Shown here one piece after another: positions 1-64,000 of a DNA stretch of 64,000 nucleotides. The position numbers were made by a program, and so were the translations under genes. Source of the DNA: Patescibacteria group bacterium (lineage in GTDB: Bacteria; Patescibacteriota; Minisyncoccia; Phycocordibacterales; JAKFXT01). Positions within the stretch are counted from its first letter, which is position 1. Each line of letters starts with the position of its first letter. The notes under the pieces are model-generated. The model saw only the letters and a list, made by a program, of their open reading frames with translations, was not told where the DNA came from and ran no database searches. The stretch spans positions 1,045 to 65,044 of the forward strand of contig JAKFXT010000008.1 in NCBI GenBank assembly GCA_021731245.1, in the 5' to 3' direction.

Positions 1-101
1 CCATGGAGTAAAGCCTATCATCAGGAATAGCATAAACATCCCCTATGAATTTCTGGAATTCTTGCAAGGATTGATTTTTGCGAAAGCTCGCCATGGGATA
101 T

Positions 102-1034
102 CTATTTAGTATGAATATTTACGTAAATATCTTCTAGAGCGCGTACGGCGTCCCCTGATGCAATATTATTTTGATGATAGAGGGAATCAGTACAATCGCC
201 GGATGCCCATATTCCTTTTGTTTTTGTTTGCTGAGTTCTTGGGTCAATAAGAATTTGTCCTTGCTTATTTAGTTCAACAATATCTTTTACAAAATCAGTA
301 GAAGGAATGAGACCAATTTCTACGAACACTCCTTGAACAGGTAACGTTATTTCTTCGCCAGTTATCTTATCTTTATATTTAATACCTGAAACAGATTTAT
401 CTCCTTCAACAGAAAGAAGTTCTGCGTTCAATATTCCTTTTACATTTGGTTTAGATAAAACTTTTTGTACAGTAACCCCATCTCCTTTGAAAGATTCATT
501 TTTGTGAAGTATGTAAACATTTTTACAATATGCGCTAAGTTGAGCGGCTGTTTCAAAGCCAGCATTTCCTCCACCAATGACCACTACATCTTGGCCTGAA
601 AATAGGGGACCATCACAAGAAGCGCAATAAGTAATTCCTCGGTTTTCAAACTTATCGGAATTTGGGACTGTGATTTTTCTCCTAGTAGAACCAACTGTAA
701 TCAAAACAGTCTTAGCTTCAAAGGATTCTCCACTTTCTGTTGTTATAGTAAAAGTCTCTTCATTTTTTGGATTTTTTGAAATAGATTTAGCACGAGTGCC
801 AGTTTTTATATTTACAATGTCACCAGCATAAGTACGAAGGTGCTCCTCAAGTGATTTTGCTAAGTCGGCACCGGAAATATGGGGGAATCCAATCCAGTTT
901 TGAATGTCTTCGGACACTGTTGATTGTCCGCCGAAAGTGTCACTAATAAAAATAGTTTTTAGTTGTTTACGCGATGCGTAGACTCCGCCGGACACTCCCG
1001 CTGGACCTCCTCCAATTATTGCTAAGTCGTACAT
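102..1034 (-). CDS. trxB: thioredoxin-disulfide reductase
   Basis: N-terminal FAD Rossmann GGGPAG; redox-active CASC (CxxC); second NAD(P)H GGGN motif; length 310 aa typical. Confidence 0.85.
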   Translation of the reverse strand: MYDLAIIGGGPAGVSGGVYASRKQLKTIFISDTFGGQSTVSEDIQNWIGFPHISGADLAKSLEEHLRTYAGDIVNIKTGTRAKSISKNPKNEETFTITTESGESFEAKTVLITVGSTRRKITVPNSDKFENRGITYCASCDGPLFSGQDVVVIGGGNAGFETAAQLSAYCKNVYILHKNESFKGDGVTVQKVLSKPNVKGILNAELLSVEGDKSVSGIKYKDKITGEEITLPVQGVFVEIGLIPSTDFVKDIVELNKQGQILIDPRTQQTKTKGIWASGDCTDSLYHQNNIASGDAVRALEDIYVNIHTK

Positions 1035-1126
1035 AAAATAAGTTCAATTAGATTAATAGATAAAAAGACATGAGAAAACAGGATGAATTATAGCAGGGGA
1101 GAAGAATTAGAAGAATTTCACTACCA

Positions 1127-1155
1127 TTGACTTTATACCCTATTTATGCTATACT
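1127..1155 (+). promoter_or_regulatory. sigma70-like promoter TTGACT-17nt-TATACT upstream of GC-rich ORF
   Basis: read directly: TTGACT at 1127-1132, 17 nt spacer, TATACT at 1150-1155; GGGAGA RBS before ATG 1208. Confidence 0.35.
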
Positions 1156-1207
1156 TGCGGTTAGAAGGCGGATTTTCCGCCCGCACCTTCACACAAGGGA
1201 GATTGCT

Positions 1208-1741
1208 ATGAAAAAAAGGAATTATGCTGTTCTCTCGGCGGCTTTGGTTTTCAACGCCGTACGTATTGGCTTCCCCGGTATTTCCGAAAAAAGGGGAAGT
1301 CCGGTAAGGAACGCTCATTTCCATGGTGCGTCCGCCAATGAGGGGCCTCTGGTCCGTTACAACGGCGAAGTGCTGGAGAATATCCTGGACCAAATCCAGG
1401 CGGTGGCAAAAAGCGATTTTTCCACCGAGGAAGACATCAAGGTCTTGGTTTCGGCTGGTTTGAGCGGAGTCTCCGTTCAGGTCGCGTTGTACCCGTTTTT
1501 GAGTGACGAGCTCGCGAACGACATCATCGTCAGGTACGCCAGCCTTCTCGAGAAGAAGGCGCTGTTCGAAGGCAAAAATCACGGCGACGTGTTTCTGGAG
1601 GCGAACAACTTCCTGGTGGAATCCCTCGGGATTAGCCGGGAGCAAGCATCCGAGTACTTCGGCTTCATCATCGAGCAGATGCTTCCGTATGTGCAAAGGT
1701 TGCAGGGTGGAGTCATCGAGCCGAGGGTTGCTGTCAGCTGA
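1208..1741 (+). CDS. hypothetical protein in a GC-rich, GC3-rich island (177 aa from ATG 1208; ORF-track start 1127 rejected)
   Basis: codon third positions mostly G/C unlike flanking genes; RBS GGGAGA 6 nt upstream of ATG 1208; followed by strong terminator. Confidence 0.5.
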   Translation: MKKRNYAVLSAALVFNAVRIGFPGISEKRGSPVRNAHFHGASANEGPLVRYNGEVLENILDQIQAVAKSDFSTEEDIKVLVSAGLSGVSVQVALYPFLSDELANDIIVRYASLLEKKALFEGKNHGDVFLEANNFLVESLGISREQASEYFGFIIEQMLPYVQRLQGGVIEPRVAVS

Positions 1742-1760
1742 CGGTGACCCGCAAGACAAA

Positions 1761-1790
1761 ACGCCGACCTTCGGGTCGGCGTTTTTTTTA
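1761..1790. terminator. bidirectional rho-independent terminator between GC-rich ORF and ftsZ
   Basis: hairpin gccgacc-ttcg-ggtcggc followed by T8 on + strand and a T-rich run on - strand. Confidence 0.55.
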
Positions 1791-1791
1791 T

Positions 1792-2988
1792 TTACTTTTT
1801 ATTCCTTCGGAGGAATGCAGGCACTGCACCCCAATCATCATTGTCTTCGTCCGGTAGTGGCTTTGTATTTTTTTGTTCAACCGGAATTGATTTTACTTCC
1901 ACTTTGACTTCTTCTTTTGGAGAATCTTTTTCTTTTGATGTAAAAATACTACTCATTATTTTTTTCTCTTCCTCAATTGCTTTTTCACGATTACGAATTG
2001 GAAATAGTGATTCGCGAGTATTGTGGGCTGATGGATCAGGAAAACCTGTAGCAATCACCGTTACTTTGACTTCATTTTTCTTTAGTTTCTCATCGTAAAT
2101 TGTTCCGAAAATAACACGAGCATTTGGATCAATTGATTCGGTTATAACTTTTGCCGCATCTTGTATTTCTAGCATTCCCAAATCATCGCCACCGGAAACT
2201 GCAAAGAGCACCCCTTTTGCATTATGTATTGAAATATCGAGAAGTGGAGAATTCACGGCGGCCTTTGCTGCCTCAACTGCTCTGTTTTCGCCTGATGCCA
2301 TACCTATACCCATAAGAGCAGAGCCTGCATTTTCCATAACAGAACGAATATCAGCAAAGTCCACATTGATGATTCCAGGTGTAGTAATCAAATCGGAGAT
2401 TCCTTCCACTGCTTGGCGCAAGACATCATCGCACATTGCGAAGGCTGTCTTTACAGAAGTGTCTTTGGAGACTGTAGCTAGGATTCTGTCATTAGGAATA
2501 ACAATTAATGCGTCCACTTGTTTACGTAATTCATCGAGCCCTTGTTCAGCCAAACGTGAGCGTTGTGAACCTTCAAAAGAAAATGGTCTTGTAACAACAC
2601 CGACAGTTAGAGCCCCAAGTTCTTTGGCAGCTTGCGCAACAATTGGAGCCGCCCCTGTTCCAGTTCCGCCTCCCATTCCACCTGCTATGAAAACCATATC
2701 AGCTCCTTTTATTGCTTCTTGAATTTCTTCTTTAGTTTCTTCCGCAGCCCTACGTCCAATATCTGGATTCATTCCAGCACCAAGTCCGTGAGTTAAATTT
2801 TTTCCAATATGAATTTTCTTTTTTGCATCAGAATGTTGCAAATCTTGTGCGTCAGTATTAACAGCAATAAAGTCTACTCCTTTAACTCCAGTCTTTATCA
2901 TGTGATTGGTAGCATTTTTTCCTGAGCCACCAACACCAATAACCCTTATACGTGCAAATGTTTCGATTTCTGGAGAAATTTTAGGCAT
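1792..2988 (-). CDS. ftsZ: cell division GTPase FtsZ
   Basis: tubulin signature GGGTGTG, NTD... IAVNTD, T7 loop region; ftsA immediately upstream. Confidence 0.95.
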
Positions 2989-3138
2989 ATTTTCCTTCCG
3001 TGATTAAATCTCATAATAGCAGACGGTTTTACAATTGGGACCTCGACACTATAGGGGATTTTGTGTTGGAATTACATAAAAAACAAGCAAAAAACGACTC
3101 TGTTGAGCCGTTTTTTCTTAAATTCAGATTTCTTATTT

Positions 3139-4326
3139 TTACGGAAGTAGTGGCCGAACCATATTATGTAGCCCACGCCAGATTTTTTTACCTATGGCAG
3201 ATATATCTCCAGAAGATTTTATTCTAGAGTCTCCAGTAAAGCCCCAAATAGTTAATCCATAAGCTGGAGACCACGATGCGTCTTTCACTGGTTTGCCATC
3301 TTGTGAGAGGGGAAAGGTTCCGATTTTTGATGGAAGTTTTAAAGCAGCTTTAGCCAGCTCTTCAATCGTATGAATACTGGAACCTCCTCCGGTCAAAATA
3401 ATTCCTGCAGGTAATAATCCATTTTTATTAACTTTTTTTAAATGAGCTTCAATTAAATCAAATATATCTGAGAGACGCGCTACTACTATTTTATCCAATT
3501 CTTTTTTAGGAAATTGAGTTCCAGTAATTGCACCGAGCTTTATGCTCTCGGCTTCTTCAAGTGAGACGCGAAGGCCAAGCGCTATGTCATTGGTTATGTC
3601 AGTTGAGCCTATTGGAAAGACTTCAAGCGAATAGGGAATTCCATTTTCAAAGATTACAACGGAAACAGTCTCGGCCCCAATATTTGCTAAGACACAGCCA
3701 GCCATTTTTTGCGCTTTAGTTAAAGACACAAGACTTCCTGCAAGTGGTGTTGCCATTGCATCAATCACATCTATATCTGCCTCTTCTACTGCTGCAATCA
3801 AATCATTTAAATGTTGCTCAAGGCAGGTAATGAAAAGCATTTTGCAATCAAGTTTGAGTCCCTTCATTCCAATTGGGGAATTGCTCATAATATCTTTCCC
3901 ATCCACTTTATAACTTAGAGGAATAGAGTGCAGGATTTTTCTATTTATTATTGCCGCTTGCGACAATTGTAATCTGGCAGCTTCTTGCACTTTTTCTATA
4001 TCAAGTTCTGTTATCTCACCATCTCCACGAGAGACTATGGCGCTACCCGTATCCGTCACTGATTCAAGCCCAACGCCCCCGATTGAGATGAAAGCATTTT
4101 TTATTTTTATTTTGGCGATTTTCTCTGTTTGAGCGATGGCTTCCTTTACGCTTTCTGTTACGTCCGCTGAATTAATTATGTAGCCATGACGAAGTCCTTT
4201 TGACTCACTGTATCCGGTTGCAATTATTTTAGGGAAGTCTTTATCTTTTTCATTTATGCGCTCCGAAACCACCACTTTGACTTGGTGAGAACCTATATCT
4301 ATTCCAACAGAAATATTTCGTGCCAT
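3139..4326 (-). CDS. ftsA: cell division protein FtsA (actin-like ATPase)
   Basis: N-terminal VGIDIGS actin-fold phosphate-1 motif; synteny ftsA-ftsZ. Confidence 0.85.
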   Translation of the reverse strand: MARNISVGIDIGSHQVKVVVSERINEKDKDFPKIIATGYSESKGLRHGYIINSADVTESVKEAIAQTEKIAKIKIKNAFISIGGVGLESVTDTGSAIVSRGDGEITELDIEKVQEAARLQLSQAAIINRKILHSIPLSYKVDGKDIMSNSPIGMKGLKLDCKMLFITCLEQHLNDLIAAVEEADIDVIDAMATPLAGSLVSLTKAQKMAGCVLANIGAETVSVVIFENGIPYSLEVFPIGSTDITNDIALGLRVSLEEAESIKLGAITGTQFPKKELDKIVVARLSDIFDLIEAHLKKVNKNGLLPAGIILTGGGSSIHTIEELAKAALKLPSKIGTFPLSQDGKPVKDASWSPAYGLTIWGFTGDSRIKSSGDISAIGKKIWRGLHNMVRPLLP

Positions 4327-4362
4327 TTTTATTTAAAAGGCACACACTTCAAGATAAAAAAA

Positions 4363-4749
4363 TTAAACTCCCATTTTTCTCCGAACTGCTGCCTCCTTTA
4401 TGTCCATTGTAACGCTATGAGAGTAACCTTTCAAATGAAACAAACCGTGGATAAATAGAAATGCCACCAGATTTGAAAATTTACGCCCAAATTTCTTCTC
4501 TTCCGCTTTTATTGTTTTAAGGTCAAGGAAAATTTCCCCACTCGTTTTTGATAATGAAAAGCTCAAAACGTTCGTAGAATAATTTTTATTTCTGTAATCT
4601 TTATTTAATTTTTTAGATAGATTCGATGTAGCAAAAACTAATGAAAGTTTGTATTTTTTACCCAAAACCTCGTTCTTTATTAAAAGGAAATTAATCTTCG
4701 GTTTTTTGTACCGAGTAGTATTTGTTATAGAGAATAGACTCTCTCTCAT
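4363..4749 (-). CDS. ybeY: rRNA maturation endoribonuclease YbeY-like
   Basis: C-terminal HGLFHLKGYSH matches YbeY HxxxHxxGxxH zinc motif; ~128 aa. Confidence 0.5.
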   Translation of the reverse strand: MRESLFSITNTTRYKKPKINFLLIKNEVLGKKYKLSLVFATSNLSKKLNKDYRNKNYSTNVLSFSLSKTSGEIFLDLKTIKAEEKKFGRKFSNLVAFLFIHGLFHLKGYSHSVTMDIKEAAVRRKMGV

Positions 4750-4761
4750 ATGGCAGTCTCT

Positions 4762-5031
4762 TTAGCGGCGACCGCGTCTCTTAACTTCTATTACCTTGCC
4801 CATTTTTATAGCTTCTTCATAGACAGCTTTTTTAGATAATCGAGTTAGAGCCTTCTTCTTTCTAACGTAGTGGCTCTTAGTGCGTTCATTGTAGCGAATA
4901 CTGCGGACACGATTTAAAACACCTGATCCTTGCACTCTTTTGGTGAAGCGGCGAATAAGGTTCGTTGCGTTTTCGTTGGCGTTTTTTACTACCTCTACAT
5001 TTACTGAAGTCATGGGGAAAAAGATTAACAC
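4762..5031 (-). CDS. rpsU: 30S ribosomal protein S21 (true start possibly internal ATG at 5013)
   Basis: IRRFTKRVQGSGVLNRVRSIRYNERTKSHYVRKKK matches S21 consensus (RRFKR...GVL.E.R...YEKP...RKR). Confidence 0.6.
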   Translation of the reverse strand: MLIFFPMTSVNVEVVKNANENATNLIRRFTKRVQGSGVLNRVRSIRYNERTKSHYVRKKKALTRLSKKAVYEEAIKMGKVIEVKRRGRR

Positions 5032-5066
5032 ATTTTATTTACCTCTGCAACGAATGCTAATAGGGG

Positions 5067-6290
5067 CTAATCTTTTGAGAAGTGTTTTATATAGTGTGGG
5101 AGTTCTAATACGGGCACTGTTTCTTGAGAGCGGTTTTTCATATTGCGTATTATGGCACTGCCTTCAAGGGCCTCCTTTTGACCTATTATTATCATGAAAG
5201 GAATTTTCAGACTTTCTGCTGTTGCAATTTGAGCTGAAATTCTATCTTTAGAAAGAGATTGGTGAATTGGGATTTTTCCTTTACGTAATATTTCAAGTGC
5301 GGCCAAGCTTTTTATTTTTGCTTCAAACCCCAAGTGTATTAAATAAACTTTTGGTTTTTTTGTTTTTAGTTCTTGCTTTGTCTTTTTGGGAACCAATCCT
5401 AGTCCACCAAGGGAAATAGTGATACCAACAGCGGGCACTTCTTTTTTAGCACCGAAACGCTTTACCAAATCATCAAACCTACCTCCACGAGCAAGGACTG
5501 GGTCAAATTTATTTTTGGGATACATTTTATTTTGTTCGTTTTTGGTTTTTATTTCAAAAATAGTACGGGTGTAATATTCCTTTCCTCCCACAAGACAATT
5601 ATTTATTGTGTAAGGGACATTCATGCTTTCCAAAAATTCAAGAACTTCTGCAAAGTGAATACGACTTGTTTCTGTGAGGGCACTTATTGGTTTCGGCGCC
5701 TGATCCTTAAAGAGCATGCACTTATCTTGGGCACATTCTAGAACTTTGAATATATCTTTTTTCAAATTAGGGCGACAATGTGAAGGAACTTCTTCTTCGT
5801 GCTTTTTATAGTAATTATTGAACTCTCTACTGAAGCGAGCGATTGATTCACGGTCTCCCAAACTATTTATTTGAATAAAAGGGTCAGCAAATCCAGACTC
5901 TTCTATTATGGTAAGAGCTGTTTTGAATAGTAGGGCTTCAGCAATTGAACGTGACACCCCGATAATCTCCAGAGAAAACAAAACTGCATCTTTCCCGCCA
6001 TAATCTTCGCGCTTCATGTATTTACGAAGCGGCTCTGTGTGATAAAGCATTAATGGTTGTGGAAGCTCTCCAAAATTGTAATCAAGATAAGCTTTCATTA
6101 AGTCTGGTCTATTTATTTCTCCAGGGAGACCCTCTTTTGCTTCGGCTGGCGCAAAAGCTTTCTTTCTACCAGTCCTAGGTAGAATCTTTAGAGTTTCTTG
6201 TAATGAAGAAAATCCATAATAATTAGCAATTGATATTGCGTTTTCGAAAAGTTCATTTTTTGATCCTTTATCCATAATCAAATTATTCAA
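5067..6290 (-). CDS. hisS: histidyl-tRNA synthetase-like class II aaRS (divergent)
   Basis: motif 3-like ARGGRFDDL, INSLGDRES, LVGGKEYYTRTIFE and C-terminal anticodon-binding-like domain; motif 2 arginines partly replaced by K. Confidence 0.55.
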   Translation of the reverse strand: MNNLIMDKGSKNELFENAISIANYYGFSSLQETLKILPRTGRKKAFAPAEAKEGLPGEINRPDLMKAYLDYNFGELPQPLMLYHTEPLRKYMKREDYGGKDAVLFSLEIIGVSRSIAEALLFKTALTIIEESGFADPFIQINSLGDRESIARFSREFNNYYKKHEEEVPSHCRPNLKKDIFKVLECAQDKCMLFKDQAPKPISALTETSRIHFAEVLEFLESMNVPYTINNCLVGGKEYYTRTIFEIKTKNEQNKMYPKNKFDPVLARGGRFDDLVKRFGAKKEVPAVGITISLGGLGLVPKKTKQELKTKKPKVYLIHLGFEAKIKSLAALEILRKGKIPIHQSLSKDRISAQIATAESLKIPFMIIIGQKEALEGSAIIRNMKNRSQETVPVLELPHYIKHFSKD

Positions 6291-6888
6291 CTTTTTCTTC
6301 CAAATTTATTTTTCCAGGAAACAAACTTATATCTTTTGGTGGATACAATCTTAGAAAAGCTCTGCCGATTATATTTTCTTTCGGTACGGCTCCCCAAATT
6401 CTGGAATCCGAACTGTGAGAACGGTTGTCTCCAAGTACAAAGTACTCATCTTTCTTAAGTGTTGTTTGAAATTGTCCAACAGACTTAAAAGTTATATATG
6501 ATTGGTCAATTTGGAAACCATTTGGGTTCTTATTATTTTTTATAGTTATATTATTGTCAGAAATTAAAACAGTTTCTTCAGGTAGAGCTATTATTCTTTT
6601 AATAAAATATTTTTCAGGATTTTTAGGATAGCGAAAGATGATGACATCATTTCGTTTAGGGTCTTCTAGATTATAAGAGATGCGATCTACTATTAAATAA
6701 TTCAAATCTTCAAAAGTTGGTTCCATTGAGGCACCGGAAACTATGAATGGTTCTGCAATAAAAAAGCGAATAGGAAGTACTATTGCTAAAGTTATAATCA
6801 CGAAGCGAAATGTTTCTTTAAAGAACGATTCTTCTTTTTTTTCTTCCATATTGGTGCCAATTGTAATACCCGCATTCGTTTGACACAA
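6283..6888 (-). CDS. lepB: signal peptidase I
   Basis: N-terminal TM, catalytic GASMEPTF (Ser) box and GDNRSHSSDSRIWG box. Confidence 0.85.
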   Translation of the reverse strand: MCQTNAGITIGTNMEEKKEESFFKETFRFVIITLAIVLPIRFFIAEPFIVSGASMEPTFEDLNYLIVDRISYNLEDPKRNDVIIFRYPKNPEKYFIKRIIALPEETVLISDNNITIKNNKNPNGFQIDQSYITFKSVGQFQTTLKKDEYFVLGDNRSHSSDSRIWGAVPKENIIGRAFLRLYPPKDISLFPGKINLEEKVE

Positions 6889-6929
6889 GAGAAAATAAAT
6901 TTTGGATTAAATATTTTAATTATTTTTTA

Positions 6930-7030
6930 TCCGCCCTCAAACTGCACACATAATTTTCTGTTTAAAATTTGCTCCGCTCGGCGCGTCCGCCTTCGCAAGG
7001 CAGTTTGAGGGCGGATGGGGGTATTAGATG
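6930..7030 (+). repeat. structured intergenic element, family copy A (outer 16-bp stem tccgccctcaaactgc/gcagtttgagggcgga around core CACACATAATTTTCTGTTTAAAATTTGCTCCGCTCGG...CGCAAGG)
   Basis: read directly; homologous copies at ~10338, ~19316, ~26657 and on - strand at ~37083. Confidence 0.5.
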
Positions 7031-7068
7031 GAAGAAAAAACAGAAAAAATGAGGTAGAATAGCGGATT

Positions 7069-7656
7069 ATGAAGTTTACAGTTATAGGCCTGGGCAATCC
7101 TGGGGGAGAATATAAGGATACTCGGCACAACACGGGAGCTTTAATTGTAGAATATCTGCAATCAGCGTTAGATTCTTCTCCTTGGAAGGAAAATAAAAAG
7201 GCAAAAGCACTAGAGAGTGTTGGAAAAATTGGGAAACACACCGTTACACTCATATTGCCGGAACAATTTATGAATAATAATGGTAAGGTTCTTCCTTCAT
7301 TAATAAAAAGTAAGGCGGATGCAGGGCGACTTCTGGTAATTTATGATGAATTGGATTTACCTATTGGGAAAATGAAAATGTCTTTCGGGCGCTCTTCTGG
7401 TGGACACCGAGGACTCGATTCTGTGATGCGAGCAATAAAGACAAAAGATTTTATGCGTATTCGTGTTGGTGTTTCGCCTGAAAGTAAAGGTGTAGCTAAA
7501 AAACCAAAGGGGGAAGACGCTGTGATTAAATTTATTTTGGGGAAATTTAAACCTGATGAACTAGAAATTCTCAAAAAAGAAAAACTAAAAATCAAAAAGG
7601 CATTAGAAAATATTGTAGAGAACGGATTTGAGAGAGCAATGGGGGAGTTTAATTAA
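7069..7656 (+). CDS. pth: peptidyl-tRNA hydrolase
   Basis: N-terminal LGNPG...Y..TRHN motif characteristic of Pth. Confidence 0.9.
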   Translation: MKFTVIGLGNPGGEYKDTRHNTGALIVEYLQSALDSSPWKENKKAKALESVGKIGKHTVTLILPEQFMNNNGKVLPSLIKSKADAGRLLVIYDELDLPIGKMKMSFGRSSGGHRGLDSVMRAIKTKDFMRIRVGVSPESKGVAKKPKGEDAVIKFILGKFKPDELEILKKEKLKIKKALENIVENGFERAMGEFN

Positions 7657-7686
7657 AAAATCCGGCTTTGAACCGGATTTTTTAAT

Positions 7687-8838
7687 TTACTTTACGTAAG
7701 TAAGGGCCATCTTTTGATCTTTTGGATCAAATAGATTTATTTTGAATTTGTAGGTTTTACCAAGTTCAAGTGTTGAGCGAAGTTTGGCTTCATTGTTTTC
7801 AAATTCTGAAATATGAACCAATCCTGCAATTCCTTCTTCAATTGAAGCGAGAGCCCCGTGTTTATTGTGTTTGATTATGACACCCTCAACAGTCATATCT
7901 TTTTGATACTTCTTGTCAGCTTCTTTCCAAGGGTTTTCTTTGAGTGCCTTAACAGAAAGAGACACCTTACCATCTTTTATTTCAATAACTTTTACTTTTA
8001 TGTGATCTCCTACCTTGAAGATTGAGCGTGGGTCTTCCACTAAGCCCCAATCAATTTCTGAAATGTGTACCAACCCTTCAAGTCCTTCTTCTATTTTTAC
8101 GAATACTCCGAAGTCCACAATTCCTGTAACAGTTCCTTCCATAAGGTCTCCGACTCCATATTTACTAACAATTTCCTGTTTTTCTTTTTGGTCGTGGCTC
8201 TTTTCAGAGAAAATAAGTTTTCCTTCTTTAGGAGTTGCGCCAATTATAGTAACGGAGAGAACTTGTCCAACAAGTTTTTTAAGTTCCTCATATATTTTAT
8301 CTTTGTCCCCGTCATCTATTCTTGGATAGTGTTCAGCTTTAAGTTGTGAAGCTGGAAGAAATCCTACAATTCCTTGCCACTCCATTATAAGACCACCTTT
8401 ATTTGCATCTTTAACAGGTAAATCCAAAAGCTTCTTCTCTTTAATGGCGCTATCTGCCTCACTCCAAATCAAAGCTTGGCGAGCCTCTTTAAGAGAAAGT
8501 TCTAGATAACCCTCTTTATTATTTGTATCTACTACTTTAGCGGCAACATTGTCGCCAATATTTATGCGACGAATAACATCGCGCGCATTTAGAAATTCTT
8601 TGCCGTAAATTATTCCAGTACCGTATGGGTGCAAGTCAATATAAACAGATGCTTTTTCAACTGCTATGACCGGACCTTCTACAATATCTCCTGCTTGTGG
8701 GGGATTCTTCTCATCTTGGAGAAGTTTCGCCATCAAGCTGTTCTTTTTAGATTTTTTTTCTTCTTCGTGGTTTTCGTTTTCTTCTACTTCTAAATCCTTT
8801 CCTTTTTTTATTAAAGTTTCAGAGTCTGACATATTCAA
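7687..8838 (-). CDS. rpsA: 30S ribosomal protein S1 (multi-S1-domain RNA-binding protein)
   Basis: four repeated S1/OB-fold modules (G..V.G.V..v...G.fV.l) with acidic N-terminal extension. Confidence 0.75.
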   Translation of the reverse strand: MNMSDSETLIKKGKDLEVEENENHEEEKKSKKNSLMAKLLQDEKNPPQAGDIVEGPVIAVEKASVYIDLHPYGTGIIYGKEFLNARDVIRRINIGDNVAAKVVDTNNKEGYLELSLKEARQALIWSEADSAIKEKKLLDLPVKDANKGGLIMEWQGIVGFLPASQLKAEHYPRIDDGDKDKIYEELKKLVGQVLSVTIIGATPKEGKLIFSEKSHDQKEKQEIVSKYGVGDLMEGTVTGIVDFGVFVKIEEGLEGLVHISEIDWGLVEDPRSIFKVGDHIKVKVIEIKDGKVSLSVKALKENPWKEADKKYQKDMTVEGVIIKHNKHGALASIEEGIAGLVHISEFENNEAKLRSTLELGKTYKFKINLFDPKDQKMALTYVK

Positions 8839-9063
8839 TTGTATTCGTGGAGGGCCCCTTTAAATTTAAGACACTAATGACTTAAATTTTAGAGAAGTTT
8901 ACTTTCCGCGATTGGCTAATAATCAATTCCTTAAAACAAAAAAGCTCATGGAGCTTTTCATTAAATTAGCACAATATTTGGGAAATGACAAACCCCGCTA
9001 AGAGCGGGGGTCTGGCCGGCACACAGTCGAGCTGTGCGCCGGCCAGATTTTGCCGGGCTTTTA

Positions 9064-9244
9064 TCATTCAGGATTTATTCTTCTTATTACCTGGACGTGG
9101 CGGCTTGGGCCGCTTTGCCCGCTTTTTACTGCTTTCTTCTTGGACGATTTCTTTTTACCTGACGCTTTTCTACTTCTTTTTTTCGCCGCCGCCGGCGCCG
9201 ATGGTGGAACCGCGGAAGCCGGTTTTCGCTTTTTTCTTCGCCAT
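9064..9244 (-). CDS. Lys/Ala/Gly-rich basic small ORF, GC-rich, apparently frameshifted at an A7 run
   Basis: AAGGAG RBS 7 nt before ATG 9244 gives MAKKKAKTGFRGSTIGAGGGEKKK-stop; +1 frame continues KASGKKKSSKKKAVKSG... to 9064. Confidence 0.3.
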
Positions 9245-9433
9245 ATCAATCTCCTTAGAGGTGGTTGCGAAATAGCATCAAGACCGAAATGGTCCAAAAG
9301 ATGAACTGATGCCATTTAAAATTCTATACCCGTTTTAATTTTATGTAAATTATTTTCTGTGTTTAAAATAAAAAAACCAACCAATCGCGAAGATTGAAGT
9401 CGGTATGTTTCTGAAAGAACTTTAGAGACTTCG

Positions 9434-9481
9434 GCCCGCCACTGGACCCTTAGATCCGGACCCTTAGATCCAGTGGCGGGC
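9434..9481. other. 12-bp perfect hairpin (gcccgccactgg/ccagtggcgggc) whose loop is a tandem 13-nt direct repeat (acccttagatccgg x2)
   Basis: read directly in the 358-nt divergent intergenic region 9316-9673. Confidence 0.4.
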
Positions 9482-9673
9482 AGGCCATCATAATTCCGAG
9501 GATTCCGCGGATCCTTACGAAATTTTAAAATAGAACAAAAGACAGCAAAGCGTTCTTATCACCCAAGCCTAGCAACCCACCAGTGCCTGAAGCGGGAGCC
9601 GCTCTTAAAGTTATATTACTTAATTTAAAAGTCAATTTTTACAAAAACCTTTCGAAGAGTTAAACTGTGCTTC

Positions 9674-10312
9674 ATGGTTATCACTTATTTCGGACATGAA
9701 TTTTTTAAAGTGCAATTTGGAGACATAACTCTTGCTTTTAATCCTATTTCTAAAGACTCCAAATTAAAGACTTCTCGCTTTGGGGCAGATATCGCTCTTA
9801 TTTCAATGAGGAATGATGATATGAATGGTGAGGACCAAGTCTCTTTTGGAGAAAGAAACGCTTTTGTTATAAAAGGACCAGGTGAATATGAAGTGAAAGA
9901 GGTGTTTGTAAAAGGATTTCTCTCTAATCCAAAAGAAAAATCTGGACCACTAAATACAATTTATACAGTGAATCTTGAGGGAATGAACATTTGTTTTTTG
10001 GGGGCCCTCGCTAACAAAGACTTAGGCTCTGATGTGAAAGAAGTCTTGGGTGATATAGATATTCTTTTTGTGCCAATTGGCGGAGGTGACGTTCTTACTT
10101 CATCTGAAGGATATAAGCTCGCAGTTTCGCTTGGCGCAAGATTAATTATTCCAATGCATTATGGAGAAGGAAAAACTGGAGCGGATAATTTAAAAACTTT
10201 TCTAAAAGAAGGCGGTAAGGGAAATGTATCGCCTGAAGAAAAATTAACTCTAAAGAAAAAAGATTTGGAAGGCAAAGAAGGAGAAATTGCTGCTCTTAGT
10301 TCCAATGCGTAA
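9674..10312 (+). CDS. MBL-fold (UPF0173-like) hydrolase-like protein, metal ligands apparently degenerate
   Basis: ITYFGHEFF N-terminus and PMHYGE C-terminal motif resemble UPF0173 metallo-beta-lactamase fold proteins; HxHxDH not intact. Confidence 0.4.
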   Translation: MVITYFGHEFFKVQFGDITLAFNPISKDSKLKTSRFGADIALISMRNDDMNGEDQVSFGERNAFVIKGPGEYEVKEVFVKGFLSNPKEKSGPLNTIYTVNLEGMNICFLGALANKDLGSDVKEVLGDIDILFVPIGGGDVLTSSEGYKLAVSLGARLIIPMHYGEGKTGADNLKTFLKEGGKGNVSPEEKLTLKKKDLEGKEGEIAALSSNA

Positions 10313-10337
10313 AGGTTTTTAATAAAAAAGTTTTTTT

Positions 10338-10428
10338 GTTTGCGTTTGAATTACACGTATAATTTTCTGCTGAAAATTTACTCTGCTCGGCTCGCCAGCT
10401 TGTGCAAGGTAATACAAATGCAAACGTG
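10338..10428 (+). repeat. structured intergenic element, family copy B
   Basis: CACGTATAATTTTCTGCTGAAAATTTACTCTGCTCGGCTCGCC...TGCAAGG ~80% identical to copy A over ~58 nt; own outer stem ttgcgtttgaat/atacaaatgcaa. Confidence 0.45.
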
Positions 10429-10430
10429 GA

Positions 10431-10727
10431 GTGTTAAGATACAATACAAATATGAGTTGGCTGTTTAATTACATACACAGATTACAGCAGTTACCTTTGG
10501 ATGAGAAAAAAAGGAAAGCTCGTGTAATTGCGGGCGTACTAACTTTTATTGTTTTTATTTTTTGGCTTTCAACTTTGGCCCTTTCCAACGATAGGAGTGT
10601 CACAAGTGGAGTAAATATAGATATAACTCCATTAAAAAACATAAAATCTGCAACAGGTGACATTGTAAACAGCTTAACTAATTTGAAAAATAGTTTTAAT
10701 AAAATGGGGACTACAACTCTGGAGTAG
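10431..10727 (+). CDS. small hypothetical membrane protein (likely starts at ATG 10452)
   Basis: one predicted TM helix; two hairpins follow the stop. Confidence 0.3.
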   Translation: MLRYNTNMSWLFNYIHRLQQLPLDEKKRKARVIAGVLTFIVFIFWLSTLALSNDRSVTSGVNIDITPLKNIKSATGDIVNSLTNLKNSFNKMGTTTLE

Positions 10728-10817
10728 TGAGAGACTCCAAAGTGGCTAACTAGAGCCACTTTGAGGCCGTATTTCCTCTTCATTTTTTAAATTAAACATG
10801 CTAAAATAGGAGGAAAT

Positions 10818-13292
10818 ATGGCGAAAAAGCAGGAAGATTTAAAATCTGAAAAACCAGAAAAAGACGAAGAACGCGGAATAGTTATCCGCGATATTTCTGA
10901 TGAAATGCGAAAGTCTTACTTGGACTACGCAATGTCTGTTATCACATCGCGCGCCCTTCCTGATATTCGTGATGGACTGAAGCCTGTGCATCGCAGAATT
11001 CTTTTTACAATGCATGAAATGGGGCTCGTTGCATCCGCCAAATTAAGAAAGTCCGCTGCGGTAGTGGGAGATGTAATGGGAAAGTATCACCCGCACGGCG
11101 ACTCTGCTATTTATGAGTCTATGGTCAAAATGGCACAAGATTTTACTTTTAGATATCCATTGGTGATTGGACAAGGAAACTTCGGCTCAATTGATGGAGA
11201 TAATGCCGCTGCTATGCGTTATACGGAAGCAAAAATGTCTAAGCTTTCCGCAGAGCTCCTTCGTGATTTGGAAAAAGAAACAGTAGACTTTCGTCTCAAT
11301 TATGACTCCACAAGAAAAGAGCCAAGTGTTTTTCCATCCGCTGTACCGAATCTTTTATTAAATGGAACATTGGGAATTGCAGTTGGTATGGCAACAAATA
11401 TTCCACCGCACAATCTAAAAGAAGTTGTGGAGGCGACCATACATTTAATAGAAAATAAAGAAGCCTCAACTGAAGACCTACTAGAATTTGTTAAAGGCCC
11501 AGATTTCCCAACGGGAGGCATTGCTTACAATCAGACAGATATTTCTCACGCTTATATCAATGGTCGTGGGGGAGTTGTCGTGCGAGGTGTTGCAGACATT
11601 GTGGAGCAAAAAGGAGGGCAATTCCAAATCATTATTACTTCCATTCCATATCGCGTTAATAAATCTGATTTGATAGTTTCTATCGCGGACTTGGTGCGTG
11701 ACAAAAAATTGGAAGGAATAAAAGGAATCCGCGATGAGTCCACAAGAGATATTCGTGTGGTTATTGATTTGAAAAATGGAGTACAACCACAAAAGGTTTT
11801 GAATTTTATATACAAGCACACACAACTTGAAGAAGCTTTCCATTACAACAACGTAGCTTTGGTAAACGGTATTCCGCAGACGCTTTCTCTAAAGGCGATG
11901 CTTCAGGAGTTTATTACCCACAGACAAGAAGTAGTGCGACGCCGAAGTGAATTTGATTTAAGAAAAGCTAAAGACAGAGAACACATTTTGCTCGGTCTTA
12001 AGAAGGCGTTGGACCATATAGATGAAATAGTAAAACTGATAAGAAAGTCTAAGGATGTAGAAACTGCAAAGCTTGGACTCATGAAAGAGTTTAAGTTTTC
12101 TGATCGCCAAGCAGTAGCTATTTTGGAAATGCGTTTGCAGAAATTGGCCGGACTTGAAAGACAGAAAGTAGAAGACGAACTTAAAGAAGTAAAAGCTCTA
12201 ATAGAATTTCTTGAAGACATTTTAAAGAGTGATAAGAAAATGCTTGGAATTATAAAAAAGGAATTACAAGAAATCTCCGAAAAGTATGGTGATGAAAGAA
12301 AAACAAAAATAGTTAAAGGAGGTATCAAGACTTTCTCAATGGAAGATTTGGTGCCGGATGAAGAAACCGTCCTTGTTTATACAGCAGGTGGTTACATAAA
12401 GAGAACAAATCCCGATGAATATAGAAAACAAAAGCGCGGAGGTGTGGGTGTGGTTGATTTAGATACTAAAGAAGAAGATTTTATTACGCAATTTGTAACG
12501 ACGTCCACTCACAGTGACCTACTTTTCTTTACTGATAAGGGAAAGGTTTATCAATTGAAAATGTATGAAGTTCCAGAAGGACGTCGTGCAACGCGCGGTA
12601 AGTCCATTATGAATTTCCTTTCTATTTCATCGGATGAAAAAATAACTTCAATTCTTCCAATAACTAAAGATAATAAGAAGACAAAGTTTTCATTAATGAT
12701 GATTACTAAAGGTGGAGTGGGAAAGAAAGTGGCAGCAGAAAGCTTCCATGATGTGCGCCGAAGCGGAATTATTGCAATACGTCTAGATCAAGGTGACTCT
12801 CTAATTTCTGCAATGCTTGTTGAAAAAGGAGACAGTGTAATTCTAGGAACTAATGATGGTCAGTCTATTCGCTTTGATGAGGCGGACATTCGTGAGATGG
12901 GTCGCGCCGCAGGTGGAGTGCGTGCTATTAAACTCGATAAGAAAGATTTTATTGTAGCTTCCGACGTGGTGCGGAAAGAAACTGCCAAAGACGCAGAACT
13001 TCTTGTAATAAGTTCCAATGGCTACGGCAAGAGAACCTCACTTGATGAATATAAAATACAAAATAGAGGTGGGTCTGGAATAAAGACTATGAAAGTTACT
13101 CCCAAAACAGGAGTTGTTATAACGGGTGCGGTTGTTTGCGGAGAAGAAGCCGAGGTTGTAGCGATTTCTAAGAAAAGCCAAGTTATAAGAATTGATGTAA
13201 AAGAAATTCCCTCACTTAGTCGTGCAACTCAAGGTGTGCGCGTGATGCGTATGCGTGACGGGGATTCCATCGCGTCTCTTATTTGTCTCTAA
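10818..13292 (+). CDS. gyrA: DNA gyrase subunit A
   Basis: [11 protein letters not shown] (active-site Tyr), [17 protein letters not shown] region, C-terminal beta-pinwheel repeats. Confidence 0.95.
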
Positions 13293-13398
13293 AATAAATA
13301 GCACTGTTAATTGTTAGTTGGGGCTTGTGGGTTATAATTTACTTGTGTCATTTGCATATCCTAAATCAAATATTTCCAACCTTTTAATAGGAGAAGAA

Positions 13399-13872
13399 AT
13401 GAAAGTGTTAGACGTTGGTGCCGGAAGTGGTGCCTATACTTTGGCGGTGGCCGAACTTGCAAAGAACGGCAAGGTTTATGCAGTGGATGTACAGAAAGAA
13501 CTATTGGCTAAAATAAAAGCAGAAGGAGCCAAAAGGCATTTACATAATATAGAAGGAATTTGGGCTGATATAGAAAAGCCCCACGCTACAAAACTGGCTG
13601 ACAAAATAATAGATGTCGGAATCGTTTCTAATATTTTATTTCAAGTAGAACACAAAGAAGGCCTAGCAAAGGAGGTTTCTCGTTTGATTAGACCAAGAGG
13701 TAAACTAATGGTAATTGATTGGAGCGATTCTTTTGGCGGACTTGGCCCACAGGCGAAAGACGTTTTTAATGCTAATCGCACCAAAGGATTGTTTGAAACG
13801 GTTGGATTCAAATCAGTTAAAGAGTTTGATGCGGGCGACCACCACTACGGTATAATATTTGAACGAACATAA
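13399..13872 (+). CDS. class I SAM-dependent methyltransferase
   Basis: motif I VLDVGAGSGAYT; RBS GGAGAAG before ATG 13399. Confidence 0.6.
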   Translation: MKVLDVGAGSGAYTLAVAELAKNGKVYAVDVQKELLAKIKAEGAKRHLHNIEGIWADIEKPHATKLADKIIDVGIVSNILFQVEHKEGLAKEVSRLIRPRGKLMVIDWSDSFGGLGPQAKDVFNANRTKGLFETVGFKSVKEFDAGDHHYGIIFERT

Positions 13873-13876
13873 ATCT

Positions 13877-15184
13877 ATGGGTGAAATGTCACGATTCCAA
13901 ATAATTCTCCTTGCCCTCTTTGTATTTTTTATAATTGGAGGCGTTTTGGCCTTCTCTCTTTATCAAGGTTCAAAACAAAACGCTCATCCTCAAGTTGTGC
14001 TCTGGGGGACGCTTTCTGAGCAAATGTTTCGCACCATGTTTGATAGTGGAGAATATAGATCAAGTGGGCTTAATGTTTTTTATGTTGAAAAGGATGCAGT
14101 CACATTTGATAGAGATTTTGTAAACGCTCTTGCTGAAGGCAAAGGACCCGATTTAGTTTTGATGCCACAGGACTTGATTCAAAAAGAGAAAAACAAATTA
14201 GGCTTAATTCCATTTGAAACATATTCAGAAAGATCATATAAAGATTCTTTTGTAGAAGGAACGGAAATATTTATAGAAAGTGGGGGAGTGTCAGCCATTC
14301 CTTTTACAGTAGATCCGCTAGTTATGTATTGGAATCGTAATTTATTTCAAAATGCAGGTGTGTCTGTGCCTCCGAAACAGTGGGATGAATTTTTTGCTCT
14401 AGCTAGTAAATTGAGCGAAAAGGATAGTGCCGGAAACGTAAGAAAGAGCGTTGCTCCGCTCGGAGGGTTTTCTAATGTTAGAAATGCTAAAGAATTGATA
14501 AGTCTATTATTGATGCAGTCGGGCTCTTCTATTGTGATTGTTGGTTCACAAGGTGGACTTGAGGTTGATTTAAATAATTCAAAGCAAGTTGGAGGACAAA
14601 GTGGTGCCGAGCAAGCTCTTACTTTTTATACTACTTTCACCGACCCGACCTCTCCGAACCATTCTTGGAGTCGTGCTCTCCCAGAGTCTCAAAACGCATT
14701 TATAGGAGGAAATCTTGCAACTTATTTTGGTTTTGCAAGTGAACTTCCTAGTATAAGAGCGAAGAATCCTAATTTAAATTTTGATATTACAACCGTTCCT
14801 CAATTAAAAGGTTCAAACGTTAAAATGACCTACGGTCGTTTCAGCGCTTTTGCAATTCCTCTTCAAGCGAAAAACGGAGGAGAAGCAATTTTGGTAGCCC
14901 AAACCTTTACCTCAACACCGTTTGTGGCGCGCTTTACAGAAATAACAGGTCTTCCTCCAGTTAGACGCGACCTACTCTCTATTCCTCCCACAGATTCATA
15001 TAAACAAGTTTTCTATGGAAGCGCGCTTATAAGTCGTAGCTGGAGAGACCCAAATGGACTTGAGAGTAATAATATTTTCTCAAGTATGATTGATGATATT
15101 AATTCTGGGCGCGAAGGAGTGGGGAGTGCTTTGAGTAACGCTTCTGCGCAATTACAGCAACTATTACGTAGTTCAAATAATTAA
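13877..15184 (+). CDS. membrane-anchored extracellular solute-binding-protein-like protein (orphan; no permease/ATPase nearby)
   Basis: N-terminal TM anchor, ~430 aa, composition typical of family-1 SBPs; weak. Confidence 0.35.
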   Translation: MGEMSRFQIILLALFVFFIIGGVLAFSLYQGSKQNAHPQVVLWGTLSEQMFRTMFDSGEYRSSGLNVFYVEKDAVTFDRDFVNALAEGKGPDLVLMPQDLIQKEKNKLGLIPFETYSERSYKDSFVEGTEIFIESGGVSAIPFTVDPLVMYWNRNLFQNAGVSVPPKQWDEFFALASKLSEKDSAGNVRKSVAPLGGFSNVRNAKELISLLLMQSGSSIVIVGSQGGLEVDLNNSKQVGGQSGAEQALTFYTTFTDPTSPNHSWSRALPESQNAFIGGNLATYFGFASELPSIRAKNPNLNFDITTVPQLKGSNVKMTYGRFSAFAIPLQAKNGGEAILVAQTFTSTPFVARFTEITGLPPVRRDLLSIPPTDSYKQVFYGSALISRSWRDPNGLESNNIFSSMIDDINSGREGVGSALSNASAQLQQLLRSSNN

Positions 15185-15216
15185 ATGGTAAATACTTAAT
15201 ATTCGTGAAATAATTT

Positions 15217-15669
15217 ATGAACATGTTTAAAAAAATCCTTGCTACAGCAATACCCTTTATTTTTTCCTTGAGTCTATTATTACCAGTAGTTTCTACTGAA
15301 GTTTTTGCACAACAGGACAGGTCTGTAAATACAAATTCTTCAAATCAGGATAGAGGAGTTAATACAAATAGTCAGAATCAAACTTGTACAGGTAATGATT
15401 GTACTCTAACTAATCCTTTCACCATTAGCACTGTCACACAATTATTAAATGCCATTCTGGATATACTTATAAAAATTGGTTGGATATTAGCATTCTTCTT
15501 TCTTATTTATGCTGGATTTTTATTTGTTACTGCCGCAGGAAGCGAGGAACAAATAAATAAAGCCAAAGATACATTTAAATGGACGGTTATAGGTTCCGCC
15601 ATTGTTCTTGGCGCTAAAGCCCTAGCTATTATCATTGAAACTACTGTGAAAGAAGTGGTAGGAAGATAA
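15217..15669 (+). CDS. TrbC/VirB2-like small pilin-family protein, paralog 1 (N-terminal Q/N-rich repeats, CTGNDC)
   Basis: signal peptide, then two-helix core with LFVTAAGSEE...K..FKWT motif shared with the next three ORFs. Confidence 0.5.
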   Translation: MNMFKKILATAIPFIFSLSLLLPVVSTEVFAQQDRSVNTNSSNQDRGVNTNSQNQTCTGNDCTLTNPFTISTVTQLLNAILDILIKIGWILAFFFLIYAGFLFVTAAGSEEQINKAKDTFKWTVIGSAIVLGAKALAIIIETTVKEVVGR

Positions 15670-15672
15670 AAA

Positions 15673-16044
15673 ATGAAATCTTTTTTTAAATTGTTAATTG
15701 TTAGTTGTGGGTTGTTAGTCCCACTTATTGTTTTCGCCGCTCCAGAAAATTTCAAATCTTTAATTAATATATTCACCAATTTAATAAAAGCTATAATTCC
15801 AGTAATAGGAGGCCTAGCAATTCTTTATTTCTTTTGGGGTATAGCAAAATATATATTTTCTGCTGGCAGTGAAGAACTTCGAAGTGAGGCTAAAAATGTA
15901 ATGACTTGGGGACTGGTTGCAATGTTCGTCATGTTTTCTTTTTATGGAATTTTGTCACTTTTTGGGTACTCTTTTTTACCTAGTTTTGGTCAAAATAGCT
16001 CTGGGTCAAACAATTTAGAAATCATAGACCCGTATAGACCTTAA
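15673..16044 (+). CDS. TrbC/VirB2-like small pilin-family protein, paralog 2
   Basis: signal peptide; FFWGIAKYIFSAGSEE...K..MTWGLVAMFVMF core. Confidence 0.5.
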   Translation: MKSFFKLLIVSCGLLVPLIVFAAPENFKSLINIFTNLIKAIIPVIGGLAILYFFWGIAKYIFSAGSEELRSEAKNVMTWGLVAMFVMFSFYGILSLFGYSFLPSFGQNSSGSNNLEIIDPYRP

Positions 16045-16152
16045 TGAGAGAACTTCTTGTTAGCGGTTTCTATCCACAGGACCCCTTGTTTAAGCTGGGA
16101 AATACTTGTAAAATGTAAGTATTTAAAAGGTTATTAGTTATTTATTTAGTAA

Positions 16153-16524
16153 ATGAAAAAAACTTATATAAAGTTAGCAATATTATTAGCTTCTTTTATT
16201 CCTGTTTTAGCTTTGGCTCAAGCTGGTCAAGCTATAGGTACGCTTGATGATATTATTGGGCAAATTGCAGGAATTGTTCAAAAATTAATTCCTATAGCTT
16301 TCGGTCTCGCTATTTTAGGATTTTTCTGGGGCTTGGCCAAATATATCTTCTCTGCTGGAAACGAAGAAAGTAAGGTAGAAGGTAAGAAAATAATGCTTTA
16401 TGGACTTGTTGCGATTTTTGTTATGGCTTCAGTTTTCGGAATTGTAAGATTGGCTCAAAGAACTCTGGGTATAGATGATCGCGCTAATATTAATGTGCCA
16501 AACGTTACTATTCCTAGGAACTAG
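16153..16524 (+). CDS. TrbC/VirB2-like small pilin-family protein, paralog 3
   Basis: signal peptide; FFWGLAKYIFSAGNEE...K..MLYGLVAIFVMA core. Confidence 0.5.
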   Translation: MKKTYIKLAILLASFIPVLALAQAGQAIGTLDDIIGQIAGIVQKLIPIAFGLAILGFFWGLAKYIFSAGNEESKVEGKKIMLYGLVAIFVMASVFGIVRLAQRTLGIDDRANINVPNVTIPRN

Positions 16525-16559
16525 CACATCTTGTATTTTTCTGTTGGTTTCTTCTGTAA

Positions 16560-16805
16560 TTGATGACGTCAGATCAAATTCTAAATAATATTATTTCAAG
16601 TATAATTCAACCCTTCGTTGGCTTACTCTTTGCTGTCGCTTTCCTTGTATTCTTTTGGGGAATTTTCCAAATGATAAAAGGAGCCGATAGTGAAGAGGAT
16701 TTGAAGACAGGAAAGCGCCACTTACTTTGGGGGCTCATTGGCTTACTTATTATGTTTGGGGCACAGGGAATACTGATGATAATAAAAGGTACGTTTCAGT
16801 TGTAG
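16560..16805 (+). CDS. TrbC/VirB2-like small pilin-family protein, paralog 4 (short)
   Basis: FFWGIFQMIKGADSEE...K..LLWGLIGLLIMF core, 81 aa. Confidence 0.45.
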   Translation: MMTSDQILNNIISSIIQPFVGLLFAVAFLVFFWGIFQMIKGADSEEDLKTGKRHLLWGLIGLLIMFGAQGILMIIKGTFQL

Positions 16806-16833
16806 GACGTAAATCATTTAAGAAAAAGAAAAA

Positions 16834-16854
16834 GCCGCCTTGGGGGCGGCTTTT
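16834..16854. terminator. bidirectional terminator after pilin array / GC-rich island
   Basis: hairpin gccgcc-ttgggg-gcggc then TTTT on + ; T-rich run on - strand. Confidence 0.55.
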
Positions 16855-16883
16855 CGTCGGGTGTTAAACCCAACAATTAAAGA

Positions 16884-17570
16884 TCATTTCAGTTTCGCAA
16901 ACCAGAGGAGCTCTTTTTTCGACATGGAGGCGACTTCGAACTTGACGCCGGTGAGTTCGGGTTTTTCTGAAATGAAGCTCGTCCCTGGACGATCCCCATC
17001 AAAGACCCAATTTCTTTCCGGTTTTTCTCCGTCATCGCACAGAATGCCTCGGCTTTTCACCTCGCCCGAACTGTTGAAGCCTCGATAGGCGACACACCCT
17101 CTCTCTTTTCCAGTCAGGCCCTGTTCCCAGGGTCGGGAGTCTATCTGGAAAACAACCAGACTCCCATCTGCAGGCAAGGCTTTCTCGATCCTTGAAATCG
17201 AGACAGCTTTCGGACTTTCACTTTTCCACCAGTCTCGCAGGGATTGACCCCAGGGAGAAAGGAGAAACAGTGATAAAGCAAAGGCCGTAACCGATAGGCA
17301 CCAGCTCCGTCTGATGAAGCTGTTATCGGTAAAGTTGATCAGTGCGGCTGTAGCTGTCGCAATGACGGCTACGTTCAAGGCAAGCCATACTGGTCTCCAG
17401 AGCTCGACGTCGAAGGTATTCTTTTCAAGCAGAGAGTAAGCCACGAGGAGAGATGCGGCGAAGATGATTCCTCCGCCAGCATATACCCCGTACTTTTTCA
17501 CTGTTTGGTAGATTTCCTGACTTCTTTCGACGAGCGCTGGGTCTTTCACACGACTAATTGTTGTAGACAT
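16884..17570 (-). CDS. membrane protein in a GC-rich island (partner of SPFH-like gene)
   Basis: 3-4 TM helices N-terminal, soluble C-terminal domain; GC3-rich codons unlike neighbours. Confidence 0.4.
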   Translation of the reverse strand: MSTTISRVKDPALVERSQEIYQTVKKYGVYAGGGIIFAASLLVAYSLLEKNTFDVELWRPVWLALNVAVIATATAALINFTDNSFIRRSWCLSVTAFALSLFLLSPWGQSLRDWWKSESPKAVSISRIEKALPADGSLVVFQIDSRPWEQGLTGKERGCVAYRGFNSSGEVKSRGILCDDGEKPERNWVFDGDRPGTSFISEKPELTGVKFEVASMSKKELLWFAKLK

Positions 17571-17585
17571 GGATAGCTCCTGATC

Positions 17586-18671
17586 TCAAGCTGTTTTACC
17601 GAAGATTTGCTTAAGGGTGGCCACGGCCGCGTCTGCGCCTTGACCTTGTACCCCGATGATGCTGAGGGAAGCTCTCTCCGCGCTTACTAAAACCGTCTTC
17701 ATCGCGTCGTCGAAGGAAATTTCTTTCCCTCCGTCTTTCTTACTTTCCACGACGAGTCTGTTGGCGGCTCTGCGATATCGCTCCACGACAGCTTCATTGG
17801 TAATCGCTTCCTGTAGAGATTTGTCGATCTCAACATCATTGATTGTTGCAACAAGGATGTTGATGCCATACATCTTTTCTTTTTCACCACGAGCTTTAAC
17901 GCTCGGATCGACTTCTCCTGTCGCCGTCACTCCGGTACCCAAAGCTGTCACGGCAATTTTTTTCAGTTTTTCAATTTCTTGCCTTGTTTCAGCCGGAGTC
18001 AGTTTGCAGATTTCCTTCATCAGGGCCTCTGATACAGATTTGATGAGAGCCTCTTCGATTGCAGACTCATCAACCCCTAGATGTTGAGGAAGTTCGGCAA
18101 GAACTCTGCGAAATTGCAGCAGCCCCTTGATCTTCACCAGGGGGCCAATTTCCTTATCGTTCTCTCCTCTTGTGGGGAAGTCTTCTTCGAAGGAGCGTTC
18201 GGTAAGACGAAGATTGATGTAACGACTTTTCTCCACTTGTTCCCATGGTAGCCGGACGGAAAGTCCCGGTCCGTACACACGCATGTTTCCCGTGAAGTAA
18301 TTCGTCGTGACGAGTCCCGTCCATTCCGTAACCGAGACACTCAGTCCTTCGAAAAATTTGTTGAAGAAAAGAGTGAATAGTCCCAGCCCCAAAAGCCAGC
18401 CATATTGCAGGCCAACAGATGAGAATGAAACTCCCGCAAGTACGATGAAAGCGGAGAGAGCTAAAACCATAAGCAAGATAGCGAAGCTAACTCGCTGGTT
18501 TTGTTGCACATACCACTCATCGCCGAGGGCAAGGGTGTCGTCCACTAAGGGCGACGTAGACCTTTCTGACCAAGACCATGTCGGCCAAGACCAATTTATA
18601 AGTTTCATTTTCTGATTCTCCTCATTGGTTAATTCTGGTTTTTGTCGATGGGAAGAGGCGGAATGCCTCAA
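17586..18671 (-). CDS. SPFH/band-7 (stomatin/prohibitin-like) domain membrane protein in a GC-rich island
   Basis: two N-terminal TM helices, then GLSVRLPWEQVEKSRYINLRLTE, similar to SPFH beta-sheet core; Ala/Glu-rich helical C-term. Confidence 0.4.
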   Translation of the reverse strand: MRHSASSHRQKPELTNEENQKMKLINWSWPTWSWSERSTSPLVDDTLALGDEWYVQQNQRVSFAILLMVLALSAFIVLAGVSFSSVGLQYGWLLGLGLFTLFFNKFFEGLSVSVTEWTGLVTTNYFTGNMRVYGPGLSVRLPWEQVEKSRYINLRLTERSFEEDFPTRGENDKEIGPLVKIKGLLQFRRVLAELPQHLGVDESAIEEALIKSVSEALMKEICKLTPAETRQEIEKLKKIAVTALGTGVTATGEVDPSVKARGEKEKMYGINILVATINDVEIDKSLQEAITNEAVVERYRRAANRLVVESKKDGGKEISFDDAMKTVLVSAERASLSIIGVQGQGADAAVATLKQIFGKTA

Positions 18672-19062
18672 CCCGAACTAAATCGTATCTACCCCTAATA
18701 ATAGCATATTTTATAGTAAAAGTCAAGTGCTAGAAACACAAAAATACGGCTTTATTTAGCCGTATTTTTGTGTAATTTTATTTGCGGTGAACTTGTGGTC
18801 ACAAATATTTCCTCGTCGTCACTAGAAAATTTCGCGACCCCAGCTCGCGATTTCATTTGCTAATGAAATATCGCTCCGCTTCTCACAAACTAAAAACCTC
18901 CCGCAGGGGAGATTTTTTACGTTTGTGAGCAACAATAATTTGTTCGCCGTCGCTCACAAATTTTCCTTACCCGGCCTCACTTATTTTACTTGCTAGTAAA
19001 ATATAGTTCCGGCTCTCACAAGCATGAAAAAATCCCAAGCAGTTGGGATTTGTTTCATCTTG

Positions 19063-19144
19063 TGAGCAAGAGAGGACTCGAACCTCCACCCCTTGCGGGA
19101 CCAGTTCCTAAGACTGGCGCGTATACCAATTCCGCCACTTGCCC
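19063..19144 (-). tRNA. tRNA-Leu (anticodon TAG), long variable arm
   Basis: cloverleaf folded by hand: acceptor GGGCAAG/CTTGCTC, anticodon loop CTTAGGA, T-arm GGTTCGAGTCC. Confidence 0.8.
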
Positions 19145-19218
19145 AATGAAAAACATACTAACATAAAGTTTAAATTTTTTATTGCTGATAGTTTTTAAAT
19201 CTGTTACATTTCACAAAT

Positions 19219-19291
19219 CCGCCCATAGCTCAGTTGGTAGAGCAGATCCCTCTTAAGGATAAGGTCGTAGGTTCGAATCCTACTGGGCGGA
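19219..19291 (+). tRNA. tRNA-Lys (anticodon CTT)
   Basis: acceptor CCGCCCA/TGGGCGG, D-arm GCTCAGTTGGTAGAGC, anticodon loop CTCTTAA, T-arm GTAGGTTCGAATCCTAC. Confidence 0.75.
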
Positions 19292-19454
19292 CTATTTTAT
19301 TTTCGGGTGGGGAATCGGTCACAAATAATTTTCTGCTGAAAATTTTCGCGACCCGACAAATAGTGCTTAGGCACTGTTTGTCCGCGCCGTCGCGCTACAA
19401 CTTTCGATTCCCGCCAGCCAAAAATTTATACCCACACAAGGCAGGTATAAATTT

Positions 19455-19540
19455 TTGGTGCTCAGGGCGGGAATCGAACCCGCATGCCTTGCGGCCAGAG
19501 ATTTTAAGTCTCTTACGTCTACCAATTTCGTCACCCGAGC
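19455..19540 (-). tRNA. tRNA-Leu (anticodon TAA), CCA encoded
   Basis: acceptor GCTCGGG, anticodon stem-loop AGAGA-CTTAAAA-TCTCT, long variable arm, T-arm GCGGGTTCGATTCCCGC, 3' ACCA. Confidence 0.8.
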
Positions 19541-19561
19541 GCTAACAAAAGTAAAACTAAG

Positions 19562-19589
19562 TTTTACTTGAGGCGTAGGGCGGAATCGA
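19562..19589 (-). repeat. duplicated 3' fragment of tRNA-Cys (28 nt identical to 19702-19729: last ~19 nt of the tRNA plus 9 nt flank)
   Basis: read directly: ttttacttgaggcgtagggcggaatcga occurs twice ~140 nt apart. Confidence 0.6.
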
Positions 19590-19710
19590 GTCACAAATAA
19601 TTTGTTCGCCGTCGCTCACAAATTTTTGCGACCCCGTCTCGCGATTTATTTTACTAAATAAATCATCACTCCGACCGTTCGCTTCCTAAGTAAAATATAC
19701 ATTTTACTTG

Positions 19711-19782
19711 AGGCGTAGGGCGGAATCGAACCGCCGTATAAGAGTTTTGCAGACTCTCGCCTTACCACTTGGCCACTACGCC
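19711..19782 (-). tRNA. tRNA-Cys (anticodon GCA)
   Basis: acceptor GGCGTAG/CTACGCC, anticodon stem-loop AGAGT-CTGCAAA-ACTCT, T-arm GGCGGTTCGATTCCGCC. Confidence 0.8.
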
Positions 19783-19806
19783 TTTCAATACAGTAACCAA
19801 ATTATC

Positions 19807-20136
19807 CTAACCGTTTTTTGATATTTCCTCAATGCGCTGGCGATTCTTTTCCCCCAAATCTAGTTCAAAGGAAAGTCGCGGAAGTCGCCCCGTCTTTATA
19901 TTTTTTTGAGCGTATGCAGAGAATTCTCTTTGTTGACGTTTTAGAAAATCTAGCGCCGCTTCTTCTTTGTGCACAGGAAGAACTGAAACGAATATTTTTC
20001 CAGTTTTTGCATTATCCGATATGACAACGTTGGTTACTGTTATGAGTGAGGTTCCGTTTGAATTTTGTCCAACAAAAATAGACGCCTGTCTTGTTAATTC
20101 TCGTATTAATTTTTCATTTCTAAAATCCGCTGGCAT
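19807..20136 (-). CDS. rbfA: ribosome-binding factor A
   Basis: LITVTNVVISDNAKTGKIFVSV and C-terminal RLPRLSFELD match RbfA family; immediately downstream of infB. Confidence 0.75.
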   Translation of the reverse strand: MPADFRNEKLIRELTRQASIFVGQNSNGTSLITVTNVVISDNAKTGKIFVSVLPVHKEEAALDFLKRQQREFSAYAQKNIKTGRLPRLSFELDLGEKNRQRIEEISKNG

Positions 20137-20137
20137 A

Positions 20138-21637
20138 TTATTTTATTACTTTCACAATTGATTCTATTATGTCACCGGGCGCAATAGTCGTAACTCCGTC
20201 AATTGAAAGTCCGGCTTCGCCATCCATAATTTTACTTGTCTTAGATTTATTTTGTTGTAATTCATCAATTTTGCCACGGGCAATTTCTACATCTGTTCTT
20301 ATGATACGGACATTATCATTTACAGAAAGTGTTCCACTTAAAACACGTCCTCCAACTACTTGAGATGTTTTTGTGCTACTAAATAATTTCAGAACTTTAA
20401 GTTGCCCTATAGTTTCTTCCACTTCTATTTTAGGAGTTTGTTTCTCAATAGTTTCTTTTAGCCATTCAGTAAGATGATAAATAACATTAAATGTTTTTAT
20501 TATTATATTATTTCTGTCTGCCAAATCTTGCGCTCTGTCTTCTACTTTTACATTGAAACCAAGAATAATAGCACCAGGGAAGGGAAGGGCTTTCTTAGCA
20601 TCATTGTCTGTTATTGTTCCAGCCCCAATTTCAAGAATCTTGAGACAGGCTCTTTCTGTATTTAATTTTTGTACCTCATTTGCTATAGCATCAGCCACTC
20701 CCGCTACATCCGATTTTATTATTATTGGAATAATATGAGCCCCTTCAGTAATTTTGTTTTCTATAATTCCATTTTCTTCTTTGTTTTTTAGAGCGATGAT
20801 TTCTGCCTCTTTTTTATTTTTACAAGAAGTAACTAAGGCTCCCACTTTTGGCAAAGAGCTCCAACCCACAAGTCGTATCGGGGAGGAAAAACTAGCTTCA
20901 CTTATTTTTTTGCCAGTGAAGTCCTCTATCATTTTTAATGGACAAATACTTTTTCCAGATACTACGCACATACCACTTTCAAGTTTTCCATTTTTTATGA
21001 CAACCGTTGCGGTAATTCCTTTTTTTGCATCACGACTTGATTCAATGATAACTCCTTCAAATGGGGAGCTTATATCTCCCTTCAAATCTTCTAAGTCCGA
21101 TAGCAAAAGAATCATTTCTAGAAGTTCTGGAATATTTTCTCCAGTTTTTGCTGATATTAAGACGGAAGGAATATTTCCTCCATAACCTTCTATATAAATT
21201 CCATTTTCTGCTAGATTTTGCTTTGTTTTTTCAATATTAGCGTTCGGCTTGTCAATTTTATTAATTGCAACAAGGTACGGTGTTTCACTTTCTACTATAG
21301 TAGCAAAGGCCTCAAGTGTCTGTGGTTTTACACCGTCCTCAGCTGAAACAATTAAAATAGCGATATCAGCTACAGCAGCTCCGCGTGAGCGCATAGCTTT
21401 AAAAGCGACGTGTCCTGGGGTATCTAGAAAAGTAATTTTCTCAATGTCTCCATTTTCGCGCTTATGCTCTACTTCGTAGGCATTTATATGCTGAGTGATT
21501 CCGCCAAATTCTTTTTCTACAACGTTTGTTTTTCTAATGTAATCAAGGAGAGTCGATTTCCCATGATCAATATGCCCCATTACTGCAATAATGGGTGGGC
21601 GCTTCATAGGAGTTGTTGGCGGTTTTGCAGCTATCAT
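20138..21637 (-). CDS. infB: translation initiation factor IF-2 (N-terminally truncated short form)
   Basis: G1 AVMGHIDHGKSTLLD, G3 DTPGH, NKID G4; domains II/IV follow; 499 aa. Confidence 0.9.
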   Translation of the reverse strand: MIAAKPPTTPMKRPPIIAVMGHIDHGKSTLLDYIRKTNVVEKEFGGITQHINAYEVEHKRENGDIEKITFLDTPGHVAFKAMRSRGAAVADIAILIVSAEDGVKPQTLEAFATIVESETPYLVAINKIDKPNANIEKTKQNLAENGIYIEGYGGNIPSVLISAKTGENIPELLEMILLLSDLEDLKGDISSPFEGVIIESSRDAKKGITATVVIKNGKLESGMCVVSGKSICPLKMIEDFTGKKISEASFSSPIRLVGWSSLPKVGALVTSCKNKKEAEIIALKNKEENGIIENKITEGAHIIPIIIKSDVAGVADAIANEVQKLNTERACLKILEIGAGTITDNDAKKALPFPGAIILGFNVKVEDRAQDLADRNNIIIKTFNVIYHLTEWLKETIEKQTPKIEVEETIGQLKVLKLFSSTKTSQVVGGRVLSGTLSVNDNVRIIRTDVEIARGKIDELQQNKSKTSKIMDGEAGLSIDGVTTIAPGDIIESIVKVIK

Positions 21638-21734
21638 AGGTTTGTTTCATAAATGAAGACAGGATGTAGATTGGCATTATACACATTTCGGCCATTTTTG
21701 AAATGGCTCTTTGCTGTGCTAATTTAGCTATATA

Positions 21735-22958
21735 ATGGCTAAAAAAGGGAAACAAAAACGAATATATTTGGATTATGCAGCAGCGACTCCGCTTTCTAAG
21801 AAGGCTTATGATGCGTTGGTAAAAATCAGTAATCCAAAATCAGAGTTTTTTGGCAATCATTCCTCAACCCATAGTGAAGGGGTTTTGGCGCGTGACTTAT
21901 TACTTGAGATAAGGACTGACATCGCTCGTAAAATAGAAGTGCATAAAGACGAAGTTATTTTTACCAGTGGTTCCACTGAAGGCAATAATTTAATTATTCA
22001 GGGTGTATGTAAGGCCGCCGCATTTTCTAGCGGGGTAAAAAGGCCCCACATAATAACAAGTTTTGTAGATCATAGTTCTGTTTTGGAGCCGATTAGAAGT
22101 TTTTTGGAAAAGTATTATGCAGAAGTTGATTATTTAAAACCTCAAGATAATAAAATTTTAGATTTATCGCTTCTAGAAAAAAGTTTAAATGAAAACACAG
22201 TTCTTGTCTCACTTTCTTATGTAAATAGTGAAACTGGAAATATTATTCCTATAAGAGATGTTAGAAGATTAATAAATAAATTTAAAAGTAAATTGGGCCG
22301 TGGAATGAATGATTATCCTTATCTACATGTGGATGCGACACAGGCTGTGAACTCACTTCCTATTAATCCTCATAATATAGGAGCAGATTTTCTTGTTTTT
22401 GATGGTTCTAAAATTTATGCGCCGAAAGGGGTTGGAGTTTTAGTGGCACTCCGAGAAAGAAAAATATACCCAATTATTTTTGGTGGCGGACAAGAAAAAG
22501 GTCTAAGGCCTGGGACTGTGAATTTACCTGCAGTTTTTTCATTACAAATAGCTTTTAATGACAGTCTATTAATTCGCGAAAAAGAAAATAAAAGATTAGA
22601 AATTTTACAAAAATATTTTGAAGATTTATTAAAAAAAGAATTTCCTAATTGTGTAATAAACGGTGAGAGTGAAAAGAGAGTACCCAGCTTTACTAATGTC
22701 TGTATTCCTGGACTTGATGCAGAATATGCCATAGCGCAACTAGATGCTTTGGGAGTAGCCTCATCAAGTGCCAGCGCTTGCCAAAGCACTGGCGGGAGTG
22801 GCTCCTCCTATGTAATTAAAGAACTCTCCAATGGTAAAGATTGTGCGGGAAGCTCCATTCGTTTTTCAATGGGACGAGATACCAAGAGAGGGGATCTAAA
22901 GAAAACAGTAGAATCTTTAAAGAAAGTTGTAAGTTTGCAAAATGTATCTTCCAACTAA
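21735..22958 (+). CDS. class V aminotransferase / cysteine desulfurase family protein
   Basis: PLP fold, HVDATQAV and FDGSKIYAPKGVG (PLP-lysine region), C-terminal SSASAC active-site Cys-like loop. Confidence 0.65.
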   Translation: MAKKGKQKRIYLDYAAATPLSKKAYDALVKISNPKSEFFGNHSSTHSEGVLARDLLLEIRTDIARKIEVHKDEVIFTSGSTEGNNLIIQGVCKAAAFSSGVKRPHIITSFVDHSSVLEPIRSFLEKYYAEVDYLKPQDNKILDLSLLEKSLNENTVLVSLSYVNSETGNIIPIRDVRRLINKFKSKLGRGMNDYPYLHVDATQAVNSLPINPHNIGADFLVFDGSKIYAPKGVGVLVALRERKIYPIIFGGGQEKGLRPGTVNLPAVFSLQIAFNDSLLIREKENKRLEILQKYFEDLLKKEFPNCVINGESEKRVPSFTNVCIPGLDAEYAIAQLDALGVASSSASACQSTGGSGSSYVIKELSNGKDCAGSSIRFSMGRDTKRGDLKKTVESLKKVVSLQNVSSN

Positions 22959-22984
22959 GGTTTTAAGTTGTTATTATATAGGCA

Positions 22985-23854
22985 ATGGATATAAAAGATT
23001 TAAATAAAAACCAAATGGTGCTACTCACATTGCTTCTCAGTTTTGTGACTTCTATTGCTATGTCTGTTATTACAGTTTCACTTCTTCAAGAAAATCCAAC
23101 TACCATAACTCAAACTATAAATAAGGTTGTGGAGAGAACTGTAGAAAAAGTCGTCCCAGTCGTAACGGGTGGTAAAAGCACTGTGACTAAAGAAACAACT
23201 GTAGTTGTTAAAGAAGAAGATTTGATTACAAAATCAATAGATCAAAATAAAAATAAAATTGTAGCCGTTCATGAAAAATCTATTGGTGCTGATGGGGCAG
23301 CTGTGCACTCATTTATTGGCTGGGGCATTATTTTTAATAAAGATGGCGTAATAGCGACAGATAGTTCCTTCATAGCCGATTCAGGAACCTATTCTATTCT
23401 TACCGAAGATGGCGTTTCTTTTGACACGAAGGTTTTGGATCAAAATGAATCAAAAGGCGTAGCGTTACTTTCAGCTATAAGAGAAAAAGACAATAAAGAA
23501 AAGGAAAACTATGTCTTTACTCCAGCATCCTCTGTTAATAGTGATTCTATAAAGTTGGGGCAAACACTAATTGCTTTTGGAGGAAAAGGTAAAAAGGCAG
23601 TTTCTATTGGAATTGTTGGTAATATCATAAATAAAGAAGTAGAAGGAACTTCTTCTAGCACTCCTAAAATAAAAGTAGTAGAAAGTATAGAGGGGAACGT
23701 GTTTCCTCCTAGTAAAGTAAGTGGGGGACCCGTTATGAATTCATTTGGCGAAGTTATAGGTATGGCTGTTACAGGTCTTTGGGTGAGTGGAGATCCTATT
23801 TATCTACCGTTTTCTGTGGTTTCTGAAGTCTACTCTGCAATTCCAAAGTCATAG
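22985..23854 (+). CDS. membrane-anchored trypsin-like (HtrA-like) peptidase-fold protein, catalytic His apparently substituted
   Basis: KVSGGPVMNSFGEVIGMAV resembles HtrA GNSGGPL.N..GEVIGIN serine box; His-box position reads IATDSSF; no PDZ domain. Confidence 0.4.
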   Translation: MDIKDLNKNQMVLLTLLLSFVTSIAMSVITVSLLQENPTTITQTINKVVERTVEKVVPVVTGGKSTVTKETTVVVKEEDLITKSIDQNKNKIVAVHEKSIGADGAAVHSFIGWGIIFNKDGVIATDSSFIADSGTYSILTEDGVSFDTKVLDQNESKGVALLSAIREKDNKEKENYVFTPASSVNSDSIKLGQTLIAFGGKGKKAVSIGIVGNIINKEVEGTSSSTPKIKVVESIEGNVFPPSKVSGGPVMNSFGEVIGMAVTGLWVSGDPIYLPFSVVSEVYSAIPKS

Positions 23855-23923
23855 CTCTCTCATAAGTTGGTTGTTTTTTGATTAAATTTGACTAAATAAT
23901 TTTATCAACTAATGTAAATATAT

Positions 23924-26605
23924 ATGTTGCCATTTGAACACTTTACATCACGTGCCCGCGACGCTATACGCAAAGCTCATGAGCTTGCAGTTGAAAAAGG
24001 CATAAACCAAGTAAATCCAAATCATTTGGCTTTGGCGCTTTTGATGCAGGAAGAAAGCACAATTTATTCTATTTTTGAAGTATTAGAAATTGATGGTGCC
24101 GCTGTGATGGATTCTCTTTTGGAAACTGCAGAAAGTGGAGATTCCGGCCAAACTCTTTCTCCCTCATTTCAAATTTATTTAACACCGGAACTCGCTCAAA
24201 TTTTGGAGCACTCTGGAAAAGTCGCGCGCAATCTAGAAGATGAGTTCGTGGGTGTGGAACATCTATTTCTTGCGCTTTTAGAAGTTGCTTCAACTACCAA
24301 AGATTTGTTTACACGTTTCCGATTAAATAAAGATTTAGTTTTGAAGGTTGTTAACGAAATTCGCAAAGGGAAGATTAAAGATGCTCCTCAAGAAAAGAAA
24401 TTTCGTGTAATACAAAAGTATGCGAGAAACTTAACTAAGCTTGCTGCGGAAAATAAATTAGATCCAGTTATTGGGCGTGATACAGAAATATCTCGCATAA
24501 TGCAAATACTTTCTCGTCGCACCAAGAATAACCCTATTTTGATTGGAGAAGCGGGGGTAGGAAAAACTGCAATAGTAGAAGGTCTTGCCAATCGCATTGC
24601 AGCCGGTGATGTACCGGACTCACTTAAAAATAAAGAACTTATTTCACTCGACTTGGGGCTATTGATTGCTGGGACTAAGTATCGCGGTGAATTTGAAGAA
24701 CGGCTTAAATCAATTATGAAAGAAGTAGAACGTTCTGAAGGTAAGATTATAGTTTTTATAGATGAGATTCACACTATTGTTGGTGCAGGAGCCGCGGAAG
24801 GAGCAATGGACGCATCAAATATGCTAAAGCCAGCTTTGGCTCGCGGAGAACTCCGTGCAATTGGTGCAACAACAATAAAAGAATATCAAAAGCATATTGA
24901 GAAAGACCCAGCCTTGACGAGACGTTTTCAACCAGTTTATGTATTAGAGCCATCAGTAGAAGATGCCATTGCGGTTCTCCGTGGACTTAAAGAAAAATAC
25001 GAACTTTATCATGGTGTGCACATATCAGACGACGCGCTTATTGCGGCTGTGCAATTTTCTAGTCGGTATATTACAGATAGATATTTACCAGATAAGGCGG
25101 TGGACTTGATTGATGAAGCGGCGTCAGCCCTTCGCATTGCGCTTGAAAGCAAACCTCCAATTTTGGAAGAAACACACAGAAAGATAATGCGTCTTGAAAT
25201 TGAAAAAGAGGCTTTGAAAAAAGAAGCAGGAACCAGTGAAGGTAAAAACGCTAAAATTCGTGTTAAAGCGATTGATAAAGATATAGCGGACCTAAAAGAA
25301 AAAACTCACGACATCGAGCTTCGTTGGGGGAATGAGAAAGAACTTTTAGGAAGTATCAGAGAATTGAAAAAACAATTAGAACAACTTCGAGTTGATGCAG
25401 AAAACGCTGAAGTAAAATCAGATTTAGCAAAGGCCGCCGAAATTCGTTATGGCAAAATTCCAGAACTTACCAGTGAGCTTTCTGTAAAAATTAAAAAAAT
25501 AGAAAAATTACAACGCTCACGCCGTATTTTAAAAGAATCAATCACAGAACAAGAAATTGCCGATGTTGTTTCTCGTTGGACTGGAATACCAGTAAACAGA
25601 ATGCTTGAAGAAGAAGCGGAAAAGCTTGGCAGAATGGAAGAAGAATTGAAAAAGAGAATTGTAGGACAAGATGATGCCGTTAAGAAAATATCTGACGCTG
25701 TGCGACGCTCTCGTGCCGGTATTGCGGACCCAAACCGCCCTATTGGTTCATTTATTTTCTTAGGACCAACAGGTGTAGGAAAGACAGAGCTTACTAAAGC
25801 ACTTGCAGAATTTATGTTTGATACAGAAAAAGCTCTTATAAGAGTAGATATGTCTGAATATATGGAACGTCACGCTGTTTCTAAAATGATAGGTTCACCC
25901 CCAGGGTACGTTGGATATGACGAAGGAGGTGCTCTTACCGAAACTGTGCGTCACAGGCCATATTCAGTGATTCTGCTTGATGAAATAGAGAAAGCGCACC
26001 CAGAAGTGTTTAACCTACTGCTTCAGGTTTTTGATAATGGACGTCTCACAGATTCAAAGGGACGTGTCGCAAACTTCAAAAATTGTGTAATCGTTATGAC
26101 TTCAAATATCGGAGCACAATATATAGATAAGATGGAGCATATAGGTTTTTCTAGTGACAGAGGTAATGATGAAAAAGAATATAATTTGGCAAAAGAAAAA
26201 GTAGAGGAGTCGCTCAAAGAACACTTCCGTCCAGAATTCTTAAATCGCATTGATGACATTATTATGTTTGATATTTTGAAACCTGAAGCAATTAAAAATA
26301 TTGTTGGTATTCAAATTGATTTAGTTCGCACTCGTCTGAAAGAAAGGGGAATTGAACTTGTTCTTGAAGAATCCGTCATGGAACTTCTAAGTAAAGAAGG
26401 TTATGACCCACATTATGGAGCGCGCCCTTTGAAGCGATTAATTCAAAACAAAATACTTACACCGATTGCTAATTTTATGATTGGTAAAAATGTTATGGAA
26501 GGCGGAATGGTAACTATCGGTGTTAAAAATGGTGAATTTACTTTTGATGTAAAAAAGGGTAGAGGTGTTCGAATTACTGTTCCGAAAGAAACTGTAAAAG
26601 CTTAA
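23924..26605 (+). CDS. clpB: ATP-dependent chaperone ClpB
   Basis: Clp N-domain repeats, two AAA+ modules (GEAGVGKT; GPTGVGKT), long coiled-coil M-domain, 893 aa. Confidence 0.9.
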
Positions 26606-26610
26606 TTAAA

Positions 26611-26640
26611 AATCCCTAACTTAAAGTTAGGGATTTTTAA
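26611..26640 (+). terminator. clpB terminator
   Basis: hairpin aaatccctaac-ttaaa-gttagggattt followed by TTTT. Confidence 0.55.
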
Positions 26641-26656
26641 TTTTATCTGGTGCGGA

Positions 26657-26700
26657 CACGAATAAATTTCCTGACGGAAATTTTTTGCGATCCCCGGCTC
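26657..26700 (+). repeat. structured element family, core copy D (palindrome AAATTTCC-tgac-GGAAATTT then TTTTGCGATCCCCGGCTCG)
   Basis: matches core of copies A-C but hairpin arms carry compensatory changes. Confidence 0.4.
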
Positions 26701-26797
26701 GATATTTTTGCCTTTGCTTTACGCAAAACAAAAATATATCTGCGCCCACGCACAAGTACGAAAAAATCCCAAGAAGTTGGGATTTTATTTCGTCTAG

Positions 26798-26881
26798 TGC
26801 GTCGGGCAGGATTCGAACCTGCGTAGCCCATTGGGCGACAGATTTACAGTCTGTTGCGATTGACCGCTCCGCCACCGACGC
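26798..26881 (-). tRNA. tRNA-Tyr (anticodon GTA), long variable arm
   Basis: acceptor GCGTCGG/CCGACGC, anticodon stem-loop ACAGA-CTGTAAA-TCTGT, T-arm GCAGGTTCGAATCCTGC. Confidence 0.75.
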
Positions 26882-26981
26882 ATTTTCGCTTTTCGTAAAT
26901 ATTAAAATACCTCACTTATCATTAAATTGCAAAAGAAAAGACCGTCACACGCTTTCGCGCATGACGGCCGATTGATCGTTT

Positions 26982-28001
26982 TCAACGCCATCTCTTTCTG
27001 AGTATTTTTTCTTCTGTGAAGAAGGCGTCGAACTTTTTTTCAAATGTACCTCCCATCCCAGTCGAGACTCCTCCGAAGGGACCACCAAAGGAAGTGTTCT
27101 GATAAGAATGTGGATTTGTAGTGTTGCCGGTTGGAAATTCCCTATTGAGGTAGCCGAGTGCGACTGCGGGCCCAGCAGAAAGGTTCCTTGGATCCATGAT
27201 GAACGCGATGTTTATGGCCACTCCGCCCTCATGCCTTAAAGAAAAACCGGGCATAAGGCCGATGAACGGCAGCGTTTTATGGATCTCTTTCGTGTAATAG
27301 CTTCCCGCACAAGAGGCTACGGCAGGAGACAAGGAGAAGCCCCATGCTTCAATAAGCGAAACCTCCAACCCAGGGCAAAAGGTTGTAGCCAAACCGTTCT
27401 TGGTGTTTTTCAGGGCGTTGGCTTCAAAGAAAAAATCACTTCCCTCGAAAAGAAAATCCTTTCCGAACTGAATTTTCAGGCCAACTCCCGCGTTTTCTTC
27501 GTTGCAGATTTTTCCTCTTTTTTTGTCGTTTACGCACGGAATGAAATGCTGAGCTGCCCCGAAGGTGTTTAGCGAAACATTCAAGCCGCTAAGAGAGGAA
27601 AATTTCCCAAGCGCACTCCAAGTCGGCTGTGCCAACTCCGGAGGGACCATCATTCCTTGTGCACGTGACAGCAGGCGCCCTTTCATCATGGCTTCAGTTT
27701 GAATCACTACAGATGCTTGGGGATTGAAGCCGGTTTCCCACGCAGAAATTCTTGCGCTGCTAGATGGGAAGTTTCCCGAAAAGGAAACGCGAGTTTCTGT
27801 TTCGGGGGGATTTACTTGTGCAGGTCTCACATCCTGGAACGATGTGGCGTACACAGGCTCGTGATACGTGCCATCATCGGTTCCAATCCCAGCCCCCACT
27901 ATTTCCGGAGGAGGAGGAACGTCGCGCCCATGTTCCATCACGGCACAACCAGACAAAGACAAATTCAGTACGGCAGAAACAAAAGCAATTGTATTTTTCA
28001 C
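26982..28001 (-). CDS. hypothetical lipoprotein (lipobox LSGC) in a GC-rich island
   Basis: signal peptide + Cys lipobox, PPPP linker, Gly/aromatic-rich; GC3-rich codons. Confidence 0.45.
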   Translation of the reverse strand: MKNTIAFVSAVLNLSLSGCAVMEHGRDVPPPPEIVGAGIGTDDGTYHEPVYATSFQDVRPAQVNPPETETRVSFSGNFPSSSARISAWETGFNPQASVVIQTEAMMKGRLLSRAQGMMVPPELAQPTWSALGKFSSLSGLNVSLNTFGAAQHFIPCVNDKKRGKICNEENAGVGLKIQFGKDFLFEGSDFFFEANALKNTKNGLATTFCPGLEVSLIEAWGFSLSPAVASCAGSYYTKEIHKTLPFIGLMPGFSLRHEGGVAINIAFIMDPRNLSAGPAVALGYLNREFPTGNTTNPHSYQNTSFGGPFGGVSTGMGGTFEKKFDAFFTEEKILRKRWR

Positions 28002-28258
28002 ATTCCCTCCGGTCTTTTTGTGGAATTGCGGAAGAAAGCCCCTGACAGGTTCAGATAACTAAAGTGCCAAAGAACCCACCTTAGAGTATGGTGCACCTTT
28101 CATAATTAGTGGTCAATAGAGACAGGAAATATTTAAATTATATAAATTAATAAGACCCTGGTCACGCGTAGCGCGACCAGGGTCAGTTGATTGGGTGCCC
28201 AGGTTACAAGGCACAGCTCAAACAAACGTTTGTGGGGATGAAGCTTGGTGAAGCAACT

Positions 28259-28648
28259 TCAGAAGCTGATGAAGTACGTACCGCCCGATTTGAGCGTGGC
28301 CAGGATGCCGGTCGGAATGACCGTTTCAGCCATGAAGGCGGCAGAAATCCTGGCACAAATCCCGAGAGCCATGATTGCGAGAAGGCTCTCCCGTACAACA
28401 TCGCTCATGATGTAGGACGGATTTCCGCTCCTGAGTGAATCCGGGGAAAGGTGAACGAGGATTTCTTTCGGTCCTTGATCTCTCCATTCCTTGTACGGAA
28501 TCAGTCTTCTCGAGGTGCTGGGGCCGTCCTGGAGATTGGTGACGACGCCCTGCACTTTCTTGCTGAAATCGATTTCTTCCGCCGTCGGAATTGGCACAAC
28601 TTTCTTGGGCGGTCCGCTGTACCTCTTGAACATCTGATGCTCTAGCAT
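28259..28648 (-). CDS. hypothetical protein in same GC-rich island
   Basis: most protein-like of three overlapping frames; hairpin + T-run terminator downstream at ~28150-28185. Confidence 0.3.
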   Translation of the reverse strand: MLEHQMFKRYSGPPKKVVPIPTAEEIDFSKKVQGVVTNLQDGPSTSRRLIPYKEWRDQGPKEILVHLSPDSLRSGNPSYIMSDVVRESLLAIMALGICARISAAFMAETVIPTGILATLKSGGTYFISF

Positions 28649-28770
28649 GTCTTTCCCCCGAAATTGTTTCTACATATAAAGAACTACCCCTGTATCCGGA
28701 ATTTCGTTTCGCTCCGGAATTTTTCAAATATACTCCTAACCAAATTAATGTAAACCCCCTCTATGCACTT

Positions 28771-30531
28771 CTACTGCGCACGTTTTACAGAATAAATTAG
28801 TATTGGTTTTGATTTTCCTTTTACTACCACTTCACCAAGTGGTTTTGTTTCAAATTTTGTTTTATCTTTTATTTTTTCTAGAGTCGTGTCCCCAATAATT
28901 AAAGGTGTTTTATAATCTTTAGTTATTCCTTCAATGCGTGAACCTGCGTTCACGGTGTCCCCAATAGCCGTGTAATCAAATCTATGTTCAGAGCCAACAT
29001 TTCCGACAACCGCTTTTCCTGTATAAATTCCAACACCTATCGCAATTTCTGGGTCTCCCTGCGCACGAAGCACTACATTTAACTCATCAAGTGCCTCCAG
29101 CATTCCAAGCCCCGCCTCAACAGCTTTATCTGCTTGTAGAGGTTCATCAAGTGGAGCTCCCCAAAATGCCATAATAGCGTCTCCAATGTACTTATCTAAA
29201 ACTCCATCTTTTTCTATTATTTTTTTCGTTACAGCTGAAAAATACATATTTAAAATTCGGACGAGTTCAGTGGGTGTTGTTTTTTCTGAAATAGAAGTGA
29301 ATCCGCGAATATCAGAAAAAAGGACTGTAATTTCTTTTTCTTCTCCTCCTAAAACAACTTTTTCAGGAGAACTTAATAATTCGTCCAGTACATGAGGAGA
29401 AACATATTTAGAAAATGTGGCTTTAATAATTTTTCTTTCTTTTTCTCCAATAAGAGATCTGTATAGCCCCAAAGAAAGTGTCGTTAATACCCAAGAGAGT
29501 GTTATGTGAATCATATTGACCACAACCCCCTTATCGAAAAGAATAATCGTGGCAACAAGATAAACGACACCGATTATTACATTTACCAAAACGACAAATT
29601 CAATGCGTCTTATAAAGAAGAACAAAAGACAAGAAATAGTAGATGCAAATAAAATCCAAATTAAAGTTAAGTAAGTTTTTAAATCAGTAAGGGAAATGTT
29701 ATTGATAAGCATATTCACAATGTGCCCGTGTATTTCTACCCCAGACATTTCAAGTCCTGCGCCCGTCGGTGTTTTCTGTGAATCATGCAAGCTTGGCGCG
29801 GTGGCACCAAGTAATACAATTTTATCTTTCAGAGTTTCAGCGCTGTCCCCATATAGAACATCTGCAAAAGATATTGTTCTAATGCTTGAGGCGCCACCTG
29901 CAAAATAAATCCTCTCAGGATTCTCTGTACGATTTGTAATTGGTAAATTTGAAACTGAAAGCAGTTTTTCTGCAAAAGGAGCTACTGAGGTATCGGCATT
30001 TTCTAGGTTACTTTTGAAATATTTCCTAGTAACTCCGTCATTGTCTGTTATTACATTGACAAGTCCTAAACTTGTATTTTTAGTTTTAAATTCAGGAAGA
30101 GGTGTGAGTAGGGAATTAGCAAAGAGTTTCCCTTCATCGTTTAAATTCAATTTATCAGCTTGTGTTGCTAGAACTACTGGATAATTAATTTTGGTAAATG
30201 CATTTGATAAATAAACATCATCAAATTTACCAAGGCGTGACTCTTCGCTCCAAATAACATCAATACCAAGTGATATTGGTTTATTTGTATTTAATTTTTC
30301 TACAAAGTCAGCGAAGACTTTTCTTGGCCATGGCCACTGACCAATTTGCTGAATTGATTTATCATCAATTGCCACAATTACAATGCGAGAGGCAATTGGT
30401 TTAGGCGAAAACAGAGTGTCTTCAAGGAATGTCTCTATTCCGTGAAAAAGGCCTCCTACATAGGAAAAAGAAACCAAAATGGCTATGAGTAGGGTGATTG
30501 AAAGATATTTTACTCTCTCACTTTTGTTCAT
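28771..30531 (-). CDS. CHASE2 sensor domain-containing class III adenylate/guanylate cyclase
   Basis: N-terminal TM + extracytoplasmic CHASE2-like region, TM bundle, C-terminal VLFSDIRGFTSISE...YIGDAIMAFWGAP cyclase motifs. Confidence 0.8.
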   Translation of the reverse strand: MNKSERVKYLSITLLIAILVSFSYVGGLFHGIETFLEDTLFSPKPIASRIVIVAIDDKSIQQIGQWPWPRKVFADFVEKLNTNKPISLGIDVIWSEESRLGKFDDVYLSNAFTKINYPVVLATQADKLNLNDEGKLFANSLLTPLPEFKTKNTSLGLVNVITDNDGVTRKYFKSNLENADTSVAPFAEKLLSVSNLPITNRTENPERIYFAGGASSIRTISFADVLYGDSAETLKDKIVLLGATAPSLHDSQKTPTGAGLEMSGVEIHGHIVNMLINNISLTDLKTYLTLIWILFASTISCLLFFFIRRIEFVVLVNVIIGVVYLVATIILFDKGVVVNMIHITLSWVLTTLSLGLYRSLIGEKERKIIKATFSKYVSPHVLDELLSSPEKVVLGGEEKEITVLFSDIRGFTSISEKTTPTELVRILNMYFSAVTKKIIEKDGVLDKYIGDAIMAFWGAPLDEPLQADKAVEAGLGMLEALDELNVVLRAQGDPEIAIGVGIYTGKAVVGNVGSEHRFDYTAIGDTVNAGSRIEGITKDYKTPLIIGDTTLEKIKDKTKFETKPLGEVVVKGKSKPILIYSVKRAQ

Positions 30532-30533
30532 GC

Positions 30534-31913
30534 TTATTGCCCACCTATATCAAGTGGTGTTGATAGGGTGGGGGCATTTACTGTTATATTCGCACTCATT
30601 CCAATGGCATTTCTTTCTCCCTTTCTTGTTACTGCTATAAGTCCTACACCTTGCCCCGATTCTGAAATTTGGTCACCCAATTTGGCTACAAATATCCCAG
30701 GCCCACTGATGTTTCCTACGAATCCAATTACTTGCCAAGCGACAAGCTCGGTGACATCTACTTTTTTACCATCTCTCATTACATAAGCTCTGAATTTTAT
30801 AGTACTTCCTTCCTCTACTATAAGTCGGTCACTTGTTTCAATTGTTACCTTGTCGTTAACAGTAACCTCAAGAGTCCTAACTACGGTTTCAGTTTCTGTA
30901 GTTCTTACAGTCTCTGTTTTTATTTCAGTTGTTTCCTTGCTTTCAGTTTTCGTTTCGTCTCTTTCGTAAATAATGTCTTTTTCTTCACCAGTTAATCTTT
31001 CTATTGTTTTTTTCACATCCAATCTTTTACCTTCCAAGAACGCCTTTCTCTTTTCTTCAGTAAGTTCAATAAGTTTTTCTTTTGATTCAGCTTTTTTATC
31101 TTGAAGTCTTGTTTCAATGTCCTTAACTTCGGCATCTACTTCTTTGTGCTTTTCTTTAACTTGTTTTACCCAACTATCTTCTACAATTAGATTTGGTACA
31201 TCAGCAATTTTGTTTGTGAGGAATGCTTTTCTAGGATTTTCTACCGTTCCCGTTTCTGTTGTTGTAGAGGTTTGCTCTTTATTTATATTATTTACGTCTA
31301 CATTATTTATTTCTACATATTTTTTCTCCTCAATTATTATTTCTGCATCAGCTATTTTCTCCTTTGTTTCGGGGTCTAGTGGGGAAACAGCTACTTTGTG
31401 TTCAGAAGTATTTACCCAACTTGTAGTGCCTTTGAAGCCCATACCGAAAGCCGTGCCACGAACTGTGGCCACTGTGTTACTGGTCTTTACCTCCCATTCG
31501 GACTCTGGTGTTGCCAAAGATATAACTTTAGACCAAACACGTCCTACTGTGAGAGTTATTTTTATCAAAATACTTTTGTTACCATCATTTACCTCAATTT
31601 GTGGAATGGTAACTGCAGTTTCTTTATCCATACTCAATATTGAGCCGTCAGGGAAGTGAATTATCGCAGAACTATTTTTGCCAGTTTCAAGAGAAGCTCC
31701 ACTTTCTATAACGTCGCCACTTTTAAGTTGTCTAGATTGTCCTGGGAGCTTAAGAAATAGTGTGCCACGCTCTACTTCTACCCATGCCGTTTTTATAATA
31801 TTACCCTCTACTTTTGCGGGGCTATTATTTTCCGAATTATTATTTTTTAAAGCAAAAAAAGCTCCTCCACCTAGTATTAAAACAGCAATTCCTCCAAGAA
31901 TTAAGTTTTTCAT
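30534..31913 (-). CDS. FecR-domain protein with coiled-coil region and C-terminal Ig-like (Big_2-like) domain
   Basis: TM anchor then FecR-like beta motif (GDVIESGASLETGKNSSAIIHFPDGSILSM), E/K-rich helix, Ig-like C-terminus; directly upstream of CHASE2 cyclase. Confidence 0.55.
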   Translation of the reverse strand: MKNLILGGIAVLILGGGAFFALKNNNSENNSPAKVEGNIIKTAWVEVERGTLFLKLPGQSRQLKSGDVIESGASLETGKNSSAIIHFPDGSILSMDKETAVTIPQIEVNDGNKSILIKITLTVGRVWSKVISLATPESEWEVKTSNTVATVRGTAFGMGFKGTTSWVNTSEHKVAVSPLDPETKEKIADAEIIIEEKKYVEINNVDVNNINKEQTSTTTETGTVENPRKAFLTNKIADVPNLIVEDSWVKQVKEKHKEVDAEVKDIETRLQDKKAESKEKLIELTEEKRKAFLEGKRLDVKKTIERLTGEEKDIIYERDETKTESKETTEIKTETVRTTETETVVRTLEVTVNDKVTIETSDRLIVEEGSTIKFRAYVMRDGKKVDVTELVAWQVIGFVGNISGPGIFVAKLGDQISESGQGVGLIAVTRKGERNAIGMSANITVNAPTLSTPLDIGGQ

Positions 31914-32037
31914 GAATATTATCCTAGCATATGTAACTTCTGTTATACAAAGCGTAACGTCTTTGACTTATTTGTTTTGTAGAAGTAATGTTTTTCCAGA
32001 GCAGTATAAACCAACAAAGGAGCTTGCGATGATGACC

Positions 32038-32403
32038 AAGGTTGTGATTGTTGCGCAAGGAGATCCGCAGAATAAAGAAGCCGACTATTGGCAAATCGCG
32101 CGAAACCTACGCGAGTTGATAGACTCGGTGGATGTCGGCAAAGGTGCACATGAAAGGACTTTCAATGTGCAAATTGTCGGCTCTGAGAAGGATGCTTTAC
32201 TTGAACTTTTGAGCGAGGGCTGCTGGAATGGATGCCTCGTTTTCGTTTCCTCCTACTTCGTTCAACAGGCGGAGATGATTGCCAAGAAGCTCTATCCCAG
32301 GCACAAGGTGCTGGTTTACACTGTCGGCCTTCACCAGGGCTCAGAGCCCCTGCTGATTTCACGGGGTATGCTGGTTCCGGAGAATATCCGCGCTTTTTTC
32401 TGA
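32038..32403 (+). CDS. hypothetical protein in a GC-rich island (ORF-track N-terminal extension from 31678 rejected)
   Basis: RBS AAAGGAG before ATG 32038; TTGACT-17-TAATGT promoter-like at 31963-31991; GC3-rich. Confidence 0.4.
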   Translation, partial: KVVIVAQGDPQNKEADYWQIARNLRELIDSVDVGKGAHERTFNVQIVGSEKDALLELLSEGCWNGCLVFVSSYFVQQAEMIAKKLYPRHKVLVYTVGLHQGSEPLLISRGMLVPENIRAFF

Positions 32404-32430
32404 AGCACACCTATCTTGGAGACGGAAAAT

Positions 32431-32473
32431 AACCGCAGGCACACTCGTGCGCCTGCGGTTGAATTTTTATTTT
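32431..32473 (+). terminator. rho-independent terminator
   Basis: 10-bp stem aaccgcaggc/gcctgcggtt then TTTTTATTTT. Confidence 0.55.
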
Positions 32474-32539
32474 AATTTGCCTAAACACACTATTTATAGT
32501 AGTTTGTATAGGTTTTAATAAACCGAACTAAATTCATAT

Positions 32540-32698
32540 ATGTCTCAAACTAGATTAATCAAATTGGCCTGTGGCACCTGCAAAAGGGTGAACTATTGGA
32601 GCTCAAAAAATAAGAAAAAAGTAGAGCGAAAAATCGAGCTTAAAAAGTATTGCAACTGGTGTAGGAAGAATACGAAACATAAAGAATCTAAGAAGTAG
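32540..32698 (+). CDS. rpmG: 50S ribosomal protein L33 (52 aa, below ORF-track cutoff)
   Basis: hand translation MSQTRLIKLACGTCKRVNYWSSKNKKKVERKIELKKYCNWCRKNTKHKESKK: zinc-ribbon C..C...C..C and L33 consensus; tRNA-Trp follows as in many bacteria. Confidence 0.8.
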   Translation: MSQTRLIKLACGTCKRVNYWSSKNKKKVERKIELKKYCNWCRKNTKHKESKK

Positions 32699-32799
32699 TT
32701 TTCAGTTGTCAGCTTTTAGCTTACAGGTTAAAACTCTTGAGAAAGAACTCTTTTCTCGCTACACTAGCAACTGACAGCTAGCACCTAAAAGCTGTTTCA

Positions 32800-32873
32800 G
32801 GGCCTATAGTTCAGAGGTAGAATTTCTCTCTCCAAAAGAGAAGACCCGGGTTCGATTCCTGGTGGGCCCGCCA
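32800..32873 (+). tRNA. tRNA-Trp (anticodon CCA), CCA encoded
   Basis: acceptor GGGCCTA/TGGGCCC, anticodon stem-loop TCTCT-CTCCAAA-AGAGA, T-arm CCGGGTTCGATTCCTGG. Confidence 0.85.
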
Positions 32874-33058
32874 AACACAGAAAAGATGATACACATCATG
32901 TTTTCTGGTTTGGCGGGAGACGGAGTGATGTTTTGTCATCAGACAAAACCACGAGTCAGGGTCGTGGAATTTTGCGAGAGACGACGAGCAAAATATCCCT
33001 GACCGCCATGCGGGTAATAAAAATGTGAACGAATTCTAATGATGTTAAAATAATAAGA
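32869..33058 (+). other. structured non-coding region (at least four hairpins) immediately 3' of tRNA-Trp; candidate ncRNA or integration scar
   Basis: hairpins gccaaac.cagaaaa/ttttctg.gtttggc, gttttgtc/gacaaaac, ccacg/cgtgg, gtcaggg...ccctgac read directly. Confidence 0.3.
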
Positions 33059-33589
33059 ATGAATTTACTAAAGAATAAAACAATAATAGCAGCGATAATA
33101 ACAGGAATTCTGGGTTTAATAGCTGTTGGGTTAAATATTTATTTTCAAAAACCGACGACTCAGCAAAATCATTCTGGGCCCGGCGATAATGTAGCTAGAG
33201 ATAAAAATTTAAATGTTAACATTCAGCCCGTATCTCAAGATAGATATTTAAATTCTGAGCAGAAATCTTGTATCTTAAAGCAAATTTCTAAATATAATAC
33301 CCAAGATGTATCTATTGAATTGGTAGGATCTGTTAAGCAAATTTCTAATCAAACCGGAGCTGGAATATTTGTTGAACCACCGGATAATGAAACTATAAAT
33401 TACGTAAAGCAGATTGTTAATTTTCTAAAAGAAAATAATTATAAAATTGATGGTCCATATAACGTCGTTTCCTCGTACGATTCTAATGAACCCTTATTTG
33501 AAGGATTGCTAATAAAACAAGATAATGGTGAAGAATCAGTAAAAATCATAGTTGGCAGAAATGATGGTAAGAGTTTTTTGTGTAATTAA
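33059..33589 (+). CDS. hypothetical membrane-anchored protein
   Basis: single N-terminal TM, no recognisable motif. Confidence 0.3.
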   Translation: MNLLKNKTIIAAIITGILGLIAVGLNIYFQKPTTQQNHSGPGDNVARDKNLNVNIQPVSQDRYLNSEQKSCILKQISKYNTQDVSIELVGSVKQISNQTGAGIFVEPPDNETINYVKQIVNFLKENNYKIDGPYNVVSSYDSNEPLFEGLLIKQDNGEESVKIIVGRNDGKSFLCN

Positions 33590-33591
33590 TT

Positions 33592-34479
33592 CTAAACCCA
33601 CCCCACGCTCTTATCCCTCCTAAACCAAGTTCTTTGACGCTTGGCATAATCCCAATTTCCTTTTTCTATTTTTTCTATTAATTCTTTTTTATTTATTTCA
33701 CCCTGTAAGTACTCTGCCAAATATCTATATTCAAGCCCCAACTCTTTCATACGTTTAAAACTTAAACCCCCTTTTCTAAGTCTTTTCGCTTCCGCAATCA
33801 TCCCTGACCTAATTCGCGCGAATAGGCGAATATGAATTCTTTTCTTAAGTTCTGCGTCAGGGAAGTCTAGTCCAATTTTTGTTATTTTGAACTCCTCTGC
33901 TAATTTAGGGTTTTTTATTCCCACGCTGGCTTTGCCGGCGCGGGCTATTTCAATTGCACGAATTAGGCGCACAGGATTTTTGGCATCAATTATTTTGGCT
34001 CGCTTTGGGTTTAATTTTTTTAATATTGTAAAAAGCTCACTTGCAGATTTCTTTGCAAGTTTTTTGCGAAGAGCTTTATTTGCCGGAACATCAGATAATT
34101 CTATTTCTCCAAGTAAAGCAGAAATATAAAAGCCAGTACCACCACAAATTATAGGAGTTCTGCCGTTTCGTACGATATATCGTATGATTTTTGTTCCATC
34201 TTTCACGTAGCGCGCCGCGCTGTAGGCGCGGCGCGGGTCTGCAACACTAAGCAAGTGATGTGGAACCCCCCTCATTTCTTTTTTAGTGATTTTACCTGTC
34301 GCTATATCTAATCCTTTATAAACTTGCCTTGAGTCAGCTGAAATAATTTCACCCCCAACTTTTTTGGCGAGTTTTACGGCATAGTCACTTTTGCCTGTAG
34401 CTGTGGGGCCAACAATGACAAAAATCTCCTTTTTGTGTGTTTTTTGAGAGTTCATCTTAGTATGATAAAATTTTGTCAT
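33592..34479 (-). CDS. miaA: tRNA dimethylallyltransferase
   Basis: P-loop GPTATGKS, ISADSRQVYKGLDIATGK, GVPHHLL motifs. Confidence 0.9.
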   Translation of the reverse strand: MTKFYHTKMNSQKTHKKEIFVIVGPTATGKSDYAVKLAKKVGGEIISADSRQVYKGLDIATGKITKKEMRGVPHHLLSVADPRRAYSAARYVKDGTKIIRYIVRNGRTPIICGGTGFYISALLGEIELSDVPANKALRKKLAKKSASELFTILKKLNPKRAKIIDAKNPVRLIRAIEIARAGKASVGIKNPKLAEEFKITKIGLDFPDAELKKRIHIRLFARIRSGMIAEAKRLRKGGLSFKRMKELGLEYRYLAEYLQGEINKKELIEKIEKGNWDYAKRQRTWFRRDKSVGWV

Positions 34480-34503
34480 TATAGTTAATCAAATTAAATC
34501 ATT

Positions 34504-35124
34504 ATGGCTAAAAATCAACCAAAAGAAAGTGTTATGGCAAAACCGTGTTCTACCCCAATTAAAATAGGGGAGACAATTCCGGAAATAAATTTTGAAATTT
34601 ATGACCCAATTAAAGACCAAGATAGGAAAGCAAAATTGTCAGAATTTCGTGGCAAATGGCTCGTCCTAATGTTTTATCCAGCGGACTTCACATTTGTTTG
34701 CCCGACAGAATTAGAAGAGATGGCGGGTTTGTATGAAGATTTTAAAAAGGAAGGAGCAGAAGTATTAAGCGTCTCAACGGACACCGTCTTCGTGCACAAA
34801 GCATGGCATGACCACTCTGATGCTATTAAGAAAATAAAATATCCTATGGCAGCAGACCCAACAGGTGCATTGAGTAAGGCCTTCGGTACCTACATTGATG
34901 AAGAGGGACTCTCACTTCGCGGAACATTCATTATTGATCCAAAAGGAGAATTAAAAGGTATAGAAATAACTCACAATGATATTGGTAGAAAAGCAGCAGA
35001 GACTCTTAGAAAAATGCGCGCAGCAAAGTTTGTCGCAACAAACCCAGGCAAGGTGTGTCCTGCCTCATGGGAACCAGGAGATAAAACTCTTAAACCAGGA
35101 ATGGACCTAGTGGGAAAGATATAA
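34504..35124 (+). CDS. peroxiredoxin (AhpC/TSA family)
   Basis: peroxidatic Cys motif FTFVCPTEL, thioredoxin fold length. Confidence 0.85.
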   Translation: MAKNQPKESVMAKPCSTPIKIGETIPEINFEIYDPIKDQDRKAKLSEFRGKWLVLMFYPADFTFVCPTELEEMAGLYEDFKKEGAEVLSVSTDTVFVHKAWHDHSDAIKKIKYPMAADPTGALSKAFGTYIDEEGLSLRGTFIIDPKGELKGIEITHNDIGRKAAETLRKMRAAKFVATNPGKVCPASWEPGDKTLKPGMDLVGKI

Positions 35125-35332
35125 ATAAAATAAACGAAGCCCGACACAAGTCGGGCTTTAAGTTTCTTCTCCTTTCTTTTGTGTGTAGCGTGGCGGATAG
35201 AGTCGCTCTAATTCTTCAGGGGTCAAATCTTTTTTTGGCTTGGCGCGATTTATTCTTGGTGGCAACAGTTTTGCCATAATAAATTCTGCCAATCGAGCTT
35301 TTATTCCTGGAGGCTTTTTATTTTTCCAAGCG

Positions 35333-35665
35333 CTATCCATTAGGACCTCTCTTTTTAGTCGGATCGGGACACTCGCCGAGTTCCACGATTTTATTCGGCC
35401 ACCAGCAGACCCTAATTTCGCTTCTGCAGGGTAATTCTTCATCTACTACGCATTCGGGTGTCTCACTTCTCGTTTTGTATATTGCGTAGACGTTGGAAGT
35501 GACTTTGAAATCTCTTTTTTCTCCTCTGTATTCCAGTTCAAGAATAAATCTGGACCCGCTCTCTTTTTTTCCTGTTATTGCTACCCAGACGGTTTCCTGG
35601 TGCCCCCCACAGCCAGAAATTGTGGAGGCCGTAAATGCTATGAATAATACAAAGATGCGAAGCAT
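35333..35665 (-). CDS. small hypothetical lipoprotein (lipobox ISGC), GC-enriched
   Basis: signal peptide + lipobox; Cys-rich C-terminus; followed by a ~60-aa basic ORF (MDSAWKNKK...) in another frame. Confidence 0.4.
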   Translation of the reverse strand: MLRIFVLFIAFTASTISGCGGHQETVWVAITGKKESGSRFILELEYRGEKRDFKVTSNVYAIYKTRSETPECVVDEELPCRSEIRVCWWPNKIVELGECPDPTKKRGPNG

Positions 35666-35698
35666 TGTGCCCCCATTAGAAGTTAAAGAACATTACTT

Positions 35699-35779
35699 GT
35701 GCCGGAGGTGAGACTTGAACTCACACCTCTCGCGAGACACGATTTTGAGTCGTGCGCGGCTACCATTACGCCACTCCGG
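35699..35779 (-). tRNA. tRNA-Leu (anticodon CAA), long variable arm
   Basis: acceptor GCCGGAG/CTCCGGC, anticodon stem-loop CACGA-CTCAAAA-TCGTG, T-arm GTGAGTTCAAGTCTCAC. Confidence 0.8.
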
Positions 35780-35855
35780 CAATTAATCACTAAATTACAA
35801 CAATAAACTTATAAACACAATTTGATTTTACACCACCCGTGATAAAATAACTTCA

Positions 35856-36884
35856 ATGTCACAATATTTAGGAGATTCTATTTTTTGGATTGAAATTGAT
35901 AAGGTAGATCCAAATCCATATCAACCCCGTCGAGAATTTGACGAGGTACGTCTTAAAGATTTATCCGAGTCAATCCGCCAATATGGAATCTTGCAACCAA
36001 TTGTTGTTACTAGAAAAGAAGTTGTAAAAGAAGATGGCGGACTACAAAGTCGTTATGAATTAATCGCAGGAGAAAGAAGACTTCGTGCTTCAAAACTTGC
36101 AGGACTTAAAGACATACCCGCAATCATTCGCGCGAACGCAGACGATGCGAGAGTAAAACTAGAACTTGCAATAATTGAGAATTTACAAAGAGAAGATTTA
36201 AACGCGGTGGATAGAGCCCGCGCATTTGAAAGACTGACAAGTGAATTCGGTTTTAAGGCAGGACAAATTGCACAGAAAATAAATAGAAGTCGTGAATATG
36301 TTTCTAATACAATGAGAATTTTGGCATTACCTCCTGAAATGCTGGAAGCTGTTTCAATGGGGAAAATAAGCGAGGGTCACACAAGACCACTTCTCATGCT
36401 TGCAGATAGACCGCAAGAACAGCAGGTGCTTTTTAAAGAAATAATGTATAAGAAATTATCTGTTCGCGAAACAGAAAGTTTGGCTCGACGTGTCGCCTTT
36501 GATAGAGTCCGCAAGAAAGAATATATAGTAGATCCAGAAATAGCAGATTTAGAACAGCAATTTGTAGAATCCCTTGGTACTAGGGTAAAAATAGAAAAAA
36601 GAGATAATGGAGGACAACTTATAATAGATTTTTTTACAGCGGAAGATTTGAAAAATATTTACAACGCTATTAAGACAACTGAAGTAAAAACAGTGGACCA
36701 TATGATGAATAAAGTAATGGGGAGTGTAGATGGTGCGGGGATTGTAGCTGTGCCAAGTTTTACTCCAGGAACTGAAATTCCTGAAACAGAAAATACACAA
36801 AACGAAGTTATAGATGACCGATCAAAAGAAGAAAAAGATTCCACGGACGAAGATCTATACTCTGTAAAGAATTTTTCCATATAA
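35856..36884 (+). CDS. parB: chromosome partitioning protein ParB/Spo0J
   Basis: ParB box ELIAGERRLRASKLAGL, HTH region, C-terminal extension; no parA in window. Confidence 0.85.
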   Translation: MSQYLGDSIFWIEIDKVDPNPYQPRREFDEVRLKDLSESIRQYGILQPIVVTRKEVVKEDGGLQSRYELIAGERRLRASKLAGLKDIPAIIRANADDARVKLELAIIENLQREDLNAVDRARAFERLTSEFGFKAGQIAQKINRSREYVSNTMRILALPPEMLEAVSMGKISEGHTRPLLMLADRPQEQQVLFKEIMYKKLSVRETESLARRVAFDRVRKKEYIVDPEIADLEQQFVESLGTRVKIEKRDNGGQLIIDFFTAEDLKNIYNAIKTTEVKTVDHMMNKVMGSVDGAGIVAVPSFTPGTEIPETENTQNEVIDDRSKEEKDSTDEDLYSVKNFSI

Positions 36885-37082
36885 AAATCAAAAGGGCCGG
36901 TAGAAATTCACCGGCCCCTGGGAATGAAACGAGCTTGCCTAAGGCTCGCCCAGCATTGGTCCCTTTAAATATCCATTGATAGACGCACCCACGGAGGGAA
37001 CGTTTCTCTTTGGAACCCAATGTTGTTATAAGGCACTACAAAACTGCTACTTTCTATTATAGCACCTAGTTTAATTTTGTCA

Positions 37083-37190
37083 AGTTTTTCCTATACCTCC
37101 CAATTTACCCTCGAACTGCCTTGCGCAGTCTGACTGGGACGAGCAGAACAATTCGCCAGGAGGCGAATATGTGTGCAGTTTGGGGGTAAA
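37083..37190 (-). repeat. structured element family copy E (minus strand): CAAACTGCACACATA - hairpin attcgcc/ggcgaat - ...CGCAAGGCAGTTCGAGGG...TGGGAGGTAT
   Basis: ~100 nt homologous to copy A including GGGRGGTAT tail; central hairpin arms compensatorily changed. Confidence 0.4.
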
Positions 37191-37206
37191 TTAAAAAAAG
37201 AATTTT

Positions 37207-38721
37207 CTATAATTTTCCTTCTCCAATTGCGTTCCTAATATGACGCTTAGCCATTGTGGTTTTGGTAATGTCTAGCCATTTTTTATTAGGCTTACTTTTT
37301 TTATTTACTATTATTTCTACAATATCTCCATTGTGTAGCTCTGTATCGAGTGAAACCAACTTACTATTTACTTTGGCGGCTGAAACATGATTACCAATGT
37401 CCGAATGCACCGCGTATGCAAAATCTATTGGACTAGATTCACGAGGTAAATCCATGACGTCTCCTTTTGGGGTAAATACGAATACACGATGAGCGAAGAA
37501 ATCAGTTTTTAAATTTTCTATTAAATCTTCTCCCTCTTTGTCTATATGTTGTGCTTCCCCAAGTTGTTGAATCCATTCTGGAATGGTTAAAGCGTCTTTT
37601 TTACTGACATCATCGCTTTTTCCGCCAAATATTTTTGGTCTATTTGGTAAGAGTCGCATAACCCAAAGTAGATTTGGATTAATACTTTTACCTTTATAAC
37701 CTTCTTTATATGAAAGGTGAGCGGCGATACCAAATTCTGCTTCGCGATGCATTTCTTCTGTACGAATCTGTACTTCTACTATGGATTTATCTCCAGTGAA
37801 AAGAGTTGTATGAAGTGAACGATAACCATTTGGTTTTGGAAAAGACATGAAATCTTTAATGCGTCCTGGTAGAGGTTGCCATTCACCGTGCAATATTCCA
37901 AGAACTTTGTAACAATCGCTTTCAGTTGGCACTATGACCCGTATCGCCAAGATATCGTGCACATTTGCAATTTCTCTTTTGCGCGATAGCTTTTGAAATA
38001 AACTATATATACCTTTAACGCGATAATCTGTCTTGAAATTACGAACACTATTTCTAGCAAGTTCCGATTTTATATTATTTAAAAACTTTTCTAACTTATC
38101 CTCAGCCCCCTTTATTGTTTCTTTAAGTATTTTTACTGTTTTTTTATAATCTTCTGGAAATACATAGCAAAAAGCAAGGTCTTCTAATTCACGATTTAAA
38201 CGTCTCATCCCAAGACGGTGGGCAAGTGGGGCATAAATATACAAAGTCTCTTCTGCAATGCGCTTTTGCTTGTGTTCTGGCACGTGTTGAAGCGTCTGCA
38301 TATTGTGGAGTCGCTCTACCAGCTTAATTATTATTACGCGTATATCTTGAGAGGTGGCTACAAAGAGTTTGCGTAAACTTTCTGTGTGGCGCTCAGCTCC
38401 ATGATATTTAAGTTTTCCTAATTTTGTAACACCCTCAATTAAAAAAAGTATCTCAGGTCCAAATTCCACACCCACTTTTTCCTGACTAGCGTGAGCGTCT
38501 TCTATGACATCGTGGAGAAGCCCGGCCGCTATGGATGTGGCATCCATACTAAGACGGGCCAAGTTTTTAGCAGTTTCAAATAGATGGAGAAAATATGGTT
38601 CACCCGAATAACGCTTGTGGTCTTTGTGCGCTTCTTTTGCAAATTCAAAGGCCTTGGTGACCAAATCAATTTCCTCCTTAGAAGGAGAGTTCATTAAACT
38701 TATAATCTCCTTAATTTCCAT
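37207..38721 (-). CDS. relA: bifunctional (p)ppGpp synthetase/hydrolase, RelA/SpoT family (short form)
   Basis: HD hydrolase domain (HD...LLHDVIED), synthetase domain (RVKGIYSLFQKL..., ILAIRVIV) and TGS domain. Confidence 0.9.
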   Translation of the reverse strand: MEIKEIISLMNSPSKEEIDLVTKAFEFAKEAHKDHKRYSGEPYFLHLFETAKNLARLSMDATSIAAGLLHDVIEDAHASQEKVGVEFGPEILFLIEGVTKLGKLKYHGAERHTESLRKLFVATSQDIRVIIIKLVERLHNMQTLQHVPEHKQKRIAEETLYIYAPLAHRLGMRRLNRELEDLAFCYVFPEDYKKTVKILKETIKGAEDKLEKFLNNIKSELARNSVRNFKTDYRVKGIYSLFQKLSRKREIANVHDILAIRVIVPTESDCYKVLGILHGEWQPLPGRIKDFMSFPKPNGYRSLHTTLFTGDKSIVEVQIRTEEMHREAEFGIAAHLSYKEGYKGKSINPNLLWVMRLLPNRPKIFGGKSDDVSKKDALTIPEWIQQLGEAQHIDKEGEDLIENLKTDFFAHRVFVFTPKGDVMDLPRESSPIDFAYAVHSDIGNHVSAAKVNSKLVSLDTELHNGDIVEIIVNKKSKPNKKWLDITKTTMAKRHIRNAIGEGKL

Positions 38722-38814
38722 CCAATTTATATTAAGGGTTTATTACTATTTTGACAAGTAAATTAATAAATGGTTAAATTTTACTTAGTCCAGTTTCCCC
38801 CCGAAGGAAGGAGT

Positions 38815-39087
38815 ATGTTCGAAGAAAGGATTAAATATCGTCCAGCGTTTTGTCATTGTGGTCTGGTGATGGGCCATCCGGATTGCCACCATTCGCAGGC
38901 TTTCCTGCAGGATCTTCTGGATCGTATGGAGGACCTGTATGAAAGAGGGGGTCTCATGTTTGCCGTTACGGCTTTGCTTGGTGAGCACAGTGAAGACCGC
39001 GTCTACACTCAGGACGAGTTGAATCGGGCGATGGTGTTTGCGGTACGAGCCAAGGCCATTAATTTCAGCTTAACGGTGCCAGGATGA
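38815..39087 (+). CDS. small Cys/His-motif protein (CHCx7HPDCHH) in a GC-rich island
   Basis: AGGAG RBS before ATG 38815; TTGACA-17-TTAAAT promoter-like upstream; terminator 39118-39143 (ggcacc-tgcg-ggtgcc + T8). Confidence 0.4.
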   Translation: MFEERIKYRPAFCHCGLVMGHPDCHHSQAFLQDLLDRMEDLYERGGLMFAVTALLGEHSEDRVYTQDELNRAMVFAVRAKAINFSLTVPG

Positions 39088-39145
39088 ATTTTTTCGGAGG
39101 AGGAGGGAGAAGTACGACGGCACCTGCGGGTGCCGTTTTTTTTAT

Positions 39146-41320
39146 CTATTTTTTCTTTGCGTCTATTTTATGTGGATTATGATTTGCGCATATTTTACTT
39201 GAGCATCTTTCTGGAATTGTTTTAGTGCCCTCCATCATTAGGGAGTTACAAAGTTTACAAATCGCTCCAGTTGGCTTTGCTTTGATAGCATTTTTACAAT
39301 CAGGATAATCACTGCAAGAATAAAATATTCCAAATTTACCACGTCTTTCAATCATTGTTCCTTTATTACATGTTGGACAATTTACCCCAGTATTTTTCTT
39401 AGCGGCCTCAATCGGATCTTCTTTTATAAATTTACATTTAGGATAATTATTACAAGCGATGAAGCGTCCAAATCTTCCATCACGTTCGATAAGCATTCCT
39501 TTTGAACAATCAGGACACTTTTCTCCAGTTTCTTTTGGTCCTTGAAGTTCCTCGCCTGTTTCTGTACGAGCTCCCTGACAATCTGGAAATTTAGAACAAC
39601 TCATAAACTTTCCATTTTTGGATAATTTAAAAATCATATCAGCGCCACACTTTGGACATTTAAATTCAGCGGAAGCAGGACCCAAATCGGTAATTTTTTT
39701 TGCTTCTTTGGTTTTTATTTTTACATCTTTAAGAAATGGAGTGTAGAAATCTCTAAGAGTTTTAACATATTCACGTTTCCCGTTGGCGATATCATCAAGC
39801 TCATCTTCCATTTCAGCTGTAAAAGTATCACTTATATAATTTCCAAAGTTTTCTTCTAGAAATGTACTAACAACGCCACCTGTTTCTGTTGGTTTTAGCG
39901 CGCGACCCTCTTTCACTACATAACCTCTTTGGTCCAGTGTTTTCATAATGGAGGCGTAAGTAGAAGGACGTCCTATGCCACGTTTTTCTAGTTCTTTAAC
40001 AAGCCCTGCTTCTGTGTAGCGTGGTGGTGGTTCCGTTTCTTTCCCTTGCGAATTTATTTCTATCAATTTCAAATCTTCGTCCACTATAACTTTTGGCAAT
40101 TCTACATCTTCTCCACGTGCGTCAGTGTCGCAGGCGAGCCATCCTGGGAAAAGGACACGAGAACCTGTTGTGGAAAATGGGGGAGCATCCCCATCGATTA
40201 TTTCTGTAATTATTTTTGTTCGGAGTAGCTTGGCATCAGCCATTTGAGAAGAAACAGCTCTGTCGTGAATTAGTCTATAAAGTTTTTTCTGCTCCTCATT
40301 ATTCCCAGCGCTCATTTTAGTTGCATGTGATGGACGTATGGCTTCGTGCGCTTCTTGTGCATTTTTACTTTTAGTAGCAAATTGTTTTAGTGCCAAATAT
40401 TCTTTTCCATATTCTTTTTCAATTACCCCAGCAATTTCTTTTTGCGCTCCTAGACTCAAAGTAGTTGAGTCTGTTCTCATATAAGTTATAAAACCAGCTT
40501 CATATAATTTCTGTGCAATGCCCATAGTGCGTGATGGAGAAAATCCAAGACGAGAGGAGGCTGTTTGTTGAAGAGTAGATGTGGTAAATGGTGCGCGAGC
40601 AGAACGTTTTACTTCGCTTTCCACAACGTCCGCTACTTTCCAGAGCTTTGTATTTCCAGCTTTAAGTATTTTTTCCACTTCTTTTTCATCTCGCGGTTCT
40701 TTTTCGCAAGTGACTAGAAAACTAGCGTTTTTGTTTTTTACATTAGCCGTAATAACCCAATATTTTTCTGGGATGAAAGCGCGTATTTCTCGCTCGCGTT
40801 CCATTATTATGCGCAAAGCTGGGGATTGAACACGTCCAGCAGAAAGCCCATAACGAACCTTTTTCCAAATAAGCCCTGATAAATCATATCCCACCAATCT
40901 ATCCAAAACGCGACGAGCTTCCTGTGCCTCCTTTAGCTTCATATCTATAGTACGTGGGTTGGCCACCGCTTCCTTCACTGCTTCTTCTGTAATTTCGTGA
41001 AATGTAACACGCTTTGGCTTTTTAAGTCCCAAAGCTTCTTTAATATGCCAAGCAATAGCTTCCCCCTCTCTATCCGGGTCGGTCGCAAGATATATTTCCT
41101 TTGCTTTTTTAGCTAAGTCCGTTAGTTCTTGAATCACCTTTTCTTTGCCACGACTCACTTCATAATGGGGAATAAAACCACCATCTATATCAATCGCTTT
41201 TTTATTATTTTTAGGCAAATCACGAACATGTCCCACAGACGCACGCACAGTAAAATCCCCACCGAGATATTTCTCAATAGTTTTTGCTTTAGCGGGTGAC
41301 TCTACAATTAATAATTTCAT
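39146..41320 (-). CDS. topA: DNA topoisomerase I with four C-terminal C4 zinc ribbons
   Basis: TOPRIM N-terminus LLIVESPAKAKTI, active-site region, repeated CP.C...C..C ribbons. Confidence 0.9.
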   Translation of the reverse strand: MKLLIVESPAKAKTIEKYLGGDFTVRASVGHVRDLPKNNKKAIDIDGGFIPHYEVSRGKEKVIQELTDLAKKAKEIYLATDPDREGEAIAWHIKEALGLKKPKRVTFHEITEEAVKEAVANPRTIDMKLKEAQEARRVLDRLVGYDLSGLIWKKVRYGLSAGRVQSPALRIIMEREREIRAFIPEKYWVITANVKNKNASFLVTCEKEPRDEKEVEKILKAGNTKLWKVADVVESEVKRSARAPFTTSTLQQTASSRLGFSPSRTMGIAQKLYEAGFITYMRTDSTTLSLGAQKEIAGVIEKEYGKEYLALKQFATKSKNAQEAHEAIRPSHATKMSAGNNEEQKKLYRLIHDRAVSSQMADAKLLRTKIITEIIDGDAPPFSTTGSRVLFPGWLACDTDARGEDVELPKVIVDEDLKLIEINSQGKETEPPPRYTEAGLVKELEKRGIGRPSTYASIMKTLDQRGYVVKEGRALKPTETGGVVSTFLEENFGNYISDTFTAEMEDELDDIANGKREYVKTLRDFYTPFLKDVKIKTKEAKKITDLGPASAEFKCPKCGADMIFKLSKNGKFMSCSKFPDCQGARTETGEELQGPKETGEKCPDCSKGMLIERDGRFGRFIACNNYPKCKFIKEDPIEAAKKNTGVNCPTCNKGTMIERRGKFGIFYSCSDYPDCKNAIKAKPTGAICKLCNSLMMEGTKTIPERCSSKICANHNPHKIDAKKK

Positions 41321-41376
41321 AAGTAGTCACCGCAACAAATAACACGAGGGCTATTGTAGTGTCAAATTTTATTTTT

Positions 41377-42240
41377 TTAAATTCTTCTTATTTCTCCCAA
41401 AGATTCTTTGATTAATCCTTTAATCTCCATTACAGAAAGTAAAGTGTTGATTTCGTTTATTGGCATGTTGATAAGAAAAATTAAATCTTCTTTAGATTTT
41501 GGCTCTCTAAGTATTTCTAGAACTTTTATTTCATCCGCTGAACAGTCACTTGGCATACCAAAATCTAATTTTTCCTTATCAGTTTCTATATGAAGTGCCT
41601 CTAGAATATCGTCACTATTTCTTATTGGTGTTGCGCCCAATTTCAAAAGCATATGCGGACCTTCTGATGTTGTAGAAAACATTGAACCAGGGACTGTTAA
41701 AACATCTCTATTGTATTCTGTTGCAAGGCGCGAAGTTATAAGAGTTCCCGACATTTTCTCGGCTTCAATAACAAATGTGGCGTGCGACATGCCCGCCATT
41801 ATTCTATTTCTTTGTGGGAATGTGTAAGGAGCAGCTTTTAAGTTTGGTTCAAATTCAGAAAGTAAAAGACCCCCTGCTTTCAATATTCTTTCGGACAATC
41901 CAAAATTAGTTCTCGGATAAATTACATTTGGGTGAATTCCAGAACCAGGTATGGCAATAGTTTTTATTCCCGCACTTAATGCAAATTCGTGAGCAAGGGC
42001 ATCCATGCCGAGTGCCATACCAGAAATTATTATTACAGGATATCCACGGAGCCCTTGAATTAATTTTTGACAGGCAGATTTTCCATATTCGCTATATTTA
42101 CGTGAGCCGACAATTGCTAAGAATTTATTATTTTCCCAATCGGGGAGAGTCCCACGATAATAAAGTTTTTTAGGTGGGCTCGGTATTTCTTTTAAAAGGG
42201 GAGGGAAATTTTCTGGAGATATTTCTTTTATCTCATTCAT
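41377..42240 (-). CDS. dprA: DNA processing protein DprA/Smf
   Basis: Rossmann-like core AIVGSRKYSEYG, GMALGMDALAH, FPQRNRIMAG; conserved dprA-topA synteny. Confidence 0.85.
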   Translation of the reverse strand: MNEIKEISPENFPPLLKEIPSPPKKLYYRGTLPDWENNKFLAIVGSRKYSEYGKSACQKLIQGLRGYPVIIISGMALGMDALAHEFALSAGIKTIAIPGSGIHPNVIYPRTNFGLSERILKAGGLLLSEFEPNLKAAPYTFPQRNRIMAGMSHATFVIEAEKMSGTLITSRLATEYNRDVLTVPGSMFSTTSEGPHMLLKLGATPIRNSDDILEALHIETDKEKLDFGMPSDCSADEIKVLEILREPKSKEDLIFLINMPINEINTLLSVMEIKGLIKESLGEIRRI

Positions 42241-42282
42241 TAAAAAATTGTATCACGATAAATATTTATCAATTTCCACATA

Positions 42283-42311
42283 TTGACAAATCTGTTTATT
42301 TAGTGTATTAT
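42283..42311 (+). promoter_or_regulatory. consensus-like promoter TTGACA-17-TATTAT, copy 1 of a duplicated ~30-bp promoter module
   Basis: ttgacaaatctgtttatttagtgtattat read directly; ATG 42359 downstream with GAAGGAG RBS. Confidence 0.45.
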
Positions 42312-42343
42312 TAAGGATAGATTTTCCGAATAACGCTTTCTTT

Positions 42344-42811
42344 TTGAAGGAGCAGAAAATGAACAAAATCCTGATTTTCTTGGCGTTTTTCGTCACCCTG
42401 ACCGGCAATGTTCGCGCAAGTGGAGACGGGGACGGTGGCGATGGTGCAGGCGGTGGAGATGGTGGAGGTGCGGGGAAACAAATCCCGCAGTACGAAAAAT
42501 GCTTCACCTTCGGTCGCGCGCTCCTCAACAGGGTGAACGACGAAAAGATTTCCGAGACCGATGCTCTCAAGATTGCCAGGGCAAATGCCACGATTCTCTA
42601 CCCTGGAAAGACCGACCTCTGGGAACCCATCGTCGCGGACGCGGTGAAGTATGCGTACTCGTTGAGTCTTGCGACAGCAAGATCGCAAGTCGGAACCCAG
42701 CTCACCGGCGACTGCGCGCAGGCGGATGCGGTGCTCAAGAGTAAAGACCGCTGGGGAGACAATCAAGGATGGATTTCCAGGGTGGAAAAAGTTCCGGCGA
42801 AAAAGAAGTAA
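42344..42811 (+). CDS. secreted Gly/Asp-rich small protein in a GC-rich island
   Basis: signal peptide (start likely ATG 42359 MNKILIFLAFF), (GD)n/GGG tract, GC3-rich; terminator 42834-42868. Confidence 0.45.
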   Translation: MKEQKMNKILIFLAFFVTLTGNVRASGDGDGGDGAGGGDGGGAGKQIPQYEKCFTFGRALLNRVNDEKISETDALKIARANATILYPGKTDLWEPIVADAVKYAYSLSLATARSQVGTQLTGDCAQADAVLKSKDRWGDNQGWISRVEKVPAKKK

Positions 42812-42866
42812 GTCGCTTGCGAGCGACGGAATAGGCGGGTGTGCAAGCACCCGCCTTTTGTTTTGT

Positions 42867-42895
42867 TTGACAAATTTGTATATTTAGTGTATTAT
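42867..42895 (+). promoter_or_regulatory. consensus-like promoter TTGACA-17-TATTAT, copy 2 (27/30 nt identical to copy 1)
   Basis: ttgacaaatttgtatatttagtgtattat; GGGAGA RBS and ATG 42938 downstream. Confidence 0.45.
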
Positions 42896-42937
42896 TTAAA
42901 ATAGAAGTGTTTCGACAACTAACTATGGGAGATTTCC

Positions 42938-43222
42938 ATGAACGCTGATTTGCTGATTGGAGCTGTTTGCTGGGGCTTGATGTTCCTCTTCTTTTTTTGG
43001 AACATCTTCCACAGGAAGGAGGGCGAGAAATTCCTCACCATTCTGACTGGCGGTGGGGTGTCGGCATACTGTCTGTCCGGGATTTTGTTCCATATCACCT
43101 TCCCGAGCTACTCGACATGGAGCTTCAAGGCCCTCCAGGTTTGGTCCTTGGCCGGCATGCTCATGGTTCTCATCGTGGTGATGATGGCGATTCGTGGCAG
43201 TCCCGAAAGAGGAAGAAACTGA
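42938..43222 (+). CDS. small 3-TM membrane protein in a GC-rich island
   Basis: three hydrophobic helices, GC3-rich; terminator 43242-43279 (agccggttccg...cggaaccggct + T-run). Confidence 0.4.
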   Translation: MNADLLIGAVCWGLMFLFFFWNIFHRKEGEKFLTILTGGGVSAYCLSGILFHITFPSYSTWSFKALQVWSLAGMLMVLIVVMMAIRGSPERGRN

Positions 43223-43304
43223 TATAGAAGGCAACAGGTCGAGCCGGTTCCGCATCACGGAACCGGCTTTTCATTTTTCATACTTATAATTTATACTTGA
43301 CTCC

Positions 43305-44567
43305 ATGCTTGATATTAAGTTTATTCGCGAAAATAAAGATTTAGTTGATTTGGCCGCCAAGAAAAAATTAATTAAGTTTGATGTTTCCAAGTTGCTCGCG
43401 GTGGATGAAAGACGCCGAGAGACTTTGCAATTGGTAGAAAGTAAGCGTGCGGAACAAAATAATACTGCTGGAGCTGTTGCTATAGAAAAAGATATTAATA
43501 AAAGAGGGCAATTAATAGCTGAATCAAAGCTTGTAAAAGAAGAATTACAGAAAGAAGAAGAAAATCTCAAAGAAATAATGAAGGAGTGGCAATCTTTGAT
43601 GCTTCAAGTTCCTAACATTCCCGATATGTCTGTCCCAGATGGAATGAGTGATGCCGATAATAAAGAAATAAAAGTTTGGGGAGAAAAAACAAAATTTGAA
43701 TTCGAGGCGAAGGGGCACACTGATTTAATGCTCTTGCACGATATGATTGATTTAGAACGTGGGGTGAAGGTATCTGGTTTCAGAGGATATTTTTTGAAAA
43801 ATGATGGAGCTCTTTTATCTTTTGCTATTTGGCAATATGCCCAGAGATTTTTTTTGAGTAAAGGATTTTCACCAATAATCTCTCCTTCTTTGATTAGAAG
43901 GGAAGTTCTTATGGGTAGTGGATATTTGCCACAAGGTGAAGAAGATTTGTATAAAACACAAGATGGAGAATATTTGGCGGGAACTGCAGAAGTTGGAATG
44001 ATGGGTTATCACATGGATGAGATTTTAAAAAAAGAAGAATTACCAATAAAGTTTCTAGGTTTTTCTCCGTGTTTCAGACGTGAAGCGGGAGCACATGGTA
44101 AAGATACTAAAGGACTTATTCGAGTGCATGAATTTTATAAATGGGAGCAAGTTATTTTGTGTGAAGCAACGCATGAGGAGAGTGTGAAATATCATGAGTG
44201 GCTAAATAGAAATACAGAAGAATTTATAGAATCTTTAGGCCTTCCATATCACACAGTTATAAATTGTGGAGGGGACTTGGGTCTTGGACAGGTTAAGAAA
44301 TATGATATTGAACTTTGGGTTCCAGGAGAGCAGAAATATAGAGAAATAAGTTCCGCCTCATATTTTCATGATTTTCAGACGCGTCGCCTTAATATTCGTT
44401 ACAAAGACTCTGATGGCACAATGCGTTTTGCGCACTCATTAAATAGCACAGCCATTCCCACTCCTAGAATTCTAGTTTCAATTGTTGAAAATAATCAGCA
44501 AGCAGATGGCAGTATAAAAATTCCTGAAGCCCTTGTGCCGTATTTGGGTAAGGATACAATAAAATAG
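43305..44567 (+). CDS. serS: seryl-tRNA synthetase
   Basis: N-terminal coiled-coil tRNA-binding arm, class II motif 2 FRREAGAHGKDTKGLIRVHEF, motif 3 region. Confidence 0.9.
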   Translation: MLDIKFIRENKDLVDLAAKKKLIKFDVSKLLAVDERRRETLQLVESKRAEQNNTAGAVAIEKDINKRGQLIAESKLVKEELQKEEENLKEIMKEWQSLMLQVPNIPDMSVPDGMSDADNKEIKVWGEKTKFEFEAKGHTDLMLLHDMIDLERGVKVSGFRGYFLKNDGALLSFAIWQYAQRFFLSKGFSPIISPSLIRREVLMGSGYLPQGEEDLYKTQDGEYLAGTAEVGMMGYHMDEILKKEELPIKFLGFSPCFRREAGAHGKDTKGLIRVHEFYKWEQVILCEATHEESVKYHEWLNRNTEEFIESLGLPYHTVINCGGDLGLGQVKKYDIELWVPGEQKYREISSASYFHDFQTRRLNIRYKDSDGTMRFAHSLNSTAIPTPRILVSIVENNQQADGSIKIPEALVPYLGKDTIK

Positions 44568-45398
44568 ATGTTTTCAAGCAAAGGGGTTTTATCCTCTCCG
44601 CAGGCACAAAAGAAAAAAAGAATAAACCGTATTAAGGGCACACTTACGTTTATTTTTATTATTTTAGGTATTAGTTCTGGTCTATACAGTGCTCCAAGGT
44701 ATAAGGAGGTCACAATTTATAATATTTCAATATCAGGAAATGAGGTAATAGAAAAAAATACTATTGAGAATATTGTTTCGGAAAAGCTCTCTGGCAATCA
44801 ATATCTATTTTTCCCTAATAGAAACATTTTTCTCTACCCAAAAACATCTATCATTGATTCAATAAAAAATATAAGCCCCTATATTTTAAGCGCCAATGTT
44901 TCCTTTGGAAATTTCAATAGTATTAATGTGGAAGTAATAGAAAGGAAACCCCACTCTCTATATTGTGGAGCAGAATATAAAAAGGAAGATGGTGTTAGTT
45001 GTTATTTCTTAGATGACAAAGGTTTTATTTTTGATGAAGCTCCTCAATTTTCGGGTAATACTTTTGTTAGATACTTTGGCACAACCACAGAGCCATATAT
45101 TGGCAACACTTACTCAAACACTATTTTATTCCAAACACTCTCTCGTTTTATAGATAATTTGAAAGAAAAAGGATTAGATGTGGTTTCTGTGCGCATTATT
45201 TCACCTGATGAGATTTTATTTTATCTAGATACTGGAAGTAAATTGATTATTTCTGAAAAAACAGACTATAACAAAGTCATTACTTATATTGCAGACATAA
45301 TGACAAGTGCTGATTTTAAAGGAAAAGATGAAAACGGGAAATTAAATGTTTCTTATGTAGATTTTCGTTTCGGTAACAAAATATTCTACAAAAAATAA
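44568..45398 (+). CDS. FtsQ/DivIB-like POTRA-domain membrane protein (tentative)
   Basis: N-terminal TM then V.I.ISGNEVIEKNTIENIV...INVEVIERKPH pattern resembling FtsQ POTRA; not adjacent to ftsA/Z. Confidence 0.35.
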   Translation: MFSSKGVLSSPQAQKKKRINRIKGTLTFIFIILGISSGLYSAPRYKEVTIYNISISGNEVIEKNTIENIVSEKLSGNQYLFFPNRNIFLYPKTSIIDSIKNISPYILSANVSFGNFNSINVEVIERKPHSLYCGAEYKKEDGVSCYFLDDKGFIFDEAPQFSGNTFVRYFGTTTEPYIGNTYSNTILFQTLSRFIDNLKEKGLDVVSVRIISPDEILFYLDTGSKLIISEKTDYNKVITYIADIMTSADFKGKDENGKLNVSYVDFRFGNKIFYKK

Positions 45399-45416
45399 AA
45401 CAAGCGGAAGTCTACA

Positions 45417-45710
45417 TCAACTTCCGCTTTTCCTCAAAAGATTAAAAAGATTATAGAAACATTCGTATATAGCGATTTCGCTTGAGGCGCCTACTCCAAA
45501 GCATTTTTCAGGGTGGAATATTTGGGCAACTATAATTCTCCTTTTTTGCTTGTTAATCGAGAATTCCTGTGTAGATATGTAGACAAGGGTTGTCTGTCTC
45601 GATCTCAGTGGTTCAGCGGATCCCGACCTGATCACAGTTCCTTTTGGAACAGGTATGACCCCCTCGTACTCAAAAGCTTCCTTCAAGATTTCGTTCATTG
45701 TCTCTCCCAA
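45417..45710 (-). CDS. hypothetical protein
   Basis: ORF only; bidirectional hairpin terminator at 45399-45416 (aagcggaagt...acttccgctt). Confidence 0.25.
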   Translation of the reverse strand: MGETMNEILKEAFEYEGVIPVPKGTVIRSGSAEPLRSRQTTLVYISTQEFSINKQKRRIIVAQIFHPEKCFGVGASSEIAIYECFYNLFNLLRKSGS

Positions 45711-45774
45711 GGTACAGTTTCTTCTTTATACAATCACAAAGCATTATTTCTATCAAATTTAGCTTTGTGTTAAT

Positions 45775-46734
45775 GTGCATTTTGTAATGAGTAATTTTTG
45801 GGAAAAGTTGAATAAGCCATTTTTTGTTTTAGCTCCGCTTGCTGATGTTACGGATGCGGCCTTTCGTCGTGTCATTGCAAAGTATGGAAAGCCGGATGTC
45901 CTCTGGACCGAATTCGTTTCCGCGGATGGGCTCATGAGTCCGGGGCGTGAAGTTTTGCTAAATGATTTGAAATATACAGAAGGGGAGCGTCCGATTGTTG
46001 CACAACTTTTTTCAGGACACCCAGAGAAAATGTTTGGCGCGGCCAAGCTCTGTAAAGAATTAGGATTTGATGCAATTGATATAAATATGGGTTGTCCTGA
46101 TAAATCCATAGAAAAACAATGTGCGGGGGCGGCTTTAATAAAAAACCCAGAGTTAGCCAAAGAAATAATTCGTGCCGCTAAGAGTGGCGCGGAAGGACTT
46201 CCTATTTCCGTTAAAACTCGTGTGGGTTACAACAAAGATGAAATATATACTTGGATTCGCTCTCTTCTTGAAGAAGATTTGGCAGTACTAACAATTCATG
46301 CGAGAACCAGAAAAGAAATGTCTCTTGTTCCTGCGCGATGGGAAGATGTCGCAAGAGTTGTGAAATTACGAGATGAAATGAAAAAGAAAACTTTGATAAT
46401 TGGAAATGGGGATGTAAAAAATTTAGATGATACACGCGAAAAAGCAAAAACAAGTGGAGCCGATGGAATAATGCTAGGGCGGGCTATTTTTGGTAACCCA
46501 TGGTTATTTTCTGAAAAAGTGCCGGATATAAAAGAAAAATTATCTGTAATGGTGGAACATACAAAACTTTTTGAAGAATTGTTGGGGGGTATAAAAAGTT
46601 TTGCCATTATGAAAAAACATTACAAAGCCTATGTAAACGGTTTTGATGGAGCTAAAGAATTACGTATGAAATTAATGGATTGTAATAATGCCACTGAAAT
46701 AGAAACTATTGTAAATGAATTTTTAAAAGGGTAG
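45775..46734 (+). CDS. dus: tRNA-dihydrouridine synthase
   Basis: TIM-barrel Dus motifs LAPLADVTD, DINMGCPDK (catalytic Cys), HARTR. Confidence 0.85.
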   Translation: MHFVMSNFWEKLNKPFFVLAPLADVTDAAFRRVIAKYGKPDVLWTEFVSADGLMSPGREVLLNDLKYTEGERPIVAQLFSGHPEKMFGAAKLCKELGFDAIDINMGCPDKSIEKQCAGAALIKNPELAKEIIRAAKSGAEGLPISVKTRVGYNKDEIYTWIRSLLEEDLAVLTIHARTRKEMSLVPARWEDVARVVKLRDEMKKKTLIIGNGDVKNLDDTREKAKTSGADGIMLGRAIFGNPWLFSEKVPDIKEKLSVMVEHTKLFEELLGGIKSFAIMKKHYKAYVNGFDGAKELRMKLMDCNNATEIETIVNEFLKG

Positions 46735-46778
46735 TCTGAAGTAAATTTGTTCCCAAGGGAGGTCTCAGTGGCTTATGG

Positions 46779-47091
46779 TTTCGTGTGTTCCCGTTGCGGA
46801 AGTGTCGAGGGTGTGCACGGATTTGAGCCTGATGAGGATGGCTCAAAACGCTTGAGTGCATATCGCTCCAATCTCAACTCCTGTCCTGGCTTCAAGTACA
46901 AGAGAAAAGATGAGAGATTGGCTGTACACGCATACTCATGGTGTCCAACCAGTACTTTTCCTAGAGAAATACTCTTGAGAGATCAGAGACGGCAATATGG
47001 AGGAAAAAAAATTAAACACATCAACCACTCAGTTACAGCAATTTTGTTCTTCAGCGGGGGTCGCAGTGCGGTGGTCGACATCGGCTCGTAG
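46779..47091 (+). CDS. small Cys-rich (CxxC) hypothetical protein in a GC-rich island, GTG start
   Basis: AAGGGAGG RBS before GTG 46779; terminator 47103-47136 (gggcgc...gcgccc + T-run). Confidence 0.35.
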
Positions 47092-47201
47092 TTTTTGGGG
47101 TGGGGCGCTTGAAACATGGCGCCCTTTCTTTTTGTCTTGTAAAACTTTTTTTAAAGTAGTTTAATAGCCTTGACTGAACATTCACAAAGAAAGGACAAAG
47201 G

Positions 47202-47597
47202 ATGTTTCAACAAAGCGATTTCCCCACCCCTCGAATACTGGGTCTTGCGTGGGCAACGGCTTTTTCCATGGACAGAGAAGTCGAAAGAATTATTTCTTCC
47301 TGGAATGACGGTAAAGCCAAGATTTCGTTCATGCAGTTGGTGAACTCTAAGCCTTTTGGCCCCCTTGCTTTTGATGCCATGCTTGAATCTCTGAACCCGG
47401 ACGTTACCGCTACACTGCGAAACTTAGTCAAAAAAGATTTGAACAAGAAACTCTGGGTCGTGTATTGCAAACTAAAAGCAGAAAAAGGTCTACGTAGGCC
47501 ACCAACCTTCAATCCATTGACCTTTCTCCACGCCTGTACTTTGGACCCAGCCATTTTTTCTTATCAAGCTGAAGAGTATTGCGTGCAGGAAGTTTGA
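47202..47597 (+). CDS. hypothetical protein in a GC-enriched island
   Basis: ORF with AAGGA RBS; terminator 47598-47632 (agtgcgcc...ggcgcact + TTTTGTTT). Confidence 0.35.
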   Translation: MFQQSDFPTPRILGLAWATAFSMDREVERIISSWNDGKAKISFMQLVNSKPFGPLAFDAMLESLNPDVTATLRNLVKKDLNKKLWVVYCKLKAEKGLRRPPTFNPLTFLHACTLDPAIFSYQAEEYCVQEV

Positions 47598-47660
47598 AGT
47601 GCGCCCCGACACCAAGGGCGCACTTTTTGTTTGGGGGATTTTTTCAGATATACTAGTGCA

Positions 47661-48698
47661 ATGTCGGAAGTTGCTTTATATAGAAAATACAGACCAAAGA
47701 CTTTTGCTGATGTCTTGGATCAAGAAGAAGTAGTTAAGGTATTGGAGTCTGCCATAAAAAAAGATAATATTTCTCACGCCTACATTTTTGCGGGAAGCCG
47801 TGGTACTGGTAAAACATCTGTTGCTAGAATATTTGCAAGAGAAATCGGCACAACCGATGATGATATTTATGAAATAGACGCGGCTTCAAATCGAGGAATA
47901 GACGAAATTCGTGTTATTCGGGATGCGGTACACACTTCACCGTTTTCTTCAAAATATAAAGTATATATTTTAGACGAAGCGCACATGCTTACTAAAGATG
48001 CCTGGAATGCACTTTTGAAAACTTTAGAAGAGCCACCAGCTTATGTGATTTTTATATTAGCTACGACCGAGATAGAAAAGGTGCCAGAAACTGTACTTTC
48101 TCGATGCCAAACATTTTCTTTTAAAAAACCAACCCACGAAACTTTAAAAAAGGTGATTACGGATATAGCTAAAGCTGAAGGTTTTGCATTAGATAAATCT
48201 GCATCAGAACTCATTTCTTTTTTGGGAGATGGATCTTTTCGTGACGCACAAGTGATTTTACAAAAGATAATTACTGCACAAAGCGGTAAAAATATCTCAA
48301 TTGAAGATGTGGAAGCAGTAAGTGGGGCGCCAAAAGGAAAACTCTTGGAGGATGTTATTTTAGGTATTGAAGAAAAGAACGGTGGTAAGTCACTTTTAGC
48401 GCTTGAAAAAGCCAAGGAACAAAACATCGACATGAAATTATTTCTCCGGTTACTTCTTGAAAGGGTGCGCGTAGTACTTTTACTTCGTTTTGCCAAAGAA
48501 ATGGAGAAAAAGCTTTCGGAAAATTATACAGAAGATGATTTTAAATTATTGAAAGATTTAGCTAATAAAAAAGGTGGGGTAATAAATTCTAAAGTATTGG
48601 ACGAACTACTTCGAGCGTATGAAGAAATAAACTTCGCCGCTATCAAAGAACTCCCACTCCAGCTTGCCCTCATGCGAATAATAGGTGAAAATAAGTAA
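47661..48698 (+). CDS. dnaX: DNA polymerase III subunit gamma/tau (short)
   Basis: YRPKTF, AAA+ Walker A GSRGTGKTS, Walker B ILDEAHML, sensor SRC. Confidence 0.85.
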   Translation: MSEVALYRKYRPKTFADVLDQEEVVKVLESAIKKDNISHAYIFAGSRGTGKTSVARIFAREIGTTDDDIYEIDAASNRGIDEIRVIRDAVHTSPFSSKYKVYILDEAHMLTKDAWNALLKTLEEPPAYVIFILATTEIEKVPETVLSRCQTFSFKKPTHETLKKVITDIAKAEGFALDKSASELISFLGDGSFRDAQVILQKIITAQSGKNISIEDVEAVSGAPKGKLLEDVILGIEEKNGGKSLLALEKAKEQNIDMKLFLRLLLERVRVVLLLRFAKEMEKKLSENYTEDDFKLLKDLANKKGGVINSKVLDELLRAYEEINFAAIKELPLQLALMRIIGENK

Positions 48699-48703
48699 AT
48701 ATA

Positions 48704-48733
48704 TATTCTGATATTCTGCAGAATATCAGAATA
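48704..48733. repeat. 30-bp perfect palindrome tattctgatattctgcagaatatcagaata, copy 1 (between dnaX stop and ArsR start)
   Basis: read directly; identical copy at 49005-49034. Confidence 0.7.
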
Positions 48734-48746
48734 GATAAATGAGTTT

Positions 48747-49013
48747 ATGAAAACCAGTAAGCAACTAGAAAGATATTTCAAAGGTGCAGCAAATCATTGG
48801 CGCATTTCCATATTGTTATTAGTCGACAAACAAGAGGGCGTTACAGTAGAGGGTATTGCGGATAATTTGAATGGAAATTTAAAAACAATTTCTCAACACA
48901 CAAGGTCTTTGGTTCATGCTGGGTTACTTAATAAAAAATATAAAGGTAACAGAGTTAATCACACTCTATCTCCTTATGGAAAAATGTTTTTACGCTTCAT
49001 AAAACTATTCTGA
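48747..49013 (+). CDS. ArsR/SmtB-family winged-helix transcriptional regulator
   Basis: HTH region RISILLLVDKQEGVTVEGIADNLNGNLKTISQHTRSLVHAGLL matches ArsR-type wHTH; 88 aa. Confidence 0.6.
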   Translation: MKTSKQLERYFKGAANHWRISILLLVDKQEGVTVEGIADNLNGNLKTISQHTRSLVHAGLLNKKYKGNRVNHTLSPYGKMFLRFIKLF

Positions 49014-49034
49014 TATTCTGCAGAATATCAGAAT
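49005..49034. repeat. 30-bp perfect palindrome, copy 2 (overlaps ArsR stop; followed by TAGTTTTAT, terminator-like)
   Basis: identical to 48704-48733. Confidence 0.7.
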
Positions 49035-49124
49035 AGTTTTATGGCAATTGGGAAGACAAGAGATTGAGGAAAAGAGGTTTTTGTTGTAAATTAGTTAAGT
49101 TTTGCAAAGTTTCGTGTTTAGAGC

Positions 49125-49195
49125 TGGGGGATCGTCTAATGGTAGGACAGCGGCCTTTGAAGCCGTTAATTGGGGTTCGAGTCCCTGTCCCCCAG
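49125..49195 (+). tRNA. tRNA-Gln (anticodon TTG), U1-A72 first pair
   Basis: acceptor TGGGGGA/TCCCCCA, D-arm GTCTAATGGTAGGAC, anticodon stem-loop GCGGC-CTTTGAA-GCCGT, T-arm GGGGTTCGAGTCCCT. Confidence 0.8.
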
Positions 49196-49222
49196 CTTTG
49201 AACAGGAAAATAAAATAATTTT

Positions 49223-49474
49223 ATGACTATTAAAACTATTGCCGGAGGTACAGTGCATAAAATGCCGGAAGATTTAAAGAAGGTAATTATTGCGGCACCT
49301 GTTGCGCGAAAATTATGGGACGATATAACCCCACTTGCACGCAATGAGTGGATTTGTTGGGTGACCTCCGGCAAAAAAGCAGAAACTAGAGGTATTCGAA
49401 TTCAAAAAGGAATCTCGAGGATGAAAGGTGGAATGAGGAGACCTTGTTGTTGGGAAGGATGTTCCCATCGTTGA
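49223..49474 (+). CDS. YdeI/OmpD-associated-family-like small protein (tentative)
   Basis: ARNEWICWVTSGKKAETRGIRIQKGISRMKGG resembles the conserved C-terminal segment of that family; terminator hairpin 49510-49540. Confidence 0.35.
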   Translation: MTIKTIAGGTVHKMPEDLKKVIIAAPVARKLWDDITPLARNEWICWVTSGKKAETRGIRIQKGISRMKGGMRRPCCWEGCSHR

Positions 49475-49579
49475 GGAGCTTAGGCGACGAAATACTGAGG
49501 TCAGCAGATCCGAATGTGCTGATATTTTTTAGTAAAACCTTCATGGAGTTTTAATGTAGAGGTTTGTTATAATGCGTTC

Positions 49580-50083
49580 ATGAAAAATCCTGTCACCATT
49601 CTTTTGGTTGTCGCCGTTATTTTTATGCTTGGATATATAGTTAATTTGAAAGTTTCAAATAAGGATTCAGACACTGACAAAACTCCTGTAACGACAAATA
49701 ATAATGGTCCAAAGATAAATCTAAGTAATCAGGGACTTACAAAAGCCCCAGAATACATCTTTAGTCAAAGTAATCTTGAAGAATTGGACCTCTCTTATAA
49801 TTCGATTGGGGGCGCTTTGCAATCTCAGATTAGAAACTTGAAAAAATTGAAAGTTCTAAACTTAAGTAATAATAAATTTACAGGGGTGCCGGCTGAGGTG
49901 GGTCAACTTGTAAATTTAGAAGTATTAAATTTGAGCAAAAATCAAATTACAGGTTTGCCATACGAGCTTGGTAATTTGAAAAATCTTAAACTTCTCGACT
50001 TATCTCAGAATCAATATTCAGAAATAGATTTGGCAAAAATAAAAGAAACTTTACCAAAAACAACTATTATTAAAACAAAGTAG
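49580..50083 (+). CDS. leucine-rich repeat protein, N-terminal TM anchor
   Basis: five LxxLxLxxNxI/F repeats (LDLSYNSI, LNLSNNKF, LNLSKNQI, LDLSQNQY). Confidence 0.7.
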   Translation: MKNPVTILLVVAVIFMLGYIVNLKVSNKDSDTDKTPVTTNNNGPKINLSNQGLTKAPEYIFSQSNLEELDLSYNSIGGALQSQIRNLKKLKVLNLSNNKFTGVPAEVGQLVNLEVLNLSKNQITGLPYELGNLKNLKLLDLSQNQYSEIDLAKIKETLPKTTIIKTK

Positions 50084-50109
50084 TCACGAATAGAGAATGG
50101 TCCAAATTT

Positions 50110-50754
50110 GTGAAGCCTCATTTTAAATATTTTCTATATGGTTGCGGAATAATTGCGATTTTTGTTTTGATTATAAATTTGGCTTTTTACTTTAAGACAA
50201 AGTCATTTATATATAAAAACGTTGATGATATCCCTACAACACAAGTAGTAATTATTCCTGGCGCGGCAATACTGAAAAGCGGAGAGCTTTCTCCAATTTT
50301 TAAAGACAGGGTGGATAAAGCTATAGAATTATATAATTTGAAAAAAGTTTCTAAGATTCTGGTTTCGGGTGACAATAGCACTGTAAGTTACAACGAAGTG
50401 AACCCTGTTCGTATATATCTTTTGGAAAGAGGTATACCAGACCAAGATATTTTTCTAGATCATGCTGGGTTTGATACTTATAGTACTATGTATCGCGCCC
50501 GTGACGTTTTTGGCGCCACCTCAACCGTTATTTCGACTCAGGACTTTCATTTGCCAAGAGCTGTATTTATAGGGAAAAGTCTAGGTTTAACAGCTTATGG
50601 TGCCGATGCCGATACGCTCAATATTCTCCCGCGTAATTATGTTCGTGAAGTCTTTGCCAATGTGAAAGCCTTTTTAAATCTATCTTTTGATAGACTACCT
50701 AAATATCTAGGAGAGCCTATTCCTATAACAGGAGATGGCAGAATTTACCCTTAA
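50110..50754 (+). CDS. SanA/YdcF (DUF218) family membrane protein
   Basis: N-terminal TM then VVIIPGAA...ILVSGDN...YNEV pattern typical of DUF218. Confidence 0.55.
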   Translation: MKPHFKYFLYGCGIIAIFVLIINLAFYFKTKSFIYKNVDDIPTTQVVIIPGAAILKSGELSPIFKDRVDKAIELYNLKKVSKILVSGDNSTVSYNEVNPVRIYLLERGIPDQDIFLDHAGFDTYSTMYRARDVFGATSTVISTQDFHLPRAVFIGKSLGLTAYGADADTLNILPRNYVREVFANVKAFLNLSFDRLPKYLGEPIPITGDGRIYP

Positions 50755-50820
50755 TAATTGATTACAAAAACTTTTGAATATGATTAATGTAATAAAAAAC
50801 ATATTTACCCGTCTATATCT

Positions 50821-51345
50821 ATGAAGGCAGATAATGATAAAATGGAGAAAACCTTTCTAAGAGCATATGAAGATTATAGTGATGCCATTTTTCGCTTCTG
50901 CTACTACAAAACCAATGATAGAGAAGTTGCAAAAGATTTGGCACAAGAAACCTTTGTTAAAACCTGGGACTCTATTCGGGCGGGGAAAGCTGTCAACAAT
51001 TTCAAAGTTTTTCTTTATTTTGTGGCGAGAAATACAGTCATTGATTTTTGGCGCAAAAAGAAATCTATTCCAGAAAGTAGATTGGAGGAAGATTTTTTTG
51101 AAACTGTCGCAAGTGGAGAAGACAGTGAGATGGACGCCGAAATTAGTTTACTTATCTTAAATATGAAGAAATTAGAAAATTCTGATCGCGAACTCATCAC
51201 ACTTAGATTTATTGAAGGTTTAGGTATAAAAGAAATAGCCACGATTTTAAATGAAAGAGAAAATACTGTTTCTGTCCGAATGATGAGAGCTGTGGAACGC
51301 CTGAAAAAAATCACAATGGGACCAGATGGTAATAATAAAATTTAA
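50821..51345 (+). CDS. ECF-type RNA polymerase sigma-70 family factor
   Basis: region 2 (FRFCYYKTNDREVAKDLAQETFVKTW) and region 4 HTH (GLGIKEIATILNERENTVSVRMMRAVERL). Confidence 0.8.
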   Translation: MKADNDKMEKTFLRAYEDYSDAIFRFCYYKTNDREVAKDLAQETFVKTWDSIRAGKAVNNFKVFLYFVARNTVIDFWRKKKSIPESRLEEDFFETVASGEDSEMDAEISLLILNMKKLENSDRELITLRFIEGLGIKEIATILNERENTVSVRMMRAVERLKKITMGPDGNNKI

Positions 51346-51349
51346 ATAT

Positions 51350-52753
51350 ATGGAAGAATCATTTGAAAAAAGAATAGAAAAGTTAAAAAGTGTTTCTCAA
51401 AATATTTCCCTTAGAAAAGAGGAGAAGCTTTTGATGCGTGAGAACATTAATAAGTATATGGAAAGTTTCCCTTTGATAGCCAAGTTAGGTGTAATAGAAA
51501 GCCTGATGGCACGTCTTAATAGTTGGAAGCAGGCAATATTAAGCTTCCGATTATTAGCTTTAAAGAAAACCAAAATTATGATAACTGCAATAATAAGTCT
51601 AGTTTTAGCCCTTTCAGGAGGAGTATCATTCGCCGCTCAAGGGTCTGTCCCAGGAGATGCGCTCTACCCGATTAAGGTTAACGTTAATGAAAAGGCCCAA
51701 GTACTTTTGGCAGTTTCGCCAGAAGCCAAGTTAGCTTTGCAAGGGAAGTTAGCTGAATATCGTCTAGAAGAAGCATCTAAATTAGCCGCTGAAGGTAAAT
51801 TAAACGCGGAAAATAAAAAAGAATTAGAAGCTCGTTTCAAGGCCAATGTTAAGGTGTTTACAGAAAATTCCAAAAAACTTTCCGATAATGATAAAAATTT
51901 TAATCCCACAGACTTAAACATTCGCTTTGAGTCACAAATAAAAGCTTATGAAGCGGTGTTGCAAAACATCTTGAATCAATCCGCCTCAACCACAGCGACA
52001 AGTACAACGAATGGTGCCAATCAATTCTTGTTCACTATTAACGATGCCAAAATGAAAATTCAGGAAAATAGAGGACAGTTTGAACTCAAATTAGGTGGAA
52101 CTCTCAGTGTTCTCAATGGCTCTACTACTGCCACAACCACAGTGAAGGTTCACGCAACTAGCACTAAGGAAATGGCCGAAGGAAAACAAAGAGCCGCTGA
52201 AAATGTATTAGCTTCCGCCAAATCTATGTTTGAAAGAGCTGAGGATAAACTAGCCACTACCACAGAAGTTCAAGTTCAAGCTAAACTCGATGAATCAAAT
52301 AGAAATATAGTTGAGGGTAAGACTAAGGTTACTGCTGGGAATTATGCCGGAGCAATAATCAATTTCCAAACAGCCATTAGATTAGCTAATGATGCCAAAG
52401 TTCTCACTATGACTAGTCTTGTTAAGACTCACATAAAGATAGATATAAGAGATGATCATAAAGACAAAAAGGATAAAGATGATGACAAAGATGACAAGCA
52501 TCGTGACAATGATGATAAATACAAAACATCAACCACGACTTATAACAAAGATGGAAAAATCTACTATAGACCAAGCATTGATATAAAAAATATCATTGAT
52601 GTCAAGAAAGTAGAAAATAATAATAACAACAACGATAATGATGATGACGACAATAAAGATGAAAAGAAGCATGTAGAGACTAACGTCAAAATAAATGGGA
52701 ACTCCAATAATGGAGAAGTGAACATTGATGTAAGAGGAAAAATTGGATTATAG
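51350..52753 (+). CDS. putative anti-sigma factor, DUF5667-like extracytoplasmic domain, D/K/N-rich low-complexity C-terminus
   Basis: start ATG 51350 abuts sigma stop; single TM ~aa 85-105; PGDALYPIKVNVNEKAQ motif; strong terminator 52769-52820. Confidence 0.5.
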   Translation: MEESFEKRIEKLKSVSQNISLRKEEKLLMRENINKYMESFPLIAKLGVIESLMARLNSWKQAILSFRLLALKKTKIMITAIISLVLALSGGVSFAAQGSVPGDALYPIKVNVNEKAQVLLAVSPEAKLALQGKLAEYRLEEASKLAAEGKLNAENKKELEARFKANVKVFTENSKKLSDNDKNFNPTDLNIRFESQIKAYEAVLQNILNQSASTTATSTTNGANQFLFTINDAKMKIQENRGQFELKLGGTLSVLNGSTTATTTVKVHATSTKEMAEGKQRAAENVLASAKSMFERAEDKLATTTEVQVQAKLDESNRNIVEGKTKVTAGNYAGAIINFQTAIRLANDAKVLTMTSLVKTHIKIDIRDDHKDKKDKDDDKDDKHRDNDDKYKTSTTTYNKDGKIYYRPSIDIKNIIDVKKVENNNNNNDNDDDDNKDEKKHVETNVKINGNSNNGEVNIDVRGKIGL

Positions 52754-52881
52754 ATTCTGAAAATTAGAAAACCCGCCTAAGGTATAAGGTTAGCCCTTAC
52801 CTTAGGCGGGTTTTCCTTTTATCGATTACTTATGATAAATTTAGTAAGGTATATAAAATTACAAATATTAAATAACACTCA

Positions 52882-54000
52882 ATGAGAAAATACGTATCAG
52901 TTTTTGTCTTAACAATATTTTTAGCCCTTGCTCCTACGGCCCTTGCTCATGAGTCCCGCACATATGAAATAAACGGAAATGAATATGCGTTCACCGTTGG
53001 TTCTTTGGGGGAACCTGTTGTGGTAGACGATAAAAGCGGAGTCGACTTAGGTATTAAACGCTTCGGCGCTGCACTTGAAGGAGCAGAGAAAATTTTGAAG
53101 GTTGAAGTAAAGAGCGGTGATGTCAAAAAAGTTTTTGACTTAGAGACTGTTTGGGGAGAAGTTGGGAAATACAAAACTACATTTTTTATTACAAAGGAGG
53201 ACCCTATCTCATACAGGTTTATAGGAACTATAGATGGTAGAGAAATTGATTTTCTGTTTGAGTGTTCTCCTAAGGGACACCAAATGAATGCAATGGAGGA
53301 AGATAAAACCAGGACTAAATTATCAGAAAATGTTTTCCTAATTTCAAAGAAAGGTTCATTTGGTTGCCCTGCAAAAAAGAGCGATTATCAATTTCCTGTT
53401 TCTACAAAAGATCAGCTTCATTTGAATAACGGTATATTTTTCGCAATCTTTCTAGGTATTGTAGGAACAATTCTTTCCATTTGGGCTATTTTAAGAAATA
53501 GGAATAATGGAAATCAAATGGTGGAGTCTGTGAGTAACAAAAAAATAATTCGTATATTAATCATCGCCCTAATCTTAGGACTTGTCGTTTATGGAGTATT
53601 TTGTCTAAATAGCAGAACTGATAAGAAAGACAAAGTGGAAGTGCCTATGGACCATATGGCTCATCCTATGGTTGAAATAAATCTTTCTAGTCCGATTCCA
53701 AAATTATCTCTGGATGTGGTTAAAGATTCAAAGGATGGATATAACATTCATCTGATTACTCAAAATTATTCCTTTACTCCAGAAAGTGTTGGCGGAAAGA
53801 ATAAGGACAATACTGGACACGCGCATTTGTATGTAAATGGGGTCAAAGTAGCTAGACTTTATAGCTCATGGTTTAACCTTGGGAACAGTTTTTTGAAAGA
53901 AGGAGAGAATCTTATTGAAGTTACTCTTAATGCAAATGACCACAGCGAATGGGTGCAAAAAGGTGAACACATTTCTGCTAAAACAAAAATAATAAAATAG
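52882..54000 (+). CDS. hypothetical secreted/membrane protein (signal peptide, two internal TM helices)
   Basis: signal peptide ...ALA then His at predicted mature N-terminus; no family recognised. Confidence 0.3.
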   Translation: MRKYVSVFVLTIFLALAPTALAHESRTYEINGNEYAFTVGSLGEPVVVDDKSGVDLGIKRFGAALEGAEKILKVEVKSGDVKKVFDLETVWGEVGKYKTTFFITKEDPISYRFIGTIDGREIDFLFECSPKGHQMNAMEEDKTRTKLSENVFLISKKGSFGCPAKKSDYQFPVSTKDQLHLNNGIFFAIFLGIVGTILSIWAILRNRNNGNQMVESVSNKKIIRILIIALILGLVVYGVFCLNSRTDKKDKVEVPMDHMAHPMVEINLSSPIPKLSLDVVKDSKDGYNIHLITQNYSFTPESVGGKNKDNTGHAHLYVNGVKVARLYSSWFNLGNSFLKEGENLIEVTLNANDHSEWVQKGEHISAKTKIIK

Positions 54001-54003
54001 TTA

Positions 54004-54420
54004 ATGAAAAGTATAACTGTAGAAGTAATTGTAGGTGCACCAATAGAAAAGGTATGGAAGATGTGGACTGGTCCGGAGCATATTGTACATTGGTGTCACG
54101 CATCTGATGACTGGGAGTGTCCGAAGGCTGAAAATGATTTGAGAGTGGGAGGAAGATTTTTATCAACTTTTGCCGCTAAAGATAAATCACAATCTTTCGA
54201 TTTAACGGGGACTTATACGGCAGTGGAAGAAAATAAATTGATTGGCTACACCATGGATGGGGATGATGCTAGAAAAGTGGAGATTCATTTTGAAAAAGTT
54301 GATGGGGGAGTAAAAATTACTGAGACTTTTGATATGGAAAATCAAAATTCTGAAGAGCTCCAGCGCTCCGGCTGGCAAGCAATACTGAATAATTTTAAAT
54401 CTTACGTCGAGAGTAATTAG
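54004..54420 (+). CDS. SRPBCC (AHSA1-like) domain protein
   Basis: ITVEVIVGAPIEKVWKMWTGPEHIVHW... pattern typical of Aha1/SRPBCC fold, 138 aa. Confidence 0.55.
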   Translation: MKSITVEVIVGAPIEKVWKMWTGPEHIVHWCHASDDWECPKAENDLRVGGRFLSTFAAKDKSQSFDLTGTYTAVEENKLIGYTMDGDDARKVEIHFEKVDGGVKITETFDMENQNSEELQRSGWQAILNNFKSYVESN

Positions 54421-54444
54421 AGAGTAATTAATTTTAAATAAAAA

Positions 54445-54465
54445 GAAGCCCGCATCGCGGGCTTC
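54445..54465. terminator. hairpin terminator shared by convergent genes
   Basis: gaagcccgc-atc-gcgggcttc; T-run on minus strand immediately after, weaker on plus. Confidence 0.45.
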
Positions 54466-54466
54466 G

Positions 54467-54829
54467 TCAGGCGGCTTTTTTCTCTCCTTTTTGATCTTCA
54501 CGCTCAAATTCTCGTTCCATCTCTTCTTCCATGTCCCGAAGATCTTTGGGACACACAGGGTCGTGTCTCTTTGTCACGAAGAAGTGGGGTTTTTCATTTA
54601 GCTTTTTTTCTACCCAAATCTCGCAGCTATACCACTCTCCAGCGTGGATTCCTTCTCTGCAGTAGGAGCAGTCGTGCCATTGCCAGGCCATTCGACTGAA
54701 GTTTCGAAGCAGACGCAGGTACTCTCGATAGGATTCGTCGTTGTCTGCAAAGAGCTCGCCGAATTCACCGGGATTTGGGTCTAAATGAAGTGGAGTTCCC
54801 GCCACTTCATGCACAATGATTTCTTGCAT
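54467..54829 (-). CDS. Cys-rich hypothetical protein in a GC-rich island
   Basis: GC3-rich; motifs WHDCSYC, WYSCE, DPVCP; acidic tail. Confidence 0.35.
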   Translation of the reverse strand: MQEIIVHEVAGTPLHLDPNPGEFGELFADNDESYREYLRLLRNFSRMAWQWHDCSYCREGIHAGEWYSCEIWVEKKLNEKPHFFVTKRHDPVCPKDLRDMEEEMEREFEREDQKGEKKAA

Positions 54830-54983
54830 GGTGGCTCCTTATGAAAGAACGGGTGGGATTCAGAAAATACTATACTATATAAATTTTCTAATGCGCAAAC
54901 GGTGATTTTAAATGGGCTCTTGTGACTATATCTATAGAGTAGTAGACTTTTTTGATGGGTATTTAATTCATTTAAAAATAATA

Positions 54984-55634
54984 ATGAGTGATGAAAAACA
55001 AATTATAATTTGTGAGCATTGTGGTAATAAAACTCCCCACGAGGTAATTTTTAACGTGAGTGGCCCAGATGAAATAATTGATTTGGGGGATGGACACGAG
55101 TTCGGTGTAGCTACGTTTTATTTTGTAGCAAAATGTAATGTATGTTCAGAAATATCATTTTATACAGATTGGGAAGAGAGTGGTAATTTAGGACAATTAA
55201 GCGAGGCCGTTCTACTTTACCCAACAAAGAATAAGTTAGATAAAATTGTTCCCGAGCCTATAATTAAGGATTATGAAGAAGCAAAAAAAGTCATAAAGAA
55301 ATCACCGATAGCTTTCGCTGTTTTAGTTAGAAGGGCTCTTGAGAATGTATGTATAAATAAAAGTGCTGTCGGAAAAAATTTAAAACAAAAACTTGATGAT
55401 TTAGGAAAAAAAGGAGTTATTCCAGAATCTCTATCAAAAATGGCAGATGCTATAAGATATCTAGGTAATGCTGGGGCGCACGCGGGGGGAGAAGATATTG
55501 ATGACGAAGAGGCAAAAATACTTGACGATTTTGTTAGGGCTATTATTGAGTATGTGTATGTTGCTCCTGATAAATTAAATAAACTTGCCAACAAAATAAG
55601 TAAGAAAAAAAATCATATTGAAAATAAAAAATAA
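54984..55634 (+). CDS. zinc-ribbon + DUF4145 (HEPN-superfamily-like) domain protein
   Basis: N-terminal CEHCGN...CNVCSE ribbon; C-terminal FAVLVRRALENV...MADAIRYLGNAGAH (R-x-x-GN-x-x-x-H) typical of DUF4145. Confidence 0.45.
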   Translation: MSDEKQIIICEHCGNKTPHEVIFNVSGPDEIIDLGDGHEFGVATFYFVAKCNVCSEISFYTDWEESGNLGQLSEAVLLYPTKNKLDKIVPEPIIKDYEEAKKVIKKSPIAFAVLVRRALENVCINKSAVGKNLKQKLDDLGKKGVIPESLSKMADAIRYLGNAGAHAGGEDIDDEEAKILDDFVRAIIEYVYVAPDKLNKLANKISKKKNHIENKK

Positions 55635-55637
55635 ATT

Positions 55638-55964
55638 ATGCACACCAATCTCGACAACTTAATAAAATTTATCACTAAGAACTATCCTTTTTCGGAGGAG
55701 ACGCATTCTAAGGTTAAGGGTTTGAGTAAAGATGAGTGGCATTTATTTGCTGTGAGGCATTTAGCCATGCACCACGCTAAAACCGCTGGAAAAATAGTTG
55801 GGGTGGTGGAACCAACGGACCATGGAGAAGAAATAAATGTTGCGCAAATAAAAGAAGACTTGCCTAAAGCTTTGGTAAATACCCTGAGACTTGCTGAACT
55901 TGTGGGTATGACTGAAAAAGATTTTATAGAAGCACTTGAAAAGATGTATAACGATAAGGTATAA
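55638..55964 (+). CDS. hypothetical small protein immediately downstream of DUF4145 gene
   Basis: 4-nt gap to upstream gene suggests co-transcription. Confidence 0.3.
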   Translation: MHTNLDNLIKFITKNYPFSEETHSKVKGLSKDEWHLFAVRHLAMHHAKTAGKIVGVVEPTDHGEEINVAQIKEDLPKALVNTLRLAELVGMTEKDFIEALEKMYNDKV

Positions 55965-55972
55965 AATACTTT

Positions 55973-56836
55973 ATGACCAAACACACCGTCATACTTTTCT
56001 ATAAATTCACCAATCTTAAGAACCCAGAAAGGTTGGCCAAATTGCACAGCCTCAAGTGCAAGGAGCTTAATTTGTTGGGGCGTATGATTCTGGCTCGCGA
56101 GGGGGTGAATGCGACATTTGAGGGCCTCACTAAAAATATAAATGCCTATAAGAGATTCCTAAAGAGAGATAAAATTTTTAAGAATATAGTAATAAAAGAG
56201 AGTGCGGGAAATGGTAAAGCTTTTACTAAACTTTCTGTTCGGGTGCGAGATGAGGTAGTGACACTTGGAACTCCAAATAAATTTAATATAAAAAAGGAAA
56301 CGGCTAAAGAGATAACAGCGACACAACTGCAAAAAATGTATGAGAAGAATGAGGACTTTGTAATTTTGGATTTGCGAAATGATTATGAAATAGCGAGTGG
56401 TAAGTTTGATAAAACAGTGGACCCAGGGTTAACGAATTTCCGAGATTTGCCAGCGAAAATAAAAGAGATTGCCCCGCTGAAAAGGAAAAAGACAATAACT
56501 GTTTGTACGGGTGGAATTCGCTGTGAGAAAGCAACCTGTCTTTTGAAGCGAGAAGGGTTTACTGATTTGTATCAGCTTAAAGATGGTATTCATACCTATA
56601 TGAAAAAATATCCTGCCAAGCACTTCAAGGGAACTCTATTTGTCTTTGATAATAGGATGACGACGGATGTGGTTAAGACGAGAAAAAAAGAAGTAATAGG
56701 TAGATGTAGCTTTTGCGACATTAAGACAGAAAATTATTGTTCTGATGATAGTGTTCGGCCATCTAGAAAAATCCTTTGTTGCGAAAAATGTTTCAAAAAA
56801 GAAGGGGCTCATTTGCGTGAAAGTGTGAGTGTGTAG
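55973..56836 (+). CDS. trhO: rhodanese-domain tRNA U34 hydroxylase-like protein (TrhO/UPF0176 family)
   Basis: N-terminal ILFYKF...GRMILAREGVNAT, rhodanese Cys loop CTGGIRCEKA, C-terminal Cys cluster. Confidence 0.6.
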   Translation: MTKHTVILFYKFTNLKNPERLAKLHSLKCKELNLLGRMILAREGVNATFEGLTKNINAYKRFLKRDKIFKNIVIKESAGNGKAFTKLSVRVRDEVVTLGTPNKFNIKKETAKEITATQLQKMYEKNEDFVILDLRNDYEIASGKFDKTVDPGLTNFRDLPAKIKEIAPLKRKKTITVCTGGIRCEKATCLLKREGFTDLYQLKDGIHTYMKKYPAKHFKGTLFVFDNRMTTDVVKTRKKEVIGRCSFCDIKTENYCSDDSVRPSRKILCCEKCFKKEGAHLRESVSV

Positions 56837-56845
56837 AATAAGTAT

Positions 56846-58132
56846 ATGAATACTGCAGATGTTGTCATAATTGGGGCTGGAGCAGCTGGATTAATGGCCG
56901 CACGGGAACTTTCTAAATCTGGAAAGAAGGTGGTTATTCTTGAGGCGAGAGATAGGGTTGGCGGGAGAATCTTTCCCTTAGATGGATTTGATTATCCGGC
57001 ACAGGGAGGAGCTGAGTTTGTACATGGAGAAGCTCCTCTTACCAAAGATTTAATAAAACAGGCCGGATTAACATACGTTCCCGAAGAAGGTGAGCTTTGG
57101 AGTATCCAAGAGCAAGACCTTGTCATAAGAGAAGCTCAACTAGTTATACCTAAAAATGATTTGTTAAAAGAGAAATTGGATAACTTAAAGGAGGATATTT
57201 CTATTAGAGAATTTCTTGATATTAATTTTTCTGGAAAAGAATACGACTCTTTTAGAAATGCGGTTATAACAATGGTAGAAGGGTATGAAGCGGCCGACCC
57301 AAAATTGATGAGCACCTTTGCTTTGAGAGATGGTTGGCTTGGCAAAGAGATGTTAAGTGATGGGAAAATTAAAGAAGGTTATGGGGCTTTATTAAATTTT
57401 CTTGAAGTTGAATGCATAAAAAATGGAGTAGATATTATTCTGAATAGTCCAGTTAATAATGTGGCTCTTGAACACAACAATACTTTTGTAAAAACAGAGA
57501 AAGGAGATATTTATAAATCTCAAAAAGCAATAGTGACTGTACCTCTTCCTGTTTTAAAAGATATCACATTCATTCCCGATATTAATCAGAAGATTAAACT
57601 GTTATCAAAAATAGGCTTTGGTGGAGTTGTTAAGATTTTAATAAAATTTAAAAGTCGTTGGTGGATAAAAACGTTAGAAAAAGATACGAGTGAAATGGCA
57701 TTTCTTTTGTCTAATGAAAAATTTAAAATCTGGTGGACACAATATCCCGAATTAGAACCTGTAATTACAGGCTGGTTGGCAGGCCCAGAATCAGAAAGGT
57801 ATAGGAATTATTCTTCTGAAGAGTTAGTTGATTTGGCCCTCGTTTCTCTTTCAAATATTTTTAAAATTGATAAGGAAATTATAGAAAAAGAAATCAAAAT
57901 TACGAAAGTTATAAATTGGCAACAAGATAAATTTTCTCAAGGCGCATACAGTTACGCTGCTTTAGGTACTGAATCTATTATGGAAAAACTGTCGGAACCA
58001 ATAGAAGAGAGTATTTTCTTTGCAGGAGAGGCCTTGTTTTCAGGGGATGCAACATCAACTGTTGAAGGTGCTTTGGGGAGTGGTTTGGAAGTCTCAAGAA
58101 AAGTGTTAGATAAATATGATAAAATTATCTAA
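56846..58132 (+). CDS. FAD-dependent amine oxidase-like oxidoreductase
   Basis: DVVIIGAGAAGLMAAREL...ILEARDRVGGRI dinucleotide-binding motif. Confidence 0.65.
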   Translation: MNTADVVIIGAGAAGLMAARELSKSGKKVVILEARDRVGGRIFPLDGFDYPAQGGAEFVHGEAPLTKDLIKQAGLTYVPEEGELWSIQEQDLVIREAQLVIPKNDLLKEKLDNLKEDISIREFLDINFSGKEYDSFRNAVITMVEGYEAADPKLMSTFALRDGWLGKEMLSDGKIKEGYGALLNFLEVECIKNGVDIILNSPVNNVALEHNNTFVKTEKGDIYKSQKAIVTVPLPVLKDITFIPDINQKIKLLSKIGFGGVVKILIKFKSRWWIKTLEKDTSEMAFLLSNEKFKIWWTQYPELEPVITGWLAGPESERYRNYSSEELVDLALVSLSNIFKIDKEIIEKEIKITKVINWQQDKFSQGAYSYAALGTESIMEKLSEPIEESIFFAGEALFSGDATSTVEGALGSGLEVSRKVLDKYDKII

Positions 58133-58174
58133 TCTTCATTAAGCCTTCAGTATAGTTAATTAAAATTAAACAAA

Positions 58175-58702
58175 ATGAGAAATACAATTATAGCGGTAGT
58201 AGCAGTAGCCATCATCGGTGTAGGCGCTTATTTTTATTATTCAAATAAGAAAGACGGCGCTAGTAATCAAATCATTGCATGTACCATGGAAGCTAAAATG
58301 TGCCCCGATGGTTCTGCTGTGGGTCGCTCTGGACCAAACTGTGAATTTGCTAAGTGCCCTGAATACATCACGCTTCCTGCAAGTGGGAATGTGACCATGT
58401 CTCTCGGAGAAAGTATTTCACTCATTAATATGAAACTTACTTTAAATAGTATTAAGGAAGATAGCAGATGCCCAAGTGATGTGACTTGTGTGTGGGTGGG
58501 GAGAGTCGTCGCAAATATTACACTTAGCGATGGCTTCGATACCCCAGTAGAGAGAGATATTGTACTCAGTGGAGCGAAAGAAGGATTTAATAATTATTTT
58601 GTGTCGCTTGTTGGAGTTATGCCAGGGACTATAAGCACTAAAACTATTTCGCCAAGCGAATATCGAGTCACATTCCACATAGATGAGCTTGATGCTAAAT
58701 AA
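58175..58702 (+). CDS. hypothetical membrane-anchored Cys-containing protein
   Basis: N-terminal TM; no family recognised. Confidence 0.3.
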   Translation: MRNTIIAVVAVAIIGVGAYFYYSNKKDGASNQIIACTMEAKMCPDGSAVGRSGPNCEFAKCPEYITLPASGNVTMSLGESISLINMKLTLNSIKEDSRCPSDVTCVWVGRVVANITLSDGFDTPVERDIVLSGAKEGFNNYFVSLVGVMPGTISTKTISPSEYRVTFHIDELDAK

Positions 58703-58726
58703 AATTATCAATAACAATATAAATAT

Positions 58727-58960
58727 ATGAGCACAGAAGAATTTAAATTGGACGGTAAAGATTTGCTAGCGAAAGTAAAAGATTTGATTCATCAGGGGAA
58801 TATACGACGCATAACTATTAAGAATGAAAAGGGGGAATCTATATTAGAGATTCCTCTTACAATTGGTGCGGTTGGTGCGGTGCTCTTGCCTATTTTTGCA
58901 GCTGTGGGAGCACTGGCTGCGCTTCTTGCTAATTGTTCTATTGTTGTAGAGAAGAAATAA
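58727..58960 (+). CDS. DUF4342-like small membrane protein
   Basis: LIHQGNIRRITIKNEKGESILEIPLTIGAVGAVLLPIFAAVGALAAL pattern recalled for DUF4342. Confidence 0.4.
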   Translation: MSTEEFKLDGKDLLAKVKDLIHQGNIRRITIKNEKGESILEIPLTIGAVGAVLLPIFAAVGALAALLANCSIVVEKK

Positions 58961-59023
58961 ATAAATTGGTTAATTTTTTTTAGCTTCACGCAATATTCAG
59001 TTCCCGCACTCTATTCTTGAGTT

Positions 59024-59686
59024 GTGACTCAAGTAATTTCTGCTTATACAAAAGAGGAAATAAAAGAAAAAAAAGAAAAGATTTTACTCTATATAGTCGG
59101 GGTGTTTTTTGTTATTGCTCAAATTGTTATTTTGAGCGCACTCATTATTGACCCTGAAACACGGCCGCTTTTATTTTGGCTTTGTAATAATTTTTGTTTT
59201 CTTTTAGCCATTGCTTGTTTTCGTAACAATATGCAAATGGTGAAAGGTATTAGTTACGTTGGCTTAATTCCGCAATTGCTTTGGATAACAGATTTTTTAA
59301 CACACTTCTTTGGTTTTGATTTTCTTAATACGGCTGACTACATATTTAGTGAGGGGTTTACTTATGCCAATAAGATTTCTGTTGTGCTTCATATGGTCAT
59401 TCCTATTCTGGTGGTCCTTATTAGTTTTAGAGTTATTCCAAAACTAAGTTCATTACTTTATTCTTTTGGTTACATAGCTTTTCTATATATAGCTACAATT
59501 GCCGGAACTACAGTGAGTAGAGATATTAATTGTATTTTTAATGCCTGTAATCAAAATTTCAATCTTCCTTACAATATTCTTTTGTGGCCAGTATATGTAG
59601 TGATAGTTAGTTTATTGGGGTATATAACTCATTTCATTCTTTATTATATATATAAAGAGATTAGCAATATAAAGACGAGGGTTTAA
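59024..59686 (+). CDS. hypothetical polytopic membrane protein
   Basis: 5-6 predicted TM helices. Confidence 0.3.
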   Translation: MTQVISAYTKEEIKEKKEKILLYIVGVFFVIAQIVILSALIIDPETRPLLFWLCNNFCFLLAIACFRNNMQMVKGISYVGLIPQLLWITDFLTHFFGFDFLNTADYIFSEGFTYANKISVVLHMVIPILVVLISFRVIPKLSSLLYSFGYIAFLYIATIAGTTVSRDINCIFNACNQNFNLPYNILLWPVYVVIVSLLGYITHFILYYIYKEISNIKTRV

Positions 59687-59728
59687 ATTCTTCATACTCG
59701 CTTCAGTAACTTAATTATATTGTGATGT

Positions 59729-60034
59729 ATGGCTGATATTGTCCAAGCTGATATTTTTTTCTTTATCACAACGATAGCGGTCATAGTAGTAGGTATTGGA
59801 CTGGTGATTTTTTTGTATTACGCGATCACTATTACGCAAGACATACGCTTTATAGTTAAAAAGGTGCGCAAATTGAGTGATGAATTTGAAAAGGATTTTG
59901 TAGACATGAGAGCGCAAATAAAAAGTGAAGGACTTCGTATAGGGACAATATTCAATTTTATTTCCAGGTTTTTTAAAAGTAAAAGCTCTAAGTCGAGAGC
60001 GAATAAAAAAGAAAGTGAAAGAGATGGAGAATAA
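59729..60034 (+). CDS. hypothetical small membrane protein
   Basis: one TM helix. Confidence 0.25.
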   Translation: MADIVQADIFFFITTIAVIVVGIGLVIFLYYAITITQDIRFIVKKVRKLSDEFEKDFVDMRAQIKSEGLRIGTIFNFISRFFKSKSSKSRANKKESERDGE

Positions 60035-60055
60035 TTAATAATTTATTTATTTAAT

Positions 60056-60463
60056 ATGGCAAAAATAAAAAAAGGGATGTCAACAAGTAATATGGTGGCT
60101 GTGGGAGTGGGGGCCGCAACCGTTGCGGTTGCGGCGGTTGGCGCATATTGGTTCTATGGTTCTAATGATGCCTCAAAGCACAGAAAAAGTGCCAGAAGCT
60201 GGATGTTGAAGGCCAGAGGAGAAGTACTTGAAGCAGTGGAAAATGTAATTGAAAAAGTAGGTGAAATAGATAAGGAAAAGTATATGAGTATTGTGGAAGA
60301 TGTACTCAAGAGATATTCAAAGCTTGCTGGAGTGACGCAAGATGAGATGGCTCAAATGACTCGTGATATGAAGGCCGCTTGGCAGCATATGCAAAAAGCA
60401 AGAAAGAGTAGTGTTTCAAAAATAAAAAAGGCAGTTAAAAATACAATGAAAACGAAGAGCTAA
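60056..60463 (+). CDS. hypothetical membrane-anchored helical protein
   Basis: Ala/Val-rich TM then K/E-rich helix. Confidence 0.25.
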   Translation: MAKIKKGMSTSNMVAVGVGAATVAVAAVGAYWFYGSNDASKHRKSARSWMLKARGEVLEAVENVIEKVGEIDKEKYMSIVEDVLKRYSKLAGVTQDEMAQMTRDMKAAWQHMQKARKSSVSKIKKAVKNTMKTKS

Positions 60464-60484
60464 AGAGATCGTATAATTACAGAG

Positions 60485-61024
60485 ATGAATATAAAACAAT
60501 TTTATATGGGTAGGGCAGTAGGATTTGTTATTGTCGCTATTGTTGTGGCAGCTGTTTTTTGGTTTTTTGAATTTGATAAAATAGGCACGGTTGTGAAGGA
60601 AGAGCTTAATCAGAACTGGAAAACGATAACTAATCCTCAAGGAGTAACATTCCAATACCCTGAAAAACTCGGAACTACTTATATATCAGCAGTAGAATGG
60701 CCACCTGAAATTAGTTTAATCAAGGAAAAATTTGTTTGCGTAGAGTCTGGTACGGAAGTGAGTTCCAATGGGCAGATTCAAAAAGTAACGGTAGAAAATA
60801 AGACTTATTGTTTAACGAAACAGGCTGAAGGAGCGGCGGGCAGTACTTATATTAAATATACATACACTTCGGCCTTAGCCTCAGAAATGCTTGCAACCGT
60901 GAAGTTTGATTTACGTTTTGTGCAATGTGCCAATTACGACGAACCTAAGAAGGGCGAGTGTGAGGTAGAAAGAGAAAAATTTGATATCAATAGTATAATA
61001 AATAGTATTGTTAAAACAATTTAA
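60485..61024 (+). CDS. hypothetical membrane-anchored protein
   Basis: one N-terminal TM. Confidence 0.25.
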   Translation: MNIKQFYMGRAVGFVIVAIVVAAVFWFFEFDKIGTVVKEELNQNWKTITNPQGVTFQYPEKLGTTYISAVEWPPEISLIKEKFVCVESGTEVSSNGQIQKVTVENKTYCLTKQAEGAAGSTYIKYTYTSALASEMLATVKFDLRFVQCANYDEPKKGECEVEREKFDINSIINSIVKTI

Positions 61025-61038
61025 TTAATTTAATAATT

Positions 61039-61917
61039 ATGCAGAAAATTACACCCCATTTGTGGTTTGATAAAGAAGCTAAGGAAGCCACTCAATTTTA
61101 TGTTGATGTCTTTAAAGAAGGGAAAATAAATAATATAAGTGTAATAAAAGACACTCCATCAGGGGATTGTGACATGGTAAGTTTCGAACTTTTTGGGCAA
61201 AAGTTTATGGCCATAAGTGCGGGGCCATATTTTAAGTTAAATCCCGCAATTTCTATGTTTGTAGTTTTTGATAATGAAGCAGAAATTGAAGAGGTTTGGA
61301 ATAAGCTTGTTGATGGAGGGAAAGCTCTTATGGAGTACAACACGTATCCTTGGGCGAAAAAATATGGCTGGCTTCAAGATAAGTACGGCGTATCTTGGCA
61401 ATTGTCTTGGAGCGAAAACCATAAAATGGAAAAAAGAATTACTCCGCTTTTAATGTTTACTCAAAGTGGAGCTGGAAAAGCAAAAGAAGCGATTGAAGAA
61501 TATACAAAAATTTTCCCAAGTTCAAAAGTGGAAATGCTGGTACCGTATGAAAAGGGAGATGGAGATAAAGAAGGTTATATAAAACATTCAAGATTCTCTT
61601 TGAATGGAGAAAACTTTATGGCCATGGATAGTTCGGGACCACATCAATTTATTTTTAATGAAGCAATATCTTTTGTTGTTAAGTGTGATGATCAAGAAGA
61701 GATAGATCATTATTGGGGCAAACTTTCAGCCTACCCTGAATCAGAGCAATGTGGCTGGCTTAAAGATAAGTACGGTGTGTCTTGGCAAATTGTGCCGAGT
61801 GCTATGGATAAAATGATGACAGAAGGGACTCCGGAACAAATGAAAAGAGTGACACAATCTTTTTTGAAAATGAAAAAGTTTGATATTGTGGAATTAGAAA
61901 AAGCTTACAATGGGTAG
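61039..61917 (+). CDS. tandem-domain VOC-superfamily protein (PhnB / 3-demethylubiquinone-9 3-methyltransferase-like domains x2)
   Basis: two repeats of HLWFD...YGWLQDKYGVSWQL pattern. Confidence 0.6.
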   Translation: MQKITPHLWFDKEAKEATQFYVDVFKEGKINNISVIKDTPSGDCDMVSFELFGQKFMAISAGPYFKLNPAISMFVVFDNEAEIEEVWNKLVDGGKALMEYNTYPWAKKYGWLQDKYGVSWQLSWSENHKMEKRITPLLMFTQSGAGKAKEAIEEYTKIFPSSKVEMLVPYEKGDGDKEGYIKHSRFSLNGENFMAMDSSGPHQFIFNEAISFVVKCDDQEEIDHYWGKLSAYPESEQCGWLKDKYGVSWQIVPSAMDKMMTEGTPEQMKRVTQSFLKMKKFDIVELEKAYNG

Positions 61918-61955
61918 TTATTATTAATTCAACTAATTAAATTAAATCAAAATAT

Positions 61956-62324
61956 ATGGCATACGTAGATGGATATGTTCTTGTGGTCAAAAAGAAAAAT
62001 ATAAAAGCTTATACTGAAATGGCAAAGATGGGGGGAAAATTATGGCGCAAATACGGAGCGTTGGATTATAAGGAATGTATTGCAGATGATATGAAGCCAA
62101 ACAAATATGTGACACTTACATTTTCTAAATTAGTGAAATTAAAAAAAGAAGAAACAGTTTGGTTTTCATATATTGTCTTTAAATCACGAAAGCACAGAGA
62201 CATAGTCAATAAAAAAGTAATGAAAGACCCATCAATGAACGACCCTAAATATAAAGATATGCCAATGCCATTTGATATGAAGAAAATGGCTTATGCTGGT
62301 TTCAAGACAATGGTTGAGGCCTAA
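61956..62324 (+). CDS. DUF1428 family protein
   Basis: MAYVDGYVLVVKKKNIKAYTEMAKMGGKLWRKYGALDYKECIADD matches DUF1428 N-terminal consensus. Confidence 0.55.
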   Translation: MAYVDGYVLVVKKKNIKAYTEMAKMGGKLWRKYGALDYKECIADDMKPNKYVTLTFSKLVKLKKEETVWFSYIVFKSRKHRDIVNKKVMKDPSMNDPKYKDMPMPFDMKKMAYAGFKTMVEA

Positions 62325-62345
62325 ATTATAAGTAACAATAAAAAA

Positions 62346-63143
62346 ATGAGTAGAACCGCTTACATAATAATAGTTGTCCTTGTTATTGCGGGAGCTTTTT
62401 TAGCATTCAAGAAAGACAATGATGATGTGGGACAAATGAAAAATGCAGAAATGTTAAAGCAAGAAAATAATACAGAAATTGTAATAGAAACAGATGTGCA
62501 GTATTTCGAAGGAGCGAAAGGTTACTTTGTTCGTCCCAAAGCAGAAGGGAATTATCCTGGAGTCATTATGATTCATGAAAATAGAGGTCTTCGTCCAGAA
62601 ATAAAAGATACAGCTGAACAACTCGCTAAAGTAGGTTATATGGTTCTTGCGGTGGACTTGCTTGGAGGAGTAGCAGAAGATCAGACGGGAGCGAGAGAAT
62701 TAACTTCCAAATTTAATCAGGTAAAGGGAGTAGAAAATATGAAAGCAGCTGTCGCATATTTGAAGAGTAAGGGTGTTACCAAGGTCGCATCTTTAGGCTG
62801 GTGCTTTGGCGGAAAACAATCTGTAGAACTTTCAATTTCTGGAGAAAAGCTGGACGCAACAGTTGTCTATTACGGTGGCAATATGGCGACAAGCACAGAG
62901 CGCCTTGCTCCTATAAAGTGGCCAGTACTTGGAATATTCGGAGATAAGGACCAGGCTATACCAGTTGAAATGGTTCGTACGTTTGAATCATCCCTTAATA
63001 CTTTGGGTGTAAAAAATGAAATACATATTTATCCGGGTGTAGGACACGCCTTTGCAAATCCATCTGGAGCAAGTTATGCGCCAAATGAAACGAAAGATGC
63101 TTGGGCGAAGACGGTAGAGTTTCTAAGAAAAAATCTCAAGTAA
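62346..63143 (+). CDS. dienelactone hydrolase family protein, membrane-anchored
   Basis: YPGVIMIHENRGL, nucleophile elbow GWCFGG, C-terminal His region GVGHAF. Confidence 0.65.
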   Translation: MSRTAYIIIVVLVIAGAFLAFKKDNDDVGQMKNAEMLKQENNTEIVIETDVQYFEGAKGYFVRPKAEGNYPGVIMIHENRGLRPEIKDTAEQLAKVGYMVLAVDLLGGVAEDQTGARELTSKFNQVKGVENMKAAVAYLKSKGVTKVASLGWCFGGKQSVELSISGEKLDATVVYYGGNMATSTERLAPIKWPVLGIFGDKDQAIPVEMVRTFESSLNTLGVKNEIHIYPGVGHAFANPSGASYAPNETKDAWAKTVEFLRKNLK

Positions 63144-63168
63144 GAATATTATTAGTGATTAAATACAT

Positions 63169-63570
63169 ATGAATAGAGTTGTACATTTTGAAGTTCAAGC
63201 AGATGATTGCGAAAGAGCGATTAAGTTTTATAAAGAAATTTTTGGTTGGGAATTTATAAAGTGGGATGGCTCCCCAACGCCGTATTGGATGCTTATGACG
63301 GCGCCGAAGGACAGTAAAGAACCAGGCATTAATGGGGGGTTGCTTCCACGACCTGCTAAGTCTCCAGCTAAAGAGTGTGGGGCAAATTCTTTTGTTTGTA
63401 CTGTACAAGTTGAAAATTATGATGAAATGGAAAAGAAAATACTGGAAATGGGTGGGGTAATAATGATGCCAAAGTTTGCAATCCCCGGTATGGCTTGGCA
63501 AGGATATTATTTAGATACAGAAGGAAATGGCTTTGGAATACATCAGGCAGATGTGGACGCTAAGATGTAA
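63169..63570 (+). CDS. VOC/glyoxalase-bleomycin-resistance family protein
   Basis: HFEVQADDCERAIKFYKEIFGWEF typical VOC N-terminal beta-alpha-beta-beta-beta module. Confidence 0.6.
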   Translation: MNRVVHFEVQADDCERAIKFYKEIFGWEFIKWDGSPTPYWMLMTAPKDSKEPGINGGLLPRPAKSPAKECGANSFVCTVQVENYDEMEKKILEMGGVIMMPKFAIPGMAWQGYYLDTEGNGFGIHQADVDAKM

Positions 63571-63589
63571 AAAGTGTATAGAATAGGGA

Positions 63590-64000
63590 ATGGCTGTATC
63601 ACAAACTAAATACGATGTAATTGTAGTTGGAGGGGGCGCGTCAGGGCTAATGGCGGCAGGACGTGCGGCGGAGCGAGGACTACGTGTTCTTTTGCTTGAG
63701 AAAAATAGAAAACTAGCTGAGAAATTAAGAATTTCAGGTGGAGGCCGTTGCAATATAACTAACGCTGAATATGACCCACACATTTTGCTTCGCGCTTACG
63801 GAAAAGCAGAACAATTTCTTTACTCGCTTTTTGCGCAGTTTGGAGTGAAGGAAACCTTTTCATTTTTTGAGAAAAAGGGATTGCCACTCGTCGTGCAAGC
63901 GAGAAAGCGTGCTTTTCCTAAAACAGAAAAAGCGGAAGATGTGGTGAAGATTATGGAAAAATATGTGCGTGATGGGAAAGTAATAATTCGCACAGGAGTA
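63590..64000 (+). CDS. HI0933-like FAD-dependent flavoprotein (partial, runs off window end)
   Basis: YDVIVVGGGASGLMAAGRAAERGLRVLLLEKN...GGGRCNITN. Confidence 0.6.
   Translation, partial: MAVSQTKYDVIVVGGGASGLMAAGRAAERGLRVLLLEKNRKLAEKLRISGGGRCNITNAEYDPHILLRAYGKAEQFLYSLFAQFGVKETFSFFEKKGLPLVVQARKRAFPKTEKAEDVVKIMEKYVRDGKVIIRTGV

Follow-up and report, generated by a model that had tools for sequence, protein, structure and literature searches.

At att sites in tRNA and tmRNA genes, a segment of the gene's 3' end is present as a direct repeat whose start lies in the T-loop or at the extreme 3' end and which extends a few nucleotides beyond the gene, with the gene itself left intact and with both occupied and empty sites among relatives. 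As Williams reportedly described in 2002, the att sites of tyrosine integrases use two sublocations at the tRNA 3' end, the T-loop and the asymmetric 3' end. The cassettes described here share this arrangement, tmRNA genes included, and their junctions (T-loop; extreme 3' end) correspond to the same sublocations. Unlike att sites, however, they hold an insert of only ~110-150 nt with neither integrase nor cargo, carry an antisense copy of the repeat within it, have as their interior a conserved fold that evolves by compensatory change, occur in several copies per genome, and are absent from viral contigs.

The locus is a tRNA cluster in a 64,000-nt stretch of patescibacterial DNA (hereafter the window, i.e., the whole stretch analysed, the positions of which are used throughout). 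The original prediction had described this cluster as repeat-rich and as bearing the footprint of site-specific integration at a tRNA 3' end. The reading that we favour, and that seems to us probable rather than secure, is that these repeats belong to a cassette family in CPR tRNA/tmRNA trailers, with a fold conserved as RNA and with arms copied from the target.

The repeats of the tRNA cluster are copies of one structured cassette

The four tRNAs that had been predicted in the cluster were all called by ARAGORN and Rfam, i.e., tRNA-Leu(TAG) (19062-19144, minus strand), tRNA-Lys(CTT) (19219-19292, plus strand), tRNA-Leu(TAA) (19456-19540, minus strand), and tRNA-Cys(GCA) (19710-19782, minus strand), and only tRNA-Lys is without a cassette of its own. 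Read in the orientation of the tRNA, a cassette is ~130-150 nt long and runs from a trailer hairpin through a segment X' and a ~95-nt core (M1) with a three-way junction to a segment X. X' is a Watson-Crick antisense copy of the host tRNA 3' segment, X is a sense copy of the same segment, and pairing of the two closes the core.

Most of the repeats reported earlier were recovered, and they take their places in this plan. The exact duplicate of the tRNA-Cys 3' end is indeed 28 nt long (19562-19589 and 19702-19729, with flanking mismatches at 19561/19701 and 19590/19730), comprises the last 20 nt of the tRNA plus 8 nt of trailer by the ARAGORN call (19 plus 9 by Rfam), and lies within a looser repeat of 55 nt and 78% identity (repeat family D3). 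The imperfect direct repeat noted at ~18938 and ~19601 extends over 30 nt (18934-18963 and 19596-19625; repeat family D1), a 19-nt part of which has 2 matches where 0.04 would be expected. The two full copies of ggtcacaaata begin at 18797 and 19317, each one base from the position originally given (18796 and 19316), but the supposed third copy at 19590 reads gtcacaaata after an a; the tcgcga palindrome is present as tcgcgaccccagctcgcga at 18832-18850. The hairpin said to be shared with a distant tRNA-Tyr was found 12 nt 3' of tRNA-Leu(TAG) and 15 nt 3' of tRNA-Tyr, where aatcccaagcagttgggatt (19031-19050) and aatcccaagaagttgggatt (26763-26782) are identical at 19 of 20 positions, but it is part of a cassette and not an independent terminator. 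Six terminator-like sites in the cluster cover first hairpins only, and the ~95-nt cores are no terminators. Repeat copies in the window are far beyond chance, and the cluster "repeats" are copies of one structured cassette: the 28-nt duplicate serves as X in the cassette of tRNA-Cys, the hairpin that recurs at tRNA-Tyr is the first hairpin of a cassette, and the remaining repeats are conserved core segments.

A search of the window by nhmmer, with a profile made from relatives, returned six copies (E = 9e-24, 4e-20, 5e-19, 2e-15, 1.5e-5, and 9e-3), all of them 3' of tRNAs. Four lie in the cluster, two of these in tandem, and two more follow tRNA-Tyr and tRNA-Trp, so that 5 of the 8 tRNAs in the window bear a cassette. 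The tRNA-Cys cassette, on the minus strand, shows the complete plan. The last 20 nt of the tRNA (19710-19729) form the proximal copy of X and are followed by the trailer hairpin H (aagtaaaatgtatattttactt, 19688-19709) and by X' (GGAAGCG, 19680-19686), which is antisense to CGATTCC of the T-loop/T-stem with 6 of 7 pairs formed. The M1 core (19590-19679; nhmmer E = 4e-20, covariance model 105 bits, fold z = -5.3) consists of a short helix (G-N-C / G-N'-C), a tandem G.A, the P2 hairpin (19641-19669), and the long hairpin P3 (19590-19634), and ends in ...TTTGTGAC. The distal X (19562-19589), which is the 28-nt segment that repeats the tRNA-Cys 3' end and trailer exactly, is succeeded by a hairpin with a T-run (19546-19569), a diverged copy of H just upstream of tRNA-Leu(TAA).

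The other three cluster copies are also on the minus strand. The tRNA-Leu(TAA) cassette (19294-19458) is degenerate (covariance model 34.6 bits), with a palindrome at 19418-19458 that takes in the CCA end of the tRNA, and a core (19318-19402) and distal X (19294-19317) that have both decayed, the latter abutting the 3' end of tRNA-Lys; its X' (GGCGGGAATCGAA, 19403-19415) is complementary to the tRNA T-loop/T-stem (19466-19478) at 13 of 13 positions. Behind tRNA-Leu(TAG), cassette B (18923-19066; nhmmer E = 2e-15) comprises an extended hairpin (19015-19066) whose start lies within the final 5 nt of the tRNA and which contains the aatcccaag...cttgggatt hairpin, a core (18933-19014), and a distal X (TTGCTCACAA, 18923-18932). 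Cassette A follows in tandem (18784-18929; fold z = -7.6, covariance model 102 bits), with its extended hairpin at 18882-18929, its core at 18798-18881, where tcgcga...tcgcga is found, and its distal X (CACAAGTTCACCGC) at 18784-18797, and a perfect, terminator-like 16-bp hairpin (18736-18773) closes the array ahead of the SPFH gene. Outside the span considered originally, the tRNA-Tyr cassette (26640-26801, minus strand) is degenerate (covariance model 43.7 bits) and is made up of an extended hairpin (26749-26801, including the last 5 nt of the tRNA), a core (26655-26748), and a distal X (CGCACcAGAtAAAAT, 26640-26654), and the tRNA-Trp cassette (32878-33008, plus strand; nhmmer E = 9e-24, covariance model 110.8 bits) has hairpin H at 32878-32907, X' (GGCGG) at 32912-32916, the core at 32917-33003, and a distal CGCCA at 33004-33008. 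Copies in the window diverge by 24-29%, which excludes a recent burst inside this genome, and copies within a genome diverge by 24-44%.

Both arms derive from the host tRNA

X begins either in the T-loop, at C56, or near C72, and continues beyond the tRNA 3' end; its start is bimodal, with 18-21 nt or 1-5 nt of the tRNA end included. The duplicated lengths range from ~5 to more than 28 nt, and the pattern of a repeated tRNA 3' end also recurs at other cassettes. X' tracks its host: eight T-loop variants are followed, among them the non-canonical CGCACAT loop of tRNA-Cys in relative L016. X' could in principle be a copy of the T-stem 5' strand, as in a duplicated T-arm with an insert, but it fits the complement of the 3' strand in 8 cases against 1, and that origin was rejected in favour of a true complement. 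The closing stem has on average 5.3 contiguous pairs, compared with 3.1 in mismatched flanks, and about half of the copies have a short or imperfect one; when X' and the distal X were compared for the better match to the tRNA, neither was consistently better kept. These observations show that the two arms were copied from the host tRNA. The first hairpin of many end-type copies resembles a terminator with a T-run and would halt transcription ahead of the core.

The core is a conserved fold of the tRNA sense strand

Covariation in the core alignment is strong. Paired cells make up 95.5% of the total versus 76.3% in shuffles and 36-47% in slid controls, cells with double changes number 682 versus 218 (none of 500 shuffles reached 682), and the covariation score is 0.534, compared with 0.180 in shuffles (0/500) and 0.06-0.13 with slid partners. 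G.U far outnumbers A.C in the core pairs (190 versus 25; one G.U pair is invariant), which places the fold on the tRNA sense strand, and folding of the alignment (-36 kcal/mol for the sense strand, -21 for the opposite strand) and of single sequences likewise favours this strand. Between close relatives, all 23 of 23 changed pairs were compensated and none was disrupted. The core is therefore a conserved, sense-strand fold that is maintained by compensatory change. Junction nucleotides are conserved as well, and the base of P3, beside the junction, is invariant. Four syntenic, ortholog-like pairs have core identities of 92-97% and flank identities of 38-72%. Such a difference between core and flanks could also stem from horizontal spread or gene conversion.

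Several motif-based interpretations of the core were set aside. The tcgcga...tcgcga palindrome does not form a hairpin, as covariation puts CGC in P2 and GGUCG in P3; the boxes of a C/D-box-like guide (GUGAUGA / CUGA) are not kept across copies; a kissing contact between the CUGCU loop of the first hairpin and the AGCAG loop of P2 shows no covariation among copies; and the likeness to group II ends (GUGYG...AY) or to an IS91 target (GTTC/CAAG) is superficial and finds no support in Rfam.

Cassettes are widespread behind tRNAs of CPR bacteria

The core pattern occurs at at least 119 loci in the genome collection, ~110 of them in Patescibacteria of many lineages, and the ~8 matches outside CPR resemble chance. 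Same-strand tRNAs end 64-200 nt upstream in 71 of 122 core-pattern matches, with all isotypes represented, and 96 of 146 nhmmer matches stand directly behind a tRNA and several others behind tmRNA. The same holds in genomes picked independently of cassette presence (infB-anchored sample), where 24 of 27 covariance-model matches lie behind a same-strand tRNA. Cassettes are thus tied to tRNA/tmRNA 3' ends, several copies may be found in a genome, and tandem arrays occur.

Occupancy varies among related genomes. About 6% of the tRNAs in the infB-anchored sample carry a cassette by profile and ~12-14% by covariance model; for tRNA-Cys, 4 of 55 genes in this sample have the core by nhmmer profile. 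Empty sites do exist, as tRNA-Cys is without a cassette in three relatives (L076, L097, and L032) and in most of the 55 sampled genes, and we take this as a sign that the cassette is both gained and lost. Close relatives of the window were sought to fix the boundaries of empty sites exactly, and the best IF-2 match was only 54% identical. Ancient orthology, which would group cores by tRNA isotype, was rejected (7 of 72, with 4.8 +/- 2.5 expected; not significant), and so was a phage origin, as viral contigs gave 0 core-pattern matches. Occupancy is sporadic, and decayed copies, two of which lie in the window, are as compatible with a selfish or dispensable element as with a function for the host.

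The family is apparently previously undescribed. Only tRNAs, and tmRNA at some loci, passed the Rfam 15 threshold, nothing credible was found over the cluster up to E = 10, and the literature searched held no description of the core. TIGR-Tas was considered and dismissed, since its 36-nt units are unrelated.

Proposed origin and alternative explanations

We suggest that the fold acts as RNA and is transcribed together with the tRNA, within the trailer; that it is RNA and not folded single-stranded DNA is indicated only by the strand asymmetry and the compensated changes. Pairing of X' with X would make this RNA self-contained and keep the antisense arm off the tRNA's own T-arm and 3' end, and the RNA would most likely be a module for protein binding or for processing that is coupled to the expression of tRNAs. 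New copies may arise rarely, by insertion or copying aimed at the T-loop or 3' end with both arms templated by the target. A broader claim is possible but doubtful: CPR bacteria, the most streamlined bacteria known, may hold an unrecognised class of cassettes in which unrelated structured cores (M1, M2, and others) stand behind intact tRNA/tmRNA, with the target 3' segment copied both inverted and direct, and this class would represent either a new, protein-less kind of mobile RNA/single-strand element or a new layer of tRNA-coupled riboregulation.

Two alternatives place the cassette among integrating elements. The first, in line with the original prediction, takes the 28-nt duplicate for a classical att scar left at tRNA-Cys or tRNA-Leu by a large integrative element, of whose cargo the G+C-rich SPFH block would be a remnant. 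What survives of it is an exact, insertion-type duplicate at a tRNA 3' end, the elevated G+C content of the SPFH block (0.49-0.51 versus 0.386 in the window), and a pilin-to-tRNA-cluster region that varies in content among genomes. Only 112 nt separate the repeats, however, and this interval is a copy of the conserved structured module with no kilobase-scale cargo; no tRNA-fragment repeat brackets the SPFH block; and the same repeat plan is found without cargo at more than 100 tRNAs elsewhere. The search for an integrase proposed as a check found no integrase (Phage_integrase), transposase, or reverse transcriptase among the ~40 ORFs scanned in the 64-kb window, nor any recombinase next to the cassette copies. 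Moreover, both L002 and L035 have a same-size, same-strand SPFH gene with the pilin genes on one side and the tRNA cluster on the other (SPFH/Band_7, 358-360 aa, with sequences too diverged for BLASTP; the gene of L035 is likewise G+C-rich), and given such synteny in two distant relatives the gene is not cargo. G+C-rich patches also recur across the window, and the others had no BLAST match among all loci. The att scar reading is thus largely refuted, and we consider it highly improbable. Less easily dismissed, though still unlikely in our view, is a miniature integrative cassette acting at the DNA level, in which X' and X of a folded single strand rebuild a duplex tRNA target and a tyrosine recombinase acting in trans (an Xer-like protein or a phage integrase) inserts a ~140-nt circle at the T-loop or 3' end, so that the tRNA is restored and its old 3' end remains as the distal X. 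Junctions at the two canonical 3' sublocations, the use of tmRNA, a direct repeat that crosses the tRNA end like att cores, the exact complementarity of X' and X, tandem units resembling cassette arrays, sporadic occupancy with empty sites, a distal X decayed in some copies, and the invariant base of P3 adjoining the junction would all suit such an element, and strand-specific wobble fits single-stranded DNA too. Against it stand the missing recombinase (in the window and beside the copies), the viral contigs without a core-pattern match, the age of the copies (24-44% divergent within a genome), the absence of integron consensus boxes, and unrelated cores on the same platform. The first hairpin of several copies is a duplicate of the local terminator, a sign of duplication on the spot instead of imported sequence, and the fully compensated changes of resident, ortholog-like copies are hard to explain unless the fold matters after insertion.

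The remaining alternatives concern RNA or no function at all. In riboswitches, the 5' strand of the stem that closes a three-way junction may have another possible partner upstream, and the cassette could by the same layout be a 3' cis-regulatory switch: a core serving as ligand or protein aptamer, and an unstable X'-X stem that frees X' to invade the upstream tRNA T-arm/3' end and block folding or maturation, with a signal tuning tRNA supply. The complementarity of X' to both copies of X, the several core classes on one platform, and the conserved junction nucleotides agree with it, but the distal X is far longer than a stem requires, tandem arrays are left unexplained, the upstream hairpin of end-type copies folds first and would be kinetically favoured, the long, sequence-conserved P3 with its tandem G.A is more like a protein-binding site, and neither a ligand candidate nor a tie to particular genes is apparent; we therefore think a switch improbable. 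A self-cleaving ribozyme, which would release either itself or the tRNA 3' end from its precursor, is more improbable still. Its putative features are a compact three-way junction with conserved junction nucleotides and a tandem G.A beside a helix (superficially hammerhead-like), presence in multiple copies, and location where RNA gets processed; yet no Rfam ribozyme matched up to E = 10, the hammerhead core (CUGAUGA / GAAA / U-H) is absent from the alignment, nothing points to a cleavage site, and only a minority of tRNAs bears a cassette. Finally, tRNA trailers, terminators, and promoter pieces might have been duplicated locally in tandem and look structured by accident, as the 55-nt, 78%-identical repeat around the 28-mer, the tandem units A and B, and terminator- and promoter-like matches could suggest. 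We give this scarcely any credence, and it is refuted by the cross-genome covariation, as the core is kept across CPR classes with compensatory changes and behind unrelated tRNAs in more than 100 genomes.

If the RNA cassette family that we favour is real, about 10-25% of CPR tRNA/tmRNA genes (unselected sample) would carry an unannotated structured RNA under selection in genomes of ~1 Mb. Streamlined genomes rarely keep non-functional DNA, which would imply either an important RNA role, in tRNA expression or an unknown ribonucleoprotein, or a mobile element that copies its target in a new manner. For annotation, duplicates of tRNA 3' ends in CPR genomes should be checked for cassettes before prophage or island borders are called, and the covariance model together with the X'-core-X rule offers a direct route to a family census and a search for co-occurring proteins.

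Comparison with known systems

Beyond att sites, the cassettes resemble integron attC and CTX phage attP(+) in having a stem in which the core site, once inverse and once direct, encloses a structured region, a strand-specific fold, and arrays of units after one entry site. Unlike both, they target tRNA, carry no gene cargo, and have a three-way junction conserved phylum-wide; unlike attC, they are without R''/R' boxes (RYYYAAC / GTTRRRY), their arms are tRNA sequence, and no IntI was found in the window. REP/BIME, Rickettsia palindromic elements (RPE, some of which insert in tmRNA), and MITEs are likewise short, multi-copy, and hairpin-rich, usually sit just 3' of genes, and undergo birth and decay. 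The cassettes, in contrast, are tied to tRNA/tmRNA 3' ends and their strand, take their arms from the target, lack conserved terminal inverted repeats, and have a core conserved across classes of the superphylum; a specific test for MITE features found no element-specific inverted repeats, as arms differ per site, and no fixed-length target duplication.

Closer to RNA-level systems, the cassettes stand behind an intact tRNA and pair with its 3' flank only, and their core of only ~95 nt has neither a group I core nor an Rfam hit, unlike the bacterial tRNA group I introns; these introns are nevertheless similar in combining a conserved structured core, a guide that pairs and covaries with the flanking tRNA, and a sporadic distribution, and introns are known to be abundant in CPR. 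RNAs from tRNA precursors, i.e., 3'ETS-leuZ, plant tRNA-snoRNA dicistrons, and the engineered tRNA scaffold, have no antisense and sense copy of the tRNA 3' end on their two sides and form no repeat family over multiple tRNAs, but like the cassettes they place a small RNA behind a tRNA in the same orientation, and by this likeness tRNA promoters and processing enzymes could make the cassette RNA.

tRNA-linked cassettes in the window

When the trailers of all eight tRNAs in the window were compared, each in tRNA orientation, one modular sequence was common to those of tRNA-Cys, tRNA-Leu-TAG (two copies in tandem), tRNA-Leu-TAA, tRNA-Tyr, and tRNA-Trp. This cassette consists, in order, of a trailer hairpin, a short antisense arm (X′), a core of ~95 nt (M1) that terminates in ...UAU-YY-GUGAC, and a sense arm (X). 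A profile built from relatives recovered exactly those six copies (E values of 9e-24 to 9e-3) and no further copies elsewhere in the 64 kb, and five of the six scored 35–111 bits with a covariance model. The window holds six members of an apparently undescribed family of structured tRNA/tmRNA 3′-end cassettes that extends across the Candidate Phyla Radiation (CPR).

The original prediction, of a repeat-rich tRNA cluster marked by site-specific integration, is confirmed in its observations and partly supported in its interpretation. ARAGORN and Rfam concur on four tRNAs in 18672–19790 (Leu-TAG, Leu-TAA, and Cys-GCA (−), and Lys-CTT (+)), the 28-nt duplicate is exact (19562–19589 and 19702–19729; the final 19–20 nt of tRNA-Cys plus 8–9 nt of trailer), the hairpin common to the cluster and the tRNA-Tyr trailer is identical at 19 of 20 positions, and the remaining repeats lie within one or a few bases of their predicted positions. 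These repeats are parts of the cassette: the 28-mer is X of the tRNA-Cys cassette, the hairpin read as a shared terminator is the cassette's first hairpin, a repeated 30-mer forms the apex of the long core hairpin P3, "ggtcacaaata" corresponds to the core's 3′ end, and "tcgcga-cccc-agc-tcgcga" is the join between hairpins P2 and P3.

Arms copied from the host tRNA

Both arms take their sequence from the host tRNA. X repeats the 3′ segment of this adjoining tRNA in direct orientation, and its start position is bimodal, at C56 in the T-loop (last 18–21 nt; ~38 cases, including the window Cys cassette) or at about C72/A73 (last 1–5 nt plus trailer; ~22 cases, including the window Leu-TAG, Tyr, and Trp cassettes). 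X′ is complementary to the tRNA segment copied in X, and it tracks eight T-loop variants (e.g., TTCGATT to AATCGAA, TTCAAAT to ATTTGAA, and TTCAATT to AATTGAA). At tRNAs whose T-stem contains a G.U pair, X′ complements the 3′ strand in 8 cases and the 5′ strand in 1. It follows that X′ was either made on X as a template or selected for its pairing with X, and that it is not a duplicated T-arm. The X′/X closing stem has 5.3 contiguous pairs, compared with 3.1 for mismatched flanks, and spans nearly the entire 3′ segment in tRNA-Ser and tmRNA copies; some copies have a decayed distal X, and others a short X′.

First hairpins of the end type begin within the last 3–6 nt of the tRNA and contain an A-run, a hairpin, and a T-run; they form long near-perfect palindromes (window 19015–19066 and 18882–18929; also in loci L023 and L107), and in unrelated genomes their loop is often CUGC (cAAACUGCUUUg). 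The tRNA-Cys genes of several CPR genomes have non-canonical T-loops (CGCACAT, GTGCAAC, and GTGCAAA vs TTCRAWY; L016:1140–1215, L097:1821–1895, and L032:7595–7671), and the antisense arm of the L016 tRNA-Cys cassette matches the odd CGCACAT loop exactly.

A three-way-junction core maintained by compensatory change

An alignment of 107 copies folds as a three-way junction, comprising a 3-bp helix (G-N-C / G-N′-C; middle pair GC 37, CG 29–31, AU 25, and UA 5), a tandem G.A, hairpin P2, in which sequence varies and pairing is kept, and the long hairpin P3. In P3 one A is bulged, tandem G.A occurs a second time, and the C-G pair that closes the loop alternates with U-A. In this structure 95.5% of cells were paired, compared with 76.3% in shuffles, and 682 cells were changed on both sides, compared with 218; none of 500 shuffles did as well as the real alignment, and pairing fell to 36–47% when the partners were slid. 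G.U pairs outnumber A.C (190 vs 25), with one G.U invariant, and the alignment fold energy is −36 kcal/mol on the tRNA-sense strand vs −21 kcal/mol on the other, individual copies likewise folding better on the sense strand. It is thus the sense strand that folds, either as RNA or as single-stranded DNA.

This sense-strand fold is kept by compensatory change. All 23 changed base pairs among six close pairs of copies are still paired in both partners, with none broken, the rest of the differences being in the flanks; across four syntenic, ortholog-like pairs, identity is 92–97% in the core and 38–72% in the flanks. The window copies differ mutually by 24–29%, each has a relative in another genome that differs by 13–17%, and copies inside one genome are old. 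M1 cores did not group by tRNA isotype.

Distribution and occupancy

A 22-base degenerate core pattern, run on one-genome-per-species contigs, matched at least 119 stretches. By title, about 110 of the matches listed are from Patescibacteria, including Saccharibacteria, Paceibacterota, and Nomura-, Kaiser-, Lloyd-, Taylor-, Yonath-, Vogel-, Wolfe-, and Zambryskiibacteria; the ~8 matches in other phyla agree with chance expectation and have no other part of the core, and viral contigs gave zero matches to the pattern. The cassettes are strictly linked to tRNA and tmRNA 3′ ends. A same-strand tRNA of any isotype ends 64–200 nt upstream in 71 of 122 pattern matches listed, and 96 of 146 profile copies lie directly behind a tRNA, several of the other 50 being behind tmRNA genes or later units of tandem arrays. 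Among 80 metagenome loci picked solely for encoding IF-2 (207 tRNAs), 24 of 27 covariance-model matches at E < 1e-6 are immediately behind a same-strand tRNA. M1 also occurs behind tmRNA (L011:6879–7460, L087:3104–3691, L101:5114–5697, L113:7500–8000, L118:2550–3128, and L013:1211–1967), and in L113 the antisense arm spans the tmRNA 3′ segment in full, T-arm and acceptor strand included, and is interrupted by an extra hairpin. A Lloydbacteria locus with an M1 cassette contains an unrelated LOOT RNA match (RF03000; L098:5621–5752).

Cassettes have been gained and lost between genomes. Many genomes keep the set of tRNA-Cys, Leu-TAA, Lys, and Leu-TAG downstream of infB-rbfA, but cassette occupancy varies by genome: the tRNA-Cys cassette is present in the window and L016 and absent in L076, L097, and L032, and in the infB-anchored sample the nhmmer profile placed a cassette behind only 4 of the 55 tRNA-Cys genes. 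The tRNA-Tyr by clpB has an M1 cassette in the window, L099, and L032; in L004, L107, and L063 a different core sits on the same X′...X platform. A core-independent search (complement of T-loop plus stem, 12–260 nt, direct copy) found this layout behind 37 of 195 tRNAs in pattern-selected loci and 20 of 204 in infB-anchored loci; the latter mostly have non-M1 cores, so the platform is more general than M1. One such class, M2 (...GAAA-ACCUnnnGAG...nnnAGG-UGUAC-hairpin, GUAA loop), occurs at L004:2351–2443, L076:2778–2874, L099:5398–5489, L064:1658–1756, L143:4992–5085, L158:6275–6366, L177:9477–9677, and others; further classes are found in L033/L107 (GGUUCUCCC...GGGAAACC), L046/L089/L122, and L123/L151/L163, and neither these nor M2 matched Rfam. 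Cassette A, the second of the tandem pair behind tRNA-Leu-TAG (window 18794–18885), is closest (80%) to L076:5022–5134, behind tRNA-Lys. The tRNA-Lys and tRNA-Leu-TAG genes are convergent in L076 and divergent in the window; the cluster has undergone rearrangement, possibly via the cassettes.

Genomic neighborhood

Distant CPR genomes keep the order solute-binding protein, two to three T4SS-pilin genes (PF18895), SPFH, tRNA cluster, rbfA, and infB (window 13859–21637, L002:1294–7935, and L035:51–7686), the middle part being variable in content. The G+C-rich SPFH block (16884–18671) had been proposed as cargo of an old integration. In both L002 (labelled Nomurabacteria) and L035, an equal-length, same-strand SPFH gene separates the T4SS-pilin genes from the tRNA cluster, and in L035 it is also G+C-rich; the ~40 window ORFs scanned are housekeeping genes (including ftsZ, ftsA, gyrA, infB, clpB, topA, serS, and relA), with no integrase, transposase, or reverse transcriptase. 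Given this synteny, an insert of only 112 nt, the absence of an integrase, and other G+C-rich stretches elsewhere in the window, the island-cargo idea is unsupported. Those shorter stretches (1133–1759, 28326–28727, 38770–39087, 42311–43258, which occupies the whole dprA-serS gap, and 46747–47091; G+C 0.48–0.54 vs ~0.37) have longest ORFs that do not look protein-like, had no Pfam or Rfam match and no counterpart among the other loci compared, and may be unannotated RNAs or orphan genes. A small SAM-dependent methyltransferase (window 13318–13872, +) has a borderline Fibrillarin match (PF01269; 27.4 bits, cutoff 27) that probably reflects generic Rossmann-fold similarity. In a single case, a free-standing LAGLIDADG_3 homing-endonuclease-like ORF (L035:6572–7216, −) is flanked by the SPFH gene on one side and two M1 cassettes on the other.

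Proposed mechanism and comparison with known systems

Our preferred reading, fairly probable as a whole, is that the cassette is transcribed together with the tRNA, within the trailer; X′/X pairing would make it a self-contained RNA and prevent the antisense arm from engaging the tRNA; the RNA may act as a protein-binding or processing module; and rare new copies would come from a process that targets the T-loop or 3′ end. A DNA-level cassette is the main rival, one that we regard as unlikely: by analogy with integron attC and CTX attP, its single strand would fold and rebuild the target duplex for a recombinase. It would account very well for the flanks, arrays, and sporadic occupancy. It explains poorly the compensated changes in resident copies, and no recombinase or phage connection has been found so far. 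The att-type footprint originally proposed is real. Tyrosine integrases reportedly use T-loop and asymmetric 3′-end tRNA sublocations, with which the two X junction classes coincide, and tmRNA is a further target common to cassettes and tyrosine integrases. What the duplicated ends enclose, however, is a structured module of 112 nt. As routes to X′ we considered a folded single-strand att site, template-switching palindrome extension at the trailer hairpin, and snap-back synthesis in RNA-templated insertion.

No Rfam 15 family matches the M1 core, even at permissive thresholds, and a full-text literature search of incomplete coverage returned nothing relevant to the cassette. A family of tRNA/tmRNA-attached cassettes throughout the CPR is a larger finding than the one first flagged. 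The cassette has some features in common with integrase att sites, and it overlaps in part with attC/CTX folded recombination sites, with REP, RPE, and MITE repeats, with tRNA-linked small RNAs, and with tRNA group I introns, but it differs from each of them in defining features; judged against an incompletely searchable literature, we rate its architecture as categorically new and its function as putative.

Follow-up and report, generated by a model that had tools for sequence, protein, structure and literature searches.

The window, i.e. the whole stretch of DNA that we analysed (64 kb), belongs to a low-GC, groundwater-type Paceibacteria genome, and the region of interest is the divergent gap between dprA and serS. 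This gap harbors two self-contained units arranged in tandem, each of which is headed by one copy of the same promoter-like sequence and comprises a 35-40-nt leader with a Shine-Dalgarno (SD) sequence, a small GC-rich orphan open reading frame (ORF) and a strong intrinsic terminator (Table 1).

Table 1. Features of the dprA-serS region (positions in the window; L024 is the closest relative)
Feature	Positions	Strand	Description
dprA	41377..42240	-	Pfam DNA_processg_A, E=1e-64; conserved flank on the left, reading away from the slot
Promoter copy P1	42283..42321	+	-35 TTGACA 42283-42288; 17-nt spacer; -10 TATTAT 42306-42311; TAGA putative start region 42318-42321
g1 leader	42322..42358	+	putative SD GAAGGAG 42346-42352, read from sequence
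g1	42359..42811	+	150-aa orphan ORF; ATGAAC start; lineage-specific
Terminator T1	42812..42866	+	predicted small hairpin 42812-42827; 10-bp GC-rich stem-loop 42833-42856; T-tract to 42866
Promoter copy P2	42867..42905	+	-35 42867-42872; -10 TATTAT 42890-42895; TAGA 42902-42905
g2 leader	42906..42937	+	putative SD GGGAG 42927-42931; orthologous to the L024 leader
g2	42938..43222	+	94-aa small membrane protein ORF; ATGAAC start
Terminator T2	43241..43281	+	predicted 12-bp stem and T-tract
serS promoter -10 region	43285..43297	+	TATAAT / TATACT, 7 nt upstream of the serS ATG; sequence conserved in L024; bounds the variable slot on the right
serS	43305..44567	+	Pfam Seryl_tRNA_N and tRNA-synt_2b; right conserved flank

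The two copies of the repeated 30-mer lie on the + strand, 584 bp apart, exactly where an earlier sequence-only reading of this DNA had placed them (42283-42312 and 42867-42896). That reading had counted 27 identities; the copies are indeed nearly identical, and the count is 28/30, with differences at position 10 (C in P1, T in P2) and position 14 (T in P1, A in P2). Aligned in register, the similarity covers 39 nt (34/39, 87%) and stops at a common ...ATAGA (42321 and 42905), the best in-register 50-nt window reaching 37/50 (74%). The surroundings of P1 and P2 showed no similarity to each other, neither 5' of the -35 hexamer nor in the leaders (UTR1 versus UTR2, z=0); in their remaining parts, units 1 and 2 were likewise dissimilar at the DNA level (z=-0.4). 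The 39-nt repeat alone is thus common to unrelated genes, as implied by the earlier suggestion that a promoter had been reused apart from the coding sequence. Allowing up to three mismatches, the 30-mer was found twice in the 64-kb window, as compared to 0.00 matches expected from 100 shuffles, and a chance origin of the repeat is excluded. No terminal or inverted repeats were seen around the repeat or the units. Since the copies differ at two positions they are not a collapsed repeat, and Logan contigs from two sequencing runs (SRR10388253 and SRR10388252) carry both promoter copies and the covered junctions identical base for base, both contigs ending short of the T2/serS junction.

Each copy matches the sigma-70 consensus TTGACA-17-TATAAT at 11 of 12 positions, in keeping with the TTGACA-17-TATTAT promoters proposed earlier, with a spacing (17 nt) that falls in the 16-18-nt range of this class, and both rank among the three best promoter-like sites between 36 and 50 kb. 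Their position and orientation relative to the gene starts are those of sigma-70 promoters, being followed by a leader, an SD sequence and a start codon. The -10 hexamer ends 47 nt (g1) or 42 nt (g2) before the ATG, the SD sequence precedes each ATG by 6 nt, and transcription is predicted to start near 42319 (P1) and 42903 (P2). The ribosome-binding sites and ATGAAC starts are as the sequence-only reading had described them, but its spacing of about 45-55 nt was slightly too long, the distance from the end of the 30-mer to the start codon being 46 nt for g1 and 41 nt for g2. The repeat is therefore a duplicated near-consensus sigma-70 promoter, putative by its consensus. Both terminators have the expected GC-rich hairpin and T-run just after the stop codon. 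In T1, a 10-bp stem (seven GC pairs) is followed by TTTTGTTTTGT, with a core hairpin of -19.9 kcal/mol (ViennaRNA), and the T-tract directly abuts the -35 hexamer of P2; in T2, a 12-bp stem (eight GC pairs) is followed by TTCATTTTTC (-22.7 kcal/mol, ViennaRNA), and this is the best terminator-like site between 36 and 50 kb in a terminator scan. The activity that we ascribe to the promoters and terminators is predicted from consensus alone. A search of the window against Rfam returned tRNAs only, with no riboswitch or small RNA in the leaders.

A palindrome, ACA-N4-TGT, overlaps the -35 hexamer, and the spacer of the 30-mer contains two direct repeats, TGTnTAT and TGTATTA, spaced 11 nt apart. 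Across the window, TATTAT-N6-TAGA appears to be a general strong-promoter consensus, and sites of the form TTGACN-N16-18-TANNNT are enriched before GC-rich DNA (6/11 versus 7.6% expected, p=6.5e-5). The promoter of the operon at 17586-18671, which shares TATTATTAnGGnTAGAT with P1, was considered as a further family member and rejected, as its spacer is unrelated (5/17) and only the consensus parts are common.

The cargo of the two units consists of different, unrelated, GC-rich small genes, as had been stated from the sequence. The GC content at third codon positions (GC3) is 0.63 in g1 and 0.72 in g2 versus 0.25-0.27 in dprA, serS and topA, and g1 and g2 show no similarity at the DNA level. 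Both have a coding-type codon-position bias in the + frame, and the second codon position of g2 is T-rich. The two products had been described as a Gly/Asp-rich secreted protein and a protein with three transmembrane segments (TM). The g1 product does have a signal-peptide-like N-terminus (MNKILIFLAFFVTLTGNVRA/SG) and is Gly/Asp-rich (80% Gly+Asp over residues 21-40); in g2, hydropathy indicates two strongly hydrophobic segments and a third that is only weaker, i.e. 2-3 TM. Searches for g1 homologues returned only g1 itself, both in 5.8e9 clusters (k-mer-seeded HMMER) and in 1.84e9 representatives (full HMMER), and k-mer-seeded HMMER returned none for g2, which is without a gene call in the public protein collection, like the corresponding ORF of L024 in the public predictions. 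Neither gene matched Pfam, PHROGs, PADLOC or NCBIfam, and a PDB sequence search gave no match for g1. A single-sequence AlphaFold model of the g1 product (pLDDT 57) predicts a four-helix core after the Gly/Asp-rich linker, for which Foldseek found no match in the PDB with E<0.6. The whole slot gave nothing meaningful by blastn against phage and plasmid collections and, together with the PHROGs and IMG/VR searches, this offers no sign of a prophage or plasmid remnant. On a plain reading, g1 and g2 would encode a secreted or surface protein and a small membrane protein of an episymbiont envelope, both functions being predicted.

The order in which the two units came together can be approached through L024 (TopA 90% identical). 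Its dprA and serS flanks are collinear with ours (73-82% DNA identity); by blastn, the similarity breaks exactly at 42263-43264 and resumes at 43265, the rest of the intergenic DNA being unalignable. Within 20.9 kb L024 has one promoter copy (TTGACAGATGTGTCTATTTGATGTATTAAG, at 5492), located between dprA and serS in the same orientation and followed by a single small membrane ORF (111 aa, 3-TM). This copy matches 23 of the 26 specified positions, the best background match among 917 kb of related loci being 18/26. It lies about 75 nt from the dprA start, as compared to 42 nt for P1, and P1 occupies the ancestral position relative to dprA. The leader is aligned with that of g2: TTCGACAACT...GGAGATT..ATGAAC in the window pairs with TTCGAAAACT...GGAGATT..ATGAAC in L024 (z=3.7; 7/1000 shuffles), and the g1 leader resembles neither the g2 leader nor the L024 leader. 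Moreover, g1 is absent from L024, where the 545 bp lying between the repeats (g1 leader, g1 and T1) have no counterpart. Orthology of g2 with the L024 ORF found no support at the protein level, where the similarity is not significant (BLASTP E=1.9; z=1.3), and only the promoter and leader are orthologous. P2, its leader, g2 and T2 thus appear to be the resident unit of the slot, as shown for the promoter and the leader, not for the coding sequence, whereas g1 and T1 appear to be lineage-specific, only the core promoter being duplicated. Because L024 has the promoter in the same place, with the leader of copy 2, the comparison points to a local duplication tied to the insertion of a lineage-specific gene. 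This duplication would be younger than the split from L024, since P1 and P2 have in common five states that differ in L024 (A7, A20, G21, T29 and T30) and agree at 28/30 positions, versus 23/30 with L024 (12/17 in the spacer). The promoter is absent from the three outgroup candidates (L083, L084 and L085), so that a deletion between the two copies could instead have removed a g1-like unit from L024; the states common to P1 and P2 (or gene conversion) would be the only argument against such a loss.

The gap itself is variable among relatives. The synteny topA-dprA/serS-ftsQ-dus is found in 78 of 80 Paceibacteria loci. In more distant relatives (78 species genomes) the gap is mostly empty, with a median of 125 bp and no ORF, and in relatives with a DprA 70-75% identical it holds one or two different GC-rich orphan ORFs, each with a promoter-like site 5' and a GC-rich hairpin plus T-run 3'. 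In this subclade of the Paceibacteria the dprA-serS region therefore looks like a slot for fast-turnover orphan genes. In the window, all GC-rich islands are autonomous units, and those located elsewhere use different promoters. The orthologues of slot A have only a short Cys/His motif in common (z=8). A second lineage-specific unit, i47202 (47128-47616), is also flanked by a duplicated regulatory module, namely a 17-nt terminator arm with a T-tract (z=3.9).

The sequence-only reading had advised searching for further copies of the 30-mer. Four promoter copies are now known in total: the two in the window, at one locus, the one at the same site in L024, and one at another locus on L088, a contig of 1876 bp from the Hainich aquifer (well H14, ERZ1292645). 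Apart from the latter, no other related locus has a copy (917 kb scanned in all); in the present genome the scan covered the 64-kb window. The L088 copy (TTGACAAATATGTATATTTAGTGTATTAAA) is closer to copy 2 (27/30; 16/17 in the spacer) than the orthologous L024 copy is. It lies downstream of a fragment of an AlaRS-type tRNA_SAD domain, is divergent from a 111-aa orphan and precedes a different GC-rich orphan ORF, in a host that is a different species (housekeeping GC3 of 0.46 versus 0.25-0.29 here). The boundaries of the module are sharp in all three contexts. Over the four copies position 10 reads C, T, G and A, position 14 reads T, A, C and A, and 23 positions of the first 30, among them most of the spacer, do not vary. 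Near-exact 30-mers were found neither in the GTDB species genomes nor, like exact ones, in JGI/ENA metagenome contigs or IMG/VR. A relaxed 23-base pattern gave three matches in metagenomes, which are the L024 contig, L088 and L086, the last being a chance match in eukaryote-like AT-rich DNA, and nothing in IMG/VR viral contigs; a 17-base sub-pattern gave 15 matches in IMG/VR, all of which lack a -35 hexamer and are attributed to chance. Furthermore, no integrase, transposase or other recombinase occurs between 33 and 51 kb. The earlier proposal of a mobile cassette boundary is thus not borne out as stated, be it as a boundary of a known kind or as a dispersed element: there are two copies in 64 kb, no recombinase, terminal repeats or viral copies, and the promoter is native to the locus.

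From these lines of evidence, we propose as the probable explanation that two copies of one native sigma-70-type core promoter (the 39-nt module) head two tandem monocistronic units, and that g1 was inserted beside the resident g2. g1 would have entered the lineage after the split from L024. As T1 would stop read-through, a promoter would be needed on either side of the insert, and the duplication would allow the new gene to be expressed without silencing the old one, at the same strength and under the same regulation. The most likely origin of the repeat is the insertion event itself, through recombination within the promoter of about 39 nt. A candidate route is a single crossover with an incoming piece carrying a related promoter, or the one-sided homology anchoring of such a piece; a slipped or unequal local duplication could also have generated the repeat. 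As a counterpoint to a RecA-dependent route, 39 nt is short for such recombination.

A purely local history does not explain the L088 copy, found at another locus in another species. This copy lends weak support to the idea of a portable cassette, in which the 39-nt promoter would belong to a pool of self-contained units moving between loci and Paceibacteria genomes, the copies marking the boundaries of two independently acquired cassettes or of one cassette that integrated by crossover in a common promoter. The position of the L088 copy before a different GC-rich ORF in a host of distinct GC3, its greater closeness to copy 2 than that of L024, the sharp module boundaries in three contexts, the autonomy of the GC-rich islands with the enrichment of promoter sites before them, and a cargo that differs in every relative all fit this idea. 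We nevertheless regard it as unlikely, given that four copies are known in all, with none at other loci in 917 kb and none beyond L024 and L088 in GTDB (where only near-exact 30-mers were sought), JGI/ENA or IMG/VR, that neither integrase or transposase nor inverted or terminal repeats nor phage or plasmid similarity accompany the units, that the promoter is vertically inherited at the locus with its leader, and that other islands have different promoters, such as that of the 17586 operon. A broader form of this idea, which we consider distinctly unlikely, is that autonomous GC-rich orphan units may form a pool common to groundwater Paceibacteria, from which they would be taken up as DNA and stitched into a few intergenic slots via short regulatory modules, such as the 39-nt promoter and, at 47118/47617, the 17-nt terminator arm. 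In this scenario, integration would be anchored by promoters and terminators, thereby letting slots grow into tandem arrays in a recombinase-free, promoter-anchored analogue of the accretion of integron cassettes. The host cells do carry dprA and other competence genes.

That the whole 30-39 nt is the site of a regulator or of a special sigma factor, so that the likeness of the copies would be due to selection for the co-regulation of g1 and g2 (for instance as a secreted protein and its membrane partner) more than to a recent duplication, seems improbable to us. It would account for the variation being concentrated at a few positions, for the short repeats and the palindrome described above, and for the retention of 23/30 positions in L024 though the coding DNA is only 73-82% identical and the other intergenic DNA is unalignable. 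However, constraint cannot make spacers identical at 15/17 positions from unrelated DNA, so that common descent is needed and an operator would complement the duplication but could not stand in for it; in addition, no candidate regulator was identified, and one or two copies per sampled genome stretch are few for a regulon. Similarly, an old tandem duplication of the whole unit, after which the genes diverged past recognition while the promoters were conserved, could draw on the very fast evolution of slot genes (as seen for g2 versus the L024 ORF and for slot A) and on the ATGAAC start and hydrophobic N-terminus of both ORFs. We rejected it as very improbable, as nothing is similar outside the 39 nt: the leaders, coding regions and terminators retain no residual similarity (z of -0.4 to 1.0), the products differ in length (150 versus 94 aa) and type (secreted versus membrane), and the identity between P1 and P2 exceeds that of either with the L024 copy, so that the duplication would be younger than a split across which the g2 leader has remained recognizable, and the leaders of a whole-unit duplicate of this age should still be alike. 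An artefact, whether through chimeric assembly or as an AT-rich repeat that arose by chance and is devoid of promoter function, is barely credible. The genome is metagenome-assembled and its GC content shifts abruptly at the junctions, but both copies and the covered junctions recur in two independent Logan assemblies, the copies differ at two positions and are thus no collapsed repeat, zero matches are expected by chance, conservation of the repeat extends to L024, in three samples, and to L088, and each copy is correctly placed with respect to an SD sequence, a start codon and a terminator. The insertion of g1 beside the resident g2, with the duplication of the native promoter, therefore stays our preferred reading.

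[quoted passage not shown] In the PMP survey, doublets were the commonest family size, with about 92% identity (Matus-Garcia, Nijveen & van Passel 2012, PMC3488235; Nijveen et al. 2012, PMC3575422), and PMPs, for which inter-genomic families exist, were proposed to activate newly acquired or silent genes (PMC3488235, PMC3575422). Like them, our two-member family has its homology within about 100-150 nt upstream of two CDS starts (the copies end 41-46 nt before the ATG), upstream of CDSs without DNA similarity (g1 and g2) and downstream of non-homologous ones (dprA, on the - strand, before P1; g1 and T1 before P2), with nothing common outside the 39 nt; the related L088 copy in another species parallels the inter-genomic families. 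It differs from PMPs in its length, as a 39-nt repeat with 37/50 (74%) in its best 50-nt window falls below their threshold of at least 50 nt at at least 80% identity, and in that its copies are adjacent (584 bp) instead of dispersed, one of them being native to the locus.

Two other systems resemble the slot itself. Genomic islets are variable segments of about 0.5-1 kb at a fixed intergenic position, whose content differs among related genomes and where, as here, a short direct repeat may bound the new piece; 10-18% of the variable segments have flanking repeats, mostly <30 bp (Touzain et al. 2010, PMC2884548). Those islets were compared between strains of one species, whereas our comparison spans uncultivated Paceibacteria at the level of species or genera. 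Here, a predicted functional promoter forms the flanking repeat, and each variant amounts to a full GC-rich expression unit within an AT-rich genome. In the orphan immunity arrays of the Vibrio cholerae T6SS and the Rhs 3' arrays, for which homology-facilitated illegitimate recombination was proposed, a new module likewise settles beside the old one via a short conserved anchor and the old gene is pushed downstream but kept, thereby forming an array of unrelated small genes (Kirchberger et al. 2017, PMC5361080). Their anchor is coding DNA that spans hundreds of bp, and displacement separates the older genes from their promoter context, whereas the putative anchor here is a 39-nt promoter that is duplicated, so that both genes keep one; the recombination mechanism is in our case inferred.

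The units also recall integron cassettes, which are likewise small single-gene units added in tandem at one site, with a cargo mostly of unassigned function. Integron cassettes are generally promoterless, have attC sites at their boundaries, and depend on the IntI integrase and on an attI/Pc platform. The units described here each come with a promoter and a terminator, none of these integron components is present (no recombinase in 33-51 kb), and the repeat is direct, not an imperfect palindrome. Nor do the copies behave as an insertion sequence (IS) or MITE, being only two, adjacent and direct, without a transposase and, but for the L024 and L088 copies, without further ones in the window or related loci.

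The way in which newly arrived or newborn genes acquire a working promoter is a general question of bacterial genome evolution, and for the candidate phyla radiation we know of no experimental work on promoters or gene gain. The present case shows a simple form of it, in which a complete orphan gene with its terminator lies beside an older gene and the 39-nt core promoter alone is duplicated, thereby providing both with the same predicted transcription signal; as it stands, it is a clean illustration, neither unprecedented nor a new principle. If the same promoter did travel between genomes, it would be a concrete and testable case of a portable promoter. The wider pattern that could be surveyed is the interspersion, in this clade, of AT-rich core genes with single-gene GC-rich orphan units in fixed intergenic slots, which vary among relatives. 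As a minor observation on the terminators of the dprA-serS slot, T1 and the terminator of L024 resemble each other with swapped arms, having CACCCGC and GCGGGTG in common, which may be a coincidence.

We show here that the divergent gap between dprA and serS holds two tandem units, each complete and insulated by a predicted terminator, and that the repeat is confined to the putative core promoter. The two copies, P1 and P2, lie on the + strand exactly where the sequence-only reading had placed them; a recount raises their identity from the claimed 27/30 to 28/30, with mismatches at position 10 (C/T) and position 14 (T/A) of the 30-mer. Each has the predicted TTGACA-17-TATTAT architecture (11/12 to consensus), in keeping with the textbook promoters claimed, and both are within the top three promoter-like sites of 36-50 kb. 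Their in-register likeness covers 39 nt (34/39) and ends past a common ATAGA. No common sequence occurs upstream of the -35 box, and the leaders, coding regions and terminators of the two units are dissimilar (local alignment versus shuffles, z -0.4 to 1.0), so that the small genes behind the copies, g1 and g2, are indeed different and unrelated, as had been stated. At ≤3 mismatches the window contains two matches, P1 and P2 only (shuffle expectation 0.00), and a Hamming scan of the window with the 30-mer yielded no other site above 20/30. A chimeric assembly is ruled out, because the Logan assemblies of two different runs, SRR10388253 and SRR10388252, match both copies and the covered junctions base for base (their coverage stops before the T2/serS junction).

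Features of the dprA|serS gap, with the GC-rich islands and promoter-like sites of the window
Feature	Position	Strand	Remarks
dprA	41377-42240	-	left flank of divergent gap
30-mer copy 1	42283-42312	+	P1
P1, predicted promoter	42283-42321	+	unit 1
g1 leader	between P1 and g1	+	unit 1; SD GAAGGAG
g1	42359-42811	+	unit 1; 150 aa
Small hairpin, then predicted terminator T1	after g1; T-tract ends 42866	+	10-bp stem, -19.9 kcal/mol
30-mer copy 2	42867-42896	+	P2
P2, predicted promoter	42867-42905	+	unit 2
g2 leader	between P2 and g2	+	unit 2; SD GGGAG
g2	42938-43222	+	unit 2; 94 aa, 2-3 hydrophobic helices
Predicted terminator T2	after g2	+	12-bp stem, -22.7 kcal/mol
serS	43305-44567	+	right flank of divergent gap
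GC-rich islands	1127-1741, 8985-9275, 16884-18671, 26982-28727, 31963-32410, 38770-39087, 46747-47597, 54467-54829		
TTGACN-N16-18-TANNNT sites	1127, 18726(-), 31963, 38751, 42283, 42867		examples from 11

The g1 protein has a signal-peptide-like N-terminus, followed by a stretch of 80% Gly+Asp (residues 21-40) and a helical core, and the T-tract of T1 directly abuts the -35 box of P2. Both genes display a coding-type codon-position bias in + frames (first position rich in purines for g1, second position rich in T for g2), with GC3 values of 0.63 for g1 and 0.72 for g2, as compared to 0.25-0.27 for dprA, serS and topA. The host genome belongs to the Paceibacteria (Patescibacteria/CPR) and is low in GC (about 0.37); the best matches of its SerS are Paceibacterota, Kaiserbacteria and Taylorbacteria-type MAGs (66-75% identity). 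Searches with g1 returned only itself among 5.8e9 clusters, and likewise among 1.84e9 representatives (full HMMER), while neither a homologue nor any called gene was found for g2 in the public protein collection. Neither gene has a match in Pfam, PHROGs, PADLOC or NCBIfam, g1 has none in the PDB, and the low-confidence AlphaFold model of g1 gave no structural match. Public gene predictions miss both g2 and a 111-aa membrane ORF of the closest relative, L024 (L024 5584-5919 = L104 gap 9417-10000), probably owing to atypical codon usage; CPR annotations may overlook such small GC-rich genes systematically. A GGAG-type SD within a leader of 35-40 nt precedes the GC-rich orphan genes, unlike dprA and serS, which look leaderless judging by a -10 box located 6 nt (dprA; TACAAT, - strand, 42247-42252) or 7 nt (serS; TATACT, 43292-43297) before the ATG, with no SD; this proximity is kept in L024.

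Among the 80 species-level Paceibacteria loci compared for synteny, the order topA-dprA|serS-ftsQ-dus is kept in 78, and the dprA-serS gap has a median of 125 bp and no ORF. The genome closest to the window is L024, a Hainich aquifer MAG (protein identity: TopA 90%, Dus 85%, FtsQ 77%, DprA 75%), which is collinear with it at 73-82% DNA identity, with a break exactly at 42263-43264. Its 584-bp dprA-serS gap comprises one unit only, namely a promoter (TTGACAGATGTGTCTATTTGATGTATTAAG), a g2-like leader, the 111-aa ORF (3-TM) and a terminator, behind which lies the conserved serS -10 region. Since this leader aligns with that of g2 (TTCGAAAACT..GGAGATT..ATGAAC; z=3.7) and this promoter matches 23/26 specified positions, versus 18/26 for the best background in 917 kb of related loci, P2 and the g2 leader and their L024 counterparts are, as judged from alignment, orthologous. 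P1 sits at the ancestral place beside dprA; the g1 leader, g1 and T1, which fill the 545 bp separating P1 from P2, have no counterpart in L024. Because P1 and P2 have five states in common against L024 (A7, A20, G21, T29, T30), and resemble each other (28/30) more than L024 (23/30), the duplication appears to postdate the split from L024, unless gene conversion homogenised the copies. No significant similarity links the g2 and L024 ORF proteins (BLASTP E=1.9, z=1.3), so the coding part would have undergone either extremely fast evolution or replacement under a conserved promoter and leader. Next to this variable slot, the L024 SerS (6001-7260) is a mosaic relative to that of the window: residues 1-115 are 90% identical, the catalytic part only 62%. 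Far more distant genomes share 75-82% identity with the window in the catalytic part, which suggests that the 3' two-thirds of L024 serS were replaced or evolved faster.

We propose that the slot gained g1, together with T1, once the lineage had split from L024. As T1 would stop read-through, a promoter would be required on both sides of the insert, and the 39-nt duplication would supply the second one, giving g1 and g2 equal strength and regulation. The repeat was probably born in the insertion event itself, via recombination within the promoter. Incoming DNA bearing a related promoter could have been joined by a single crossover or by one-sided homology anchoring, which is conceivable since a copy exists on L088, a contig from an unrelated locus; a slipped or unequal local duplication is the other possible route. 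In the opposite polarity, L024 would have lost g1 through deletion between the repeats; the states common to P1 and P2 make this less likely.

That the promoter travels as a cassette between loci or genomes we regard as unlikely; the boundary of a mobile cassette was one of two explanations offered by the sequence-only reading. Near-exact copies are absent from GTDB species genomes, the metagenome collection and IMG/VR, and a relaxed-pattern search recovered three sequences: the orthologous L024 contig, one chance match and L088. L088 (1876 bp; ERZ1292645, from Hainich well H14, which is not L024's well) carries the promoter copy TTGACAAATATGTATATTTAGTGTATTAAA, 27/30 identical to P2 (spacer 16/17), and has nothing else in common with the window. 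This copy sits between a divergent 111-aa orphan and a GC-rich ORF (MTTLKLTTAVKRRF...); an AlaRS-type tRNA_SAD fragment lies upstream of it, and the housekeeping GC3 of this fragment (0.46) marks a host different from that of the window. The L088 copy resembles the window copies more closely than does the orthologous copy of L024, and is the only evidence that the promoter may have moved between loci or genomes. Several findings speak against such movement: there are 1-2 copies per sampled stretch, no viral or plasmid similarity was found, and promoter and leader were vertically inherited together at the dprA|serS locus. Furthermore, no integrase or transposase occurs within 33-51 kb, which encodes miaA, peroxiredoxin, parB, relA/spoT, topA, dprA, serS, ftsQ, dus, a DNA polymerase III clamp-loader subunit, an ArsR-type HTH, an LRR protein and a DUF218 protein. 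What stands of the cassette or capture claim is that a newly inserted orphan gene reuses a promoter native to the locus and duplicated there, not one brought by a demonstrated mobile cassette. Among the four known copies (P1, P2, L024 and L088), 23/30 positions are invariant and variation is clustered at few positions, position 10 taking all four bases, which suggests that the spacer is constrained too, possibly as an operator.

The closest known concept is the Putative Mobile Promoter of Matus-Garcia et al. (PMC3488235; PMC3575422), in which similar upstream sequences, mostly in doublets, precede non-homologous CDSs and have been suggested to switch on acquired genes. P1 and P2 fit it conceptually, but their best 50-nt window reaches 74%, below the 80% operational threshold (PMC3488235), and they are adjacent, not dispersed. 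The slot itself resembles small variable segments, some of which have short flanking repeats (Touzain et al., PMC2884548), and its growth in tandem is reminiscent of homology-anchored arrays, e.g. the V. cholerae orphan immunity genes (PMC5361080). The defining features of an integron, an IS or MITE, and a prophage remnant were looked for and not found, and these candidates were rejected.

The next DprA relatives, L083, L084 and L085 (70-74% identity), lack the P promoter; each has 1-2 small ORFs in the dprA-serS gap, unrelated mutually and to g1 and g2, with a promoter-like site before, a GC-rich hairpin and T-run after, and a GC3 (0.42-0.63) above that of the host dprA (0.37-0.43). Elsewhere in the window, small GC-rich ORFs occupy the slots 38782-39104 and 45391-45795, and their L024 counterparts show traces of similarity only (z=8 and 3.3). 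In the former, the annotated start of the ORF (38770-39087) overlaps its own promoter (38751-38780); since the L024 orthologue (1909-2118) aligns from the internal Met15 (MFEER...C..CGL...P.CHH), with the Cys/His motif alone conserved, the true start is probably 38812. Another orphan unit (131 aa; 47128-47616) is absent from L024 and flanked by an imperfect 17-nt direct repeat (47118-47134, GGCGCcCTTTcTTTTTG; 47617-47633, GGCGCaCTTTTTGTTTG; z=3.9) corresponding to the 3' arm and T-tract of the adjoining terminator; a single L024 terminator matches both copies. On this comparison, the unit is a second putative lineage-specific insertion bounded by a duplicated regulatory module. That circulating GC-rich orphan units accrete in Paceibacteria, anchored by promoters or terminators, seems to us improbable.

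The TTGACN-N16-18-TANNNT sites of the window precede GC-rich DNA in 6/11 cases, versus 7.6% of positions (p=6.5e-5), and core genes appear to rely on different signals; several sites have TAGA exactly 6 nt past the -10 box. Single- or two-gene islands of GC 0.48-0.53 are scattered over the window background (GC about 0.37, GC3 about 0.25). Their genes are nearly all orphans without Pfam, PHROG or PADLOC match, the sole annotated exception being a weak SPFH/Band 7 match, and most islands inspected close with a hairpin-plus-T-run terminator.

Other repeats occur in the window. A 78-nt intergenic repeat (73% identity; 6923-7000, 10332-10409, 19320-19345) with a conserved core (CAC..ATAATTTTCTG.T.AAAATTT) has no Rfam match, and is also found beside tRNA-Lys. 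A 35-nt repeat (91% identical; 19017-19051 and 26751-26785) holding a hairpin (AAAATCCCAAG.AGTTGGGATTT) lies just downstream of tRNA-Leu (19062-19144) and tRNA-Tyr (26797-26881), both on the - strand, and looks like a duplicated terminator module. Finally, near-perfect 30-nt palindromes (TATTCTGATATTCTGCAGAATATCAGAATA) at 48704-48741 and 49006-49043 flank an 88-aa ArsR/MarR-type HTH gene (48747-49013); they are kept in L024 as three copies (about 11102-11135, 11403-11454 and 11794-11834), and are probably the operator of this gene or a bidirectional terminator.

Follow-up and report, generated by a model that had tools for sequence, protein, structure and literature searches.

A winged-helix gene bracketed by palindromes in Patescibacteria: a widespread cassette and probable autoregulatory unit

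The best explanation for a 340-bp unit within a 64-kb stretch of patescibacterial DNA (hereafter the window, meaning the whole stretch analysed) is that it represents one copy of an ancient module of the Candidate Phyla Radiation (CPR)/Patescibacteria, in which a gene for a small winged-helix (wHTH) protein lies between two copies of a palindrome. This cassette is CPR-wide, uncharacterised and far more general than one genome. Its best-supported mode of working, judged from sequence comparison, would be that of an ArsR/SmtB autorepressor. The reading that we consider probable, with some reserve, is that of an ArsR-fold protein repressing its own gene at a palindrome of four pentamers on a leaderless promoter, with the downstream palindrome as hairpin and second site, the whole forming a relocatable and self-insulated unit. 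To our knowledge, almost nothing is known of gene regulation in the CPR, whose members cannot be grown alone and possess very few transcription factors. The wHTH family is a very small, highly conserved CPR factor that lacks a curated model scoring above threshold, and because genome sequences directly reveal its probable DNA site, the protein is immediately testable. Literature searches for the wHTH family or the palindrome motif, including searches by sequence string, found nothing relevant.

Within the window, the 30-mer TATTCTGATATTCTGCAGAATATCAGAATA occurs exactly twice, 302 bp apart, with the conserved protein gene between the copies (Table 1). As the first-pass annotation had stated, the two copies are identical, although the second lies at 49006-49035, one base from the 49005-49034 reported there. 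The placement that it described is confirmed: the first copy (UP) begins 6 nt past the dnaX stop and ends 13 nt short of the ATG at 48747, and the second (DN) includes the stop codon of the open reading frame (ORF), TGA at 49011-49013. The perfect 30-bp palindrome that it recognized is, at DN, the core of a larger, 46-bp perfect palindrome at 48998-49043 composed of CATAAAAC, the 30-mer and GTTTTATG. The UP copy extends to a 38-bp palindrome of 95% complementarity at 48700-48737, and AGTTTTAT comes after the DN core. When the whole 64 kb was scanned filter-free with a covariance model of 34 related sites, only UP and DN matched, at 57-66 bits, with the next best match at 19 bits; the scan hence revealed no solo copy in the window. 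An origin in chance or an assembly artefact is ruled out for the pair, as the 30-mer with up to three mismatches had no match across 100 shuffles; the motif also recurs, in consistent reading frames, in assemblies that many studies produced independently. The two copies, 302 bp apart, do not form a CRISPR array by the criteria applied (at least three repeats of 24-48 bp with 25-70-bp spacers), and comparison of the hairpin with Rfam returned only sub-threshold, miRNA-like matches.

Table 1. Positions of the cassette and its neighbours in the window, and of related copies at the named loci.
Feature	Position	Strand	Remarks
dnaX (clamp-loader gamma/tau), context	47631-48698	+	stop 6 nt before UP
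UP palindrome, 30-bp perfect core	48704-48733	.	homologous UP sites in 17 cassettes
28-bp family core ATTCTGATATTCTGCAGAATATCAGAAT of UP	48705-48732		imperfect extension 48700-48737
Weak -10-like hexamer GATAAA	48734-48739	+	ends 7 nt before ATG
88-aa winged-helix protein, ArsR/SmtB fold	48747-49013	+	stop TGA 49011-49013
DN palindrome, 46-bp perfect	48998-49043	.	core 49006-49035; holds last 5 codons and stop
tRNA-Gln(ttg), context	49125-49196	+	90 nt 3' of DN core
Paralogous cassettes	L040:8055-8391 and 9944-10291		1.6 kb apart; 67% identical
In-frame copies in prmC	L006:5074-5101; L022:1296-1323; L047:5323-5350; L048:3654-3681
In-frame copy in atpG	L007:6703-6730
In-frame copy in atpA	L007:7506-7533
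In-frame copy in ychF	L038:8554-8581
In-frame copy in pgk	L018:3363-3390
In-frame copy in reverse transcriptase gene	L005:2448-2475

The protein encoded between the palindromes had been assigned to the ArsR family, an assignment that its fold upholds and its family scores do not. The window protein scores below cutoff against Pfam HTH_5 (PF01022; 21.6 bits vs 22), HTH_20 (21.9 vs 27) and the NCBIfam ArsR/SmtB model NF033788 (36.5 vs 55 bits), as does its MarR Pfam match, and its best sequence matches in the PDB are ArsR-like with E near 0.02 (0.019 for the top one). An AlphaFold2 model generated with 29 homologues (pLDDT 88) has the element order alpha1-alpha2-alpha3-alphaR-beta1-beta2-alpha5. 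Almost all of its top 50 Foldseek matches are ArsR/SmtB members (TM 0.74-0.88), including CadC, HlyU, SmtB, CzrA, ArsR and PagR, on which the model superposes; TM is 0.8-0.88 for the first four. Membership of the ArsR family is thus supported by the modelled fold, as opposed to family score thresholds or sensor sites. The protein has no Cys, and His, Asp and Glu are absent from its alpha5 (PYGKMFLRFIKLF); by sequence, a recognisable inducer-sensing site, whether metal ligands or a redox Cys pair, is absent. The ArsR/SmtB family includes non-sensing members, and the absence of such a site does not exclude membership. Residues K46, S49, H51 and T52 of the recognition helix are invariant, and a comparison by eye of recognition-helix residues with the variants of the motif gave no clear pattern. 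No nuclease or other catalytic domain, including HUH/Y1 or IS200/IS605-like domains, was found in the 88-aa protein.

The wHTH family comprises at least 803 protein clusters at 90% identity from many Patescibacteria/CPR lineages, with a length of exactly 88 aa in nearly every case, and clustering at 50% gave 161 clusters with E <= 1e-10. Among the best 120 of the at least 803 clusters, identity to the window protein is 68-80% throughout, names are generic only, and 85 members are exactly 88 aa long. Homologues fetched from metagenome-assembled genomes of Saccharibacteria and Parcubacteria remain 57-66% identical to it. The 22-bp core of the palindrome was found in 13 representative genomes, at one locus each, and in 22 metagenome contigs. 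All of these matches belong to Patescibacteria or other ultra-small lineages, bar one in Oscillospiraceae (L002; loci and contexts compared are labelled L0xx, homologous proteins P0xxx), which was set aside as a chance coding match missing the flanking ATT/AAT. Conservation reaches past the 22 bases used as query, to the 28 bp of ATTCTGATATTCTGCAGAATATCAGAAT. The core had no match in viral contigs, and a phage or viral element was rejected on this basis.

The bracketed design is conserved together with the protein. Eight loci matched by the core carry a wHTH homologue, and seven of these are bracketed exactly as in the window. A further eight contexts, each reached from a different homologous protein and selected on protein identity only, hence without bias as to the motif, all have the same architecture. 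Of 18 contexts in total, from diverse CPR genomes, 17 have the wHTH gene between two palindromes, so that the first-pass suggestion to look for the unit in related genomes leads to a widespread module. The sole exception is L018, in which the downstream arm has decayed and an ordinary GC hairpin takes its place. At this locus (L018:5313-5720), a left-arm remnant encodes the wHTH C-terminus FQRS, and tandem 13-mers (ATTCTAAATTACT) follow 3' of the GC hairpin at 5676-5720. The distance between UP and DN varies from 297 to 392 bp across cassettes; these spacings lack helical phasing, and DNA looping between the two sites is unsupported.

Alignment of 34 UP and DN sites shows that, of 28 core positions, 16 are invariant and another five are at least 90% conserved. 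The conserved positions make up four ATTCT/AGAAT pentamers spaced 8-7-8 bp, of which two are direct and two inverted, rather than the simple 15+15 dimer site that had been proposed. The central dinucleotide is free, being mostly GC, with TG, CG, TA, AT and CA in sibling classes, and a weaker outer stem (aaC...Gtt) surrounds the core. As a bare hairpin would not require invariant pentamers, their invariance points to sequence-specific recognition by a protein. The remaining positions vary in concert: pair 5/24 is T:A, C:G or T:G, pair 8/21 is T:A or C:G, and all four Watson-Crick pairs occur at pair 6/23. Compensatory change at these three pairs amounts to 73 double-sided cells against 29.7 in shuffles, a count reached by none of 500 shuffles, and the arms pair in 89.7% of cells against 33-46% in slid controls. 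In L037, L039 and L040b, DN has T5 (within a TAA stop) with the partner A24, while UP of the same genome keeps C5:G24, a difference that, on the sequences compared, is selection for pairing beyond any half-site preference. The covariation of the arms argues for a base-paired stage, either an RNA hairpin or a cruciform. Wobble pairs number nine G.T against four A.C, a strand bias too weak to decide between RNA and DNA hairpins. The predicted RNA hairpins have energies of -15.3 kcal/mol for UP and -28.1 kcal/mol for DN, their stems being A+U-rich with three GC pairs.

The position of UP relative to the gene suggests an operator. Of 17 cassettes, 12 have a hexamer between UP and the ATG that matches at least five of six TATAAT positions, and in 11 the ATG follows the end of the best -10-like hexamer by 6-9 nt, a distance that suggests a leaderless mRNA transcribed from a promoter at UP. 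From the end of the UP core to the -10-like box the distance is either 1-7 nt or 16-21 nt; in the latter arrangement, the box is preceded at 17-18 nt by TTGGAA of the right arm, at the -35 position. The palindrome accordingly overlaps or abuts -10/-35 elements in most cassettes, and binding of a protein to UP would block the promoter. ArsR/SmtB proteins typically repress their own genes at inverted repeats overlapping the promoter. Counting against this best explanation, the window hexamer GATAAA matches only four TATAAT positions, a strict sigma-70 promoter scan detected no promoter at the cassette, and L018 lacks the flanking palindromes. The 8- and 7-bp spacings of the pentamers are likewise a mismatch to the approximately 10 bp of a classical symmetric wHTH dimer.

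The DN site is built into the end of the gene. In 14 of 17 cassettes, translation ends at DN positions 5-7, which read TGA or TAA, and the TTC of the first DN pentamer encodes the invariant final Phe of the protein; a C-terminal Phe is found in 110 of 120 proteins of the core family. In one of two paralogues at L040 (L040a), the ORF instead reads on through F-Q-H-S to a TGA supplied by the TG centre of the palindrome, and its UP copy has the same TG centre despite being non-coding. A T-rich tail follows DN in only about half of the 17 cassettes, so canonical intrinsic termination is not general, and in the window a terminator scan flagged only the minus strand of UP. Of the proposed terminator hairpin, the hairpin role is supported by the compensatory changes, and the T-run is lacking in about half of cases. 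Probably, DN is a stable 3' hairpin and second binding site that is not uniformly a canonical terminator.

From the way the cassettes are built, their conservation and covariation, the fold of the protein and the geometry of the promoter, we infer the following course of events. The 88-aa repressor, probably as two dimers or a tetramer, would bind UP, which covers the -35 element and spacer of the promoter of its own gene, and the gene would thereby repress itself. The DN site, fused to the last codons and stop, would offer a second binding site in DNA, whereas in the transcript it would form a highly stable hairpin at the 3' end, marking the limit of the tiny mRNA and stabilising it, with termination of transcription expected where a U-run follows. 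The UP site may likewise cap the transcript of an upstream gene, and in the window it could serve as the 3' hairpin of dnaX. With operator and promoter on one side and a hairpin on the other, the gene would be insulated and functional wherever it landed, a design that would fit its different location in every genome. Such a fixed arrangement, with an operator on a leaderless promoter and a second site at the stop, would constitute a compact gene that carries its own insulation.

The likeness to ArsR/SmtB autorepressors without a metal site (HlyU, PagR, NolR and SdpR) lies in fold and small size, and ArsR/SmtB autorepressors also have an inverted repeat before the gene, over its promoter. Two dimers of SmtB are reported on one site, and the site here, at about 28 bp, could hold two. 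Unlike the 12-2-12 operators of SmtB, CzrA and CadC, however, it is composed of four pentamers spaced 8-7-8. The cassette further departs from ArsR/SmtB systems in its protein scores below family cutoffs, the lack of Cys and alpha5 ligands, the second site fused to the stop codon and the hairpin-like covariation of the arms. A regulated partner gene, for instance for an efflux pump or a metallothionein, is also lacking, and the site has solo copies elsewhere.

A small wHTH gene beside a composite site of about 30 bp is also a feature of Bacillus subtilis RTP/Ter, AspA and TubR, which bind their own sites as more than one dimer and are autoregulating. The palindrome might, in the same manner, be a chromosome-organising site of the parS, Ter or matS type, with the wHTH protein marking a few chromosomal positions, some of them within genes, in the service of segregation, replication-fork or domain functions, and autoregulation secondary. 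The extreme conservation of the site across lineages of phylum rank and its persistence within coding sequence, as with parS, would agree with such a role, as would a weak match of the protein to the centromere-binding wHTH AspA. This match is insignificant (E = 1.2), however, and solo sites differ in position from one genome to another. The cassette differs from these systems in having sites on both sides of the gene, no skew or terminus signal and no partition motor: the locus shows no GC-skew switch, on which ground an origin or terminus site was rejected, and none of the contexts inspected contained a linked gene for ParA, TubZ or another motor. We therefore regard a chromosome-organising role as very improbable.

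As the first-pass annotation had suspected, the unit looks self-contained and portable, a reading supported by its variable neighbourhoods, a polymorphism between cassette and solo site, and a paralogous pair. The neighbours of the cassette differ in every context compared. Dus, DnaX and OmdA are common to the window and L039, at 59-68% identity, yet the L039 cassette lies about 6 kb from the equivalent place and nothing is left after its dnaX. At L019 the order is LigT-UP-wHTH-DN-MurC, whereas at syntenic L020 a single palindrome stands between LigT and MurC, the flanking proteins being 56-72% identical. The two paralogous cassettes of L040 each have their own variant of the palindrome, and in the TG-centre cassette UP and DN are identical, which suggests that protein and site duplicate together. 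Taken together, the variable neighbourhoods, the L019/L020 polymorphism and the L040 paralogues indicate that the unit relocates and duplicates as a whole. Two further copies at L040 are solo, at 10556 and at 15942, the latter 14 nt after the greA stop. In L039, three small genes also occupy the place of the approximately 900 bp between dus and dnaX of the window (46735-47630), a stretch with no Rfam match whose 131-aa ORF (47202-47597) has no Pfam match.

Movement of this kind could also reflect site-specific recombination, in which the palindromes would be crossover sites for a recombinase acting in trans and the wHTH gene the cargo or an accessory factor of a mini-cassette able to integrate and excise. 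Integron cassettes with attC sites and Xer-dif systems share with the unit an ORF bounded by palindromic sites, a stop codon inside the downstream site, an 11-6-11-like geometry (here, arms of 11-13 bp around a variable centre, as in dif or attC) and polymorphism between cassette and solo site. The single palindrome of L020 resembles an excision product of the L019 cassette, the window and L039 hold the cassette at different places among shared genes, two sites surround a NifU-like gene at L024, and insertions in L016 and P0505 fall exactly at palindrome centres. Simple recombination between the two direct 30-bp repeats, however, would equally explain solo sites. No recombinase, Xer or integrase gene was found near the window cassette or in 11 fetched contexts, and the sites, unlike those of integrons, have no extrahelical bases, R/L boxes or bulges. 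Their symmetry is perfect and so gives no directionality, the arms are unlike dif and do not vary from phylum to phylum, one and the same gene is nearly always carried, and the architecture is stable over deep divergence rather than patchy. Such a recombination cassette is accordingly judged quite improbable.

With respect to L024, the observation itself is of GC- and TG-centre palindromes that bracket a 75-aa NifU-like gene, not a wHTH gene, at 6547-6882. The related locus L011 has one copy 5' of the NifU-like gene, beside a superoxide-dismutase-like gene.

Exact matches to the core outside the cassettes are about twice as frequent as within them, at approximately 15 solo and eight cassette distinct loci. 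About eight of the solo copies lie 4-32 nt past the stop codons of unrelated genes, which include gpmA, greA, ychF, ligT, gatB/miaA and a PD-(D/E)XK nuclease gene. The palindrome as a generic terminator, the alternative raised at first pass, is therefore answered differently by location: the window contains the two cassette copies only, while elsewhere copies do follow unrelated genes. For the window, this alternative was rejected because the terminator-like hairpins there differ in sequence. These ordinary hairpins, at 7651-7687, 18736-18773, 26604-26642 and 52767-52815, are unrelated to the palindrome and are probably the normal bidirectional terminators of the genome; those at 7651 and 26604 are flanked by A/T runs. 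A search with the 30-mer had been expected to define a regulon, and no coherent regulon emerges from the positions of the palindrome, which lie after unrelated genes or inside housekeeping genes. At L032:478-505, the tmk (thymidylate kinase) stop codon falls within an AT-centre palindrome, which shares the TTC-TAA register of DN and lies 16 nt before the next gene.

Nine copies lie in frame inside genes, where they always encode H-S-x-I-L-(Q/K/E)-N-x-(R/G)-M; positions of in-frame copies are given in Table 1. In PrmC, the copies sit just before the NPPY-type motif (ANLPY here), and 23 of 120 CPR orthologues read HS(D/N)IL(Q/K/E)N..M in place of the native FIKSDLLKNIKG, with length unchanged. 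The peptide occurs in Q, K and E versions, corresponding to three centre classes. One K and one E copy were checked at the DNA level; their centres are CTTAAG and CTTGAG, the four pentamers are kept, the palindrome is imperfect, and close relatives have decayed versions. The AtpG copy of L007 lies within a lineage-specific 14-aa insertion that is missing from the closest homologues (66-70% identical), and at the palindrome YchF of L038 exceeds its L009 homologue by a net 6 aa. An in-frame palindrome that adds a short peptide to a conserved gene, as in the AtpG loop, recalls the Rickettsia palindromic elements, which differ in being approximately 100-150 bp rather than 28-30 bp and in belonging to another phylum. 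Further, the copies described here are coupled to the gene of a DNA-binding protein, and that in PrmC replaces residues and adds none. With the same palindrome in frame, the housekeeping genes offer a new instance of coding sequence that harbours selfish or regulatory DNA.

The solo and in-gene copies are not predicted by a plain model of operator and autoregulation, and because of them both the recombination-site reading and one modelled on REP sequences keep an appreciable probability. According to the latter, the palindromes are dispersed, self-propagating or gene-converting elements that serve as 3' hairpins or terminators, and the wHTH protein is a partner analogous to RAYT that would bind the hairpin or cruciform and promote or control its spread, rather than simply regulate itself. 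As in REPIN-RAYT systems, palindrome copies flank a single-copy gene whose product plausibly recognises them, further copies lie just past stop codons, and hairpin symmetry is kept, strictly so even where UP and DN of one genome differ. The excess of solo copies over cassette copies, the AtpG insertion, the PrmC copies with their decayed relatives, and the L016 locus, where at least eight copies of three to four classes include some split at the centre, are all in keeping with spread. Against this, the wHTH protein has no HUH/Y1 nuclease or other catalytic domain, no transposase or recombinase lies near the window cassette, and no target-site duplications were identified. The copy number is low, at two in 64 kb and a few per genome rather than the tens to hundreds of REP sequences per genome. 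Copies inside genes and UP over the promoter of the gene are further departures from REP/RAYT, and the invariant pentamers together with the promoter overlap fit a conventional operator. On balance, a REP-like nature of the palindrome is considered unlikely.

A bolder version, which we hold to be rather unlikely, would make of the whole a CPR-wide, nuclease-free system of the REPIN-RAYT type, with a vertically kept "guardian" wHTH protein and a palindrome that spreads. The protein would then bind every copy and act genome-wide as a roadblock, insulator or termination factor in these minimal genomes, and the palindrome, as part of the same conjecture, would spread by gene conversion or hairpin-dependent insertion, after genes and in frame inside the essential genes of PrmC, AtpG, YchF and Pgk. 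The dispersed and intragenic palindromes are the part of these findings that could prove new. The self-insulated autorepressor unit remains the preferred account of the cassette itself.

Several loci present the palindrome in unusual forms. Within a 9.4-kb stretch of L016, at least eight palindromes of three to four sibling classes (GC, CG, TA and CA) lie at 1400-5900, between small unannotated ORFs and with no wHTH gene in the stretch. Two of them are split at the exact centre by an insert that starts with cgacYaaaWtctcttc, amounting to about 60 nt in the copy at 1652-1729, and the GC-class sites are carried on 125-nt repeats. The PrmC homologue P0505 echoes these centre-split copies in having a 12-aa insertion (ACPVVNPSSTTG) exactly at the would-be centre of the palindrome (HSDIL|...|ENIKM).

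The palindrome also explains a recurrent annotation error at the N-terminus of the wHTH proteins. Because its reading frames are open, start sites are systematically misplaced, and the public gene calls of P0002, P0014, P0018, P0038 and P0090 extend the N-terminus through UP. The same over-extension is found among representatives of the 50% clusters, including P0242, P0243, P0247 and P0250, and yields spurious N-terminal peptides such as HSNILQNVGM or MLEC...
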